From Minisyncoccia bacterium (GTDB lineage Bacteria > Patescibacteriota > Minisyncoccia > SW-4-49-11), in NCBI GenBank assembly GCA_044356725.1, contig JBIKVS010000007.1, positions 1 through 52,498 of the forward strand: a stretch of DNA of 52,498 nucleotides, in the 5' to 3' direction. Of this stretch, positions 1-52,498 are shown in pieces (the stretch's first letter is position 1; each line of letters starts with the position of its first letter). Under the pieces are notes generated by a model. The model did no database searches. It was not told the origin of the DNA and saw nothing but the letters and a program-made list of their open reading frames with translations. The translations under genes were made by a program, and so were the position numbers.

Positions 1-50
1 TTCCTTCGCTCGCAAGCTCTTCGCTTGCTTTAGCTATCGGAAAATTTGGA

Positions 51-86
51 CATTCATCCCCGCCCTTAAAAGGGCGGGGTTTTCTG
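51..86. mobile_element. IS200/IS605-family terminal hairpin (element end or MITE remnant)
   Basis: CATTCATCCCCGCCCT-TAAA-AGGGCGGGGTTTTCTG; perfect 9-bp stem 58-66/71-79 in a context typical of IS605/IS1341-type ends; no transposase inside the window. Confidence 0.55.
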
Positions 87-94
87 TCTTTTTA

Positions 95-146
95 ATAAAT
101 TTCAACCTTAAAACAATGTCTACGATGTTTATCATCTTTTTCATAG
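95..146 (+). repeat. Right end of the ~255-bp intergenic repeat family
   Basis: ATAAATTTCAACCTTAAAACAATGTCTACGATGTTTATCATCTTTTTCA matches 3375-3420, 14565-14615, 18583-18630 and 27738-27790. Confidence 0.85.
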
Positions 147-150
147 TTGT

Positions 151-1587
151 TTATACCAAAAACATTTGTATAGATTCTCTATTTTGTTCTGTAATATCAA
201 CCACTACAAAGTAATGTCCATCTACCTCGTCATCAAAGTAATTTTTTTGAATACGACTTATTATCTTATAAATATCTTTATCCTCCCCATTTAACATTCC
301 TGTCACTCCCCAAGTTAAAGCTGTATGGTAAAAATACTCTTTGTTCTCAGTTATTACAAAAACTGGAATTTCGGCTCTAAATTGAGACATATACTCAGCT
401 ATTCCTCTACCCTCTTTATCTATAACAATAATCCCATCTACTTCACTAGCTCTTGCCAAATGCTGTGCTCCATAAGCTAATTCTTTATATATATTCTTAG
501 AATCTTCCGTAGATATATACTCATCAAAAAAGTTATCATACGCTGATTCTTCAGTAGAAAGAATAATCTTCTGCATCATAGAGACTGCTTCTAATGGATA
601 GGCTCCTCCTGAGGTTTCTCCAGATAACATTACTGCATCTGTATGGTCAATTACAGCATTAGCTACATCTGATACTTCAGCCCGTGTTGGTCTGGGGTTT
701 CTAATCATTGAATCTAACATCTGAGTAGCTACTATAACTCTTTTACCTTTAAGCAGTGCAAGTTCAATAATATGCTTTTGAATAATTGGTACTTTTTCAG
801 CTTGTACCTCAATCCCTAAATCTCCTCTAGCCACCATTACTCCGTCTACCACTTCCATAATACTTTCAATCTGAGCTACTGCATCTGGCTTTTCAATTTT
901 AGCAATGACCAAAGGGTTAGAATTTTTATTAGGTTCTGATTCAATCAATCTTCTGAGCTCTTTTATATCATCGGCTGACCTGACAAAAGACATTGCAATA
1001 AAATCTACTCCTTGCTCTAAGCCAAATTTTAAATCAGATTTATCCTTCTCAGTTATTACAGGAAAATCAACTGAGCTTCCTGGGAAATTAACACCCTTTC
1101 TGCCCTTAATTTGAGAATTAGTTTTAGCCTCAGCAATAGTATAATGATTTTCTAAAACAGATTCCTTTACTAACAATTCAATCAAACCATCTTCTATTAA
1201 TATTGTCTCGCCTGGTTTCAAAATTGGACTCAAATCATGGTCAATTGGTAAAATTTTCACTCCATCAGCAAAATTATATTCATACTGACTATTAGTAATA
1301 TATACTACATCTCCAACTATAATATCTAAAGGAGTTTCGAGCGCTTCTACCCTCACTCTAGGACCTTGTAGATCTTGAAGGATAGCTACTGGCACAGCTA
1401 AATCTTGACGAACTTTTTTAATAGTATCAATCATTTGACTATATTCCTCATAACTTCCGTGAGAAAAATTAAGCCTAAAAACATTAGCTCCAGACTTGAT
1501 AAATTCTGTCAAAGATTCCTCAGTTGCTACTCTAGGGCTAAGAGTACTGACTATTTTTGTTCTTTTTAATGTATTAGATTTTATCAT
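151..1587 (-). CDS. pyk: Pyruvate kinase
   Basis: RTKIV, RLNFSHG, DLQGP, IAKIE, VMVARGDLG, ATQMLDSM, PTRAEVSDVANA and MLSGET motifs. Confidence 0.98.
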   Translation of the reverse strand: MIKSNTLKRTKIVSTLSPRVATEESLTEFIKSGANVFRLNFSHGSYEEYSQMIDTIKKVRQDLAVPVAILQDLQGPRVRVEALETPLDIIVGDVVYITNSQYEYNFADGVKILPIDHDLSPILKPGETILIEDGLIELLVKESVLENHYTIAEAKTNSQIKGRKGVNFPGSSVDFPVITEKDKSDLKFGLEQGVDFIAMSFVRSADDIKELRRLIESEPNKNSNPLVIAKIEKPDAVAQIESIMEVVDGVMVARGDLGIEVQAEKVPIIQKHIIELALLKGKRVIVATQMLDSMIRNPRPTRAEVSDVANAVIDHTDAVMLSGETSGGAYPLEAVSMMQKIILSTEESAYDNFFDEYISTEDSKNIYKELAYGAQHLARASEVDGIIVIDKEGRGIAEYMSQFRAEIPVFVITENKEYFYHTALTWGVTGMLNGEDKDIYKIISRIQKNYFDDEVDGHYFVVVDITEQNRESIQMFLV

Positions 1588-1601
1588 AATGATTATTTTA
1601 A

Positions 1602-2501
1602 TTACTTAATGTTAATTCCTCTTAAGGCTTGAATTCTCTTATCAGTTGGCGGATGAGTAGACATCCAATCCCTAACACCTCCGCCTTTGAAAGGATTAGA
1701 TATAAATAGATGAGCTGTAGCTCGATTAGCAACCTCTAAAGGTTCAGTGTCCTGACTAATTTTTTCTAAAGCACTAGCAAGACCCTCTGGATAACGAGTT
1801 AATAAAGCTCCACTAGCATCGGCTAAATATTCTCTTTTACGAGATATGGCAAAGTGTAATAATTGTACAAAAATAGGAGCTAAAATAGCCAATACAATCG
1901 CAACAATTCCTAAAATAAGACCTAAACTACTATTATCATCATTATTTTTTCTACCTCCACCCCAAAAGCTAATTCTTAGAAACCAGTCAGATAAAAGTGC
2001 TACCAGTCCCACTAAAACAACCGAGATTGTCTGAATCAAAGTATCTCTATTGCCAATATGGGATAATTCGTGAGCGATAACTCCCTCCAGTTCAACTTGT
2101 TCTAATCTATCGATTATACCTGTAGTAAGAGCGATAGCTGAGTGTTCTGGGTCTCTTCCAGTAGCAAAAGCATTCATAGCTGTATCTTGAATGATATATA
2201 GCTTTGGCACGGGAAGCCCAGCAGTAATAGCTAAGTTTTCAAGCAAACGGTATATTCTCTTACCCTCCGGAGTATCAGTATTTATAGGATGAGCATTAGA
2301 AATAGATAAGACTATACTATCAGAATACCAATAAGATATCACATTCATAAATAGACTGATAATCAAAGCCCAAACAAAAATCATCTGATTATCTAGAGTA
2401 TAGCTAAATACCCAAGCTATACCTACTACTACAGCTAAGAATATAATCATTAACATCCATGTTTTACGAATGTTCTTATCTTTCTGATCGTAAAGATTCA
2501 T
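1602..2501 (-). CDS. htpX: M48 zinc metalloprotease HtpX
   Basis: NAFATG, HELSH (HExxH), SRKREYLAD, STHPP; transmembrane helices; follows lemA. Confidence 0.96.
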   Translation of the reverse strand: MNLYDQKDKNIRKTWMLMIIFLAVVVGIAWVFSYTLDNQMIFVWALIISLFMNVISYWYSDSIVLSISNAHPINTDTPEGKRIYRLLENLAITAGLPVPKLYIIQDTAMNAFATGRDPEHSAIALTTGIIDRLEQVELEGVIAHELSHIGNRDTLIQTISVVLVGLVALLSDWFLRISFWGGGRKNNDDNSSLGLILGIVAIVLAILAPIFVQLLHFAISRKREYLADASGALLTRYPEGLASALEKISQDTEPLEVANRATAHLFISNPFKGGGVRDWMSTHPPTDKRIQALRGINIK

Positions 2502-2523
2502 ATTGTATAATTTAACAGTTTAC

Positions 2524-3081
2524 TTAGAATGAAACTTTTATATTTTCTTTTTCAGCTTCTGCAATCTCAAAGTATTCTTTTTTCTCAAATTTACCGATAG
2601 AAGCTACAACACTATCAGGGAAACTCTCAATTTTAGTATTAAGCGACATAACTACACTATTATAAAATCTTCTCGAAGCTTGAATTTTATTTTCAGTATC
2701 ACTAAGCTCTCTTTGTAGCTCAAGAAAATTTTCATTAGCTTTAAGTTCTGGATAATTCTCAGAAACAGCAAATAAACTTTTCAAGGTTCCAGACAACATA
2801 TTCTCAGCCTCAGCTTGCTCCTGTAGTCCGTGAGCTCCAATAGCTTGATTACGAGCTTTAGTTACTTCCTCAAAGACATTAGACTCATGAGTAGCATACC
2901 CTTTTACAGTTTCTACCAAATTAGGAATAAGGTCATATCTTCGCTTCAACTGCACATCAATATCTGACCAGGCCTCAGACACTTTCTGTTTTAAACCAAC
3001 CAAACTGTTATATACAGCTATACCATAAATAGCTAAGACAGCTACTACTCCTACAAAGATCCAAATTGTTAACATTTCCAT
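2524..3081 (-). CDS. lemA: LemA family protein
   Basis: AWSDIDVQLKRRYDLIPNLVETVKGY, ENYPELKAN, SRRFYN. Confidence 0.97.
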   Translation of the reverse strand: MEMLTIWIFVGVVAVLAIYGIAVYNSLVGLKQKVSEAWSDIDVQLKRRYDLIPNLVETVKGYATHESNVFEEVTKARNQAIGAHGLQEQAEAENMLSGTLKSLFAVSENYPELKANENFLELQRELSDTENKIQASRRFYNSVVMSLNTKIESFPDSVVASIGKFEKKEYFEIAEAEKENIKVSF

Positions 3082-3164
3082 ATATTTTATATTAAATTAA
3101 TACTTATAAAGGTCTACAATAATTATATAGCTAAAAGCAAAATAATACAAGAGAGTGTATGAGC

Positions 3165-3420
3165 TGAGGAGATCGTAGACAAATTGCAAAATAAAAAGTT
3201 AACGAATGGAAGGAACACATAGAGTATTATATAATTAACTGTCCTCCTTTGGAGGAGGTGGCACGAAGTGACGGTGGTGGATTGAGCTTAATATTATTAT
3301 AAACAAGTTTTTATTTTAGTATTCCAAAGTTTATCCACCATCCCCCTACGGGTACTCCCTCCAAAGGGAGACAAAATAAATCTCTAAAGTATTGTCTACA
3401 ACTTTTCTCATCTTTTTCAT
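3165..3420 (+). repeat. ~255-bp palindromic intergenic element, copy 1
   Basis: Internal CTGTCCTCCTTTGGAGGAGGTGGCACGAAGTGACGG and CCCCCTACGGGTACTCCCTCCAAAGGGAGACA modules; imperfect terminal inverted repeats 3165-3184 and 3391-3414; collinear with 18376-18630. Confidence 0.85.
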
Positions 3421-3429
3421 AGAAAATAT

Positions 3430-4149
3430 TTATTTAATAGGCACTTCCATTACTAATAAATCCGCATCTTGTTCAGATACAATATTCAATTGCTCATTTA
3501 TATCCCAAGCACCTACAGCATCTCTTGTTTGTAATTTAATATTATTATTGATTGTAATTTCCCCAGAGATTACAAAGATATAGACTCCAGTATTGGAATT
3601 ATGTAAATTATATTCTAGTTTTTTATCTTTTTCTAAAATACCACGATTAAACCAAGCGTCCTGATAAATACCAATCCCCTCTTCGCCACTATTTATTGGA
3701 GATATAATCTGAGTAAAGTTATTAATATTACTATTAATATCAAAATATTTATGCTCATATCTTGGGACTACATTCATTTTATTTGGAATTACCCAAATCT
3801 GCAATAATGTCAAATCAATATCAGGATGAGCATTATATTCACTATGAAATACTCCCGATCCAGCACTCATAACCTGTACATCCCCAGGTTTTGAGATAGC
3901 CACATTACCCATATTATCTTTATGTTCTAGCCCTCCGGATAAGGTAATAGTGATGATTTCCATATTATTGTGAGGATGAGCCCCAAAACCTTTACCTCCA
4001 GCAATTTTATCATCATTCAAAACCCTTAAAGCCCCAAACCCCATCTTATCCAGATTCATATATTCAGCAAAACTAAAGCTATAATTAGTCTTCAACCAAC
4101 CATAGTCAGCCGAACCTCTAGAATTTGATTTATGGATGTTATATTGCAT
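3430..4149 (-). CDS. Pirin family protein (YhhW-like)
   Basis: GWLKTNYSFSFA, FGALRVLNDD, GFGAHPHNNMEIIT, QVMSAGSGVFHSE, LLQIW. Confidence 0.96.
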   Translation of the reverse strand: MQYNIHKSNSRGSADYGWLKTNYSFSFAEYMNLDKMGFGALRVLNDDKIAGGKGFGAHPHNNMEIITITLSGGLEHKDNMGNVAISKPGDVQVMSAGSGVFHSEYNAHPDIDLTLLQIWVIPNKMNVVPRYEHKYFDINSNINNFTQIISPINSGEEGIGIYQDAWFNRGILEKDKKLEYNLHNSNTGVYIFVISGEITINNNIKLQTRDAVGAWDINEQLNIVSEQDADLLVMEVPIK

Positions 4150-4169
4150 ATAAGTCTATTATATCATAG

Positions 4170-4205
4170 AAAAAAGAGCTCTACCACAGCGGAGAGCCCT
4201 TTTTT
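4170..4205. terminator. Probable intrinsic terminator
   Basis: Imperfect GC-rich stem flanked by an A-tract and a T-tract (AAAAAGAGCTCT...AGAGCCCTTTTTT). Confidence 0.5.
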
Positions 4206-4208
4206 AAA

Positions 4209-4530
4209 TTAGCCGTCGATTGTCTTAAAATGTTCTGATTCCGTAATCAATGTATGAGCCTCCCAATAATTCATCCCTCCCAATACATCGCTGCTACCTG
4301 TAGAAATTATGTTTTTACTAATATTACTAAAGATAATATATTTACCATCAGGAATTAAATCTAATGCTGATTGATACCCCCTTCCAGCAAAACTTTGCAT
4401 GAGAGCAATATATATACTTTTCTTAATCTTCTCCCCAATCTTCCTGTTGATTTACCCATTCTTTGGCTCTGCGAAATGTCGTCATTCTATCTGGATTTAC
4501 GACTGGAAACATATCAGGATGAATAGTCAT
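4209..4530 (-). pseudogene. Possible frameshifted small hypothetical gene
   Basis: ATG at 4530 gives MTIHPDMFPVVNPDRMTTFRRAKEWVNQQEDWGED*; an overlapping frame continues ..IKKSIYIALMQSFAGRG.. to the stop at 4209. Confidence 0.3.
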
Positions 4531-4617
4531 AATGTCAATGGGAATATACCTATAACTTATATTATTTACCACATCAAGTCAAGAATAAGGAATTTCACAA
4601 AATGTGGATAATTGCAT

Positions 4618-4646
4618 TTGACAAAATTTTAATATAACTTTATAAT
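4618..4646 (+). promoter_or_regulatory. Consensus sigma70 promoter
   Basis: TTGACA (4618-4623), 17-nt spacer, TATAAT (4641-4646). Confidence 0.8.
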
Positions 4647-4652
4647 TAAATT

Positions 4653-4780
4653 ACAGATAGCCCAATCTACATTTTTCCACAATTCAATCATCAATATTCC
4701 CCCGTCCCGTCCTCTTCCTGGCTATCTCCCACCTTAATCCCTTTCAAACTCGTACACCTTGTGCGAGTCTTTCCTTTTTT
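4653..4780 (+). ncRNA. Candidate ~125-nt small RNA
   Basis: Lies between a perfect promoter and a hairpin plus U-tract (4748-4780); AGATAGCC (4655-4662) pairs with GGCTATCT (4720-4727); no ATG ORF on the + strand. Confidence 0.5.
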
Positions 4781-4829
4781 ATATTTAATATGTTATAATT
4801 ATATCTATAAATATTAAACACAATAAAAT

Positions 4830-5975
4830 ATGGAAAATCCCCAGCCAGTATCAAATATATCTACTCCTGCTCCAATCAAAAAAAGACTATTTCCTAAATT
4901 TCTAACCTCCGCTTGGTTTATTATTCTGACTACTATTATCTTATTTGCAATTTGGATTATAATTAGCATACAATCTGTAGCTAATGATTTTTTAGGAATG
5001 GGAGAAGGTTCTGCTGAAACTGGAGATTTGATTTATGAATACTATAAAGGAGATGAAGACTCAGATATTAAAGTAGCTAGATTAGAATTAAATGGCCCAA
5101 TTTCTAATAGCCTAGACACAAGTAGCCCTCTTTCTTTTATCTCCCCAGAGATGATTTATGGAAGATATGTAGCAGATAAATTAGACCAGTTAGCTAAAGA
5201 TGAAGATATAAAAGCTGTATTAATTGACCTTACTACCCCAGGAGGTGAAATTGGGGCATCAGCCAATATCGCAGATGCTATTGAGGCTTATCAAAATAAA
5301 ACCAATAAGAAAGTTTATATTTTTATCAATGAATTATCCGCCTCAGGTGGAGCTTGGGCATCAGCTCCAGCATCAACCATTATAGCTAATCCAACCGCAA
5401 TAGTTGGAAGCATAGGAGTGGCAGGAGGATATGCCCCTAAATTTAGTAATGTTAATTCCTATTCCGAAGGAATTTTAGGAGCTTCAATCAGTGGGGATGT
5501 AGCCTTTACACCAATTTATAGAGGAAAATGTAAACAACCAGAAAATCAGCTCAATATCTCAGAGGAGTATATTAAAGAATGTATTGATCCAGATGTAGAT
5601 GCAATTTACAATACTTTTGTCAATCATATCAGTAAATATAATAATATATCCGAAGATACAATTAAGAATGAAATAGGAGCTAGAGTATTCCTCGCTAACT
5701 CAGAAGAAGCTACTAAATATGGTTTAGTTGATAAGGTAGGGAATGAGGACTTTGCTATAGAATTAATTCAACAAGAAATTGGACAAGGCAATACTATTCA
5801 AATTGCAAATATAACAGAATATACCGGCGGACTATTAGATATATTATTTGGCCCAATTTTTTATAAAGATAAAACTAAACTAAGTTTAGCCCACACCTAT
5901 TTTTGCCAAGCTAATACTCCCCTATTACTTTATGGAGATATAACTCAAATTCGAGGTAGTATTTGTGGGGAGTAG
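4830..5975 (+). CDS. sppA: S49 signal peptide peptidase SppA-like protein
   Basis: N-terminal TM helix; DLTTPGGE, SASGG and VGSIGV motifs. Confidence 0.85.
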   Translation: MENPQPVSNISTPAPIKKRLFPKFLTSAWFIILTTIILFAIWIIISIQSVANDFLGMGEGSAETGDLIYEYYKGDEDSDIKVARLELNGPISNSLDTSSPLSFISPEMIYGRYVADKLDQLAKDEDIKAVLIDLTTPGGEIGASANIADAIEAYQNKTNKKVYIFINELSASGGAWASAPASTIIANPTAIVGSIGVAGGYAPKFSNVNSYSEGILGASISGDVAFTPIYRGKCKQPENQLNISEEYIKECIDPDVDAIYNTFVNHISKYNNISEDTIKNEIGARVFLANSEEATKYGLVDKVGNEDFAIELIQQEIGQGNTIQIANITEYTGGLLDILFGPIFYKDKTKLSLAHTYFCQANTPLLLYGDITQIRGSICGE

Positions 5976-5981
5976 GATATT

Positions 5982-6875
5982 ATGCTTAAAGTTTCAAAAC
6001 TAAACAAATACTTTGGATCTAGTCATATAACTAAGAATATATCCTTTCATATCAATCCAGGTGATATATTCGGACTATTAGGACCAAATGGAGCTGGAAA
6101 AACTACATTACTTAGAATGATTACTGGTATATATTCATATGATTCTGGAAGCATCACCTGGAAGGATAAATCAATTTCATTAGAATCATCTAATATTATA
6201 GGATATTTACCAGAAGAACATGGGCTTTATCCTAAAATGAAAATCACAGATATTTTATTATATTTTGCTGAAGTAAAAGGTATATATAAATCTCCAGTAT
6301 TATTGAACGAGATAGAACAGTATTTAAAAAGATTTGGTATATATGAAGATAGAAATAAGAGAATTAATCAAATCTCAAAAGGAATGCAACAAAAAGTTCA
6401 AATTATAGCAACAATTATACACTCACCAGAACTAATAATCTTAGATGAACCATTTAGTGGACTTGATCCCGTAAACTCTAGAGTACTAAAAGAATTGATG
6501 CTAGAATTAGCCCAAAAAGGTAAAACTATTATTTTCTCAACCCATAGGATGGAACAGGTCGAGGAATTATGTAAAAATATTATTCTACTTAATCATGGGC
6601 AAGAAGTTTTATCTGGAAATATTGAAGAAATTAAGTTATCCTATCGCAATCAAACCTATTTTCTCAAAGTTAAAGATGATTTACCAGATAAAATATCTGG
6701 GGAAATTATATCAAAAGATAAAAATTCTGTACTTTTTAAAAATAAAAATACTGCTGAAGTTACAAATTTTATTCAGAATACTTTATCGGAATATGATGTT
6801 TTAGAGTTTAAAGAAGTACTCCCAACAATGGATGATATATTTATAAAAGTAATACAAGAAAACACTAAAATATAA
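5982..6875 (+). CDS. ABC-2 exporter ATP-binding subunit (NatA/YhaQ-like)
   Basis: GPNGAGKTT, ISKGMQQK, LDEPFSGLDP, STH. Confidence 0.96.
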   Translation: MLKVSKLNKYFGSSHITKNISFHINPGDIFGLLGPNGAGKTTLLRMITGIYSYDSGSITWKDKSISLESSNIIGYLPEEHGLYPKMKITDILLYFAEVKGIYKSPVLLNEIEQYLKRFGIYEDRNKRINQISKGMQQKVQIIATIIHSPELIILDEPFSGLDPVNSRVLKELMLELAQKGKTIIFSTHRMEQVEELCKNIILLNHGQEVLSGNIEEIKLSYRNQTYFLKVKDDLPDKISGEIISKDKNSVLFKNKNTAEVTNFIQNTLSEYDVLEFKEVLPTMDDIFIKVIQENTKI

Positions 6876-6879
6876 AAAT

Positions 6880-8169
6880 ATGAATAAGTTTTTAATAGTT
6901 TTCAAAAGAGAATATTTAGCCAGTATTAAGAACAGATTTTTTTGGATAGCAACTCTAATTGTACCAATTATAATTCTACTTATTACCTTCACTCCTATTA
7001 TAATATCCCTATTTGATACAAAACCAACAGTAAGAATACTTTTAGTAAATTCAGAGCGATATCTTAAAGCTGATGAATTAAATAAATTTAATAGAGATAA
7101 TATAGAATTTACATTCAGCACTAATGCAATAGAAAATCCACAAAATTTATTAAAAGATTCAGATAATTTAGATGCATTAATAGACTTCAACACTATAAAT
7201 CCATCAGAGAATAACTATGATATAGTTGTTTTGTCAAAAGAAGTACTTGGTTTTTCCCAAGAAACTATGCTCACAGAATTTATAGTACAATTAATGCAAG
7301 ATATCCGTATCAAGCAAGAAAAAATTCCTACTGATCAAGCATTGAGACTAAATCAACCCATATACCCTAAATTTACAACAGTAGAATCTGAGACAGCATC
7401 ATCATTCACAGCATTTTTTATAGCTTATGGGGCGGTATTTCTAATGTATTTTTTAATAATATTTTATAGTTCTAGAATTATCACCAGCATTCAAGAGGAA
7501 AAAAAGAATCGTGTTGTAGAAATTCTTTTGTCTTCTATGAATACATCCGAATTATTGTTTGGTAAAATATTTGGAACATTAGCTATAGGAGCAACTCAAA
7601 TATTATTATGGCTTATTATATCTATTATCTCCTTACCTATATCAGGCATACTAATATCTCCTCTAATGACTAATATTGAAACTACAAATAATCTAGGAGA
7701 TAATACGAATAATTTAATTTGGGAACAAATACAAATTTTGAATAAAGATTTTAATATATTATTCATCTTTATAATGTTTTTAGTATTTTTATTTTTTGGA
7801 TTACTGCTATATTTAGGTATTTTTGCCTGTATAGCTGCAATTACAGATTCAGAAGCAGATGCTCAAAATCTATCCGTATTGGGATTTGCTCCAATTATAA
7901 TATCTCTATTGAGTATAAGTACAACTATTGATAACCCTAGTTCTAATATAACAACTATACTATCAATAATACCATTTACATCACCTATAAATATGTTGGC
8001 TAGAATTCCATTTAATGTGCCTATATGGGAATTACTGATATCTTTATTGCTTCTTATACTAACATCAATTATAACAATTTTATTTGCATCCAAAATCTAT
8101 AAAATAGGAATACTTTTATATGGAGAAAAATTATCCTGGAAACATATTAAAACCATATTTATAAAATAA
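6880..8169 (+). CDS. ABC-2 exporter permease (NatB/YhaP-like)
   Basis: KREY N-terminus, QEEKKNRVVEILLSS, LLFGKI, IPFTSP; multiple TM helices. Confidence 0.93.
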   Translation: MNKFLIVFKREYLASIKNRFFWIATLIVPIIILLITFTPIIISLFDTKPTVRILLVNSERYLKADELNKFNRDNIEFTFSTNAIENPQNLLKDSDNLDALIDFNTINPSENNYDIVVLSKEVLGFSQETMLTEFIVQLMQDIRIKQEKIPTDQALRLNQPIYPKFTTVESETASSFTAFFIAYGAVFLMYFLIIFYSSRIITSIQEEKKNRVVEILLSSMNTSELLFGKIFGTLAIGATQILLWLIISIISLPISGILISPLMTNIETTNNLGDNTNNLIWEQIQILNKDFNILFIFIMFLVFLFFGLLLYLGIFACIAAITDSEADAQNLSVLGFAPIIISLLSISTTIDNPSSNITTILSIIPFTSPINMLARIPFNVPIWELLISLLLLILTSIITILFASKIYKIGILLYGEKLSWKHIKTIFIK

Positions 8170-8251
8170 AATACTAAAATCTTATACGATTATTTATTGC
8201 CTAAAATGATTAAAATTGGTATTATATAAATATAATGTAATAATTTATAGT

Positions 8252-8641
8252 ATGGCAAAAACTTGGCAACAAAAATTTGAATCTAAAAAAGAAGAGCAAA
8301 TAAAAAGATTAGACACTAATTTTGCTGATATGAAAGCTGGTGATTTAATGTTGATCTCAACTCCTCAAAAAATAGCAGATTATATAAACTCAATCCCGAA
8401 AAATGAGAATAGAGATCTCTCACAAATGAGAATTGATCTTGCTAAACAAGCTAAAGCAGATATTACTTGCCCAGTAACTAGTGGTATATTTACTAGGATA
8501 ATAGCAGAAAGAAGTCTAGAATTAATGGCAGAAGGCAAAGACCCAATTGCTCCTTTTTGGAAAGTAATAGACCCCAAAAGTTCACTGGCTAAAAAACTTT
8601 CTTGTGGACCTGAGTTGATTGAGAAATTAAGAAGAAATTAG
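8252..8641 (+). CDS. MGMT/ATL-like DNA-binding (alkyl-base-flipping-like) protein
   Basis: Likely ATG at 8252 (MAKTWQQK); INSIPK..TCPVTSGIF..PFWKVI resembles the Ogt/ATL C-terminal domain without the PCHR cysteine. Confidence 0.6.
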   Translation: MAKTWQQKFESKKEEQIKRLDTNFADMKAGDLMLISTPQKIADYINSIPKNENRDLSQMRIDLAKQAKADITCPVTSGIFTRIIAERSLELMAEGKDPIAPFWKVIDPKSSLAKKLSCGPELIEKLRRN

Positions 8642-8689
8642 AGGAAGCCTTTGCGGGAAATAGTTTTGATACTCAAATACAGTTTATAT

Positions 8690-9505
8690 TTACCCAAAAT
8701 CAATCTCTTCCATATTAGGAACAATAGCCGAATGTGCTTCTGGGATTGTATAAATATATTTACCATCCCCTGATAGTCTAAAAGTAGCTTGAGATATAGG
8801 TTCTATCTCAGGGTTAGTCCAGAAATCTCTTGTACCAAAATTATGATATTGTCCTTTTTGATACTCAATATTACCAAATGGTATAGTGGGGATCTTACTC
8901 TTTATATGCTCTCCCATAGGATGTTTTATTGTACCATCAGATGCAGTAACTGGATTAACTTGTGTATGCCAATTCCCAGCTATAATCAATGTATTCCCTT
9001 CCCCTAATCCATTTAATACATTTTGTGACATTGCTAAATCTCTCTCGTTCTCAGATGTATCCCTTCTTATATTTGGGTCAATATCTTGGTCAAATAGAAT
9101 AACTTAACCTAATAAACCTTCCTCTTTTAACTTTTTTAATAAAGCAAAATGTCCAGCAGTAATCCGACCATCTAGACTATCTTTAATATCCTCAAAATTT
9201 AGATTATCATTGACTAAAAACTCTCATAAAAATTCTCCAAGCTCACGTGAACTCCATTCCAAAGCTATATTATTAAACCCAAATTTTTTGAATAAAGTAT
9301 AGATTACATCTGGATTTTCTTTAACCCCATGCATCTCACCTAATATAAAAGCCTGCGTCTCAGCTAACTGTTGCCTGAGACCATTTGCAGCAGACTCATC
9401 AAAATCTGTCTCTATCTCCTGCAAATCATAACCCTCAATAGCCTGTATAAAATCATATTCCATTATCTCTGTTTCTGAAAATTGTCTAAATTCAAATCTT
9501 TCCAT
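8690..9505 (-). pseudogene. Erythromycin-esterase/ChaN-like gene with two in-frame stops
   Basis: ORFs 9224-9505 and 8690-9031 share a frame; TGA at 9224-9226 and TAA at 9104-9106; ILGEMHG, IALEW, ERDLAM and IAGNWH motifs. Confidence 0.7.
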
Positions 9506-9524
9506 ATTTTTAAAATAATTTATA

Positions 9525-10037
9525 TTAAATCAATAACTGTTCTTTTATAAATGCGCAGGTTTCTTCAATAGTTAAGTTTCCTGTATTAAGTACTTGTGAA
9601 TCTGGTCTATTTTCTATATATAGCTGTATATTGTGCCAAAATTCAATCACCTTATCCGGAGTTAATAACCCACCCTCTCTAAAACCTCTTTCTTTAGCTC
9701 TTTTAATTAAGGTATCTTTATCAGAGTTTAGTATAAACTCAAATATCTGAGAATTATGTTTTTGTCCAATTCGTACGATTTTTTCTATAAATTCAATATC
9801 TGTGATTACCGCATCAATTATAATCTCATTACATGTTTGTAAATAATTGTCTATTACTCATAATGCTAAATTACGGACTAACTCTCTACTTTCTATACGA
9901 TTTTCTCTATAATGACTTATATATCTTCTTTGCTCATCTATTGAAAGCAAAAAAGACAATGGGAGATCCTGATGCACCATACGAGAAATTGTACTCTTAC
10001 CTATTCCTGTCGGTCCATTGATAATTATTATTTTCAT
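9525..10037 (-). pseudogene. P-loop nucleotide-kinase-like (AAA_33-type) gene with one in-frame TGA; absent from the ORF track
   Basis: MKIIIINGPTGIGKST...NLAL*VIDNYL...IIIDAV...LIKRAKERG...EQLLI*; TGA at 9858-9860. Confidence 0.8.
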
Positions 10038-10053
10038 ATTTTATATTCTAGAA

Positions 10054-10296
10054 TTAATATTTACTTATATTTTGAAATTTTTCATAACTTCCAATTTTAG
10101 CAAAATTAATTTCAAAATTAAAGTCATCTATTTTATCAATTCTAACAGAGTCAATACCTAAAACTTGTAACTTTTGATATGTCAAAATCTCACCTTCTTT
10201 AAGTTTTAATATATCTCTCAATATCCAATTACCTAATTCTTTATTTGAATATGACATAAGAGCTTTTCTATTATCTTGACATACTTTTGATTTCAT
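10054..10296 (-). pseudogene. C-terminal fragment of an NgoFVII-family restriction endonuclease
   Basis: KVCQDNRKALMS..NKELGNWILRDILKLKEGEILTY..L..LGIDSV resembles the NgoFVII-family C-terminus; N-terminal catalytic part is missing. Confidence 0.7.
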
Positions 10297-10366
10297 AGTC
10301 TTACCACTATTAGCAATTCCTTCTAAAATTATGATTTTGATTTTTTGTATTAGTATCTAAATTATT

Positions 10367-11371
10367 TCAAATCACAAAGTTAGTTTCTTTTATAATTTCA
10401 TATAAATCTTTTATCCCTACCAGATTAATTGGGGCTTTACCATTGTCTTGAGACTCATTAATTGCACTTTTAGTAAAGTGACTAGTTGAAATAATAACTC
10501 CAAAGCTATTAAAACCAAGGCTTCCTCTTAAATTTGCAACTTCTTTTCTCCCAACTGAATGCTTCCATCTTTTAACTTGAAATTGATAATCTAAATTAAG
10601 ACTAAATCTATGTTTTAAAATAGCATTGACATCTATTCCATCATCACCACTTTTTTTAGTAACCTGAACATTGACAAATCCAGTATGTTTAATTAACTTT
10701 GACATCAAAACTTCAAATTCATAGGGGTTGATTTCTAATAAATTATTTCTTAAAGTTTCAATACTTTTTAAAGTATCTTCATTCAATTTTGGTATTATAA
10801 TGTCATCTTTTTTATTTTTAGTAAATAAAGAATCAATAACTGTATCTTCAGGTAGAATATCTTCTTTAAATTGATTATAAAGAGGTAAAAATATATTTTT
10901 AAAATTTTCAATTTTTAGAGTAGGAATATTTGAAAGAATTTGGAATTCAAAAAGCCAAACTAATCTTAACTCCCCTTGATTATCAAGTTGATAATCTTGG
11001 TAATATCTCAATAGGAATAAAAAGCCAATAAATTTATATTGATTAACTCCTTCTTTTAAAAACCCAAGTATTGGTACTGGTTTTTCTCTTTGTTCAATAA
11101 TTCTTTTATTTACTCCTGCTATATTTTGATCTCCCATTAAACCCGCTCCTGTATATGTCAAAATATCTTCTTCAATTTTATCAGCATAAGGATTTCTAAT
11201 TTTATTTTTGGTTTCCTCTAATGAAGTTATTAAAACTATAAAATCAAGTTCTTTATTTTTAATTTTTGGCCTAATTCCTCCTAAATTTGCAACTTCTAGA
11301 GCATATTTAATTTGATCATTTGAGTAACATTCACCAATTTTTAATGTATCTGGAATAAAAAATTTTTTCAT
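10367..11371 (-). CDS. SRA-like domain plus Mrr-type nuclease (candidate modification-dependent restriction enzyme)
   Basis: N-terminal GGIR..YADK....LTYTGAG.MGDQ....NK SRA-like signature; C-terminal PYEFE..GF..V..T..SGDDGIDV..QVKRW..STSHFT..A Mrr motif. Confidence 0.8.
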   Translation of the reverse strand: MKKFFIPDTLKIGECYSNDQIKYALEVANLGGIRPKIKNKELDFIVLITSLEETKNKIRNPYADKIEEDILTYTGAGLMGDQNIAGVNKRIIEQREKPVPILGFLKEGVNQYKFIGFLFLLRYYQDYQLDNQGELRLVWLFEFQILSNIPTLKIENFKNIFLPLYNQFKEDILPEDTVIDSLFTKNKKDDIIIPKLNEDTLKSIETLRNNLLEINPYEFEVLMSKLIKHTGFVNVQVTKKSGDDGIDVNAILKHRFSLNLDYQFQVKRWKHSVGRKEVANLRGSLGFNSFGVIISTSHFTKSAINESQDNGKAPINLVGIKDLYEIIKETNFVI

Positions 11372-11381
11372 AAATTTAATT

Positions 11382-11627
11382 CTAGTAAAAATAGTTTTCT
11401 AACAATACATCAATATCTTGTTGCATTATAATATAGCCAGAAACATCATCAAGCCATTTTTTCACTTCTTTTTTAGTCTTACACTTAAAAAGAGTGTTTA
11501 ACTTTGTAGATTTAGGTTCTTGATTAATAATAAAATTTCTAACATCATCATAAAAATATTCCCCAAAGTCTTCTGGTTTTTTATCTGCTAGTTCGTTAAG
11601 CCATTTTATAATTTTTTCCTTATTCAT
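11382..11627 (-). CDS. Hypothetical protein
   Basis: 81-aa ORF co-oriented with and tightly packed upstream of the SRA-Mrr gene. Confidence 0.6.
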   Translation of the reverse strand: MNKEKIIKWLNELADKKPEDFGEYFYDDVRNFIINQEPKSTKLNTLFKCKTKKEVKKWLDDVSGYIIMQQDIDVLLENYFY

Positions 11628-11818
11628 AATGGGATTATAACATAATTTAAACTTTGTTTATATCTATAAGGATCTGAAAAATTTAAATCAAAAGTAATTT
11701 TTGCATTTTTATCAAAATCATTAGAGAATACACAGCTAAATCCAGCATTTTCAAAACCTATTTTAATTCCACCTATCCCAGCAAATAGATCTATAAATTT
11801 TAAACTTTTTATATCCAT
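11624..11818 (-). pseudogene. N-terminal fragment of a C5-cytosine DNA methyltransferase
   Basis: KFIDLFAGIGG (motif I)..GF..VFSNDFD..A..TF..NF, truncated before the catalytic PC motif. Confidence 0.88.
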
Positions 11819-11940
11819 ATATTTTAAGTTTATTCTATATTCATATTATATCATAAATTAAAAATATTGTAGATATATTTTATATTTCCAAACTCATCTT
11901 GAATAGGTTATAATATATTTATAAATTATATCCTAAACCC

Positions 11941-12432
11941 ATGCTATATTTATCTGGAAAAGAAGAAAAAGAGGCTCTTGCTTATATTACTAAAGCTACT
12001 CAAATAGCCCAAAATGCAACTTGTCAAAGATCTAAATGCGGATCTATAATTGTCAAAGAAAATGAAATTATAGGTACTGGATATAATAGTCCTCCTCAAG
12101 AAATTGAATCTCAGAGAAGATGCTCCTTTCCCAAAGATGAATACCATAAAAAAGTGACTGACAAAACCTGTTGTATTCATGCCGAACAAAGAGCAATTAT
12201 GGATGCCTTGAGTAAAAACCCTACAAAACTAATTAGCTCCAGACTATACTTTATTAGACTTGATGATAAAAATAATCCCTCAAAAGCTGGGGAACCTTAT
12301 TGTACTATTTGTAGCAAAATGGCTCTAGATGTAGGAATTTCAGAATTTGTTTTATGGAATGATAAAGGAGTATGTGTCTATGAAACTAAAGAGTATAATA
12401 TTCTTTCTTTTCAATATGGACTTGAGGGGTGA
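11941..12432 (+). CDS. dCMP/cytidine deaminase-family zinc protein
   Basis: ATC.RSKCGSII, GTGYN, HAE, PYCTIC. Confidence 0.9.
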   Translation: MLYLSGKEEKEALAYITKATQIAQNATCQRSKCGSIIVKENEIIGTGYNSPPQEIESQRRCSFPKDEYHKKVTDKTCCIHAEQRAIMDALSKNPTKLISSRLYFIRLDDKNNPSKAGEPYCTICSKMALDVGISEFVLWNDKGVCVYETKEYNILSFQYGLEG

Positions 12433-12460
12433 GTTTTTTGAATTAAATAAATAAATTTTT

Positions 12461-13168
12461 CTATATCTTTTTAATTAATATTTTTTTCAAGGTATAACCA
12501 ATATCAGTAAGATATGTAATTCGTTCTCCTCCCTCAACAACATACTTATCTGACATATTATAGTCATCTTGGTCTCGAATTGCAATTGGTCCTGTGTCTA
12601 TAATACATATTCCTGCATTAATTAGACTATTATCAAAATCAGTTAACCCATTTTCATATTGTGTTATGTCTCTTTCAATATCACTTACTTTTGTATTTAT
12701 AAATTGTTCTATGTCTTGCAAAATTAGTTTCTGAATGATTGTTGACCCTCTTAAAAATTCTTGATATGTAATCTCTTCTTTTAAAAATGCCTTAAATAAA
12801 ATAGCAATATATTTAGCTATAATGTGGTCTTCAGCTCTATCAACTATATAAAGAAGTTTCTCTCCGATTTTAATTTTTTCCTTTTCTGAATTGTCAATTT
12901 CAGAAATTAGTTCTCGTCTTTTTTTTGAGTCAATATCTCTCAACTCTGAAATAAAATAAACTAATTTTTTAATCAATAATCTATCCTTTAAGTTAAGTGT
13001 AGTTTTTGCTAGCCCAATTATTGTTCCAATAATTGGAATATCTTTCAATAGTCCCTCTGAAAGTAGAGTGTCTGAAAAAGTTTCTGCCAAATCAGTTGTA
13101 ACACTTTGTAGATCCGCATCTTTTAATGTATCTCCAAATGAGTTAGAAAGTTTATTTAGCTCATTCAT
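12461..13168 (-). CDS. Hypothetical protein (loosely Abi-alpha/DUF4393-like)
   Basis: 235-aa helical ORF with GLLKDIPIIGTI..DRLLIKKL; family call is weak. Confidence 0.6.
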   Translation of the reverse strand: MNELNKLSNSFGDTLKDADLQSVTTDLAETFSDTLLSEGLLKDIPIIGTIIGLAKTTLNLKDRLLIKKLVYFISELRDIDSKKRRELISEIDNSEKEKIKIGEKLLYIVDRAEDHIIAKYIAILFKAFLKEEITYQEFLRGSTIIQKLILQDIEQFINTKVSDIERDITQYENGLTDFDNSLINAGICIIDTGPIAIRDQDDYNMSDKYVVEGGERITYLTDIGYTLKKILIKKI

Positions 13169-13211
13169 AGTTAATTTTTGATATTTCTACAAGACTATCT
13201 ATCGATTTTAG

Positions 13212-13694
13212 TTAGACCTCAATATTTAAGGAATTTTTAATTTCCTCTATACGAGAATTACTAAATTGCCATAGTTCTCCGTCAATTAAATACCCGTCTT
13301 CCATTCTACTAATTTGTAATTGAGGGAGTTGAGTAGAAAAATATGCATCATTGAATTCTGTATTATTAAATTTTTCAGCTATTCTTTGAATTGCTTCTTT
13401 ATCGTCTATGAAAGTAGTCAGCGTAGTAAGAATTTTTTCTAGGTTATCTCTGGCCTCATAATCTCCATTTTTATGATGATAATGTAACATTTTAACTAAT
13501 GCTCCAACTAATAAATATTTTGGATAAGGTAGTATGGATTCTGGTACTTTCATAAGAAATAAAAAATATACAAACCCAGCATGTTCAAGAAATAATCCCA
13601 ATACTCTAACAATTTTATCCGCTTCTTCCAAAGTTATTAATTCTGATATGTTTGATCTTATCATCTGATCAAGGTCATAGTTTACATTACTCAT
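13212..13694 (-). CDS. Hypothetical protein
   Basis: 160-aa ORF, no recognised motif. Confidence 0.65.
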   Translation of the reverse strand: MSNVNYDLDQMIRSNISELITLEEADKIVRVLGLFLEHAGFVYFLFLMKVPESILPYPKYLLVGALVKMLHYHHKNGDYEARDNLEKILTTLTTFIDDKEAIQRIAEKFNNTEFNDAYFSTQLPQLQISRMEDGYLIDGELWQFSNSRIEEIKNSLNIEV

Positions 13695-13760
13695 GATTAT
13701 TTTCTTATACTATACATAAATTGTAATTGAAGTTTTTAATTAAGTCAATATAATTAACAT

Positions 13761-13882
13761 TGCGGAGAGAGGGAGATTATGAACTTGTCGCAAATGGGAT
13801 TCACTCCTTGAAACCACTCGGTTTCAATACTTCCTCTACGGGAAACTCCCATTTCCCGACCCCTTCCCTGAGTTCGAATATC
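13761..13882 (-). repeat. Degenerate copy of the tRNA-Ser 3' end with an inserted repeat module
   Basis: TGCGGAGAGAGGGAGATTATGAAC (13761-13784) resembles TGCGGAGAGTAAGAGATTCGAAC (13938-13960); followed by the GTCGCAAAT...TTTCCCGACCCCTT module also seen at 27591-27681 and 50521-50652. Confidence 0.7.
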
Positions 13883-13939
13883 TTTTTACTAAAACACTTA
13901 AATTAAAACTTAGGATAAATATCTTTATCTTTAATTTTG

Positions 13940-14025
13940 CGGAGAGTAAGAGATTCGAACTCTTGATACCTTGCGGTATACACGCTTTCCAAGCGTGCGC
14001 ACTAGACCAACTATGCGAACTCTCC
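13940..14025 (-). tRNA. tRNA-Ser(GGA)
   Basis: GGAGAGT acceptor stem, CACGC-TTGGAAA-GCGTG anticodon arm, long variable arm, GTTCGAATC T-loop; CCA not encoded. Confidence 0.97.
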
Positions 14026-14116
14026 TATATCCTGATTATTTTATCATATATTTGATTTATTGACTAGATGTATATATTATAGTAATATGTTTTATATTAT
14101 CAAATAAAATATTTTT

Positions 14117-14371
14117 ATGAACGTACAAGATATTGTTATTACTATTGCCACTATTATACTTTCTATATCCCTTATTCCTCAAGTTATATTAGGTTTTAAA
14201 AATAAAACTCAAAGTATTAGTTATATTACATCTATATCTTCTCTTATATCTTTATTTGTTATGGCAGCTGCTTTTGCTTCTCTTGAACTCTGGTTGTCTG
14301 CTACTATCACTGTACTCAATGCAATCCCATGGTTAATATTTACCATACAGAGATTTATATATAAAAAATAG
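14117..14371 (+). CDS. PQ-loop/SemiSWEET-like small membrane protein
   Basis: 84 aa, three TM helices, LIPQV motif followed by K...IS. Confidence 0.8.
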   Translation: MNVQDIVITIATIILSISLIPQVILGFKNKTQSISYITSISSLISLFVMAAAFASLELWLSATITVLNAIPWLIFTIQRFIYKK

Positions 14372-14412
14372 TAAATTTTTGGTTGTTTGGCTAGTAGTTA
14401 CTTTCATGCTAC

Positions 14413-14615
14413 ATTGTGAATTGTAATTATGTCCTCCTTTGGAGGAGGTGGTACGAAGTGCTGGTGGGTGGATAGAGTGTAGTATTATTATAAACAAGAA
14501 TTTATTTTATTATTTTAAGTATTATCCTACCTCCCCCTTCGGGTACTCCCTCCAAAGGGAGACAAAATAAATTTCAATCTCAAAACAATTTCTACGATGT
14601 TTCTCATCTTTTTCA
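14413..14615 (+). repeat. Palindromic intergenic element, copy 2
   Basis: Same two modules, AT-rich spacer and right end as 3239-3420. Confidence 0.88.
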
Positions 14616-14662
14616 ATGTAGGGATAATAAATTGTAAATTTTGCATTACATCTACCTTTATT

Positions 14663-15403
14663 TTATGAGGCATTCAATATCAATAGCAAATCTTTTTCCC
14701 AATTGAAGGACGTTGTTTCCATATTTTGTAATTTTTCTACAGCTTTTAGGCAGTTTGCATCTTTTTTGATAAATTTTTTCAATAATTCCACTATATCTAT
14801 CATAAAATCTCCTACTGTTCCGTCTGAATCGTCTACCCCATTCATTAATTTTTTTTCTAATCTCAGTAGTATTTTTACTAAAATTTTAGCTGTCTGCAAA
14901 CTAACTGGCAATTTAGATATAATTGGTATCATTCTATCTACTCCTTCACATAATGAGGCTTGATAAGCATCCCAATATCTCGATGAGCCAGAATATAGTT
15001 TAATATATTTCATATTTTTTGTAATTTCTTGCTCAAATTTCTCTAGTTTATCTGCAGTTAATTCTCCTAATTTATTGCTAAACTCTAAAGTGGCTAAATA
15101 TGCCCTTTCTTGTTTTGTAAGAGGTTTATCATTTTTAATTACACTCAAAGCTGCTGCTACCAAGTGTTTGCAGTATATATTTTTCTGGCCGACATAGCAG
15201 TCACAAAAAGAATAGTCAAATGCTTTTAGATATATAGTCACAGAGTATGTTTGAGTTCCTTGAACCTCAAGTTCAAACACTTTTTCTCCTAATTCAGATT
15301 TTGATTTTATTTTTCCAGCTTCATACATAGCTACGCCTTTATCATAAGTTTCTTTTCCTACAGTATATTTTAACTTATCAATTGTAATTTCTGATGATGC
15401 CAT
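14663..15403 (-). CDS. SWIM zinc-finger protein
   Basis: VQGTQTYSV..CDC......CKHLVA; DDSDG motif. Confidence 0.88.
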   Translation of the reverse strand: MASSEITIDKLKYTVGKETYDKGVAMYEAGKIKSKSELGEKVFELEVQGTQTYSVTIYLKAFDYSFCDCYVGQKNIYCKHLVAAALSVIKNDKPLTKQERAYLATLEFSNKLGELTADKLEKFEQEITKNMKYIKLYSGSSRYWDAYQASLCEGVDRMIPIISKLPVSLQTAKILVKILLRLEKKLMNGVDDSDGTVGDFMIDIVELLKKFIKKDANCLKAVEKLQNMETTSFNWEKDLLLILNAS

Positions 15404-15515
15404 AGAATTATATTAATAATATCTTATATCTATATTATATAATATTATTTGCCAAAAAGCTACTTTTTAGCTATAATATATAGGATTTTGAATATTAACT
15501 TTAAGAGATATAGAT

Positions 15516-18233
15516 ATGGATACTTCTAGCAAACCAGATGCTCTGACACGAGTTTCTCTTTTCTTTGTGAATAAATGGCGAATTAGTCTTTTATTGTCTA
15601 TTGGACTTATCGTATTGGGAGTATTTTCTTTTACTACTTTTCTCAAAAGAGAGGGTTTCCCTACTATTGAAGTACCTGTGGCAGTGATACAGACTCCTTA
15701 TTTTGTGGATGATAAGGCTTTGGTAGATAAAGATGTCACTCAAGTGATTGAGGCTAGTATAGGAGATATTACTGAGATTAAATCGATTAATTCTACTACA
15801 GCGGATAATTTTTCTAATATTCTAGTTGAGTTCAAGGGTGACATTACTTCCAAAGATGGAGCAGAATTGCTAAAAGAGGCTGTAGCTGAGGCTAATTTAC
15901 CTGAGCAAGCTAAGCCGAATTTCCTTACCTTTAATGCCTCAGCTTTTGATGGTGAAAATGATTTGGTGTTTAGTTTAATTGGTGAGAATAAATCTATTAC
16001 TGATTTACAAAATAAAGCTAACTTTATTGTTAAAGAAATCGAATCTGTCCCAGCTGTGACCAAGGCGAATGTTACAGCTCTGCAAGAATTACAGACTAAT
16101 CCTATTACAGGAGATTCTAGTCTTGAGCAGGTTAAATTTGGTAGAGCTGCTTACCGTGACAAAGATGATAAATTAATTTTCAGAGATGCTATTCTAATTG
16201 GAGCTGTCCGAGATACTAGTGTTGGGACTATTGATTTTTCTAAGGCTATTCAAGAAAAAGTTCAAAAGCTCAAGGATGCTGGTGATTTAGATGGATATGA
16301 GGTTGTCTTTGGTGGTGGAGATAGTTCTGGATCTTTGATTCAGCAATTATCTGTATTGGAGGAAAGTGCTATAACTGGACTGATTGCTGTTATGATTGTG
16401 CTATTACTAACACTTAACTGGAGAGCTTCATTTATTATTGCCCTTTTCATCCCTATTTCTATCTGTTTTACCTTGATTGGATTATATCTGATTGGATATT
16501 CTCTTAATACTCTGTCTCTATTTGGACTTATTTTGGTTATTGGTCTTATTGCAGATGATGCGATTTTGGTTATTGATGCTATAGATAGCTCTCGTAAGGC
16601 TGGGTATAAGGGGAAGAAAGCTGTAATTCATGCTATCAATACCGTGGGTCTGGCTGATGTTTCTGGGACAGTGACTACAATTTTGGCTTTTGCACCTTTA
16701 GCAGCTGTGTCTGGGATTTTGGGTGAATTTATTCGATTAATTCCAATTACTGTTATCTTAACTTTAGCTCTATCTTTGATTATTGGACTAACCCTTGTAC
16801 CATTTATTGCTAATTATGTTTTGCCTCATTATGAAGCTGAAACAGGAATTAAGCCAAATCGTAAGGGACTTTCTAAAATTTGGTATAATATATTGTATTT
16901 TGTACCTCATATAATTGATTGGGTTAATATTAGAGTTTATCAGTTTATACATTGGTATCTAGATAATATTTGGAGGAGTTTAGCTGTATTCATAGTTACT
17001 ATTGCCTTGATAGTAGGAGGCTTTCTATTTGCTGGCAAATTAGAGTTTTCTATTTTTGCTCCAGCCAAAGACACCAATGAAATTACCATCACTACTTCCC
17101 TACTAGATAATCAGGATATTGCCAAAGCTAAGTCTAAAATCAAGGAAATCGAAAAAATTGTCAAAGATACTAATGCTGAATATATCCAAGATATAGCTTA
17201 CTTTAATACAGATGCCAAAGGTGCTCTGATGTATGTGACATTAACACCACTCAATGACAGGGATAAAAAGGCTCCTGCTATTGTAGAGGATTTACAAAAA
17301 TCAATTGATGACAATGAAAATCTCAAAGATGCTAGAATCAAAGTTCAACAAGCCGGAGCTGGTCCTCCAACTGATGAATATCAGATAACTTTCCAGATTT
17401 TCTCGGATGACCAAAAGACTCTAGAGAATAGCACCAAGGAAGTCTTAGATTTTGCTAAAGATATAGATTTGGCTGATGGTGAGATTAAAGATGCTATAAT
17501 TAGCAATCTAGATACAGTTAGTAAAAAAGATGGTAAAAGATATGCTTCAGTACAAGTATCTGTCTCAGATGGAGAGAATACTGCTCTAGTTCTTGAAGCT
17601 CAAAATGCTATTAAAGATAAATTTGAGACAGATGCATTTAGAGATAAATATAATTTAGAAAAAGATGCAGTAGCCTTTGATTTAGGACAACAAGGAGAGA
17701 ATTTAGAATCATTTAATTCAGCCATTTTTGCTCTGATTCTAGCAATTATTATAATGTATGTATTGCTGGTATTACAGTTTAATTCTCTGACTCAACCATT
17801 CTTAATCTTAGTGGCTGTACCATTCTCTTTCCCTGGTCTATTCTTAGGACTATATTTGACAGATAATCCTTTGAGCTTCTTCTCAATGATTGGAATTACA
17901 GGACTAGTTGGTATTGTAGTTAATAATACAATTCTATTATTAGATTATGCTAATGTAATCAGAGAAGAGACTGGTTCTATCAAAGAAGCTATCTCTGAGG
18001 CCATAAAATACCGATTTAGAGCACTGATTACAACCACCCTATCAACATTAGTCGGAATATTACCTCTGGCCTTCACTGACCCATTCTGGGAAGGACTTGC
18101 TTATGCTTTAGTCTTTGGGTTAACCTCTAGTACATTATTGGTAATATTTGCCTACCCTGTATTCTATGCAATATTAGAACATATCCGAAGATTTACTTGG
18201 AGAAAAGTTTTTAAGAATACAAATTTTAAGTAA
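15516..18233 (+). CDS. RND (AcrB/SwrC-like) efflux transporter
   Basis: REGFP, IGLIADDAILV, GILGEFI, GLVGIVVNNTILL, RFRALITT; two-repeat TM architecture. Confidence 0.95.
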   Translation: MDTSSKPDALTRVSLFFVNKWRISLLLSIGLIVLGVFSFTTFLKREGFPTIEVPVAVIQTPYFVDDKALVDKDVTQVIEASIGDITEIKSINSTTADNFSNILVEFKGDITSKDGAELLKEAVAEANLPEQAKPNFLTFNASAFDGENDLVFSLIGENKSITDLQNKANFIVKEIESVPAVTKANVTALQELQTNPITGDSSLEQVKFGRAAYRDKDDKLIFRDAILIGAVRDTSVGTIDFSKAIQEKVQKLKDAGDLDGYEVVFGGGDSSGSLIQQLSVLEESAITGLIAVMIVLLLTLNWRASFIIALFIPISICFTLIGLYLIGYSLNTLSLFGLILVIGLIADDAILVIDAIDSSRKAGYKGKKAVIHAINTVGLADVSGTVTTILAFAPLAAVSGILGEFIRLIPITVILTLALSLIIGLTLVPFIANYVLPHYEAETGIKPNRKGLSKIWYNILYFVPHIIDWVNIRVYQFIHWYLDNIWRSLAVFIVTIALIVGGFLFAGKLEFSIFAPAKDTNEITITTSLLDNQDIAKAKSKIKEIEKIVKDTNAEYIQDIAYFNTDAKGALMYVTLTPLNDRDKKAPAIVEDLQKSIDDNENLKDARIKVQQAGAGPPTDEYQITFQIFSDDQKTLENSTKEVLDFAKDIDLADGEIKDAIISNLDTVSKKDGKRYASVQVSVSDGENTALVLEAQNAIKDKFETDAFRDKYNLEKDAVAFDLGQQGENLESFNSAIFALILAIIIMYVLLVLQFNSLTQPFLILVAVPFSFPGLFLGLYLTDNPLSFFSMIGITGLVGIVVNNTILLLDYANVIREETGSIKEAISEAIKYRFRALITTTLSTLVGILPLAFTDPFWEGLAYALVFGLTSSTLLVIFAYPVFYAILEHIRRFTWRKVFKNTNFK

Positions 18234-18265
18234 AAAAAAAGAGGTAGCTCATTGAGCTACCTTTG
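18234..18265. terminator. Intrinsic terminator
   Basis: AGGTAGCTC-ATT-GAGCTACCT stem with a flanking A-tract. Confidence 0.75.
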
Positions 18266-18375
18266 GGTTTTGTATGAAGTAATTGAGAGTGAAATCTATT
18301 GGGGCATTTGTCTCGCCCACTCAGCCTCGAGATCCTTCATATGACCTGTTGTATCTTGCCCAGCATATACTGTAT

Positions 18376-18630
18376 AAGATGAGGATATCGTAGACAAAGA
18401 ATCAAGGAGTGAAAGTAATATATAGAGTATCAAATAATTAACTGTCCTCCTTTGGAGGAGGTGGCACAAAGTGCCGGAGGAGGACTAAGTCTAATGTTGT
18501 TGTTATAAAGTTTATTCTAATATTTTAGTATTTCAAGTGTAGTCCTCCCTCCCCCTACGGGTACTCCCTCCAAAGGGAGACAAAATAAAGTTCACCCTTA
18601 AAATATTGTCTACGATGTTTCTCATCTTTT
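18376..18630 (+). repeat. ~255-bp palindromic intergenic element, copy 3
   Basis: Inverted termini AAGATGAGGATATCGTAGACAA (18376-18397) and TTGTCTACGATGTTTCTCATCTT (18606-18628); same internal modules as copy 1. Confidence 0.88.
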
Positions 18631-19761
18631 TTATTTAGATTTTTTCCAGAAGATTTTCTTAGATATTTCTTGTGGAAGATAACTTTTTGTATCATATAAT
18701 TCATACTCTTTCCCATATCCCAAATCTTTCATCATGTTAGTAGGAGCATTCCGAATATTCAATGGAACTGAAAGATTACCTGATTGTTTAACTTCTCTCT
18801 GGGCTTGTTTAATCCCCTCATATACCCGCCTATCCTTGGGAGCTTGAGATAAATATACAACTCCATGAGCCAGATTAATTGATGCTTCTGGAATGCCCAC
18901 CACCTCTACTGCTCGAAATACTTCATTTGCGACGACAAGAGCTGTTGGGAGAGCTATTCCAATATCTTCACTCGCAAAAATAATCATTCTTCGAGCAATA
19001 AATTTAGGATCTTCTCCCCCTTCTAGCATACGGGCAAGATAATATAAAGCTGCATCTACTTGACTAGCTCTCATACTTTTAATAAAGGCACTAATGACAT
19101 CATAATGCTCCTCCCCTGCCCTATCATATCTAAGATTGGTATCCTTTAAAATGTCTTCAATCTTCTCAATACTAAGAGTATCTGAATACATAGAATTGGC
19201 TCTCTCGTAAATTCCCAGAGCCTTACGGGCATCTCCATTAGCATATTTTGCAATATACTGACTGATAATAATATCCTGAAGTCCTGCTTGAGCCAATATA
19301 GCTTGTAATTCCTCCACAGTAAGAGTAGTAAGCGTATAGATAATACAACGAGATTGTAATGCTGATATAATCTCGAAGCTAGGGTTCTCTGTGGTAGCTC
19401 CAATCAAAATTAGAGTTCCATCTTCTACAAAAGGAAGTAAGTAATCCTGCTGAGCTTTATTAAAACGATGTATCTCATCCAGGAATAAAATCTTTTGTTG
19501 TTCAGTATCATCTTTGATAATTGATTCTATATCTTTTTTACCTGCTCTTACCGCTGAGACTTCATATAATTTTCCATCAATTGCATTACTATATATACGA
19601 GCTAATGTAGTTTTACCCACTCCAGGAGGCCCCCACAAAATAAAGGATTGTGGTAATTGCTGTGTAATACACAGATATAAGGGTTTCCCCTCTCCTACAA
19701 GGTGTTTTTGCCCTATAAAGGTGTCTAATGTTAGAGGTCTAATAGTATCTGCAAGTGGCAT
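18631..19761 (-). CDS. rarA: Replication-associated recombination protein A (RarA/MgsA)
   Basis: PLADTIRP, WGPPGVGKTT, DEIHRFNKAQQD, GATTENPSF, YDVISAFIKSMR, ASEDIG. Confidence 0.97.
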   Translation of the reverse strand: MPLADTIRPLTLDTFIGQKHLVGEGKPLYLCITQQLPQSFILWGPPGVGKTTLARIYSNAIDGKLYEVSAVRAGKKDIESIIKDDTEQQKILFLDEIHRFNKAQQDYLLPFVEDGTLILIGATTENPSFEIISALQSRCIIYTLTTLTVEELQAILAQAGLQDIIISQYIAKYANGDARKALGIYERANSMYSDTLSIEKIEDILKDTNLRYDRAGEEHYDVISAFIKSMRASQVDAALYYLARMLEGGEDPKFIARRMIIFASEDIGIALPTALVVANEVFRAVEVVGIPEASINLAHGVVYLSQAPKDRRVYEGIKQAQREVKQSGNLSVPLNIRNAPTNMMKDLGYGKEYELYDTKSYLPQEISKKIFWKKSK

Positions 19762-19795
19762 AAGTAATATATTAATATGTATAGTATATCATAAA

Positions 19796-19830
19796 TACAA
19801 AAGCTGGATTTTTTGTATCCAGCTTTTGTA
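19796..19830. terminator. Terminator after fusA
   Basis: TACAAAAGCTGGAT / ATCCAGCTTTTGTA 14-bp inverted repeat. Confidence 0.8.
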
Positions 19831-19844
19831 AATAGTAGCCTTGA

Positions 19845-21965
19845 TTATTTAGCAGTTCTCTTATCAATAATCTCTTGTTGTACATTACTTGGTACCGGTT
19901 GATAATCATTGAATTCCATCACTGCATTTCCTCGTCCTTGTGTCATAGACCTCAGAGTAGTTACATATCCAAACATTGAAGATAGAGGCACTTTAGCTGA
20001 GACAACTTTGAGTCCTCCAGTTCTATCATTCATCTCTTCTATTAGACCTCGTCGTGAGTTTAGATCCCCTACTACATCTCCCATATATTGTTCTGGGATA
20101 GTTACCTCTACTGCCATAATAGGCTCTAGAAGAATAGGACTAGCTTTTTTGACAGCGGCTGAGAGAGCCATAGAACCAGCAATTTTGAAAGCTGATTCAG
20201 AGGAGTCAACATCATGGTAAGACCCATCATAAACTGTAGCCTTGATATTTATCAATGGATATCCAGCAATAACACCACGATCAATAGATTCCTTAACTCC
20301 CTTTTCAATAGCTGGGACATATTCGGATGGAATAGATCCTCCCTTTAATTCATTACCAAAGATATAATGTTGAGGTTTCTTTGGGTCAATTTCCACAGTT
20401 TCAGGATCAAATGATTCAACTCGAAGATAAACATCTCCATATTGTCCTTTACCTCCAGACTGCTTGATATATTTACCTTGAGCTTCAGCAGTTCCACGAA
20501 TAGTTTCTTTGTAAGCTACTTGTGGTTGTCCTACATTAACTTCTACTCCAAATTCTCGCTTCATTCTATCTACAATAATATCTAGATGTAGCTCACCCAT
20601 ACCTGCAATCAGAGTATCTCCAGTCACTTCATCGGTGCTTACTTTCAAAGTTGGATCCTCATCAGATAATTTATGTAAAGCTAAGCTCATTTTTTCTTGG
20701 TCAACTTTAGTCTTTGGCTCTAATTTAATCTGAATAACTGGTTCTGGAATTACAATTTTCTCAAGTATAATTGGGTTTTTCTCATCACAAAGAGTATCTC
20801 CAGTAGTGGTATTCTTAAGTCCAACAATAGCTCCAATTTCTCCAGCAGATAATTCTTCTACTTCAGTTCTGGAATTAGCATGCATCAATACTAAACGAGA
20901 AATTCTCTCTTTCTCACCCTTAGTAGAGTTATATACATAGCTTCCACTCTTCAAAACTCCAGAATATACGCGGAAGAATACTAATTGACCAATATAAGGG
21001 TCAGTTGCAATCTTGAAGGCAAGACCAGCAAATGGTTCTTCCTTATCTGCTTTTCTAACTAATTCCTTTTCCTCATCATGCACATCAGTTCCTTTAGCAG
21101 CATCGATATCTAGAGGAGATGGTAAGTACTCAATTACAGCATCAAGTAATTTTCTTACAATCGCTGTTCTAGAATCTCCTCCCATTACTGGGAAAATTTT
21201 AGACTCAAGAGTTCCTTTTCGAATAGCATATTTTAACTCATCAGTAGACAATTCTCCATCATTTAAGAATAGTTCAATCAATCTATCATCAACTTCAGAC
21301 ACTTTTTCCATCAAAACTTGTCGATACTCCTCTACCTGTTCTAACATATCTGCAGGAACTTCAGCTTCTACAATTTCAGTCATACCTGCCTCATCAGCAT
21401 AGACATAAGCTTTATTCTCAACCAAGTCTACAAGTCCACGAATTCCTTGCTCAAATCCAATAGGCAAAGCAATTACCACTGCATCTTTAGATAGTCTTTC
21501 TTGAATAGATTCAAAGGATTTAAAGAAATCTCCTCCAGTCTGATTGATTTTATTAACAAAACAAATTCTAGGTACATTATATCTGTCAGCCTGTCTCCAT
21601 ACAGTCTCAGATTGAGGTTCTACCCCAGATTTACCATCGAATACAGTTACAGCTCCATCCAAAACTCTAAGAGATCTCTCAACCTCCATAGTAAAGTCTA
21701 CGTGACCAGGAGTATCAATAATATTAATTCTATGATCCTTCCAAAAACAAGTAGTAGCTGCTGAGGTAATAGTAATTCCTCTTTCTCGCTCCTGTGCCAT
21801 CCAGTCCATTTCTGCTGCTCCATCATGTACTTCACCAATTTTATGCTTCAGACCAGTGAAATACAAAATTCTCTCGGTAGTAGTGGTTTTACCAGCATCG
21901 ATATGGGCAATAATCCCAATATTACGAACATCCTTTAGAGGAATATCTTGATTATTTTTGGACAT
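19845..21965 (-). CDS. fusA: Elongation factor G
   Basis: [42 protein letters not shown]. Confidence 0.99.
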
Positions 21966-22042
21966 AGTATTTGATTATTAATTACTAATTTATATAGACT
22001 GAGTCAATTAATTTAAGCAGAGCAGTAAGGATTAACCAGAAT

Positions 22043-22510
22043 TTATCTCAAGTGAGCAAAAGCACGGTTAGCCTCAGCCATTCTCTGGGTATCATCTTTT
22101 TTCTTAATCACAGTTCCTGTTTGATTAAAAGCATCCATTAACTCTTCGGCTAATTTTTTATCTGTAGATTTACCTTTTTTCTTACGAACAGCATCCAACA
22201 TCCATCTAAAAGCAAGAGAAGTTTTACGAGCTGGTCTTACCTCTACAGGCACCTGATAATTCGCTCCTCCAACTCTTCTAGACTTAACCTCCACAGCTGG
22301 AGAAACATTCTTGATAGCAGTATTGAATACATTCAAAGGGTCTTGAGAGTATTCTTTTTCAATAATATCCATAGCTCCATAAAAAACATTACGGGCTACT
22401 GATTTTTTACCATTTAACATAATGTAGTTGATAAATTGAGAAACTAAAAGATTTTTGTATCTTGGATCAAGTTCAATTTCTCTAGTGTAATTCCTTTTCC
22501 TTCTAGGCAT
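22043..22510 (-). CDS. rpsG: 30S ribosomal protein S7
   Basis: GKKSVA, SRRVGGANYQVP, MAEANRAFAH. Confidence 0.99.
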   Translation of the reverse strand: MPRRKRNYTREIELDPRYKNLLVSQFINYIMLNGKKSVARNVFYGAMDIIEKEYSQDPLNVFNTAIKNVSPAVEVKSRRVGGANYQVPVEVRPARKTSLAFRWMLDAVRKKKGKSTDKKLAEELMDAFNQTGTVIKKKDDTQRMAEANRAFAHLR

Positions 22511-22536
22511 AATATTTAAAATATCTTAATAAAAAT

Positions 22537-22950
22537 CTATTGTTTAGGTCTTTTAACCCCATATTTACTTCGCTCTTGAGACCTACCATCAACTCCAGCA
22601 GTATCCAAAACACCTCGAACAATATGATATCTTACTCCAGGCAAATCTTTCACTCTTCCACCTCTTAGCATTACAACGGAGTGCTCCTGTAAATTATGTC
22701 CCATACCTGGGATATAGGCGGTAACTTCCTGTCCATTAGATAATCTTACTCTAGCAATTTTACGAAGAGCAGAGTTAGGCTTCTTAGGAGTGATAGTAGT
22801 GACCTTCACACATACACCTCTTTTGAAAGGAGCATTACTCTCTAAAGGCTTATTTTTAAGAACATTAAAGGTTCTCCCTAAAGCTGGAGACTTGGTTTTT
22901 TTGATAGAAGTCTTGCGACCTCGTCGTACTAATTGTTGTATAGTAGGCAT
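22537..22950 (-). CDS. rpsL: 30S ribosomal protein S12
   Basis: True start at 22950 (MPTIQQLVR); [21 protein letters not shown]. Confidence 0.99.
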
Positions 22951-23032
22951 AAAATAATAATTATAATTAGCGGGGCGAGTATTCCTTACACCTTGAATAC
23001 TCAAAAGCACACCTCTTTTGGGAACTTATATT

Positions 23033-23061
23033 ATTGTATTATATATCTTATTATTTGTCAA
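23033..23061 (-). promoter_or_regulatory. str-operon sigma70 promoter
   Basis: TTGACA, 17-nt spacer, TACAAT on the minus strand. Confidence 0.75.
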
Positions 23062-23075
23062 TATTAGGGAATATG

Positions 23076-23473
23076 ATTATAAATTATGAATGGTGAATGA
23101 TGATTTGTAATTTATGAGTTTCGTAGGGGCGACATTATGTCGCCTGTGGTATTATTGTCTCCCTTCCATCCCTACGGGAGGCAGGCGGAGGGAGTACCCG
23201 TAAAAAGGCTTTAGCCTTTGGGAAAGGGGTCGGGAAAACGGTAGTTTTCCTGTGGAGGAAGGTTGGGAAACCGTAAGGTTTCACAGGAGCAAATCTTATT
23301 TGCGACGGGGGAGGGTGGATAAACTTTGGAATACTAAAATAAACTTTATAACAACAACATTAGACTTAGTCCTCCTCCGTCCCTCCCATATTAATATGGG
23401 AGGGACACCTCCCCCAAGGGAGGACAATAAACTGTCCCTAGCTGGCGAGGGTGACGACGAAGTCGACGGGTGT
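23076..23473. repeat. Composite repeat cluster (heptamer array, GTAG-REP, inverted copy of 27518-27739)
   Basis: GTAGGGGCGAC-ATTAT-GTCGCC at 23123-23144; 23155-23379 is a near-identical reverse complement of 27518-27739. Confidence 0.9.
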
Positions 23474-23571
23474 GGAAAAAATACTCTAAAATATCTAACC
23501 TACAAAACCCTAAATTTGACATAGTCTAACATTTAGAATATTATCAAAACTAGAGTTAGGACATTTCTTCT

Positions 23572-23778
23572 ATGAGACTAAGAAAACGTTTATTTATACT
23601 AAGAAGACTTATTGAAAGAATAATACAATCTGAAATAACTCATATAGTTCCAATAATACTACTTATATTGATAGCACATATAGCTATCCTAATCTGGGTG
23701 ATAGCCTCTCAAATTTATCTCTTAGCTCAACAAATTCAATCATATCTAAAGTCTAGACCACACTCTCCTACTCTGTAG
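23572..23778 (+). CDS. Small basic/hydrophobic hypothetical protein
   Basis: 68-aa ORF behind TTGACA-17-TATTAT (from 23516), ending in the hairpin CTCTCCTAC/GTAGGAGAG-TTTT (23763-23787). Confidence 0.45.
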   Translation: MRLRKRLFILRRLIERIIQSEITHIVPIILLILIAHIAILIWVIASQIYLLAQQIQSYLKSRPHSPTL

Positions 23779-23851
23779 GAGAGTTTTAATTAAAATTGAC
23801 ATTTTTGTTAATTTATGTTAATTATACAGATGCTCCATCGCTCTTTAACAA

Positions 23852-24910
23852 GTGAAAATTTTGCAATTGACTTTACTATTCCTTCTTGGATTTCACCTCT
23901 CCATTGCTCCAGTAATGGCACAGTCAAGTTCAAATTTAAATGACCAGTATATCCCAGCAATCATAATTGTAGTTGTATTTTTATATCTAGGAAAGGCATT
24001 AAAAACAATATCTGGAAATACGGCCTTTGCAATTGTATCTACCTTTCAAAAGTATACAAGGGTAGTAGGACCTGGCTTAAAATTTTTAATTTGGCCAATT
24101 CAGGAGATAGAAGAGATTTTTCCCTCTACCCAAGTTTCAATTGGAGTAAGTGAATTAACGACTGCGGTCAGAGGAGAGAATAAAAAAGAATATGATAATC
24201 GTGTAGCTGGATTGTCTAAAGAAGAAAGAGCTAAAAATCCTCAATTCACACAAGCTGGAGAAATTACAATAGACAGTCCGACTATCTTACTTAGATTTCC
24301 CAAACCTGGTATGGTTCCAGATTTACAATTAATTGATATTGCTGAAGTATGGCCTTCAGTACCTGGAGAGTTTGCTTCACAAGAAGAAAAAGATAACTTT
24401 CAAAATGAGCTTGAAGGTATATTTAAAGACTTCCTAGAAGATATTTTCCAAGAGGCTGTAGATGGATACTCTTGGTATTCTATTTATCTTAACAGGCAGG
24501 CAATTGTCAACAATATGAATAGAATTCTTGAAAATAGAGTGTCATCAGCTACACACTCAACTGGAAATCAGAGAGATCCCGTTTATCTATTAAGCCTAAT
24601 TCCCCATCAACTAGTTCAACTCACCACGGGGCAACTACATATTCCTGAAGAATATCGTCAAGCTATAGAGAAATTAGGGATATCTTCCTTGGAGGCTGCA
24701 GCTGAAATTACCAGAACAGAAGGGAATACAACCAGCTTGCAAATGATGATGAATATGATGACTACAGATAAAGAACTATCCCTGGCTTTAAGGCAACTTG
24801 ATATACAAGAAGCAGCAGCAAAGAATGGGACACTAAACATAAATCAATATAATCTAGATCCAAGTGCTATGCAAGCATTAGCGAATATACTGTTATCGAA
24901 AAAATCTTAA
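23852..24910 (+). CDS. Divergent SPFH/band-7-like membrane protein
   Basis: TM helix followed by AIVSTFQKYTRVVGPGLKFLIWPIQEI; C-terminal coiled segment; terminator hairpin at 24921-24950. Confidence 0.6.
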   Translation: MKILQLTLLFLLGFHLSIAPVMAQSSSNLNDQYIPAIIIVVVFLYLGKALKTISGNTAFAIVSTFQKYTRVVGPGLKFLIWPIQEIEEIFPSTQVSIGVSELTTAVRGENKKEYDNRVAGLSKEERAKNPQFTQAGEITIDSPTILLRFPKPGMVPDLQLIDIAEVWPSVPGEFASQEEKDNFQNELEGIFKDFLEDIFQEAVDGYSWYSIYLNRQAIVNNMNRILENRVSSATHSTGNQRDPVYLLSLIPHQLVQLTTGQLHIPEEYRQAIEKLGISSLEAAAEITRTEGNTTSLQMMMNMMTTDKELSLALRQLDIQEAAAKNGTLNINQYNLDPSAMQALANILLSKKS

Positions 24911-25025
24911 CTCATCCCTCATCCACTTTGCCTCGGCATAGTGGATTTTTTATTAATATTTATTGATATTGACATATAACATATTTTGTGATAGCTTAAG
25001 CAAGATCTCATTCTGTTCTTTACAA

Positions 25026-25880
25026 ATGAACAAATCCAATCTCCGCATTTTGATTGCAGTGGCTGTTTACATTATGGTAACAGTAATTGCAGTATCTTCT
25101 GGTTGGTGGTTAGTTGGTCTTGTGCTAATAGTTGGTGGTGGATTAATTCTATATAGAATTAGTGGAGCTAGTGTAGGGATAACCCAACTAGATTTCCTGA
25201 AAAAAATACCCGGGAACAAATCTTGGTTGGTTTATGGATTAGTGGCACTGTCCACACTCTACTATGTTCTACTAGGATTTGGAGTGTTCAAATGGGAGTG
25301 GGTTCAGTTTAATGTTTTGATTATGCTTTTAATCATTGCATTATCTGCTATCCTTGCTGGGAGTAAAGATATTCCATCTAGTCTCCAAGGAGTTATTAAG
25401 TTATGGGCTTTATTAAGTATTGCGGGAATATTAGCTTTAATGATAGCAATACGTTTTGCTCCTGGCCTAATCGATAGTTTAGACTATTCTCATTCTTCAA
25501 CTCCCCCCGAGCAATCCACCCAGCAAGAGCAACTTGCTCCTGCTCCGGTAGAGGAAGATATTGATAAAAGAGCAATATTGCCAAGGACTAACAATCCTAT
25601 ATACCTTACTCAAAGTGGTCAATATAAAGTGAAACCAGGAAAATATAGACTTTGTTTCTCCTGGTTGGGAGATGAGACAGGATATTATAATCAAGGATTG
25701 AGGATAGATAATGAAGAGTTTATATCTAATGGACTAAATTGTTTCCCTAAAAATATTAGCTCTAATCTTGTAAATGTTGAATTTATAAATCCACCTCAAA
25801 CAGAAGTAGACACATATATGATGACACGAAATAAGAAAGGTGGTCAAGGATTATATCCATTTCTTGAGACAACAGAATAA
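25026..25880 (+). CDS. Hypothetical membrane protein (about 5 TM helices plus a soluble C-terminal domain)
   Basis: Likely ATG at 25026 (MNKSNLRIL), downstream of TTGACA at 24969; hydrophobic N-terminal half. Confidence 0.75.
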   Translation: MNKSNLRILIAVAVYIMVTVIAVSSGWWLVGLVLIVGGGLILYRISGASVGITQLDFLKKIPGNKSWLVYGLVALSTLYYVLLGFGVFKWEWVQFNVLIMLLIIALSAILAGSKDIPSSLQGVIKLWALLSIAGILALMIAIRFAPGLIDSLDYSHSSTPPEQSTQQEQLAPAPVEEDIDKRAILPRTNNPIYLTQSGQYKVKPGKYRLCFSWLGDETGYYNQGLRIDNEEFISNGLNCFPKNISSNLVNVEFINPPQTEVDTYMMTRNKKGGQGLYPFLETTE

Positions 25881-25893
25881 TTTATTAAAATAT

Positions 25894-25929
25894 AAACCTA
25901 CTCAAGCAATTGCAAGAGTAGGTTTTCTT
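25894..25929. terminator. Bidirectional terminator between convergent genes
   Basis: AAACCTACTC...GAGTAGGTTT inverted repeat. Confidence 0.7.
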
Positions 25930-25930
25930 T

Positions 25931-26830
25931 TTACACAGCTAAAGCACTAATTACATATTGTGTTATCAAGAAAGAACCCATAATAATCATCAACCCAACT
26001 ATAGCATTCCTAATCCCCTCTAAGGCCTGTCCTACTTCTCCTGGATTAGAGCTAGTCATATATTTGAAGCCAGAGGCGACTAATACTGCTACTGTAATAG
26101 CTCCTAATATACCTAAGAGAGCATTGATAATCCCAGCAATTAGAGCTGTAATACTATTGAATCTACTTGGGTTTATAAATCCAACTGTCTGCGGTGAGCT
26201 AGCGTCAGATGTAGTGCCATTATCTGCAGGTGACCCTGTAGTAGCAGCATTATTTTCACATTTTGGTTCAGTATTATTTATGTTAACACATACAGTATTC
26301 CCTACACATGGAGCTGCCCCACATTTACCATCGGAGCTTACAGCATTATTTTCACATTTTGGTCCGGTATTATTTATGTTAACACATACAGTATTCCCTA
26401 CACATGGAGCTGCCCCACAAGTTGGAGGAGTTGAACCTCCTGGATTACCTGTTGGAGTTTTAGTAGTATCACAAGTAAGATTATCTCCACTACCTTGTCG
26501 TTGACAAGTTCCTAACCTACCATTATCTTTACAAGCATCATTTGGTTGAGACTTATTAAAACAATCTTCCCAAGCTGTTAATGTATTTGTATTATCTTTT
26601 TTTGTGCTATTACAATACAATCTTCCCTCTCCATTTCTATCACATTTTCCTTGTGTATCTGTTGGCTCTGGGTTTCGCCCAGAAAGTTGTACTTTATATG
26701 AGCAATCTTGTCCATTAACTTTATTATTACAAGCGGTAATTTGATTCTGTGCTGTTGTCTGAGCAGAAGCCCAATTAACACTAGCCAAAGAAATTATACT
26801 GATTGCTATTAAGAATATATATTTTTTCAT
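25931..26830 (-). CDS. VirB2/TrbC-like pilin-domain protein with Cys-rich N-terminal region
   Basis: Signal peptide; Cys-rich modules including a duplicated CGAAPCVGNTVCVNINNTxPKCENNA; C-terminal ..SGFKYMTS..A...IRNAIVGL.II pilin core. Confidence 0.8.
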   Translation of the reverse strand: MKKYIFLIAISIISLASVNWASAQTTAQNQITACNNKVNGQDCSYKVQLSGRNPEPTDTQGKCDRNGEGRLYCNSTKKDNTNTLTAWEDCFNKSQPNDACKDNGRLGTCQRQGSGDNLTCDTTKTPTGNPGGSTPPTCGAAPCVGNTVCVNINNTGPKCENNAVSSDGKCGAAPCVGNTVCVNINNTEPKCENNAATTGSPADNGTTSDASSPQTVGFINPSRFNSITALIAGIINALLGILGAITVAVLVASGFKYMTSSNPGEVGQALEGIRNAIVGLMIIMGSFLITQYVISALAV

Positions 26831-26845
26831 ATTGATATTATTAGA

Positions 26846-27334
26846 TTAATTATTGCGATTATTACGGTTCGTATTCTGATTGTTGTTATTGTTTGTACTA
26901 CTATTTTGGGTGCTATTAGTAGTATTAGTATTAGTATTAGATCGAAAGACAAATGACAATACTGCATTCGAGGCTACAAAGGCAAAGAATATTATAATAA
27001 GTCCAATGACAGCATTGACCATTCTACTCTGAGCTGATTTAGCTTTATCTTGATTATCTCCAGCTGTAGCATATTCAAACCCAGCGAATAGGAATATTAC
27101 AAAGACTATAATACCAATCAAGCTTAATAACCAAGTTATAATCAGCTCCACTGCATCTATGAAACTAGTCCCTTCAAATACTCCCGTAACTTCAGGATCT
27201 GGAATTACACCTTTATCTGGAAGTGTAGCGTCAGGAGGTCTGACTCCTGCATATACCTCATTAGTCACAAAGCTATTATTACTATTAAATAGTATAATTC
27301 CTAATATTGATACGATTAATATAGATAGTTTCAT
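26846..27334 (-). CDS. VirB2/TrbC-like pilin with Asn/Thr-rich tail
   Basis: AGFEYATAGDNQDKAKSAQSRMVNAVIGLIIIFFAF core. Confidence 0.85.
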   Translation of the reverse strand: MKLSILIVSILGIILFNSNNSFVTNEVYAGVRPPDATLPDKGVIPDPEVTGVFEGTSFIDAVELIITWLLSLIGIIVFVIFLFAGFEYATAGDNQDKAKSAQSRMVNAVIGLIIIFFAFVASNAVLSFVFRSNTNTNTTNSTQNSSTNNNNNQNTNRNNRNN

Positions 27335-27454
27335 ATATGTTTATTATGATAATATAATTATATCAGAAAAATATTTATATAACAACTATATGTACTAGCT
27401 TATATAATCATAGCCAAATTACTAAGTAAATGTGATCAATATATTAAAGAAATA

Positions 27455-27790
27455 CATATAGTATTAACGAAATAACTGTCCTCCTTTCTACCTACGGCAG
27501 ATAAATAGAGGAAGTGCCGGAGGAAGACTAAGTCTAATGTTGTTGTTATAAAGTTTATTTTAATATTCCAAAGTTTATCCACCCTCCCCCGTCGCAAATA
27601 AGATTTGCTCCTGTGAAACCTCACGGGTTCCCAACCTTCCTCCACAGGAAAACTACCGTTTTCCCGACCCCTTTCCCAAAGGATAATATCCTACGGGTAC
27701 CCCCTCCACTTGCCTCCCGTAGGGATGGAAGGGAGACAAAATAAATTTCAAACTTAAAATATTGTCTACGATGTTTCTCATCTTTTTCAC
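27455..27790 (+). repeat. Palindromic intergenic element, expanded copy 4
   Basis: Same framework and right end as copies 1-3, with extra modules nested inside the hairpins. Confidence 0.88.
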
Positions 27791-27796
27791 CCTATA

Positions 27797-27851
27797 TTTA
27801 TCCCCAAAATAAAAAGAGAGCTTGAAACTCTCCTTTTATTTTGGGGATAAA
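27797..27851. terminator. Long terminator hairpin after the 129-aa pilin
   Basis: TTTATCCCCAAAATAAAA / TTTTATTTTGGGGATAAA inverted repeat. Confidence 0.8.
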
Positions 27852-27854
27852 TGG

Positions 27855-28244
27855 TTAAGTTCTTTCTGTAAATATAAATGCTAAAATTGTATTGGAGGCT
27901 ACAAAGGCAAAGAATATTATTATAAGTCCAATAACAGCATTAACCATTCTCTTCTGTGCATTTGAAGCCTTTCCTTCATCTCCTCCAGCCGTAGCATATT
28001 CAAAACCAGCGAATAAGAAAATTAAAAATACAACAATACCTATAAACCCAAGTGCCCATTGTATAACTATCTCTATTGAATCAATTAGATTCGTAGACTG
28101 ATTAGTACCCGCTACTTGAGGTATAGCTCCTATAGGTCTATTATCTGACCTTGGTTTAGCAGCACCTACCATAACAGGAGCTAATAATAACAAAAGTAAT
28201 GTAACTCTGTTAGATATTGATTTTAATGTTTTGATAGTATTCAT
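27855..28244 (-). CDS. VirB2/TrbC-like pilin
   Basis: AGFEYATAGGDEGKASNAQKRMVNAVIGLIIIFFAF; close paralogue of 26846-27334. Confidence 0.87.
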   Translation of the reverse strand: MNTIKTLKSISNRVTLLLLLLAPVMVGAAKPRSDNRPIGAIPQVAGTNQSTNLIDSIEIVIQWALGFIGIVVFLIFLFAGFEYATAGGDEGKASNAQKRMVNAVIGLIIIFFAFVASNTILAFIFTERT

Positions 28245-28339
28245 AAGAATATATATAAATTATTAATATTAAGTTCTGTTATAATTATAAATTATTTTAA
28301 AAAAGTTTGCAAGGGGTAAAATTGTGGATAACTTTTTAT

Positions 28340-28678
28340 TTATAAGTTAAATATAAATCCTAAGACTGTATTGGATATTACAAAGGCAAAACCTATGATG
28401 AATAGTCCTATCACTGCATTAGTTATAGTAGATATTGCATCTTGTGTCTTTTTGCTGTCTCCTCCGGCTGTAGCATAATTAAATCCAGCAACTATAATTA
28501 TTACAAATAGAATAATTCCAGTTAAACCTAGGCTCCACCTAACAATATTAGCAACAAAACTAAATAAATCGCCTTGTTCTGTAACTCCAGTTCCTGTTGG
28601 GACTCCTAAAACTGGAGGTGGACTTTCTTGAGCTCGGGCCGTGGATATTATAAGGTTTAGAAAAAATAATTTTAGCAT
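28340..28678 (-). CDS. VirB2/TrbC-like pilin (minimal form)
   Basis: AGFNYATAGGDSKKTQDAISTITNAVIGLFIIGFAF. Confidence 0.87.
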   Translation of the reverse strand: MLKLFFLNLIISTARAQESPPPVLGVPTGTGVTEQGDLFSFVANIVRWSLGLTGIILFVIIIVAGFNYATAGGDSKKTQDAISTITNAVIGLFIIGFAFVISNTVLGFIFNL

Positions 28679-28709
28679 ATATGTTATTTATATTAAGATA
28701 ATGTATAGT

Positions 28710-29483
28710 CTATCTTCTTCCGTTATTATTGCGATTGTTGTTACGATTGTTATTATTGCGATTATTATTCGATTGATTTTGCTGTTCTGTTCCTGTTTCT
28801 GTTGTAGTTGACCCTCCTCCACTATTAATAAGTCCACTAGTCACAAAATTAGTTATCAAAAAGGCTCCCATAATTATTAGAAGTCCTACTACTGCATTAC
28901 CAATTGCACCTACTGCTGAAGCTGTCTTGCTAGAGTCTCCACCAGCTGTCATATATAGATATCCTTGAATTACTATAATTACAAAGAATACTGTACCTAA
29001 AAGTCCCAATATCCATCTAATTATATTAGCTACATACCCGATTAAAGTTCCCTCTGTATTAAGGCCTGAGCCAGCTCCTTGAAACTGTTGTAAGCCTTGT
29101 TGAAGTCCAGTTGGGTTGGTTCCAACTCCTGTGGGAACTTCAGCACTTTCATTGCCTGCTGTAGTATTACTACCACCTCTATTTGGAGCCGGCTGAAGTT
29201 GTGCTTTAGCAGAAGCTGGAGCATCATCTACACAAATACCTGTTGTTGCATTAGCTGTTGCCTTTACACAGACTTTGTTTGGATCGCATCCATCTGAGCC
29301 ATTAGACTTTTTACATCCTGTAGCAGTAGCCCTACATTCTAAGAAACCATCCGCTTTTTTGATACACTGTTGCCCATTGGGACAAGTTGCTGGGCATTTA
29401 TCTTTTGACTGTGCATTAGTAATGTTCGTATTGCCAAAGAAGATAAATACTAGACATAAACTGATTGTATATAGGTATTTCAT
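28710..29483 (-). CDS. VirB2/TrbC-like pilin with Cys-rich N-terminus and Asn/Arg tail
   Basis: Signal peptide, 8-Cys region, GYLYMTAGGDSSKTASA...GNAVVGLLII core, NNNRNNN tail. Confidence 0.85.
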   Translation of the reverse strand: MKYLYTISLCLVFIFFGNTNITNAQSKDKCPATCPNGQQCIKKADGFLECRATATGCKKSNGSDGCDPNKVCVKATANATTGICVDDAPASAKAQLQPAPNRGGSNTTAGNESAEVPTGVGTNPTGLQQGLQQFQGAGSGLNTEGTLIGYVANIIRWILGLLGTVFFVIIVIQGYLYMTAGGDSSKTASAVGAIGNAVVGLLIIMGAFLITNFVTSGLINSGGGSTTTETGTEQQNQSNNNRNNNNRNNNRNNNGRR

Positions 29484-29513
29484 ATTATATTACTTTAATA
29501 TATTTTCATTATA

Positions 29514-30227
29514 TCATCTTTTTCTTAATTTCCAAAAAAACACTCCTACTCCAGCTACGAGGAAGAGTATTCCTCCTATTAGAAGTAGTATATTAGAGCT
29601 GTTGGAATTGCTATTTTCTAATGATTCAGGGGTTGCTATTGTATCTGAGTTGTCATTGTTAGATAATAATACTACTCCTTCTTCATTGCGGATAACTCCA
29701 TTTTGGGCTTGCAAGGTTCTAATGGTCTCTTCGGAGAAATTAACATTATCTCCTAAACAATCATGTATACAGGTATTGGTATCTTCTCCCTTTTCATATT
29801 CACAGACAAAGTTTTGATTACAAGTACTGTCTTTGGATACATCAATATTTAATACCTTTCCATTCTTACTCTTGATATTAATAGCTTTCACATGAGGGAA
29901 ATAGTCTACATTAATGACAAATGCTCCCTCAATGTATGGATATACCAATGTTTGAGGGAAAGTATATTGATATGCTTCTAAATTGACTTGAAAATTATTA
30001 TCTACTGGTAAATCTGATCTATCACTAAAGGTTATTGTATCTTCTGTATCTACTAATTTTACTGGCTCTGAGACAAACCTGTCTAAGCGAACTTCATCTG
30101 CATTTTTATCATAAAATAAAGATATTTGATAGCTTTTGGCCTCACTATATATTGGTATAAATCCAATTAATATTATTATAAAAATGAGTGTGAATTTCAT
30201 ATAGTTATTATAATTAATTATGGACAA
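29514..30227 (-). CDS. Secreted protein with Cys motif and C-terminal membrane anchor
   Basis: Signal peptide; CNQNFVCEYEKGEDTNTCIHDC; terminal TM helix plus KLRKR. Confidence 0.75.
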   Translation of the reverse strand: MSIINYNNYMKFTLIFIIILIGFIPIYSEAKSYQISLFYDKNADEVRLDRFVSEPVKLVDTEDTITFSDRSDLPVDNNFQVNLEAYQYTFPQTLVYPYIEGAFVINVDYFPHVKAINIKSKNGKVLNIDVSKDSTCNQNFVCEYEKGEDTNTCIHDCLGDNVNFSEETIRTLQAQNGVIRNEEGVVLLSNNDNSDTIATPESLENSNSNSSNILLLIGGILFLVAGVGVFFWKLRKR

Positions 30228-31627
30228 TTATCTGCATCCAAGGTTTTACATAATTGAGCAAAATCTGGATAAGCACGGGTTGTATCGTTTTCTTGACAAT
30301 ATCTTTTATTAGAACAAGATGCACAACCAGGTACTGGAGTCCATTGACATGCTCCTCTATAAGAGCCTACATTGGCTCTAGCACTAGCAGCAAAGGAATC
30401 ACAGGTTGTTATGTTGTTATCTCTAAGCCACCAAGCTGCTGCCCTATCTTGTGAAGCAGGACTAGCTTGATAGGCAGAAGTAGTTCTTTCACTAACACCA
30501 GCTGCTGCAGACCATCCCGACCAAGTACTATTAATAATCTGATATCTTCCAGATGCTGTAGCACTATTTGGTGGAAGAGTATAGGAGTCAGCTCCACCTC
30601 TAGATGGAGTCTCATATACAGATATAGCTCTTAGAACTGCCGATAATTCTCCAGTTATAGTAGTGTCTCCTAAACATGCCACGTTTAAAGAACCAGTATC
30701 TATTGGGCCACTAGGAACTGCTACTCCCCCCCCATTCGTTCCTCTATCATTAAAAGTACTGGCAGTATCACATTTTACACTAAAGATTTGTCCGTCTTGA
30801 AAGTCAAATATTGCTGAGAAATTCGCTGATTGGAAGCCAAGTGAGACTAATACAAAGCTAAATAATAAGAAACTTGCCATTACTAACAATAATCCTATAA
30901 CTGCATTGGTTATTATGCCATATCCTTCGCTTAATCTACCCGAATTGCCTGCTGAGGTGAGTACATAAACTCCTCCTATTACTATACTTAATACTGCTAA
31001 AGCTGCTAACAGTCCTAATGCAAAGTTAAATATATCTCTAATTAATATAAATATATCACATATTGTACAATCTCTACTTACTCCACATTTGACTAATCCT
31101 GATTCTGATCCTGCAGATCCTCCTGGTGAATTAGATCCTGCACTATCACTTGTGATTATGGGACTAGAAGAAGTAGGAGTACTAGATGAGTTGGATGCCC
31201 CACCACCTACGGTACCGGTAATGGTTCTTTCTTTTTTACAAACAAAATCCTGACACTCTAAACCTGCTATACATTCGTTCCCATTTCCAGAACAAGATTG
31301 CCCTTCTGTTTTAGTACCTCTTGGTCTAGAACAAACCTCATTAATACAAACTAGCCCATTCTCACATGTATCTCCAGAACAGGATGATCCTATACTAGAT
31401 CTACAGGTTAATCCAAGACTTGGATTTCTTGGATCTTTTACCTGACATTTTCCACTAATTCTTGACACTCCTTTTTGAAAAGTACAGGATTTTTCTAATA
31501 CGGTCGCTCCTCCACTACAAGCTCCATCTGCTGTCTGAGCAAAAGATATTTGAATCGAAAAAATAAAAAATATAAAAATTGTAATTATACCTAAGCTATA
31601 TATATTTTTATTCTTCATACTTTTCAT
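30218..31627 (-). CDS. Pilin-domain protein with Cys-rich N-terminus and C-terminal lambda-lysozyme-like domain
   Basis: GLVKCG..CTICD, GGVYVLTSAGN..G..IITNAVIGL pilin core; AISVYE...ATASGRYQIINSTW...SPASQDRAA. Confidence 0.78.
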   Translation of the reverse strand: MKSMKNKNIYSLGIITIFIFFIFSIQISFAQTADGACSGGATVLEKSCTFQKGVSRISGKCQVKDPRNPSLGLTCRSSIGSSCSGDTCENGLVCINEVCSRPRGTKTEGQSCSGNGNECIAGLECQDFVCKKERTITGTVGGGASNSSSTPTSSSPIITSDSAGSNSPGGSAGSESGLVKCGVSRDCTICDIFILIRDIFNFALGLLAALAVLSIVIGGVYVLTSAGNSGRLSEGYGIITNAVIGLLLVMASFLLFSFVLVSLGFQSANFSAIFDFQDGQIFSVKCDTASTFNDRGTNGGGVAVPSGPIDTGSLNVACLGDTTITGELSAVLRAISVYETPSRGGADSYTLPPNSATASGRYQIINSTWSGWSAAAGVSERTTSAYQASPASQDRAAAWWLRDNNITTCDSFAASARANVGSYRGACQWTPVPGCASCSNKRYCQENDTTRAYPDFAQLCKTLDADNCP

Positions 31628-32970
31628 CGTGCAAAGTCATCTGCTAAGGCTTGAATCTGAGCTTGAGCTTGGGATAAGGCTCTACTATAGCTAAACAAAC
31701 CTAAATTTACATTATTAATAGCTTCAATTAAAATTCTATCTACAGTATTATTATCTGGTTGTCTCCAAGTTTTGGCTTGAAGTACTTGTTTTACAAAAAC
31801 TCCATAATCTACATCCTGTGACTGTACTTCTATTAAATCTCGTCTAGGTGTTGGTCGTTTAGTATTTAGGAAATACTCCTGAGATTGCTCTTTTTCGGTA
31901 AGAAATTTAAGAAATGTATAGGCTTCACTAGTATATTGAGATTGAGTACTTACTCCATATCCCCAATAATTAGCATAGTTAGAAAGTCCTGATTCCAAAG
32001 ATACTTGCGGTAATGGAGCAACTGCAAAATTAAGTCTAGGAGCTTTAGCTTTAATAGCCTCTACCTGATATGAATAAGTTATCATCATTGCTACCTCTCT
32101 TTCATAAAAAGCATCTATTGAATTATCAAGAGTTGGATTCCAGTTATATACTGTTTTTCTTGGATTAGCAAAGTCAGTATAGTACTCTAAAGCTAATTCA
32201 GCTGGATTAATATCTTGTCCACTCTGTGACCTACTTTGAGTAAATGTGATTTGAGTATAATCATTTGGATTTGTCATCTGAGCACCTGTTTGTATCATTA
32301 ATGCAGCTAATAAATCTGGAGATCTATTAATATTATCTCCTGTTCCAAGAGCAATTCCTGACTGTATAAAATTGCCGAACTGATCTATTTTAGTAAGTTT
32401 AGGTACTAAATCTTGTACTTCTTTCCAAGTTGCTGGTGGGTTAACTATTCCGGCATCATTAAAAGCATCTTTATTATAGAACAGGGCTAAAGTATCAGTA
32501 TATAAAGGGAATCCGTAGACTTTATCTTCTACTACAAAGTCTTCAGAAACCACATCTACAAATCTCTCCTTATATTCTTTTAATGTCATTATCTCTTCTG
32601 GCATTGGAGCTAATTTATTTTTATGCTTACTATACCAAGTATGATGCATAGCAAATATATCCGGACCTCTATTTTCCGCTAAAGCATTGACTAAATCTTT
32701 TTCATATTCCTGTGGTGTGAGTTTACGATATTCTATATTTATATTGGGATATTGTTTTCTAAAGTCAGATATATAACCGTCCATTAATTGACTATCATCC
32801 CATAATCCCCAGATTAATAAATCTGCATTTAGTACTTTTTCTCTTCCTCTAGGATTAAATCCTAAAGCATTAGCGAGCATTAATATAATCATAGCAGTCA
32901 TAAATACTCCAGCTGCTATAATAACTTTACGATTTTTAACAAAAGAATCTAATGAAGTGCTTCTAGCCAT
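31624..32970 (-). CDS. Extracellular solute-binding protein (ABC sugar-binding family)
   Basis: N-terminal TM helix; GPDIF, YGFPLYTDTLALFYNKD, PPATW. Confidence 0.92.
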   Translation of the reverse strand: MARSTSLDSFVKNRKVIIAAGVFMTAMIILMLANALGFNPRGREKVLNADLLIWGLWDDSQLMDGYISDFRKQYPNINIEYRKLTPQEYEKDLVNALAENRGPDIFAMHHTWYSKHKNKLAPMPEEIMTLKEYKERFVDVVSEDFVVEDKVYGFPLYTDTLALFYNKDAFNDAGIVNPPATWKEVQDLVPKLTKIDQFGNFIQSGIALGTGDNINRSPDLLAALMIQTGAQMTNPNDYTQITFTQSRSQSGQDINPAELALEYYTDFANPRKTVYNWNPTLDNSIDAFYEREVAMMITYSYQVEAIKAKAPRLNFAVAPLPQVSLESGLSNYANYWGYGVSTQSQYTSEAYTFLKFLTEKEQSQEYFLNTKRPTPRRDLIEVQSQDVDYGVFVKQVLQAKTWRQPDNNTVDRILIEAINNVNLGLFSYSRALSQAQAQIQALADDFAR

Positions 32971-32972
32971 AG

Positions 32973-33515
32973 TTATAATTTATTAAAAATATATCCATAA
33001 TGGTATTTGCCAGCTTCAATTCTATAATCTATTTCAAATCCATTATTTTGGACTAAAGAGATAATCTCTCTTTCTGGCAAGCGTAAATTCTTAGGTGGAC
33101 CAATGGGACTCAGCATATCCCACTCAATCATAGCTAATTTACCATTAGCTTTAAGCACTCTATGAGCTTCTTGAATTAATTTCTTTTTATTGCTAACTTG
33201 AAACATAATATTATGAATCATTACCAAATCTACTGATTCTTTTGGTAAACTAGAGCCAGATTCACATTCCAAATTAGCTAAAATCAACTCTATATTAGTA
33301 ATTCCTTTGATTTTGTACCTGCTTCTCAATGATTGATGTGCTGATTCTAAGACATCGATAGCATATACCTTTCCCTTTGTGACAACTGTCTCAGCAATAG
33401 CAATGGCAAAGTCTCCAGCTCCACTACCAAAATCAGCAACTTGACTATTAGACTCAATTTCAAATTGATGTACTATTTCGCGTGGGGATAAAAATCTATT
33501 AGTTTGATCTAGCAT
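32973..33515 (-). CDS. Class I SAM-dependent methyltransferase
   Basis: VADFGSGAG, VYAID, EAHRVLK..G.L..IEW. Confidence 0.92.
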   Translation of the reverse strand: MLDQTNRFLSPREIVHQFEIESNSQVADFGSGAGDFAIAIAETVVTKGKVYAIDVLESAHQSLRSRYKIKGITNIELILANLECESGSSLPKESVDLVMIHNIMFQVSNKKKLIQEAHRVLKANGKLAMIEWDMLSPIGPPKNLRLPEREIISLVQNNGFEIDYRIEAGKYHYGYIFNKL

Positions 33516-33575
33516 AATTTATTTTAATTTTGAACTTAATTTAAGTATAAAAGATTTTATGAAAATAGTCAAATA

Positions 33576-36071
33576 CTATTTTTCTTCTTCAACCTCTACT
33601 TCATCTTCTGTTGTTACTGCAATAGAGGCAATTGTATCATCTTTGGTTAGTCTCATAATCTTTACTCCTTGTGTATCTCGAGATAGAGTTGGAATATCTT
33701 TTTGAATATTCAACTTGATTATATTTCCCCCAAGCGATATAGCTATTAGTTCTTTGCTCTCTGCTGTTACAACTTGAGCTCCGATTACGGGACCTGTTTT
33801 AGTAGTAATTTTAGAAACTTTGACTCCACTACCTCCTCTTTTTTGCACTTTATAGTGACTTAATTTACTCTTTTTACCATACCCATAAGATGTAGCTATA
33901 ACCAACCATCCTTGCTCATCTCCTGAGCGAATAGTCTGCATTGCAAGTACCGTATCATCTGATTTCAAAGTCATAGCTTTGACTCCTGCGGCTGTTCTTC
34001 CCATTGGTCGTAATTCTTCTTGAGGGAATCGAATAGCCTTACCTTGGCTTGTAAATAAAATAATATCATCATCCGGACAAGTAACGGTAGCTTGGATTAA
34101 AGTATCGTTGTCTTTTAGGTTGATGGCTATAATTCCACCTTTTCTGACATTAGCATAGACGGACATTACACTCTTTTTAATAATTCCCAACTTAGTGACA
34201 ATAGAGATGAAGCTATTTGAAGAATCTTCCATTGGCAAAATAGATTGAATTTGCTCTTGTTTAGATAATTCTAAGAAATTAACAATTGATTGACCTTTAG
34301 CTATTCTAGATCCTTGAGGAATCTCATAAGCCTTTAGTTTCAAAACTCTACCATTATTGGTGAAGAATAATAATTTCGCATGAGTAGTGGTATGTAAGAA
34401 AATAGATACAGAATCATCTTCTCTGGTCTTCACTCCAGATACACCAACTCCTCCTCGTCTTTGAGAACGATATTCTTTAGGATCTACTCTTTTTATATAC
34501 CCATCTTTAGTCAAAATTATAATAGTGTCCTCATTTGGGATAAAATCTGTCTCCTTGAAATCTCCTAAGTCCTCTGTAAATACTCTAGTCTTTCTCTCGT
34601 CACCATATTGGTCAGAAACCTCTTGTAAGTCATTCTTGATAATTGCAAAAATTCTCTCCTCAGAAGCTAAGATTGCTTCTAACTCTTGAATTAACAATAC
34701 CAACTCAGCCAATTCATCCAAAATCTTTTGTCGCTCTAATCCAGCCAGAGTTTGTAGTCGCATATCTAGGATAGCTTGAGCTTGTAATTGACTAAATTCA
34801 AATCTTTTAATCAAATTAACTTTGGCAATTTCTTTACTCTCAGAACCACGGATAATACTAATCACCTCATCAATAAAATCTAAAGCTTTTTTAAGACCCT
34901 CCAAAATATGCGCTCGGTCTTTGGCTTGTTGTAATTCAAATTCAGTTTTCCTGATTACTACCTCTTTTCGATGTCTAATATAATATTGCAAAGCCTGCTT
35001 GAGAGATAGAGTTTTTGGCTCTATCCCATCACAAAGAGCCAACATATTGACATGATAAGTCTTTTGTAAATCTGTAAGTTTATAGAGTTTATTGAGAACC
35101 TTTTGCGGATAAGCATCAGACTTCAGTTCAATTACGATTCGAACTTTTTTGGATGATTCATCTCGAATATCCTTAATTCCATCTAATTTTTTATCTCTAA
35201 CTAAATTAGCCATTTTCTCGATCAGAGTAGCTTTATTAGTCTGATAAGTCATCTCTGAGACAATGATATCAAAAGCATTACCCTTTTTACCTCGCTCTAC
35301 AATTTCAGCCTTAGCTCTAGTGACTAATGGTCCTCTACCTGTAGCATAAACTTGTCTAATATTATCTATATTATATAATTCTCCGCCAGTTGGGAAATCA
35401 GGACCTTTAATGAATTTAAGCAATTCCTCGACTGTACTATCTGGATTTTCAATCAAAGCAATTGTGGCTCCTACTACTTCTTTTAAATTGTGAGGCGGAA
35501 TATTAGTCGCCATACCAACTGCAATTCCAGTTCCTCCATTGATTAATAAATTAGGCACTCTAGAAGGTAGTACAGTTGGCTCATTGCGGCTACCATCATA
35601 ATTAGGAGTAAAATTAACAGTATTTTTATCAATGTCAAGCAACATCTCCCGAGTAATCTTAGCCATCTTTGCCTCTGTATACCTCATAGCAGCAGCTGAG
35701 TCACCATCCATAGACCCAAAGTTTCCCTGCCCCTTAACTAAAGTATATCTATAAGAAAAATCTTGAGCCATTCTAACCATAGAGTCATACACAGCCGTAT
35801 CTCCATGAGGATGATATTTACCAAGCACATCTCCGACTATTTTAGCAGACTTGCTAAACTTTGCCTCAGGCCTTAAACCAAGCTCATGCATAGCATATAA
35901 AATTCTTCTATGCACAGGCTTTAGCCCATCTCTAACATCAGGTAAAGCTCGGTCTATAATCACACTCATTGAGTAGTCAATATAGGCATTCTCCATTTCA
36001 GAGACAATATCAGTCAATTCGATATTACCCATATTTTCAATCTTTTGGATATTGGTGTCTTCTGTTGCCAT
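33576..36071 (-). CDS. gyrA: DNA gyrase subunit A
   Basis: [29 protein letters not shown], GyrA box QRRGGVG. Confidence 0.99.
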
Positions 36072-36079
36072 AATTTTAA

Positions 36080-36667
36080 CTATTTAATCTGCGGTTCTAA
36101 TGCTTTGATCTCAACTGAGTCAAAAGGTAAATCTGCCTTTTTGGAACTAAATTCAGACTGAGGTTCTGTTTTCACCCCATATTCACTGCTTAGAGCTTGA
36201 AGTTGTGATTCACTTTCATACACTGGGATGACAATTCTAGGCTCAACAGCATTAATCAACTGAATAGATTTTTCTGAACCAAAAGAACTAGTCATAGACA
36301 TCAATAAAATATCCGGACTTCCCAAAAATTCTAAATCCTTAGACTCCAATTCTTGAGCAATTCCCAATGTAATACCAACCAATATACCTTCCGCCGATAA
36401 TGACACTAAATTCACAGGCTGAGCCATATTCTCTTGTTGAATAGACTTAACTCTAACTGTCACCCCCTGATAAGAGTATTCTCCTGCCCCACTGATATGA
36501 TAGCCCTTTGAGTTGTTAAAAGACAATTTATTGGTAGATATAGTCAAATCATTGTCTTTAATTGAAATAATTGGTTTGGATCCATCTTCCATCACAGGAT
36601 TAATAACTATTCTGTAATCTTTACCTTTAACCGTAAGAGTAATATTGTTTTGCCATTGTATCTGCAT
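36080..36667 (-). CDS. Degenerate metallo-beta-lactamase-fold protein
   Basis: MQIQW, ISGAGEY, DILL and EPRIVIP resemble the CPR MBL-fold family, but the metal-binding His/Asp residues are missing. Confidence 0.7.
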
Positions 36668-36673
36668 ATTGAA

Positions 36674-38161
36674 TTATTTATTCTGAGTAATAGTATCGTG
36701 TAATAATTGTTTCGCCACTTGAGGATTGGCACTACCTTTGGAATATCGCATAACCTGACCTACTAAGAACTGTATCACATTCTCATTGCCATTCCTATAA
36801 TCTTCTACAACCTTTGTTTGCTCCAAGATAACTTGGTCAACAATTGCCTGTAGAGCACCTGTATCACTAACCTGTCTCAAGCCCTGAGATTCTACAATAT
36901 CACTAGGGTCTGAGCCAGTCTCTAACATTTGTAATAACAAAGTCTGAGCTCCAGTAGAAGACACCTCTCCACTAAAGACAATCTTAATAAACTCAGCATA
37001 ATTCTCAGCAGTAATCGGTGAATCTTTAAAGCTAAATCCTTTCTCTGAATAATGCTTAATGAGTTCAGTCAAAAGATAATTAGCCGACAATTTGATAAGT
37101 TTAGAGTGATCAGCCTCAGCTAATTGTTTGTTTTCTGACTTAATCCAAGCTTCTAATTCAGAAATAACTTGTTCAAAATAATCAGCCAAAGCCTTATTCC
37201 TCACCAAAATTTCAATTTGTTGAGCTTGTAGGTTATATTGAGTAGTAAATCGCTGTCTTTTTGCAATCGGAAGCTCAGCTTTGATAGAAGCAGCATCAGC
37301 TACAATTGCAGAAGTCTCAAAAGGAGGAATATCTGGTTCGACAAAGTACCTATAATCATTCGCATTTTCTTTTTTTCTTTGGCTAAAAGTGATAGCCTTA
37401 GTATCATCCCAACCTCTCGTTTCTTGCACCACTTCACCACCTTGATTCAAAACCTCACTCTGTCTAGTAATCTCATAAGCAATCGCCTGCTCTACAACAC
37501 GGAATGAATTCAAGTTCTTAATCTCAACTTTAGTCCCAAAAGCCTCCGTCCCCTTCTCCCGAAGAGAAATATTAACCTCACATCGCATCTGCCCCTTATC
37601 CATATCCCCATCCGAAATATCCAAATATCTCAGAATCAACTGTAACTCTTCACAAAAGACCTTCGCCTCCTCAGCATTACGAATATCCGGCTCCGTCACC
37701 AACTCCATCAGAGGAAGACCCGCTCGATTATAATCCACCACCGTCTTACCATTGATATGAGATAATTTACCAGTATCCTCCTCCATATGGATTCTAGTAA
37801 TACGGATATGCTTCACCCCTTGAGAAGTCATAATCTCAATCTCACCATCATAGCATAGAGGCCGCTCATATTGAGTAATCTGATAACCTTTCGGCAAATC
37901 AGGATAAAAATAACTTTTTCGCTCAAACCAAGTATAATCAGAAATCTGACAATTCAAAGCCTGACCAAAACGAGCAAGTTTCACCAAAGCCTCCCGATTC
38001 GGCACCGGCAAAGTCCCAGGATGACCAGTACAAATAGGACAAATATGAATATTAGGCTTATCCTCAAGCCCCAAGCCATTCACACAAGCACAAAACATTT
38101 TAGATTTTGTTTTAGATTCAACATGAACCTCCATTCCAATAACTGCTTCGTATTCTTTCAT
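36674..38161 (-). CDS. gatB: Asp/Glu-tRNA amidotransferase subunit B
   Basis: IGMEVHVE, YFYPDLPKGYQITQ, HMEEDTGK, VEIKNLNSF, DYRYF. Confidence 0.99.
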   Translation of the reverse strand: MKEYEAVIGMEVHVESKTKSKMFCACVNGLGLEDKPNIHICPICTGHPGTLPVPNREALVKLARFGQALNCQISDYTWFERKSYFYPDLPKGYQITQYERPLCYDGEIEIMTSQGVKHIRITRIHMEEDTGKLSHINGKTVVDYNRAGLPLMELVTEPDIRNAEEAKVFCEELQLILRYLDISDGDMDKGQMRCEVNISLREKGTEAFGTKVEIKNLNSFRVVEQAIAYEITRQSEVLNQGGEVVQETRGWDDTKAITFSQRKKENANDYRYFVEPDIPPFETSAIVADAASIKAELPIAKRQRFTTQYNLQAQQIEILVRNKALADYFEQVISELEAWIKSENKQLAEADHSKLIKLSANYLLTELIKHYSEKGFSFKDSPITAENYAEFIKIVFSGEVSSTGAQTLLLQMLETGSDPSDIVESQGLRQVSDTGALQAIVDQVILEQTKVVEDYRNGNENVIQFLVGQVMRYSKGSANPQVAKQLLHDTITQNK

Positions 38162-38243
38162 AATATATATAGGTATTATTTAAAACTAATTATATCATAG
38201 TATTACAATTTTGAGAATAGGAGGGGTAAAATTGGGCTCGATT

Positions 38244-38487
38244 CTGTCCTCCTTTGGAGGAGGTGGCACGAAGTGCCGGTGGTGGATTTTCCTTTAAAAT
38301 TCCGCCTCTGCCTACGGTAAATAAATTGAGGGGTGGCAGACTTTGTCTGACGGGGTGGACATGTATTCTGTCTCCCTTCCATCCCTACGGGAGGTAAATG
38401 GAGGGAGTACCCGTAGGGGGAGGGAGGACTATAGTTTGCTGAGCCTATCGAAGCATAATTCATCATTCATAATTCACAACTTATAAT
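38244..38487. repeat. Composite palindrome cluster plus reverse heptamer array
   Basis: CTGTCCTCCTTTGGAGGAGGTGGCACGAAGTGCCGG; GGAGGGAGTACCCGTAGGGGGAGGG; about 38300-38360 is the reverse complement of about 47520-47580. Confidence 0.88.
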
Positions 38488-38500
38488 TTCTCTCAAAACC

Positions 38501-38529
38501 TTGCTATTTTTAGCATTTTATGCTATAAT
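38501..38529 (+). promoter_or_regulatory. def-fmt promoter
   Basis: TTGCTA, 17-nt spacer, TATAAT with TG extension. Confidence 0.7.
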
Positions 38530-38557
38530 AATAACATATACTAACATATTTTTAGCC

Positions 38558-39076
38558 ATGATTCTGGACATAGAAACTGGGTTAAAGAACCCAATCCTTC
38601 GCACACCATCTAAACCAATCGATGCCATAACTCGAGAGATACATAAATTAGCTCGAGATATGAAGTCTAGCATACATCCACATCATGGGATGGGACTTGC
38701 TGCACCTCAAGTCGGACACAATGTCAGAATGATATTAATAAATGTACCTGGAGACCATTTTCCAGAGACAGGCTTTGATGACTGCGAACTAGACCAACAT
38801 TATATAATCATCAATCCTGTATTAACCTCAGTCAGTACCGACACATCAGTGATGGAAGAAGGATGTCTATCCCTACCAGAATATTTTGCCGATGTAGTAC
38901 GACCAACTAGTATAGTCTTTACCGGACTCAATCTTAAAGGAGAGACAATAGGAGGTAAAGCCACAGGCATATTTGCCCGTATACTACAACATGAAATAGA
39001 CCATTTAGACGGAATTCTATTCGCCGACAAAGCCCTTCCAGTCAAACCAAAAGAAGCAGGTAAAATTTATGTCTAA
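38558..39076 (+). CDS. def: Peptide deformylase
   Basis: GMGLAAPQVG, EGCLS, QHEIDHLDG; likely ATG at 38558. Confidence 0.98.
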   Translation: MILDIETGLKNPILRTPSKPIDAITREIHKLARDMKSSIHPHHGMGLAAPQVGHNVRMILINVPGDHFPETGFDDCELDQHYIIINPVLTSVSTDTSVMEEGCLSLPEYFADVVRPTSIVFTGLNLKGETIGGKATGIFARILQHEIDHLDGILFADKALPVKPKEAGKIYV

Positions 39077-40013
39077 ACCCAAAATTGTACTTTGGGGAAC
39101 CCCCTCTCTGGCAGTAGCAATAGCCGAGACACTTTTGACTTGGACCGAGATTACAGCCATTATCACCACCCCCGACACACCACAAGGAAGGAAGAAAATC
39201 CTAACCCCAAGCCCACTCAAAGAATTTGCCAATACACATAATCTCCCAGTCTTTAGCCCAGACAAACTCAAAACCCCAGAGACAATAGAATTATTAAACA
39301 ACCTCAAGTCAGACATCTGGTTAGTGATAGCCTATGGCAAAATCATCCCACAAACAATCCTAGATATAATGCCCAATAAAGTCCTCAACATACATCCCTC
39401 CCGATTACCACAATACCGAGGACCATCCCCCATTCAAGCCAGCCTACGAAATGGAGATAAATTAACCGCCGTCAGCCTAATGCAATTAGACCACCTAATG
39501 GATCACGGACCAATCATAGATCAAAAAGAGATAGACATATCCCCCACCGACACCTATATAGAATTAGAAAAAAAGATTATACAGGCCAGTGCCAAAATCC
39601 TAACAGAAGCCTTACCAAAGTTCATAACTGGCCAAATAATCCCACAACCTCAAGATGACACACAAGCCACTCTAGTCTCAATGGTACAAAAACAAGACGG
39701 GCAAATCAATTGGGAACAGCACACCGCCCAGGATATAATCAACCTATACCGAGCCTATATCATCTGGCCACAAATCTACACCTATCTCAATAACGGCAAG
39801 AAAATTATATTCGAGCAAATAGAGTTAGCGACAATCAACACTCAACCAAAGCTACAAGCCGGACATTGGCAATTAGATAATCAAAACGATAAAATTATAA
39901 TCGGCACCAATAATGGCAACATAGCCATCACCAAACTCAAAATCGAGGGCAAAAACTCCATCGACGCCAAAAGCTTCGCCAATGGCTATAAAGACACTTA
40001 TTTTGTAAATTAA
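39069..40013 (+). CDS. fmt: Methionyl-tRNA formyltransferase
   Basis: WGTP, AYGKIIP, NIHPSRLPQYRGPSPIQ, MDHGPI. Confidence 0.97.
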   Translation: MSKPKIVLWGTPSLAVAIAETLLTWTEITAIITTPDTPQGRKKILTPSPLKEFANTHNLPVFSPDKLKTPETIELLNNLKSDIWLVIAYGKIIPQTILDIMPNKVLNIHPSRLPQYRGPSPIQASLRNGDKLTAVSLMQLDHLMDHGPIIDQKEIDISPTDTYIELEKKIIQASAKILTEALPKFITGQIIPQPQDDTQATLVSMVQKQDGQINWEQHTAQDIINLYRAYIIWPQIYTYLNNGKKIIFEQIELATINTQPKLQAGHWQLDNQNDKIIIGTNNGNIAITKLKIEGKNSIDAKSFANGYKDTYFVN

Positions 40014-40027
40014 TAATTATGTCTATT

Positions 40028-40880
40028 TTAGTTATTTTTATCTTTTTTACTTAAAGCTTTTGTCTTGGTTATTTCTAAATAATTAGCTTTACTTATTACA
40101 CTTCTACCTAACTCTTTTTCAGTGTCTTTTCTGGCGTTTCCAGCAACTTTGCCTCCTCTTTGTGCTACTTTTTTATTGGCTGTCATTCCTGCTGGTTTTT
40201 CTTGTTGGGATATTTCTGTGGTCACTTTTTATCCTAGCATTGTGAATATTAGCTCAAGATCAGTCATATTGTCTCTGAGATTGGCTTTGGATGTAGTTGG
40301 GATATTTTTAAGTTTCCTATATTCATTGGGGGTTAGTCCAAATGTGGCTTTGCTGATTTCAGCTGTTAAAATTGCATAATCTTTATTTTCTGTGATACCT
40401 CTTTCTCTCCATTCATCGGTGAGATTTTGGCGAATTGCAATTCCACGAAGTCTTTTATCTATCCAATCAGCTGGATATCCCTTGGCTTCATATAGCTTTT
40501 TCATCCTCTCCTGAGCTAGCTCTGGGTTTTCTATTTCTTCTATTCTCTCATACCCAACTTTAGCTAGCCATCTTTTGAATGGTTCAGCTTTTGGGGATGG
40601 ATTGTATAATTCTGAGTATATGTTCTGTATTACCAGCAAGGGTTTTTCTTTTTTTACCTGTATTGGTAGACATCTCTATCTGGGGACAATTTGTCCCTAG
40701 GTATATTCCAAGCTCCTCATCTCTCTTTCTAATTTTCTTTAGATAATCAGTGGGATTTAAACTATCTGTCAAAGCTCCGACTATATCTACTACTGAAAAA
40801 TACCATTCCTTATTATACCAAATTTTACGAATTTGTTTCTTTTCAAATAGAGCGATTTTATTATGAGTATTTGTTGACAT
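40028..40880 (-). pseudogene. Bro-N/antirepressor-like gene with one frameshift and one nonsense codon
   Basis: Three fragments join into a paralogue of 48370-49188; frameshift near 40590 (IQSIP|SPKAEPFK); TAA at 40229-40231 in MLG*KVTTEI. Confidence 0.92.
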
Positions 40881-40902
40881 ATAATTTTATTTAATTATTT
40901 TT

Positions 40903-40970
40903 ATAATACCATATTTTACCCTTTTTGAGGAGGGGAGATAAAATTATGAATTGTGAATTATGAATTGTAG
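40903..40970 (-). promoter_or_regulatory. Repeated promoter block, copy 1 of 5
   Basis: Minus strand reads CCCCTCCTCAAAAAGGGTAAAATATGGTATTAT, preceded by a heptamer array. Confidence 0.75.
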
Positions 40971-41107
40971 GGCTTTAAGTCCCTCCTATTAGCTCTTTTA
41001 AAGAGATATTAGGAGGGGGCGACCTTTCAGTCGCCTTTTTTATCCCTTTTCCTATATTTTACTTTGAGGTTATTTACAGGTATAATATAAAAAAGTATCT
41101 AATATAT

Positions 41108-41509
41108 ATGAAAACATTTATAAAAAATTTCCAAGATTGGTTCTTTTTAAAACCAAAGCTAGATAATAATAATCACAAACCTCCTTTTGTTTCAGAAAGA
41201 GACTTTTGGTGGGCTCATTTAGGAGAAAATATTGGGACTGAAATTAGTGGTAAATCTAACAGATATACAAGACCAGTTATTATTTTTAAAAAACTCTCTC
41301 CCCATACCTTTTTAATTATACCAACTTCAACCAAAATAAAATCTGGATCTTGGTTTGTACATTTTATCCATAAAGAACTAAATATGGTAGCTTGCCTACA
41401 TCAAATTAGAGTAATTGATTATAGAAGACTACAAAATAAAATTGGTAGAATTGATATCAATGACACTAAAAAAATAAAAACTCAATTTAAAAAATTATAT
41501 AAATTATAA
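41108..41509 (+). CDS. PemK/MazF-family endoribonuclease toxin (no adjacent antitoxin ORF)
   Basis: WWAHLGENIGTEISGK...RPVII....IPTST...LHQIRVIDYRRL..KIG; own promoter TTTACT-17-TATAAT ending at 41086. Confidence 0.88.
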   Translation: MKTFIKNFQDWFFLKPKLDNNNHKPPFVSERDFWWAHLGENIGTEISGKSNRYTRPVIIFKKLSPHTFLIIPTSTKIKSGSWFVHFIHKELNMVACLHQIRVIDYRRLQNKIGRIDINDTKKIKTQFKKLYKL

Positions 41510-41598
41510 AAAGAAAGCCCCCTATTCGGGGGGACGCTACATATGTAGAATATGAAAATATATTAACAAGAATAATATATTTTGTCAATATTGGTACT

Positions 41599-41897
41599 AG
41601 ATGAGATGTTGAGGTTATAAATTGTAAATGATAAATTATAACTTTCGTAGCGAAGCCATCCCTGCGGGAGGTAAACGTTTATCCCTCCATATCGTAGAGT
41701 CTACGCCCTCGCCGACATTGTTTTAAAATTCCTCTCTTGAGCCGGTGTAGAATGAACCGTATTCTGTCTCCCTTTGGAGGGAGTACCCGTAGGGGGAGGG
41801 TGGATAGAGTTTAACTATGAATTCGTAGTGGCGACCTTTCAGTCGCCTTTTCTGTCCTCCCTTGGGGGAGGTGGCACCGTAGGTGACGGAGGAGGAA
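41599..41897. repeat. Heptamer array plus composite REP cluster
   Basis: GTAGTGGCGACCTTTCAGTCGCC at 41825-41847; CTGTCTCCCTTTGGAGGGAGTACCCGTAGGGGGAGGG; CTGTCCTCCCTTGGGGGAGGTGGCACCGTAGGTGACGGAGGAGG. Confidence 0.88.
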
Positions 41898-41922
41898 TTT
41901 TATAAAATTAATTTTAACTTAC

Positions 41923-42147
41923 TTATTCCTTATTATAATTTTTAATTATATCAGATAATCCTTTTCTTTCAATAAAAGTTTTATTCTTAAATTTCATTGA
42001 TTTAATTTGTTTTTTTTCAATTAATTTTCTAACCTGATTTTTTGATAAAATCTGCATATCCTCTACAATAGAAAGACTAATGTAATCTTTATCTATTGAT
42101 TCAAAAATTTCTTGTTCAAGTTGTTTTTTAGATTTATACATATTCAT
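41923..42147 (-). CDS. Small excisionase-like (HTH_17-type) DNA-binding protein
   Basis: YISL.....ILSKNQVRKLI....IKSMKF...TFI.R..L pattern. Confidence 0.6.
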   Translation of the reverse strand: MNMYKSKKQLEQEIFESIDKDYISLSIVEDMQILSKNQVRKLIEKKQIKSMKFKNKTFIERKGLSDIIKNYNKE

Positions 42148-42188
42148 AAATTATAATTTAATATTAAGAAAATAATCTTATCAATTCA

Positions 42189-43220
42189 TCAAAGTTTCTT
42201 ACTGGGTTCTTTTAACAACGTTATAAATTTCTTAGGCTTCCCTGTTTCCCAGTTCATAATTTTGACATATTTTTTTCCGTTATGTTTGTCTGGACGATTA
42301 TATTTACAGCCTTCACATTCGTATTTTTCTACTTTTTCATCCTCATATCCTTCCAAAGTGTTTTTACCTGGTGTTGTGATAGTCTTATGATTACAGCTCA
42401 TTGGGATGACATATTTTAAGCCGTCCATTTGGAATATATTCCAGCTTATAATGATTGCAAATTCTTCTTTGATTTTTCTTGATGGTTCTTTTTTAAACTT
42501 AGCTTTATAATAATCTATCAGGGTATAGAGTAAATTTTCACGAGCTAAAAGTACATTGTCTCCTTGCCATTCATAGCCATAGCTTGCCTTGAAGGCTTCT
42601 TTTGCCCAATATAGCCAGTCTTTTTCATCTTTACAATATTTATTGACTATTTGTAATTTCATATCCAAAAAGCCTACTCTTTGTTCAATAGGTATTATTG
42701 TCCCATGTTGAGATGTGGGATCATATCTGCTGACTATGAAGGGTCCTTCTCCACAAGTGATTTCTAATTTTAATTCTTTGACATATTCTTGCCAATTATG
42801 TTTGTTTACGGTATAAGTGTCTACCGATTCATTCATTTGTTTGACTATGTCTAAAGGAGTGAATACTTCTGCTTTATCTTTGGTACGATGTTTTTGCTCA
42901 GCTAGACTTTTGGAGACTCTAGGCTGAATCGTTTTGCCATAGACATTAGTAACTAATTCTGGTCTAATTGGTTCTTTAGAATCAAAAACATTTGCTTTGG
43001 ATTTTCCCTTTGCTTTATCTTTATATGAATCAGTTGCCCATATTATATTATGCCTTGTTATATTACCTTGTTCTTGAGAATTGATATTTTCGATCTCTTT
43101 CTTTTTAAGTAATTTGATAATTTTAGGACTTGGGCAATGTAATAATAAAATATCCAAAATTATACCCTCTTGGCGAAGAGTGTTCTCTAGTATATCTATA
43201 TTTTGCTTCTTTTGAGGCAT
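42189..43220 (-). CDS. R-M associated methyltransferase-like subunit
   Basis: AEVFTP, LEITCGEGPF, YGYEWQGDN..LAR.N, WNIFQMDGL; no NPPY/DPPY motif visible. Confidence 0.85.
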   Translation of the reverse strand: MPQKKQNIDILENTLRQEGIILDILLLHCPSPKIIKLLKKKEIENINSQEQGNITRHNIIWATDSYKDKAKGKSKANVFDSKEPIRPELVTNVYGKTIQPRVSKSLAEQKHRTKDKAEVFTPLDIVKQMNESVDTYTVNKHNWQEYVKELKLEITCGEGPFIVSRYDPTSQHGTIIPIEQRVGFLDMKLQIVNKYCKDEKDWLYWAKEAFKASYGYEWQGDNVLLARENLLYTLIDYYKAKFKKEPSRKIKEEFAIIISWNIFQMDGLKYVIPMSCNHKTITTPGKNTLEGYEDEKVEKYECEGCKYNRPDKHNGKKYVKIMNWETGKPKKFITLLKEPSKKL

Positions 43221-43226
43221 AAAGAT

Positions 43227-46200
43227 TTATGTCATCGGCTTGACATGAGATTCGATAAAGTCAATTTCTTTTTGATCTAGTCCATATTTTTTGTACAATT
43301 GTTGATCTATTTCAGGAATTGATTTTGACCAATCTATATCTGATTGAGGAGTGAAGTTTTGTAAAGGAATTTTTGACCAGACATCTTTAGTCTTATTATT
43401 TTGAGTCGTTTTAAGAATTCCTAACATGGTGCGTGCAAATTTACTCTTCAAATAGCTTAAAATTGCCTCAGCTTCATAGTAAGTATCAAAAGAACCTATA
43501 CTTATAAATGTTTGGGTATGTCCTGTTAGAGGTTCTCCGACAACTGGATTAGATAAGGTTTCCCCAAACTCACCTGAACCATTAGCTGCAGGGACAAAGA
43601 TTTTATACTTCAGCATATTTTCTGAAGCTTCAACATAATCAGATTTAATAAATTTGAATGTACGAGATCCATTTTGACGGCCATATATTCTAATATAGCT
43701 TCCATCTTCATATGGACTTTCACTAAAAATTTCTGGCACTACATCAAAAATTGAGGATGTTAATCTTCTTTCTTTGCCATCCCCACCAAGCTTTTTTTTG
43801 AATTCTGGATAATCCCTATAAAGAGTATCTAAATTGAATTTTGTTTGAACATACATTAGGGTACCAAATTCAGGTGCTTTACCTTTAGATTTAACCTTAT
43901 TTAATATCGAATTTAATTCGGGGCTATTAGTAAAAGAACCAATCGCACCAAAATTTTGATTTTTATCTCTATAGGTTATTACTATACCCCCCTTTATATC
44001 AGTATTTGGAAATATCTTATCAGATTTTTTTTCATAGTATAGTATCTTTAAACTCTCATCACTTAGCATTTTTTTATTCCATATCTGAGGGGTTGAACCA
44101 ACATTAAATAAAAATCTAGCTGGCGTTATTAAGCTCACTTTATCAGATATTTTATAAGATTCTTCGAAGAATAGGTGATAAATCGAATCATCACGGTTTC
44201 TTTCGCTATTATTTTCCTGATATGGCGGATTTCCTACGACTGCGGTAAATTTCATATTTTTATCTAGGTTAAATTTGGCTAATAATTCATCTTGTAATTT
44301 ATAGTCTTTATACTGTTCTTTTTGTTGAAGTTTAGATACTAGATCTTCTATATAGATTATATTGGTCTCTATACTTTTATTATATCCAGCTAATGTTCTT
44401 TGGGTTATGCTTTTGGCCATTGGGCTTTTACATAGGACATATATATTATTTTTGAGTACTTCTCGCCAAAGTTGTTGATATATATCTTCTTCTGATTTTT
44501 TATGATTTCTTTTTAATTTTCTTGAATATACATTGTAGGCTGATAGTAAGGGGTACATTCCTGATTTAGAATTGATTTCTAGTATTTTGGTGTTTTCATC
44601 TTCCCATATACTTGTGTCTACATCTTTACCACTTACCCAAAATGGTTTGCCTGTTTTACTATCTATTTGCTCACTGCTAAAATTATGTCCTCCAAAGGCT
44701 GATGTTAGATGCATATTGACTACATTCCATGGAGTAAGGACGGTTTCTTTATCTGGGTTTTTGAAGGTTGAGAATATTTCTGCAATTGCTTGTATTCTCT
44801 CAGTTGGCATTAATTGATCACAATCATAGGCTTTGGCTCTGATGTTTTTAGTGACTCCTTTGAATACATCTTCGTCATAGTATTGAACAAAATCTTGGAA
44901 TTTTGCTTTGGTGAGTCCTTCTGGCATAAATTCTTCCCAAGACTCATCATCTACTAGATCGATAAATTCTTGTAGGTCTATATCTTCTCTATAGGATACA
45001 TTGGCTCCATATACTAACATTGGCATTCTGATACTGACTGCTCGGAGAATACTGATTGCTGTTTGTTTCTTTTTTTGCTTTTCTCGATTATCTTTTAATT
45101 GTGCTAGTAAAGCTTCTTTTTCTTCTTCTGTTAGTTCTACTCCTTGTTTTTGCTTTTTCTCTGCTTCTTCGGCTTTTTTTCTTGTTAATGCATCCATTCC
45201 ATGGTCATTGATTTTAAGCTCATTTGTTTTTTCTTTGTTTGATTTACCTACAATTTGTTTTAAGTCATCAAAGCTTTTCCAAGCTATTCCATCTAGATTT
45301 AATAGTTTATCATTGTATAATTTTGGATCGTCAAACCCGTTACGACTTACTCTGTCAATAATTGCTTCTTTTAGTTTTAATAACATTGTATCTACATCAA
45401 AAGACTTCATCTTACTATTGTCTGATGTTATTATTGGGCAGAAATTCAAAAATTGTATCATTGCTTCTTTTTGCTCTTTGGTATTGATTTTACCAGATTT
45501 ATGATTTAGCTCTACTGCTTCTGCGACTAGTTTGAGGGTTCTATCTGGTGCAAAGTCGAATACATAGCCTTGAGTTTTGATTTTACCATTGATTTTAGCT
45601 GGGGTTTGACAACGGAATGCGGTCTGTAGATAAGTTGTAGCTGAGCTGGTATCTGACATCATAAATACTGCTGTCCATTGAGGGATAGATGCTCCTGTGG
45701 TGAGTCTTTGTCCTGTTAGGGTGATAGTGTATTCATGATTTTTAATAGCATTTATTACTCTTTCTTTAGCATCTTTATCCTCTTCATCGTCTTTATTATC
45801 CCCTGATATATTCACAATTCCAAAATTACCTGCTCCAAAGACTGGATGTCCTTTTAGTAATTTTTCCATTGCTTCTATAACTTTTACTCTATTTGGGAGG
45901 AGCCAAAGTGAATGTTTATTATAATTTCTATATGCTTCTGTAGCATAAGGGAATTTGGTGTTTAAGCTGTCATTAACTAGTAAGTTTAAGAATTTTTGCA
46001 CCTTATCTTTGTATACAAATTCATCTGTATCATTGCCTTCTTCATCTTTATGTACTCGGAAAAATTCATGAAATTTGAATGCTTTGTCTAATGTGTCATA
46101 AAACTCTCCACCTGTAATATCTATATTATTTTTGAATTTATCTATATCATAGGTAAAAATACTCAAAGCTGGTAATTCGGAATAAGGGTTTGGGACTCCT

Positions 46201-47246
46201 GGATTTCTAGTTTCCCAGTTTAGTTTATCAGCTTGTTCCATTACATAGTCCCATGTGTAAATCTCCTCTTCTTGATGTTTATGTATAATATTAAATGGGG
46301 TTCCTGAGAGGACTAATGTAAAGTTGGTGGGAATATTTAAAAATACACTTTCCCCAAGATCACTTTGTGTGCCTTCGTGGGCTTCATCTATAATTACCAT
46401 ATCCCAAGTTGTGTCAAATATTTCATCATTTTTTTCAAATCCTTTTGCTTTAGATTGATTTGATTCATCTTGTACTATTCGCTTCGCTCCTCTTAAATCT
46501 TGTAATGAGGCAAAGTATACAAATTTCTTATTTTCTTGAATAAGAAATTTAATATTCTCTCCTTTATCTTTGGATGAATATTCATAGTTATCACTAGCAA
46601 GTACTTTATTAAAGTCTTCATACCAGTCAGCACTTACACTTGGTCGATGTGTTACTATGAGAACTTTTTGCATTTTATTCTTTTTGGCTACTTGCATTGC
46701 TGCTGATGTCTTTCCAAATCTCATTTTAGCATTCCAAAGGAATTTTTTACGATTTTTTTTGATTGCTTTAGTAGTTTTTTCTATTGCATCAAGTTGATTC
46801 GGACGGAATTGGAATTCAATTTGAGTTGAATTTATTTTTTCTTGGGATGTTAGGGCGGTTCTTCCTTGTTTCACTGCCTGTATAGCATTTTTAGCAATAT
46901 CAAGACTGATTTCAAACCATTCTGAATGAGCATTTTTTACATTTTCTGATTTTCTATCATAGCCAGATCTTATCAGAACATTATGAACATCTTTATCACT
47001 AAAACAATCTCCATCGTTTGTTATAGCTAATTCAGCATATTCTAGTTTATATGGTATATCGGCAGTTTGGGTTTGTTGTTTTATCCGATTATGGGCGGCT
47101 TGATCTATATCTTGTTGACTTGGATTTTCTAAATTGATTGTGGTATATCCTGTCTTAAGACGACCTTTATGTGTTTCATAAGGAATTGAATATAAATACA
47201 CTACTCCATATGAAAAAGTTTCATGTATTTTATAATTTCGTTCCAT
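43227..47246 (-). CDS. GIY-YIG/T5orf172-like nuclease, SF2 helicase and N6-adenine methyltransferase (Eco57I-like) fusion
   Basis: VYLY..LKTGYT..RI.QQ..EWF; NAKMRFGKT, DEAH, LSGTP, QTAFR; VLTP, LEINSKSG, VGNPPYQ, ITPARF. Confidence 0.92.
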   Translation of the reverse strand: MERNYKIHETFSYGVVYLYSIPYETHKGRLKTGYTTINLENPSQQDIDQAAHNRIKQQTQTADIPYKLEYAELAITNDGDCFSDKDVHNVLIRSGYDRKSENVKNAHSEWFEISLDIAKNAIQAVKQGRTALTSQEKINSTQIEFQFRPNQLDAIEKTTKAIKKNRKKFLWNAKMRFGKTSAAMQVAKKNKMQKVLIVTHRPSVSADWYEDFNKVLASDNYEYSSKDKGENIKFLIQENKKFVYFASLQDLRGAKRIVQDESNQSKAKGFEKNDEIFDTTWDMVIIDEAHEGTQSDLGESVFLNIPTNFTLVLSGTPFNIIHKHQEEEIYTWDYVMEQADKLNWETRNPGVPNPYSELPALSIFTYDIDKFKNNIDITGGEFYDTLDKAFKFHEFFRVHKDEEGNDTDEFVYKDKVQKFLNLLVNDSLNTKFPYATEAYRNYNKHSLWLLPNRVKVIEAMEKLLKGHPVFGAGNFGIVNISGDNKDDEEDKDAKERVINAIKNHEYTITLTGQRLTTGASIPQWTAVFMMSDTSSATTYLQTAFRCQTPAKINGKIKTQGYVFDFAPDRTLKLVAEAVELNHKSGKINTKEQKEAMIQFLNFCPIITSDNSKMKSFDVDTMLLKLKEAIIDRVSRNGFDDPKLYNDKLLNLDGIAWKSFDDLKQIVGKSNKEKTNELKINDHGMDALTRKKAEEAEKKQKQGVELTEEEKEALLAQLKDNREKQKKKQTAISILRAVSIRMPMLVYGANVSYREDIDLQEFIDLVDDESWEEFMPEGLTKAKFQDFVQYYDEDVFKGVTKNIRAKAYDCDQLMPTERIQAIAEIFSTFKNPDKETVLTPWNVVNMHLTSAFGGHNFSSEQIDSKTGKPFWVSGKDVDTSIWEDENTKILEINSKSGMYPLLSAYNVYSRKLKRNHKKSEEDIYQQLWREVLKNNIYVLCKSPMAKSITQRTLAGYNKSIETNIIYIEDLVSKLQQKEQYKDYKLQDELLAKFNLDKNMKFTAVVGNPPYQENNSERNRDDSIYHLFFEESYKISDKVSLITPARFLFNVGSTPQIWNKKMLSDESLKILYYEKKSDKIFPNTDIKGGIVITYRDKNQNFGAIGSFTNSPELNSILNKVKSKGKAPEFGTLMYVQTKFNLDTLYRDYPEFKKKLGGDGKERRLTSSIFDVVPEIFSESPYEDGSYIRIYGRQNGSRTFKFIKSDYVEASENMLKYKIFVPAANGSGEFGETLSNPVVGEPLTGHTQTFISIGSFDTYYEAEAILSYLKSKFARTMLGILKTTQNNKTKDVWSKIPLQNFTPQSDIDWSKSIPEIDQQLYKKYGLDQKEIDFIESHVKPMT

Positions 47247-47273
47247 AGTTTAGAAATATTTTACTATATATTT

Positions 47274-47362
47274 GTATTATACCACATTTTTGCCTTTTTG
47301 AGGAGGGGAGATAAAATTATAAATTGTGAATTATTAGTGGTGAGAAATCCACCCCGTCCAGC
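47274..47362 (-). promoter_or_regulatory. Repeated promoter block, copy 2 of 5
   Basis: Minus strand reads CCCCTCCTCAAAAAGGCAAAAATGTGGTATAATAC (extended -10), about 30 nt upstream of the ATG at 47246. Confidence 0.8.
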
Positions 47363-47582
47363 TCAGTCCTCCCTACCCCGTCGCAAATGGGATTTGCGCC
47401 TGTCCTCCTCCGTCACCTTTGGTGACACCTCCCCCAAGGGAGGACAGAAAGCAATCCACCCCCGCCTTTCAGGATTCCCCCTCCTAAAAGGGGGACATAA
47501 GCTCAAGTTGCAAAATACTCCACCCCGTCAGGCGAAGCCTGCCACCCCTCAATTTATCGACCGTAGGTGGAGAGGGGAACTT
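47347..47582. repeat. Composite palindrome cluster
   Basis: Modules shared with 49277-49380 and 50370-50790 (47421-47515 resembles 50670-50763) and with 38300-38360. Confidence 0.88.
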
Positions 47583-47674
47583 TAGGAAAAAATGAAAAGC
47601 CCACCTGTGAGGGGGGCTTGGGGTGGGATAAGTAGAGTAAATATTTTTACGAATATTTACAGAATATTACTTTT

Positions 47675-48172
47675 ATGCTATATATTAGATGTATTCTGGT
47701 GTTAAAAATGATCAGTTTCTTTCTTGATAAGCTCTTTCCCAAGACTAATCAAACCTTTATACCTTTTCTATATAATGATATAAAGATTGGATTTCAAAAA
47801 ATTAAAATTTGGATATTTGTGTCGGAATCAACAAACGAGGCATTAAAAAATCAAGATTTGATGAAAGTGCTAAAATTTTGTGTCGACAACATATGGTTCT
47901 CAAAGGTTACATTAAGAATTGAAAAATGTAAGAATATAGAAGATTTAAATCTAGGGCTACATCTAACAATGAGGTCTTGGTTGGATATAGATAGAGACAG
48001 TAGACATGAATACAGATTTAATGCTAAGGAAGTATTGTTGAGTATATTATATAATGAAGAAACTCCTGATTCAGTAAGAGCAGAAGCTTTGATGTTTTAT
48101 AATCAAATTAGCACTAGAAATATAATCCCATTGAAAAAATCTGGTTTTAATGTGATTGATTTACCAACCTAA
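47675..48172 (+). CDS. Hypothetical protein
   Basis: 165-aa ORF (start may be ATG at 47708) followed by the perfect hairpin AAATGGTTATCT/AGATAACCATTT plus T-tract (48171-48199). Confidence 0.6.
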   Translation: MLYIRCILVLKMISFFLDKLFPKTNQTFIPFLYNDIKIGFQKIKIWIFVSESTNEALKNQDLMKVLKFCVDNIWFSKVTLRIEKCKNIEDLNLGLHLTMRSWLDIDRDSRHEYRFNAKEVLLSILYNEETPDSVRAEALMFYNQISTRNIIPLKKSGFNVIDLPT

Positions 48173-48221
48173 ATGGTTATCTGTAGATAACCATTTTTTA
48201 TTTTAAACCTATAAAAAACAT

Positions 48222-48325
48222 TCCACCCTGCGGCCGTCGTAAATGTCCTCCTCCGTCACCTTTGGTGACACCTCCCCCGAGGGAGGACAAGTTATAAACA
48301 CAGGCGACTGGAAGGTCGCCCCTAC
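48222..48325. repeat. Palindrome cluster ending in a GTAG-REP
   Basis: TCCTCCTCCGTCACCTTTGGTGACACCTCCCCCGAGGGAGGACA; GGCGACTGGAAGGTCGCCCCTAC at 48303-48325. Confidence 0.88.
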
Positions 48326-48369
48326 GAAACAAATGGTGGGATAAAATCCCTAATTTATATTTTAAAGTA

Positions 48370-49188
48370 TTATTTTAATTTCTTGGTAGATTTTTTGGAT
48401 AAATAGTTATTCTTTGTAACAATTGATCTTCCAATCTCTTTCTCTAGTTGTTCTTTGGCAATTCCGGCAATTCTTCCCCCTCTTTTGGCATCTTGTTTTA
48501 ATTTTGCTTTTCCTAGAGAATTTTCTGTTTTATGAATTTCTGTTGTTGACCTTTCGCCCAGCATAGTAAATATTAATTCAAAATCATCCATATGATCCCG
48601 TAGATTTTCTAGTTTTAAACCTTTAACTTTTTTGTGTTCACTTGGTGTTATACCGAAAGTTGCTTTGGAAATTTCTGCTGTTAGAATTTCATAGTCTCTT
48701 TGTTCTTCTATACCTCGTTTTTGCCACTCTTCGGTCAATTCCTCTCTAATAGCAATCCCTCGCATTCTTTTTTCTATCCAATCATCAGAATATCCTTTCA
48801 GTTTATATAGCATTCTTGTTCGTTTGGTTGCAAGTTCTGGATTCTCAATCTCTTGCACTCGCTCAAATCCTACTTTAGCAAGCCATCTTTTGAATGGTTC
48901 GGCTTTTGGTGATGGTATGGATTGTATAATTCTTAGTATTCCTTCGGTATCTGCACAATCGGTTTTTCGTAGTTTTCCATCTTCCGCAATCAATTTCAAC
49001 TGTTCCCAAAATGGGAACGGTTGAGACATTTCTTTGTCTCGTACTTTCATTTTTGCCCAATATGTTTTAGGGGTAGGAGTTTCAGTAAGTACTGCTATTA
49101 CATCAAGGATTGAAAACCACCACTCATTTTTATGAAGTGTTTTTCTAATCATTTTTCCTTTAAATAAAACTATTTTATTTATTTCCAT
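48370..49188 (-). CDS. Bro-N domain/antirepressor-like protein
   Basis: IRK....EWWFSILDVIAVLT..YW..LKL.AEDGK.R.TD.AD...ILRIIQSIPSPKAEPFKRWLA; NLRDHM. Confidence 0.92.
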   Translation of the reverse strand: MEINKIVLFKGKMIRKTLHKNEWWFSILDVIAVLTETPTPKTYWAKMKVRDKEMSQPFPFWEQLKLIAEDGKLRKTDCADTEGILRIIQSIPSPKAEPFKRWLAKVGFERVQEIENPELATKRTRMLYKLKGYSDDWIEKRMRGIAIREELTEEWQKRGIEEQRDYEILTAEISKATFGITPSEHKKVKGLKLENLRDHMDDFELIFTMLGERSTTEIHKTENSLGKAKLKQDAKRGGRIAGIAKEQLEKEIGRSIVTKNNYLSKKSTKKLK

Positions 49189-49206
49189 TGTGGTTATTAT
49201 TAAATT

Positions 49207-49380
49207 TATTATACCACATTTTTGCTTTTTTGAGGAGGGGAGATAAAATTATAAATTGTGAATTATGAGTGGTGAGAAATCCACCCCGTCCAGCGAAGCT
49301 GTCCACCCCTCGAGAGGGGAATTTTAGCTCAGTCCTCCCTCCCCCTTCGGGTACTCCCTCCAAAGGGAGACAGAATACAG
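49207..49380 (-). promoter_or_regulatory. Repeated promoter block, copy 3 of 5, with attached palindromes
   Basis: 49207-49293 is nearly identical to 47276-47362. Confidence 0.8.
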
Positions 49381-49403
49381 TTCCGCCCTTCAAAAGTAGG
49401 ATT

Positions 49404-50255
49404 TTAGATTTTCTTTTTTATTTTCACTTGTTTATCTTTAATCTGTAGGTAGTTTTCTCTTGTTATTACTGATTTTCCTGTTTTTTCTTCTAACGCTTTT
49501 CTTGCATCTTTGGCAATTTTACCTCCTTTTATGGCTGGGAGTTTATTTTCTTCAAACCCTTGTGTTTGTTCTGTCTCTGCAATTTTTCTTGTAGAGAGTT
49601 CTGCTAATGCTGTAAATATTAACTCTTCTTCGCTCATATGATCACGGAGATTTTGTGTTTTTAAGTTTTTTAATTTTTTATGTTGTGTTATAGAGATATC
49701 ACTCCACTCCTGATGTATAATATTGGTTAGTATAGCGAATTCTGTTCCCTTTGCTACTCCATTTTGAGCCCAATAGTCTGTCAGTTTATTTCTTGTTTCT
49801 TGACCAATCATTCTCTGCTGTATCCATTTTTGGCTTTTTCCTTGCTTTTGCCAATATTCACGAGAGCGATTTAGGGCTTTTTCTGGATTGGTCATTTCTT
49901 CCATTCTTTCATATCCAACTTTAGCTAACCAAAGTTTTATTGGCTCGGCTTTTTTACTTGGAATTGATTGAATAAGTCTCAAGATTGTCTCTACATCTGC
50001 TACATCAGTTTTATAAAACTTACCATCTGATGACTGTAGTTTCAGTTTGTCACATTTTGTGACAATCTCACTTCCTTCTTTTTTTAATCTGTTTTTGAAT
50101 GTAGTCCAATAACTTTGAGCTTTTTTGAAATCTTGCTGCTCTGTTAATACTGCAATTATATCTATTATAGAAAAATACCAAGTTTCTGTATTTTGATTGT
50201 AGTGTCTACGGATTTTATATGTCTCAAAAATAGCAAGTGAATTATTATTTTTCAT
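49404..50255 (-). CDS. Bro-N domain/antirepressor-like protein
   Basis: WYFSIIDIIAVLT, LKLQSSDGKFYKTD, RLIQSIPSKKAEPIKLWLA, NLRDHM. Confidence 0.92.
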   Translation of the reverse strand: MKNNNSLAIFETYKIRRHYNQNTETWYFSIIDIIAVLTEQQDFKKAQSYWTTFKNRLKKEGSEIVTKCDKLKLQSSDGKFYKTDVADVETILRLIQSIPSKKAEPIKLWLAKVGYERMEEMTNPEKALNRSREYWQKQGKSQKWIQQRMIGQETRNKLTDYWAQNGVAKGTEFAILTNIIHQEWSDISITQHKKLKNLKTQNLRDHMSEEELIFTALAELSTRKIAETEQTQGFEENKLPAIKGGKIAKDARKALEEKTGKSVITRENYLQIKDKQVKIKKKI

Positions 50256-50282
50256 AATTTATATTTGTCTAATTTTATATTT

Positions 50283-50384
50283 GTATTATACCACATTTTT
50301 GCTTTTTTGAGGAGGGATTGGGGGAATTGTGAGTGGTGCATTGTGAATGGTGAGTTGTGAATGGTGAGCAATCCACCCCGTCCA
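50283..50384 (-). promoter_or_regulatory. Repeated promoter block, copy 4 of 5
   Basis: Minus strand reads CCCTCCTCAAAAAAGCAAAAATGTGGTATAATAC; six heptamer units at 50327-50368. Confidence 0.8.
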
Positions 50385-50790
50385 GCGAAGCTGTACACCC
50401 CTCAAGAGGGGAATTTTAATACAAAGTACAGGCGACTAGAAGGTCGCCCCTACTATATGGAGGGATAAACCCTCCGCTACGAAAAAAATCCACCCCGTCC
50501 AACTCAGTCCTCCCTACCCCGTCGCAAATGTCCTCCTCCGCCGTCGTAAATAGTATTTACTCCTTGAAAACCCACGGTTTCCAACACTCGGTCTTTGACC
50601 TCGTTGCCTTCCTTCACGGGAAAACTCCCGTTTTCCCGACCCCTTTCCCAAAGTCTAAAGCCTTTTTACGGTGACACCTCCCCCGAGGGAGGACAGAATG
50701 CAATCCACCCCCACCTTTCAGGCACCCCCTCCTAAAAGGGGGACAAAAGCTCAAGTTACAAAACACAGGCGACTAGAAGGTCGCCCCTAC
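50370..50790. repeat. Large composite palindrome cluster with two GTAG-REPs
   Basis: GGCGACTAGAAGGTCGCCCCTAC at 50431-50453 and 50768-50790, plus the other module types. Confidence 0.9.
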
Positions 50791-50847
50791 GATTCATAAT
50801 TGATTTTTCCAACATTCAAAAGTAGGATTGTAGATTTTGCAGTTATA

Positions 50848-51837
50848 TTATAATAATTTCTCTAACTCTGCCGCTAATTCTTCTGGTTTTGGTAAATATA
50901 ATTGATATTTGGACACGAACATTTGATTACTTATTCCACCCATAGCATATTCCATTTTTATATCGTGTTTTTCTGCACTTAGAATAATTCCGATTGGTTC
51001 ATTATCTCCTTCTGTATTCTCTTCGGTTTTGAAGTAATTAAGATACATATTCATCTGTCCAATATCTGTATGGTCTGCTTCTCCTATTTTTAAATCTATT
51101 AGGACAAAGCATTTCAAAATTCGATGATAAAAAACTAAATCTATATAATAATGTCTACTATCAAAACTGATACGAAATTGTCTTTTTACAAATGTAAATC
51201 CTATCCCCAGTTCTAACAAAAACATTTGTAAATTATCTATAATTTTTTGTTCCAACTCTGCTTCAGAATAATTATAGGCTTCTGGAATACCAAGAAAGTC
51301 TAAGATGTATGGTTCTTTTATAATATCTTCTGCTTTTTGAATTATTTTGCCTCTATGTGAAAGTTCTAAAATTTCATTCTTATCTTTACCAAGTGCTAGT
51401 CTTTCAAATAACATAGATTGTTTTTGTCTTCTGAGTTCTCTTATTGACCAATTTTCTATTATACATTGTTTTTCATAAAAACTACGGGTAAGATCATTTT
51501 CTATTTTTAATAGTTCAAAATAATGACTCCAGCTCAATTTGTGAGACAGTGTCTCACTTTTTGGAAACTTAATATATAATAGTCTCATATATGTTAGGTT
51601 GCTTCTACTAAAGCCTCTCCCATATTGTTTTAGTTCTCTTGAGAGTGAAGTTAGCAATTCCTTACCATATTCCGCTTTAATATTTCCTTTTTGTTCAAAT
51701 TCAACTATGGTTTTACCTATTTCCCAATATGTTTGTAAAAGTATTGTATTAACACTAGATAAGGCGGTACTCTTACCTTTTTCAAGTATCTTTGAAATAT
51801 TATTGGCTAAATTTTTATAATTACTTATTTTTGTCAT
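50848..51837 (-). CDS. YhcG/DUF1016 PD-(D/E)XK nuclease family protein
   Basis: YWEIG, GFSRSNL.YMR, LSWSHY, KEPYILDFL, FLLELG.GF.FV.RQ, IDLVFYHR.L....IDLK, GQMNMY; likely ATG at 51837. Confidence 0.95.
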   Translation of the reverse strand: MTKISNYKNLANNISKILEKGKSTALSSVNTILLQTYWEIGKTIVEFEQKGNIKAEYGKELLTSLSRELKQYGRGFSRSNLTYMRLLYIKFPKSETLSHKLSWSHYFELLKIENDLTRSFYEKQCIIENWSIRELRRQKQSMLFERLALGKDKNEILELSHRGKIIQKAEDIIKEPYILDFLGIPEAYNYSEAELEQKIIDNLQMFLLELGIGFTFVKRQFRISFDSRHYYIDLVFYHRILKCFVLIDLKIGEADHTDIGQMNMYLNYFKTEENTEGDNEPIGIILSAEKHDIKMEYAMGGISNQMFVSKYQLYLPKPEELAAELEKLL

Positions 51838-51860
51838 AGTTTTTATATTGTATATACTCT

Positions 51861-51936
51861 TATTATACCCCATTTTTACCTTTTTGAGGAGGGTGGGTAA
51901 AATTGTGAATTGTGAATGGTGAGTTGTGAGTTGTGC
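51861..51936 (-). promoter_or_regulatory. Repeated promoter block, copy 5 of 5
   Basis: Minus strand reads CCCTCCTCAAAAAGGTAAAAATGGGGTATAATA; heptamer array at 51903-51936. Confidence 0.78.
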
Positions 51937-52056
51937 TTAGACATGCTCTGTCACCCCCCACTGCTAATAATGTTTCAATATTGTTATAGTCTAAATCAAA
52001 AATTTTTCCTTACCTCATATATAATTTTGTTATGAGGTTTTTTATTTATTATATAT

Positions 52057-52088
52057 AAAAAAGCCGATATATCTGAATACCGGCTTTG
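52057..52088 (-). terminator. Terminator of the NblA-like gene
   Basis: AAAGCCG...CGGCTTT stem followed by a U-tract on the minus strand. Confidence 0.6.
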
Positions 52089-52106
52089 GAAAAATCATGT
52101 GATGAA

Positions 52107-52316
52107 CTATGAACTATCTTCTGGTGTAGGGATTTGTATGGGAGAGAGATTTTGACTCATCACCCATGCTGTAGCTGCTCTCTGAGATTGCCATGCCTGT
52201 AACAACTGCTTACATAACCCTCGTAATTCTTCAATATCAGTGGTAGCGTCAATTGCTCGAGTCATTCGCTCTAATTCAAACTTTTGTCCAATTGATAATT
52301 GCATTGGTTCAGTCAT
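52107..52316 (-). CDS. NblA-like small helical protein (picocyanobacterial type)
   Basis: P.QLSIGQKFELERM...D.....EELRGLCKQLLQAWQSQRAA..W.M resembles the NblA LS.EQ.F helix-loop-helix; promoter TTGACA-17-TAATCT at 52373-52345. Confidence 0.65.
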   Translation of the reverse strand: MTEPMQLSIGQKFELERMTRAIDATTDIEELRGLCKQLLQAWQSQRAATAWVMSQNLSPIQIPTPEDSS

Positions 52317-52498
52317 GGACTTACATATGCAAAGGACTATATTTAGATTACATTAATTATTATGTACTGTCAATATATTGTATAGGACGAATACATCGTG
52401 GAAAAATTAGAGAGGAAAGAGAAAGGAGATAAATAGTTAAGAGAAGTATGAGGACGTTTAGTATTATAATAGTAAATGTATTCTATTAAAGATTTGTT

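Follow-up and report, generated by a model that had tools for sequence, protein, structure and literature searches.

A picocyanobacterial-type nblA-like gene resides in one freshwater Paceibacterota genus

The window, by which we mean the whole 52,498-nt stretch of DNA analyzed here, closes with an accessory island in which gene content revealed two Bro-N proteins, a GC-rich repeat block, a toxin, a methylase-helicase, a nuclease, a small cassette with an nblA-like gene, and an IS3 element. The features that matter below are as follows.

40200..52498, no strand: accessory island after def/fmt, defined by gene content
41108..41509, in the island: MazF/PemK-type toxin
43227..47246, in the island: Eco57I-type methylase-helicase
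50848..51873, minus strand: YhcG/DUF1016 PDDEXK nuclease adjoining the cassette, a PADLOC candidate defence family (PDC-S02), from Pfam and PADLOC
52050..52087, minus strand: intrinsic terminator, a hairpin (52087..52060) followed by a T tract, from a terminator scan and conservation in the congeners G007 and G009
52107..52316, minus strand: nblA-like ORF encoding a 69-aa protein (P0001) of the picocyanobacterial NblA type, from relatives, profile comparison and an AF2 helix-loop-helix model
52345..52380, minus strand: conserved promoter block ATATATTGACA-N17-TAATCT, from sequence, with hexamers invariant in G000 (the host genome), G007 and G009
52372..52498, minus strand: 3'-terminal part of a transposase gene or element of the IS3 family, from matches to rve_3/rve_2 and to IS3, a multi-copy repeat at which the contig breaks off

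The original prediction described a 69-aa ORF with a set of quoted residues, a promoter-like site and a terminator, and all of these are present in the sequence. On the minus strand, the promoter comprises a -35 element (TTGACA, 52373..52368), a 17-nt spacer and a -10 element (TAATCT, 52350..52345), while the terminator hairpin (52087..52060) is a stem of 11 pairs closed by a 6-nt loop and followed by a T tail; the terminator scan returned one terminator compared with 0.2 ± 0.5 in shuffles. The TTGACA-17-TAATCT site is absent from the output of a consensus promoter scan because TAATCT fits TATAAT at only three of six positions, and the promoter-like sites in that scan showed no enrichment (6 versus 4.3 ± 2.1 in shuffles). 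The same promoter-ORF-terminator cassette is found in G007 (Candidatus Paceibacterota) and G009. Alignment of these orthologous loci shows that both hexamers are invariant and that sequence further upstream diverges, and the terminator is retained with changes on both of its arms. No Shine-Dalgarno sequence is evident, and inspection by eye of the polar N-terminus of P0001 showed no evident secretion signal. The gene had also been described as more GC-rich than its flanks, which stands only weakly: its GC content is 41%, against 27–29% in the flanks and 33.7% in the window, but 9.9% of 210-nt windows equal or exceed that value, and its GC3 of 30% is host-like, compared with 63–92% in cyanobacterial copies.

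The gene lies 180 nt from the end of the contig, which stops inside a repeat; the IS3 end (120–173 nt) occurs as the same sequence at seven other contig ends of the host genome. IS3-family ends carry outward -35 boxes. A hybrid promoter with a -35 box donated by the IS3 end was nevertheless rejected, because the identical block occurs in G007 and G009, where its upstream sequence shows no similarity to the IS in the alignment. The IS merely abuts the promoter in G000.

G000 is an 897-kb, 99.3% complete genome of Paceibacterota (CPR), and the contig with the nblA-like gene carries the housekeeping genes for GyrA, EF-G and GatB together with others, GyrA being 89–97% identical in all five congeners compared. 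The carrier is a CPR chromosome, neither a cyanobacterium nor a cyanophage. An independent lake assembly (run X7, contig record 10) spans positions 51272-52279 with 0 differences, and in runs X6 and X8 the junction is covered by overlapping or abutting pieces. The chimeric join near 51.95-52.05 kb, against which the original prediction had warned, is excluded, as far as these data reach, by this bridging contig and by the presence of the cassette in two congeners, in one of which (G009) it sits about 40 kb into a contig of 253 kb. The residence of the nblA-like gene in CPR is genuine. The suggestion that the genome is non-photosynthetic and CPR-like was equally sound: CPR membership is confirmed, and profile searches of G000 gave no match to a Phycobilisome family, Photo_RC, Clp_N or ClpP, so that no phycobiliprotein or photosystem reaction-centre genes were found. 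ClpP was found in none of the five congeners. G000 encodes one divergent Hsp100-type ATPase (815 aa, double-AAA+), which scores far below the ClpA/ClpB equivalog cut-offs.

P0001 very probably belongs to a divergent picocyanobacterial NblA family, a placement supported by three results: its named relatives, a family HMM match to nblA2 of Synechococcus sp. WH8109, and a profile-profile comparison with canonical NblA. Among the best 120 of its 229 relatives, every named one is Cyanobium, Synechococcus or Cyanobacteriota, the named Cyanobium/Synechococcus proteins being 62–78% identical with Cyanobium closest, and an exhaustive HMM search with the P0001 family yielded 330 representative clusters at E<=0.001. 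Both qPCR primers that the accessible text of PMC12695635 gives for host nblA2 (Syncc8109_1607) fall inside a single ORF of G366 (L158:1465-1620). The nblA2 ORF of WH8109 matches the family HMM with an E value of 1.6e-18 and aligns with P0001 by BLASTP at 41% identity over 51 aa without gaps (E 3e-15). Comparison of the P0001 profile with canonical NblA gave hhalign probabilities of 82%, 91.6% and 86.4% in three comparisons, with scores of 29.7 (versus 10.3 ± 2.5 for permuted columns) and 33.4 (versus about 10 ± 2.4); none of 150 permuted controls (for the score of 29.7) and none of a further 100, 0/250 in total, matched the observed scores. This signal comes mostly from the N-terminal 20–26 residues, and the canonical reference set was validated by its match to the NblA of PDB 1OJH at 2e-25. 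The proposed resemblance to Synechococcus/Cyanobium NblA is thus borne out by the named relatives, the WH8109 nblA2 family and profile-level homology to canonical NblA.

The Pfam NblA search that had been suggested as a check is formally negative for P0001: there was no PF04485 match at E<=1, and the gathering threshold of 25 bits was not reached. Eight of 33 relatives gave sub-threshold matches to Pfam NblA (best E 0.022), although unrelated families matched equally often, and Pfam NblA was found in none of five Cyanobium/Synechococcus genomes that carry a P0001-family gene. Picocyanobacterial NblA and P0001 are both missed by the general Pfam profile; according to the available part of PMC12695635, its authors' own general NblA profile likewise misses picocyanobacterial NblAs. 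Assignment to DUF6127 (PF19622) was rejected at 15.2 bits (E 0.023, 29 residues), below the 27-bit gathering threshold, with matches in 2 of 33 relatives. Scans of P0001 against NCBIfam and PADLOC returned nothing, and a scan against PHROGs returned one family of unknown function (E 0.016). Searches of PDB sequences gave no significant match, the narrow profile finding only IsdG (E 1.1) and the broad profile phage Gp77 (E 0.14) followed by NblA 1OJH in second place (E 0.29).

The AF2 model of P0001 is a helix-loop-helix (helices 9–24 and 28–56) with a pLDDT of 83, rising to 94–97 in the core. Its fold is generic: of the 35 rows that Foldseek returned against the PDB at E<=10, none was NblA and none reached E<=0.001. 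In the ESM Atlas the three nearest named clusters are NblA, with scores of 0.76–0.78 against a bar of 0.9, and this is a lead only. Canonical NblA is a helix-loop-helix protein of about 6 kDa that binds phycobiliprotein subunits and ClpC and causes phycobilisome degradation. P0001 is like canonical NblA (PF04485; Nostoc sp. PCC 7120, PDB 1OJH) in its size and predicted two-helix hairpin, and the two have in common the N-terminal motif M-x-x-P-x-x-L-S-L-x-Q-x-F. In contrast, P0001 lies below the Pfam threshold, its second helix has diverged, and binding to phycobiliproteins and ClpC is putative. The functional form of canonical NblA is a dimer according to the accessible portion of 10.1101/494369; a homodimer prediction for P0001 scored 0.40 against a mark of 0.42, which weighs on neither side.

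Matches to the P0001 family occur in 48 of 81 picocyanobacterial genomes, with 4–7 copies in genomes of 2.2–2.6 Mb, 1–3 in those of roughly 3 Mb, and 0–1 in those of 1.3–1.9 Mb, G193 (1.9 Mb, three copies) being the exception. Compared on size classes rather than named strains, this pattern fits the description in the accessible text of PMC12695635, in which nblA is present in several copies in marine Synechococcus, as one copy in many Prochlorococcus ecotypes adapted to low light, and also in subcluster 5.2. The copy in Cyanobium gracile lies between an ABC-F ATPase and a DegP/HtrA-type protease, neighbors that offer no functional clue.

Within CPR the gene is confined to one genus, where it occurs in 3 of 12 species; it was absent from 29 other relatives and from 400 other CPR genomes. 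G002 lacks it despite being 100% complete and among the two closest congeners by GyrA (96%). The three CPR copies contain no frameshifts or stops and show dN/dS values of 0.07–0.25 at dS of 0.8–2.3, and the core of P0001 remains 75–85% identical to Cyanobium proteins although its codons have turned over completely. Relative to picocyanobacterial NblA, P0001 is set apart by its 0.9-Mb non-photosynthetic CPR genome and AT-rich codons; the CPR copies share Gln6 and Cys35, and their C-terminus reads ...DSS where the cyanobacterial tail is ...D[IV]L.

The only other homes of the gene in these searches were picocyanobacteria and phage contigs, the latter including a complete 279-kb phage, so the predicted extension of the resemblance to phages was upheld. 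Searching deposited phages by tblastn with P0001 and with a phage copy returned nothing, and the sole megablast match of L149 was intron-like and 160 nt long. None of three phage records searched carried psbA or psbD, and the contigs are therefore called phage rather than cyanophage. A first tree (126 rows, 69 columns; every second cyanobacterial row dropped, every second representative kept, plus 7 chosen ones) was too poorly resolved for use. In a second, midpoint-rooted tree of 73 rows and 71 columns, which took in all window, CPR, low-GC and remaining cyanobacterial rows except L152 together with 21 chosen representatives, the CPR and phage copies form one clade (98/90) nested among Cyanobium sequences. 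Monophyly of the six CPR-type rows is absent from the best tree and is not rejected (AU p = 0.156), and with 71 columns and a midpoint root the tree does not separate a cyanobacterial from a phage donor. The proposed transfer from a cyanobacterial source agrees with the nesting among Cyanobium sequences and with the absence from 400 other CPR genomes. It is very probable that an ancestor within one Paceibacterota genus gained the gene by horizontal transfer, either from Cyanobium-like picocyanobacteria or from phages of theirs, and that it is now a selected, self-contained cassette with host-like codons encoding a picocyanobacterial-type NblA. NblA carriage is hereby extended from viruses to a cellular bacterium.

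NblA is a small proteolysis adaptor for phycobilisome breakdown and is used by picocyanobacteria and by some of their viruses. A close parallel is the cyanophage NblA (S-TIP37 and other T7-like cyanophages, as well as freshwater cyanophages), in that a host-type gene resides, as here, in an antenna-less entity that depends on a cyanobacterial cell. The parallel differs in that the carrier is a cellular bacterium, from which the protein would need to cross two envelopes, and in that P0001 is of the host type, unlike the NblAs of T7-like phages, which according to the available text of PMC12695635 resemble canonical more than host NblAs. The same text states that the NblA of cyanophages breaks down the antenna of the host, to the advantage of the phage. 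Freshwater CPR (Gracilibacteria) attached to picocyanobacteria have been seen by CARD-FISH, as described in the accessible part of PMC9166423.

We give an even chance to the reading that P0001 is an NblA captured from picocyanobacteria or phages and used against a picocyanobacterial host. P0001 would act in the picocyanobacterial cell to which the CPR cell attaches, where, as a mimic of the host NblA, it would bind both phycobiliproteins and the ClpC of the host and set off Clp-dependent breakdown of the antenna, which would free amino acids for the auxotrophic epibiont. The likeliest site of action is the host cell, because the CPR cell is without phycobilisome, ClpP and canonical ClpC. The 75–85% identity of the core to Cyanobium is more readily understood with partners that remain cyanobacterial. 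Taken as a specific step, action in an attached host with release of amino acids from its antenna would fall just short of an even chance. One candidate delivery route is the T4SS-like machinery widespread among CPR, and a T4SS_pilin domain is present in one protein encoded by the window; searches made here found no link between the cassette and any secretion gene. A T4SS described for CPR epibionts (Patescibacteria; 10.1101/2025.01.22.634366) may offer a route for a host-directed protein, and the abstract describes no effector of this kind.

P0001 might instead work inside the CPR cell on a non-phycobilisome partner, for example by serving the divergent Hsp100-type ATPase, or another protease such as FtsH, as adaptor or regulator, an alternative that we regard as rather unlikely. 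The 815-aa Hsp100 relative offers such a partner, and purifying selection and a conserved promoter fit any useful function. In addition, the accessible text of PMC12695635 reports nblA in Prochlorococcus, most of which have no phycobilisomes, and cleavage of many non-antenna proteins as a consequence of viral NblA, so that the family has no strict tie to phycobilisomes. The same text calls the role of picocyanobacterial host NblAs in degrading other proteins unclear. Against this partner stand the absence of ClpP and Clp_N from G000 and of ClpP from five congeners, the scores of the Hsp100 relative far under the equivalog cut-offs, the close match of the core to Cyanobium through complete codon replacement, and the 9 of 12 species in the genus that do without the gene.

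The cassette occupies three different contexts in G000, G007 and G009, and no partner gene common to the three loci was found; G009 carries it beside a type I restriction-modification system and RhuM genes. In a search for an empty site, G008 proved to have the nuclease gene (80% identity) without the cassette and with no alignable junction. These varied contexts favor the less probable reading that the gene travels as a passenger in a mobile or defence island, acquired through uptake of cyanophage or cyanobacterial DNA from lake water and of little or no benefit to the CPR cell, as do the patchy distribution within the genus, the related copies on phage contigs, and the islands of G000 and G009 with their IS3, restriction-modification, RhuM, T5orf172 and Bro-N genes, which would also fit selfish cargo. 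The low dN/dS, the intact reading frames, and the conserved promoter and terminator argue against a passenger, as does, weakly, a contig with a variant of the gene from a freshwater metatranscriptome library. A role against phages or in counter-defence within the CPR cell is suggested only by neighbors, namely the candidate defence nuclease in G000 and the restriction-modification and RhuM genes in G009, and is very improbable, as P0001 has no PADLOC match, the three loci have no conserved partner, and the home of the family is the picocyanobacterial core genome. That a cyanobacterial or cyanophage fragment was joined to a CPR contig in assembly or binning is refuted as far as the data go, for even though the gene lies near a contig end within a repeat and all earlier 'non-cyanobacterial' NblA cases but one, which was likely of cyanobacterial origin, turned out to be cyanophage fragments (10.1101/494369, accessible portion), the bridging lake contig and junction-covering pieces, the host-like GC3, the orthologous cassettes of congeners and the housekeeping genes on the same contig all contradict it.

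To return to use against a picocyanobacterial host, we propose tentatively that one freshwater Paceibacterota genus parasitises picocyanobacteria by delivering a captured, host-mimicking NblA, so that the host Clp machinery would dismantle the phycobilisome and feed the epibiont. If true, this would be the equivalent, in a cell, of what cyanophages do with nblA and the first sequence-based pointer to both host and effector of a lake Paceibacterota lineage; if active, the protein would add to the biological losses that picocyanobacteria in lakes suffer in light harvesting. CPR make up a large share of bacterial diversity, and their hosts and host-manipulating factors are mostly unknown. Selection keeps the gene intact in a cell without the known target and most of the known machinery, which makes it a rare, specific and testable clue to a host and its exploitation. 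A limited literature search found no paper linking nblA to Patescibacteria, and the NblA sequence lists of PMC12695635 and 10.1101/494369 may include CPR-binned ones.

Of the 24 runs that contain the gene, 21 are labelled lake water. The freshwater metatranscriptome contig mentioned above (RNA library X20, record 3) covers 51959-52320 with a diverged variant, and it is weak evidence on transcription because DNA can occur in such libraries. At five metagenome loci, L141-L145, all on Ga0163217 contigs, copies look broken or frameshifted.

A 69-aa NblA-like protein, P0001, is encoded near the end of the window in a promoter-ORF-terminator cassette:

52373..52368, minus strand: promoter -35 box TTGACA, read in the sequence, with a 17-nt spacer to the -10 box
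52350..52345, minus strand: promoter -10 box TAATCT, read in the sequence, matching the consensus at 3/6 positions
52107..52316, minus strand: intact NblA-like ORF of 69 aa, read in the sequence
52087..52060, minus strand: terminator hairpin followed by a T tract, found with a scan tool

The intact ORF, the promoter and the terminator are all present as the original prediction described them. The terminator scan returned one hairpin, compared with 0.2 ± 0.5 in shuffles, and the consensus promoter scan does not list the TTGACA-17-TAATCT site because its -10 box matches just three of six positions. Nor does the AT-rich stretch show an excess of promoter-like sites (6 versus 4.3 ± 2.1 in shuffles). 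The reality of the promoter rests instead on conservation among CPR loci: the cassettes of the window and of two congeners, G007 and G009, align from ATATATTGACA as far as the terminator, ORF included, with divergence on either side of this block, both hexamers are invariant, and the hairpin is kept despite changes on both arms. At 41% GC the gene does exceed its flanks (27–29%) and the window (33.7%), as had been noticed, but one-tenth of 210-nt windows are equally GC-rich and its GC3 is 30%; hence the contrast is minor and due to amino-acid composition.

A word-indexed search returned 229 relatives of P0001. Among the 120 listed, all named ones are annotated 'hypothetical protein' in Cyanobium, Synechococcus or Cyanobacteriota, with 62–78% identity, and three metagenome proteins are 81–84% identical to P0001; exhaustive HMM searching across 1.84 billion representatives gave 330 clusters at E ≤ 0.001. 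Matches to the family occur in 48 of 81 picocyanobacterial genomes, with 4–7 per genome at 2.2–2.6 Mb, 0–1 in almost all of the smallest and 1–3 in those of Cyanobium size (~3 Mb). This copy-number pattern fits the description of picocyanobacterial nblA in PMC12695635, which reports several nblA genes in Synechococcus and one in Prochlorococcus.

The Pfam NblA search proposed with the original prediction left P0001 unmatched at E ≤ 1, and the same model is absent from five of five Cyanobium/Synechococcus carriers of the family. NCBIfam and PADLOC scans of P0001 gave no match, and HMM-level and fold-level searches linking it to NblA stayed below significance. Three lines nevertheless tie the family to NblA. 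First, PMC12695635 lists qPCR primers that target nblA2 (Syncc8109_1607) of the host; the forward one has an exact match in 1 of 401 genomes, the WH8109-like Synechococcus genome G366, where both primers fall inside a single small ORF. An HMM of the window's family matches this ORF at E 1.6e-18 and its tandem paralogue at E 4.7e-18, while BLASTP aligns P0001 to the nblA2 ORF with 21/51 identities, gapless, at E 3e-15. Second, we compared profiles with a canonical NblA set. A PF04485 search of 121 cyanobacterial-phylum genomes, 39 of them with a hit over cut-off, returned 30 loci, and 27 of these supplied the 26 distinct sequences of the set; the three loci left out have the same matched segment as locus L090, and the set was validated by a match to PDB 1OJH at 2e-25. 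The narrow family profile aligns to it in hhalign at 71–82% probability with a score of 29.7, whereas column-permuted queries score 10.3 ± 2.5 and none of 150 reaches the observed value. A broad profile of 139 sequences (149 before 7 above 115 aa and 3 gappy sequences were removed) reaches 91.6% (P 8.4e-7; 0/100 permuted controls), and a second hhalign implementation gives 86.4% (P 4.7e-6). The signal peaks in a common N-terminal motif, M-x-x-P-x-x-L-S-L-x-Q-x-F. Third, the AF2 model of P0001 is a two-helix hairpin (H9-24 and H28-56, pLDDT 83), a predicted fold that matches the NblA architecture described in PMC12695635 and 10.1101/494369. P0001 adds a new protein to the NblA family of picocyanobacteria, and the resemblance to Synechococcus/Cyanobium proteins noted in the original prediction holds. 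In G366, the paralogue lies about 40 nt upstream of the published nblA2 (L158 1238-1620) and scores slightly better than nblA2 against the canonical NblA HMM (E 0.012 versus 1.1).

Residence in a CPR genome matters because earlier NblA hits assigned to 'non-cyanobacterial' bins all turned out to be pieces of cyanophage DNA, save one of likely cyanobacterial origin (10.1101/494369). The window is the complete contig C20 of a genome of 897 kb in 20 contigs, with completeness rated at 99.3% and contamination at 0.05%. It also encodes gyrA, fusA (EF-G), gatB, pyruvate kinase, def, fmt and a tRNA; its GyrA is 89–97% identical to the orthologue in five of five congeners. Contigs of four sequencing runs were compared with 50800-52400. 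In run X7, which was not flagged as a possible source, a single 1008-nt contig spans 51272-52279 with 0 differences, extending from inside the nuclease gene through the suspect interval into the NblA-like ORF, and in runs X6 and X8 the junction is covered by overlapping or abutting pieces. Linkage therefore does not break near 51.95–52.05 kb, and contig evidence, as far as it goes, rules out a chimera of the kind against which the original prediction had cautioned. The stretch is contained in 24 runs from 24 coded studies (21 with at least half its words; 21 labelled lake water, 5 possible sources). The gene also lies on an 8.5-kb contig in G007 and about 40 kb into a 253-kb contig in G009, where it adjoins a type I restriction-modification system and RhuM and T5orf172 genes. 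No copy was detected in the remaining nine species of the genus, among them G002 with its 100% completeness and 96% GyrA identity, or in 29 further relatives and 400 other genomes across the phylum (Candidatus Paceibacterota, now called Minisyncoccota by NCBI).

Relatives of P0001 also occur on viral contigs, one group of which has ~44% GC. That group includes a complete phage of 279 kb that carries direct terminal repeats (L149, IMG/VR record G168). Its family member at 4986-5204 sits between dCMP deaminase and sigma-factor genes, with primase, ribonucleotide reductase and homing endonuclease genes around it; freshwater picocyanobacteria may be the hosts of this possible jumbo phage. Another viral contig (49% GC) encodes terminase and a portal-type protein. 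No psbA was found in three searched records of such phages, nor were deposited relatives of these phages found. In a careful tree (73 rows, 71 columns, midpoint rooting), all CPR-type rows group with the phage rows and some unnamed representatives in a single clade (98/90 support), which is placed among high-GC Cyanobium sequences; the six CPR-type rows do not come out as monophyletic, though their monophyly is not rejected (p-AU 0.156). Because the family is broad in picocyanobacteria and confined to one CPR genus, the only reasonable direction of transfer is into CPR, with either a picocyanobacterial cell or a phage as the donor. We consider the NblA identity and horizontal origin of P0001 well supported and very probably correct. 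In seven MAG records with non-cyanobacterial titles (L013, L020, L028, L039, L054, L068 and L076; Bifidobacterium, Bordetella, Rhizobium, Tabrizicola, Sulfopaludibacter, Chitinophaga), Cyanobium-type copies lie on contigs of 64–70% GC; the records are probably mislabelled rather than signs of further transfer.

Synonymous sites are saturated between CPR and cyanobacterial copies, and GC3 is 29–38% in the former versus 63–92% in Cyanobium loci; therefore the transfer is old or the gene fully ameliorated. The core of the G009 copy differs from Cyanobium gracile at only 8 of 53 positions, and CPR-type proteins have Gln6, Cys35 and a C-terminal ...DSS in common. Pairwise dN/dS among the three CPR copies is 0.07, 0.09 and 0.25 (dS 0.8–2.3, 53 codons). 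Judged from these substitution patterns, the CPR gene is maintained, not decaying. Five broken or frameshifted-looking family copies of ~60–62% GC occur in one metagenome (L141-L145, contigs Ga0163217_*).

As a rule, CPR cells live as auxotrophic epibionts. Gracilibacteria from fresh water have been observed on picocyanobacterial cells (PMC9166423), and T4SS genes, widespread in CPR, are reported essential for epibiotic growth in Saccharibacteria (10.1101/2025.01.22.634366); one protein encoded in the window has a T4SS_pilin domain. NblA works as a dimeric adaptor, which attaches to phycobiliproteins and ClpC and recruits Clp protease (10.1101/494369, PMC12695635), and with cyanophage NblA the antenna is lost stepwise, to the phage's benefit (PMC12695635). 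In the CPR genome we found no phycobiliprotein gene, photosystem reaction-centre gene, Clp_N domain or ClpP; ClpP was found in none of five congeners, and the only Hsp100-type ATPase is divergent (340 bits versus a ClpA cut-off of 993) and without Clp_N. Because its sequence is Cyanobium-like and known targets, ClpP and canonical ClpC are missing at home, P0001 would most plausibly meet its partners, phycobiliproteins and ClpC/ClpP, inside a picocyanobacterial host cell. Such a host-directed function is plausible, and we propose it tentatively. P0001 may instead act inside the CPR cell, or its gene may be a passenger; the accessory, island-borne nature of the gene leaves room for both. The host-directed reading resembles the cyanophage strategy in that a host-type NblA is carried, but here the carrier is a cellular, non-photosynthetic, ultra-small bacterium. 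Our literature search found no link between nblA and Patescibacteria; the supplementary lists of both NblA papers, outside its coverage, might include such bins.

An accessory island (40200-50255) comes after def/fmt and is followed by GC-rich blocks:

41108..41509: MazF/PemK-type toxin
43227..47246: 1339-aa fusion of T5orf172, ResIII/SNF2 helicase and Eco57I methylase
48370..50255: two Bro-N proteins
50260-50850, also 51880-51945: GC-rich, apparently non-coding block between the Bro-N and nuclease genes
G009 (L004) ~10700-11150 and G007 (L005) ~5540-6260: GC-rich block in these congeners

The block is made of short units (window ~50370-50420, 50605-50650 and 50700-50790) present at 11–68 copies per genome in five congeners, one unit containing a GGCGAC...GTCGCC hairpin that occurs twice in the window. 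It has no Rfam match at the gathering threshold or E ≤ 0.01 and resembles a REP- or MITE-like repeat family dispersed across the genus, whose genomes are otherwise AT-rich. The window contig itself ends within an IS3-family element, and its last 127 nt (52372-52498) are found again at seven other contig ends of the genome; with at least 8 copies in 0.9 Mb, this element accounts for many assembly breaks. Directly upstream of the nuclease gene, 51880-51945 is a heptamer-like tandem repeat (GTGAATT/GTGAGTT), where run X6 contigs are broken and have loose ends, which suggests that the repeat varies in length between strains.
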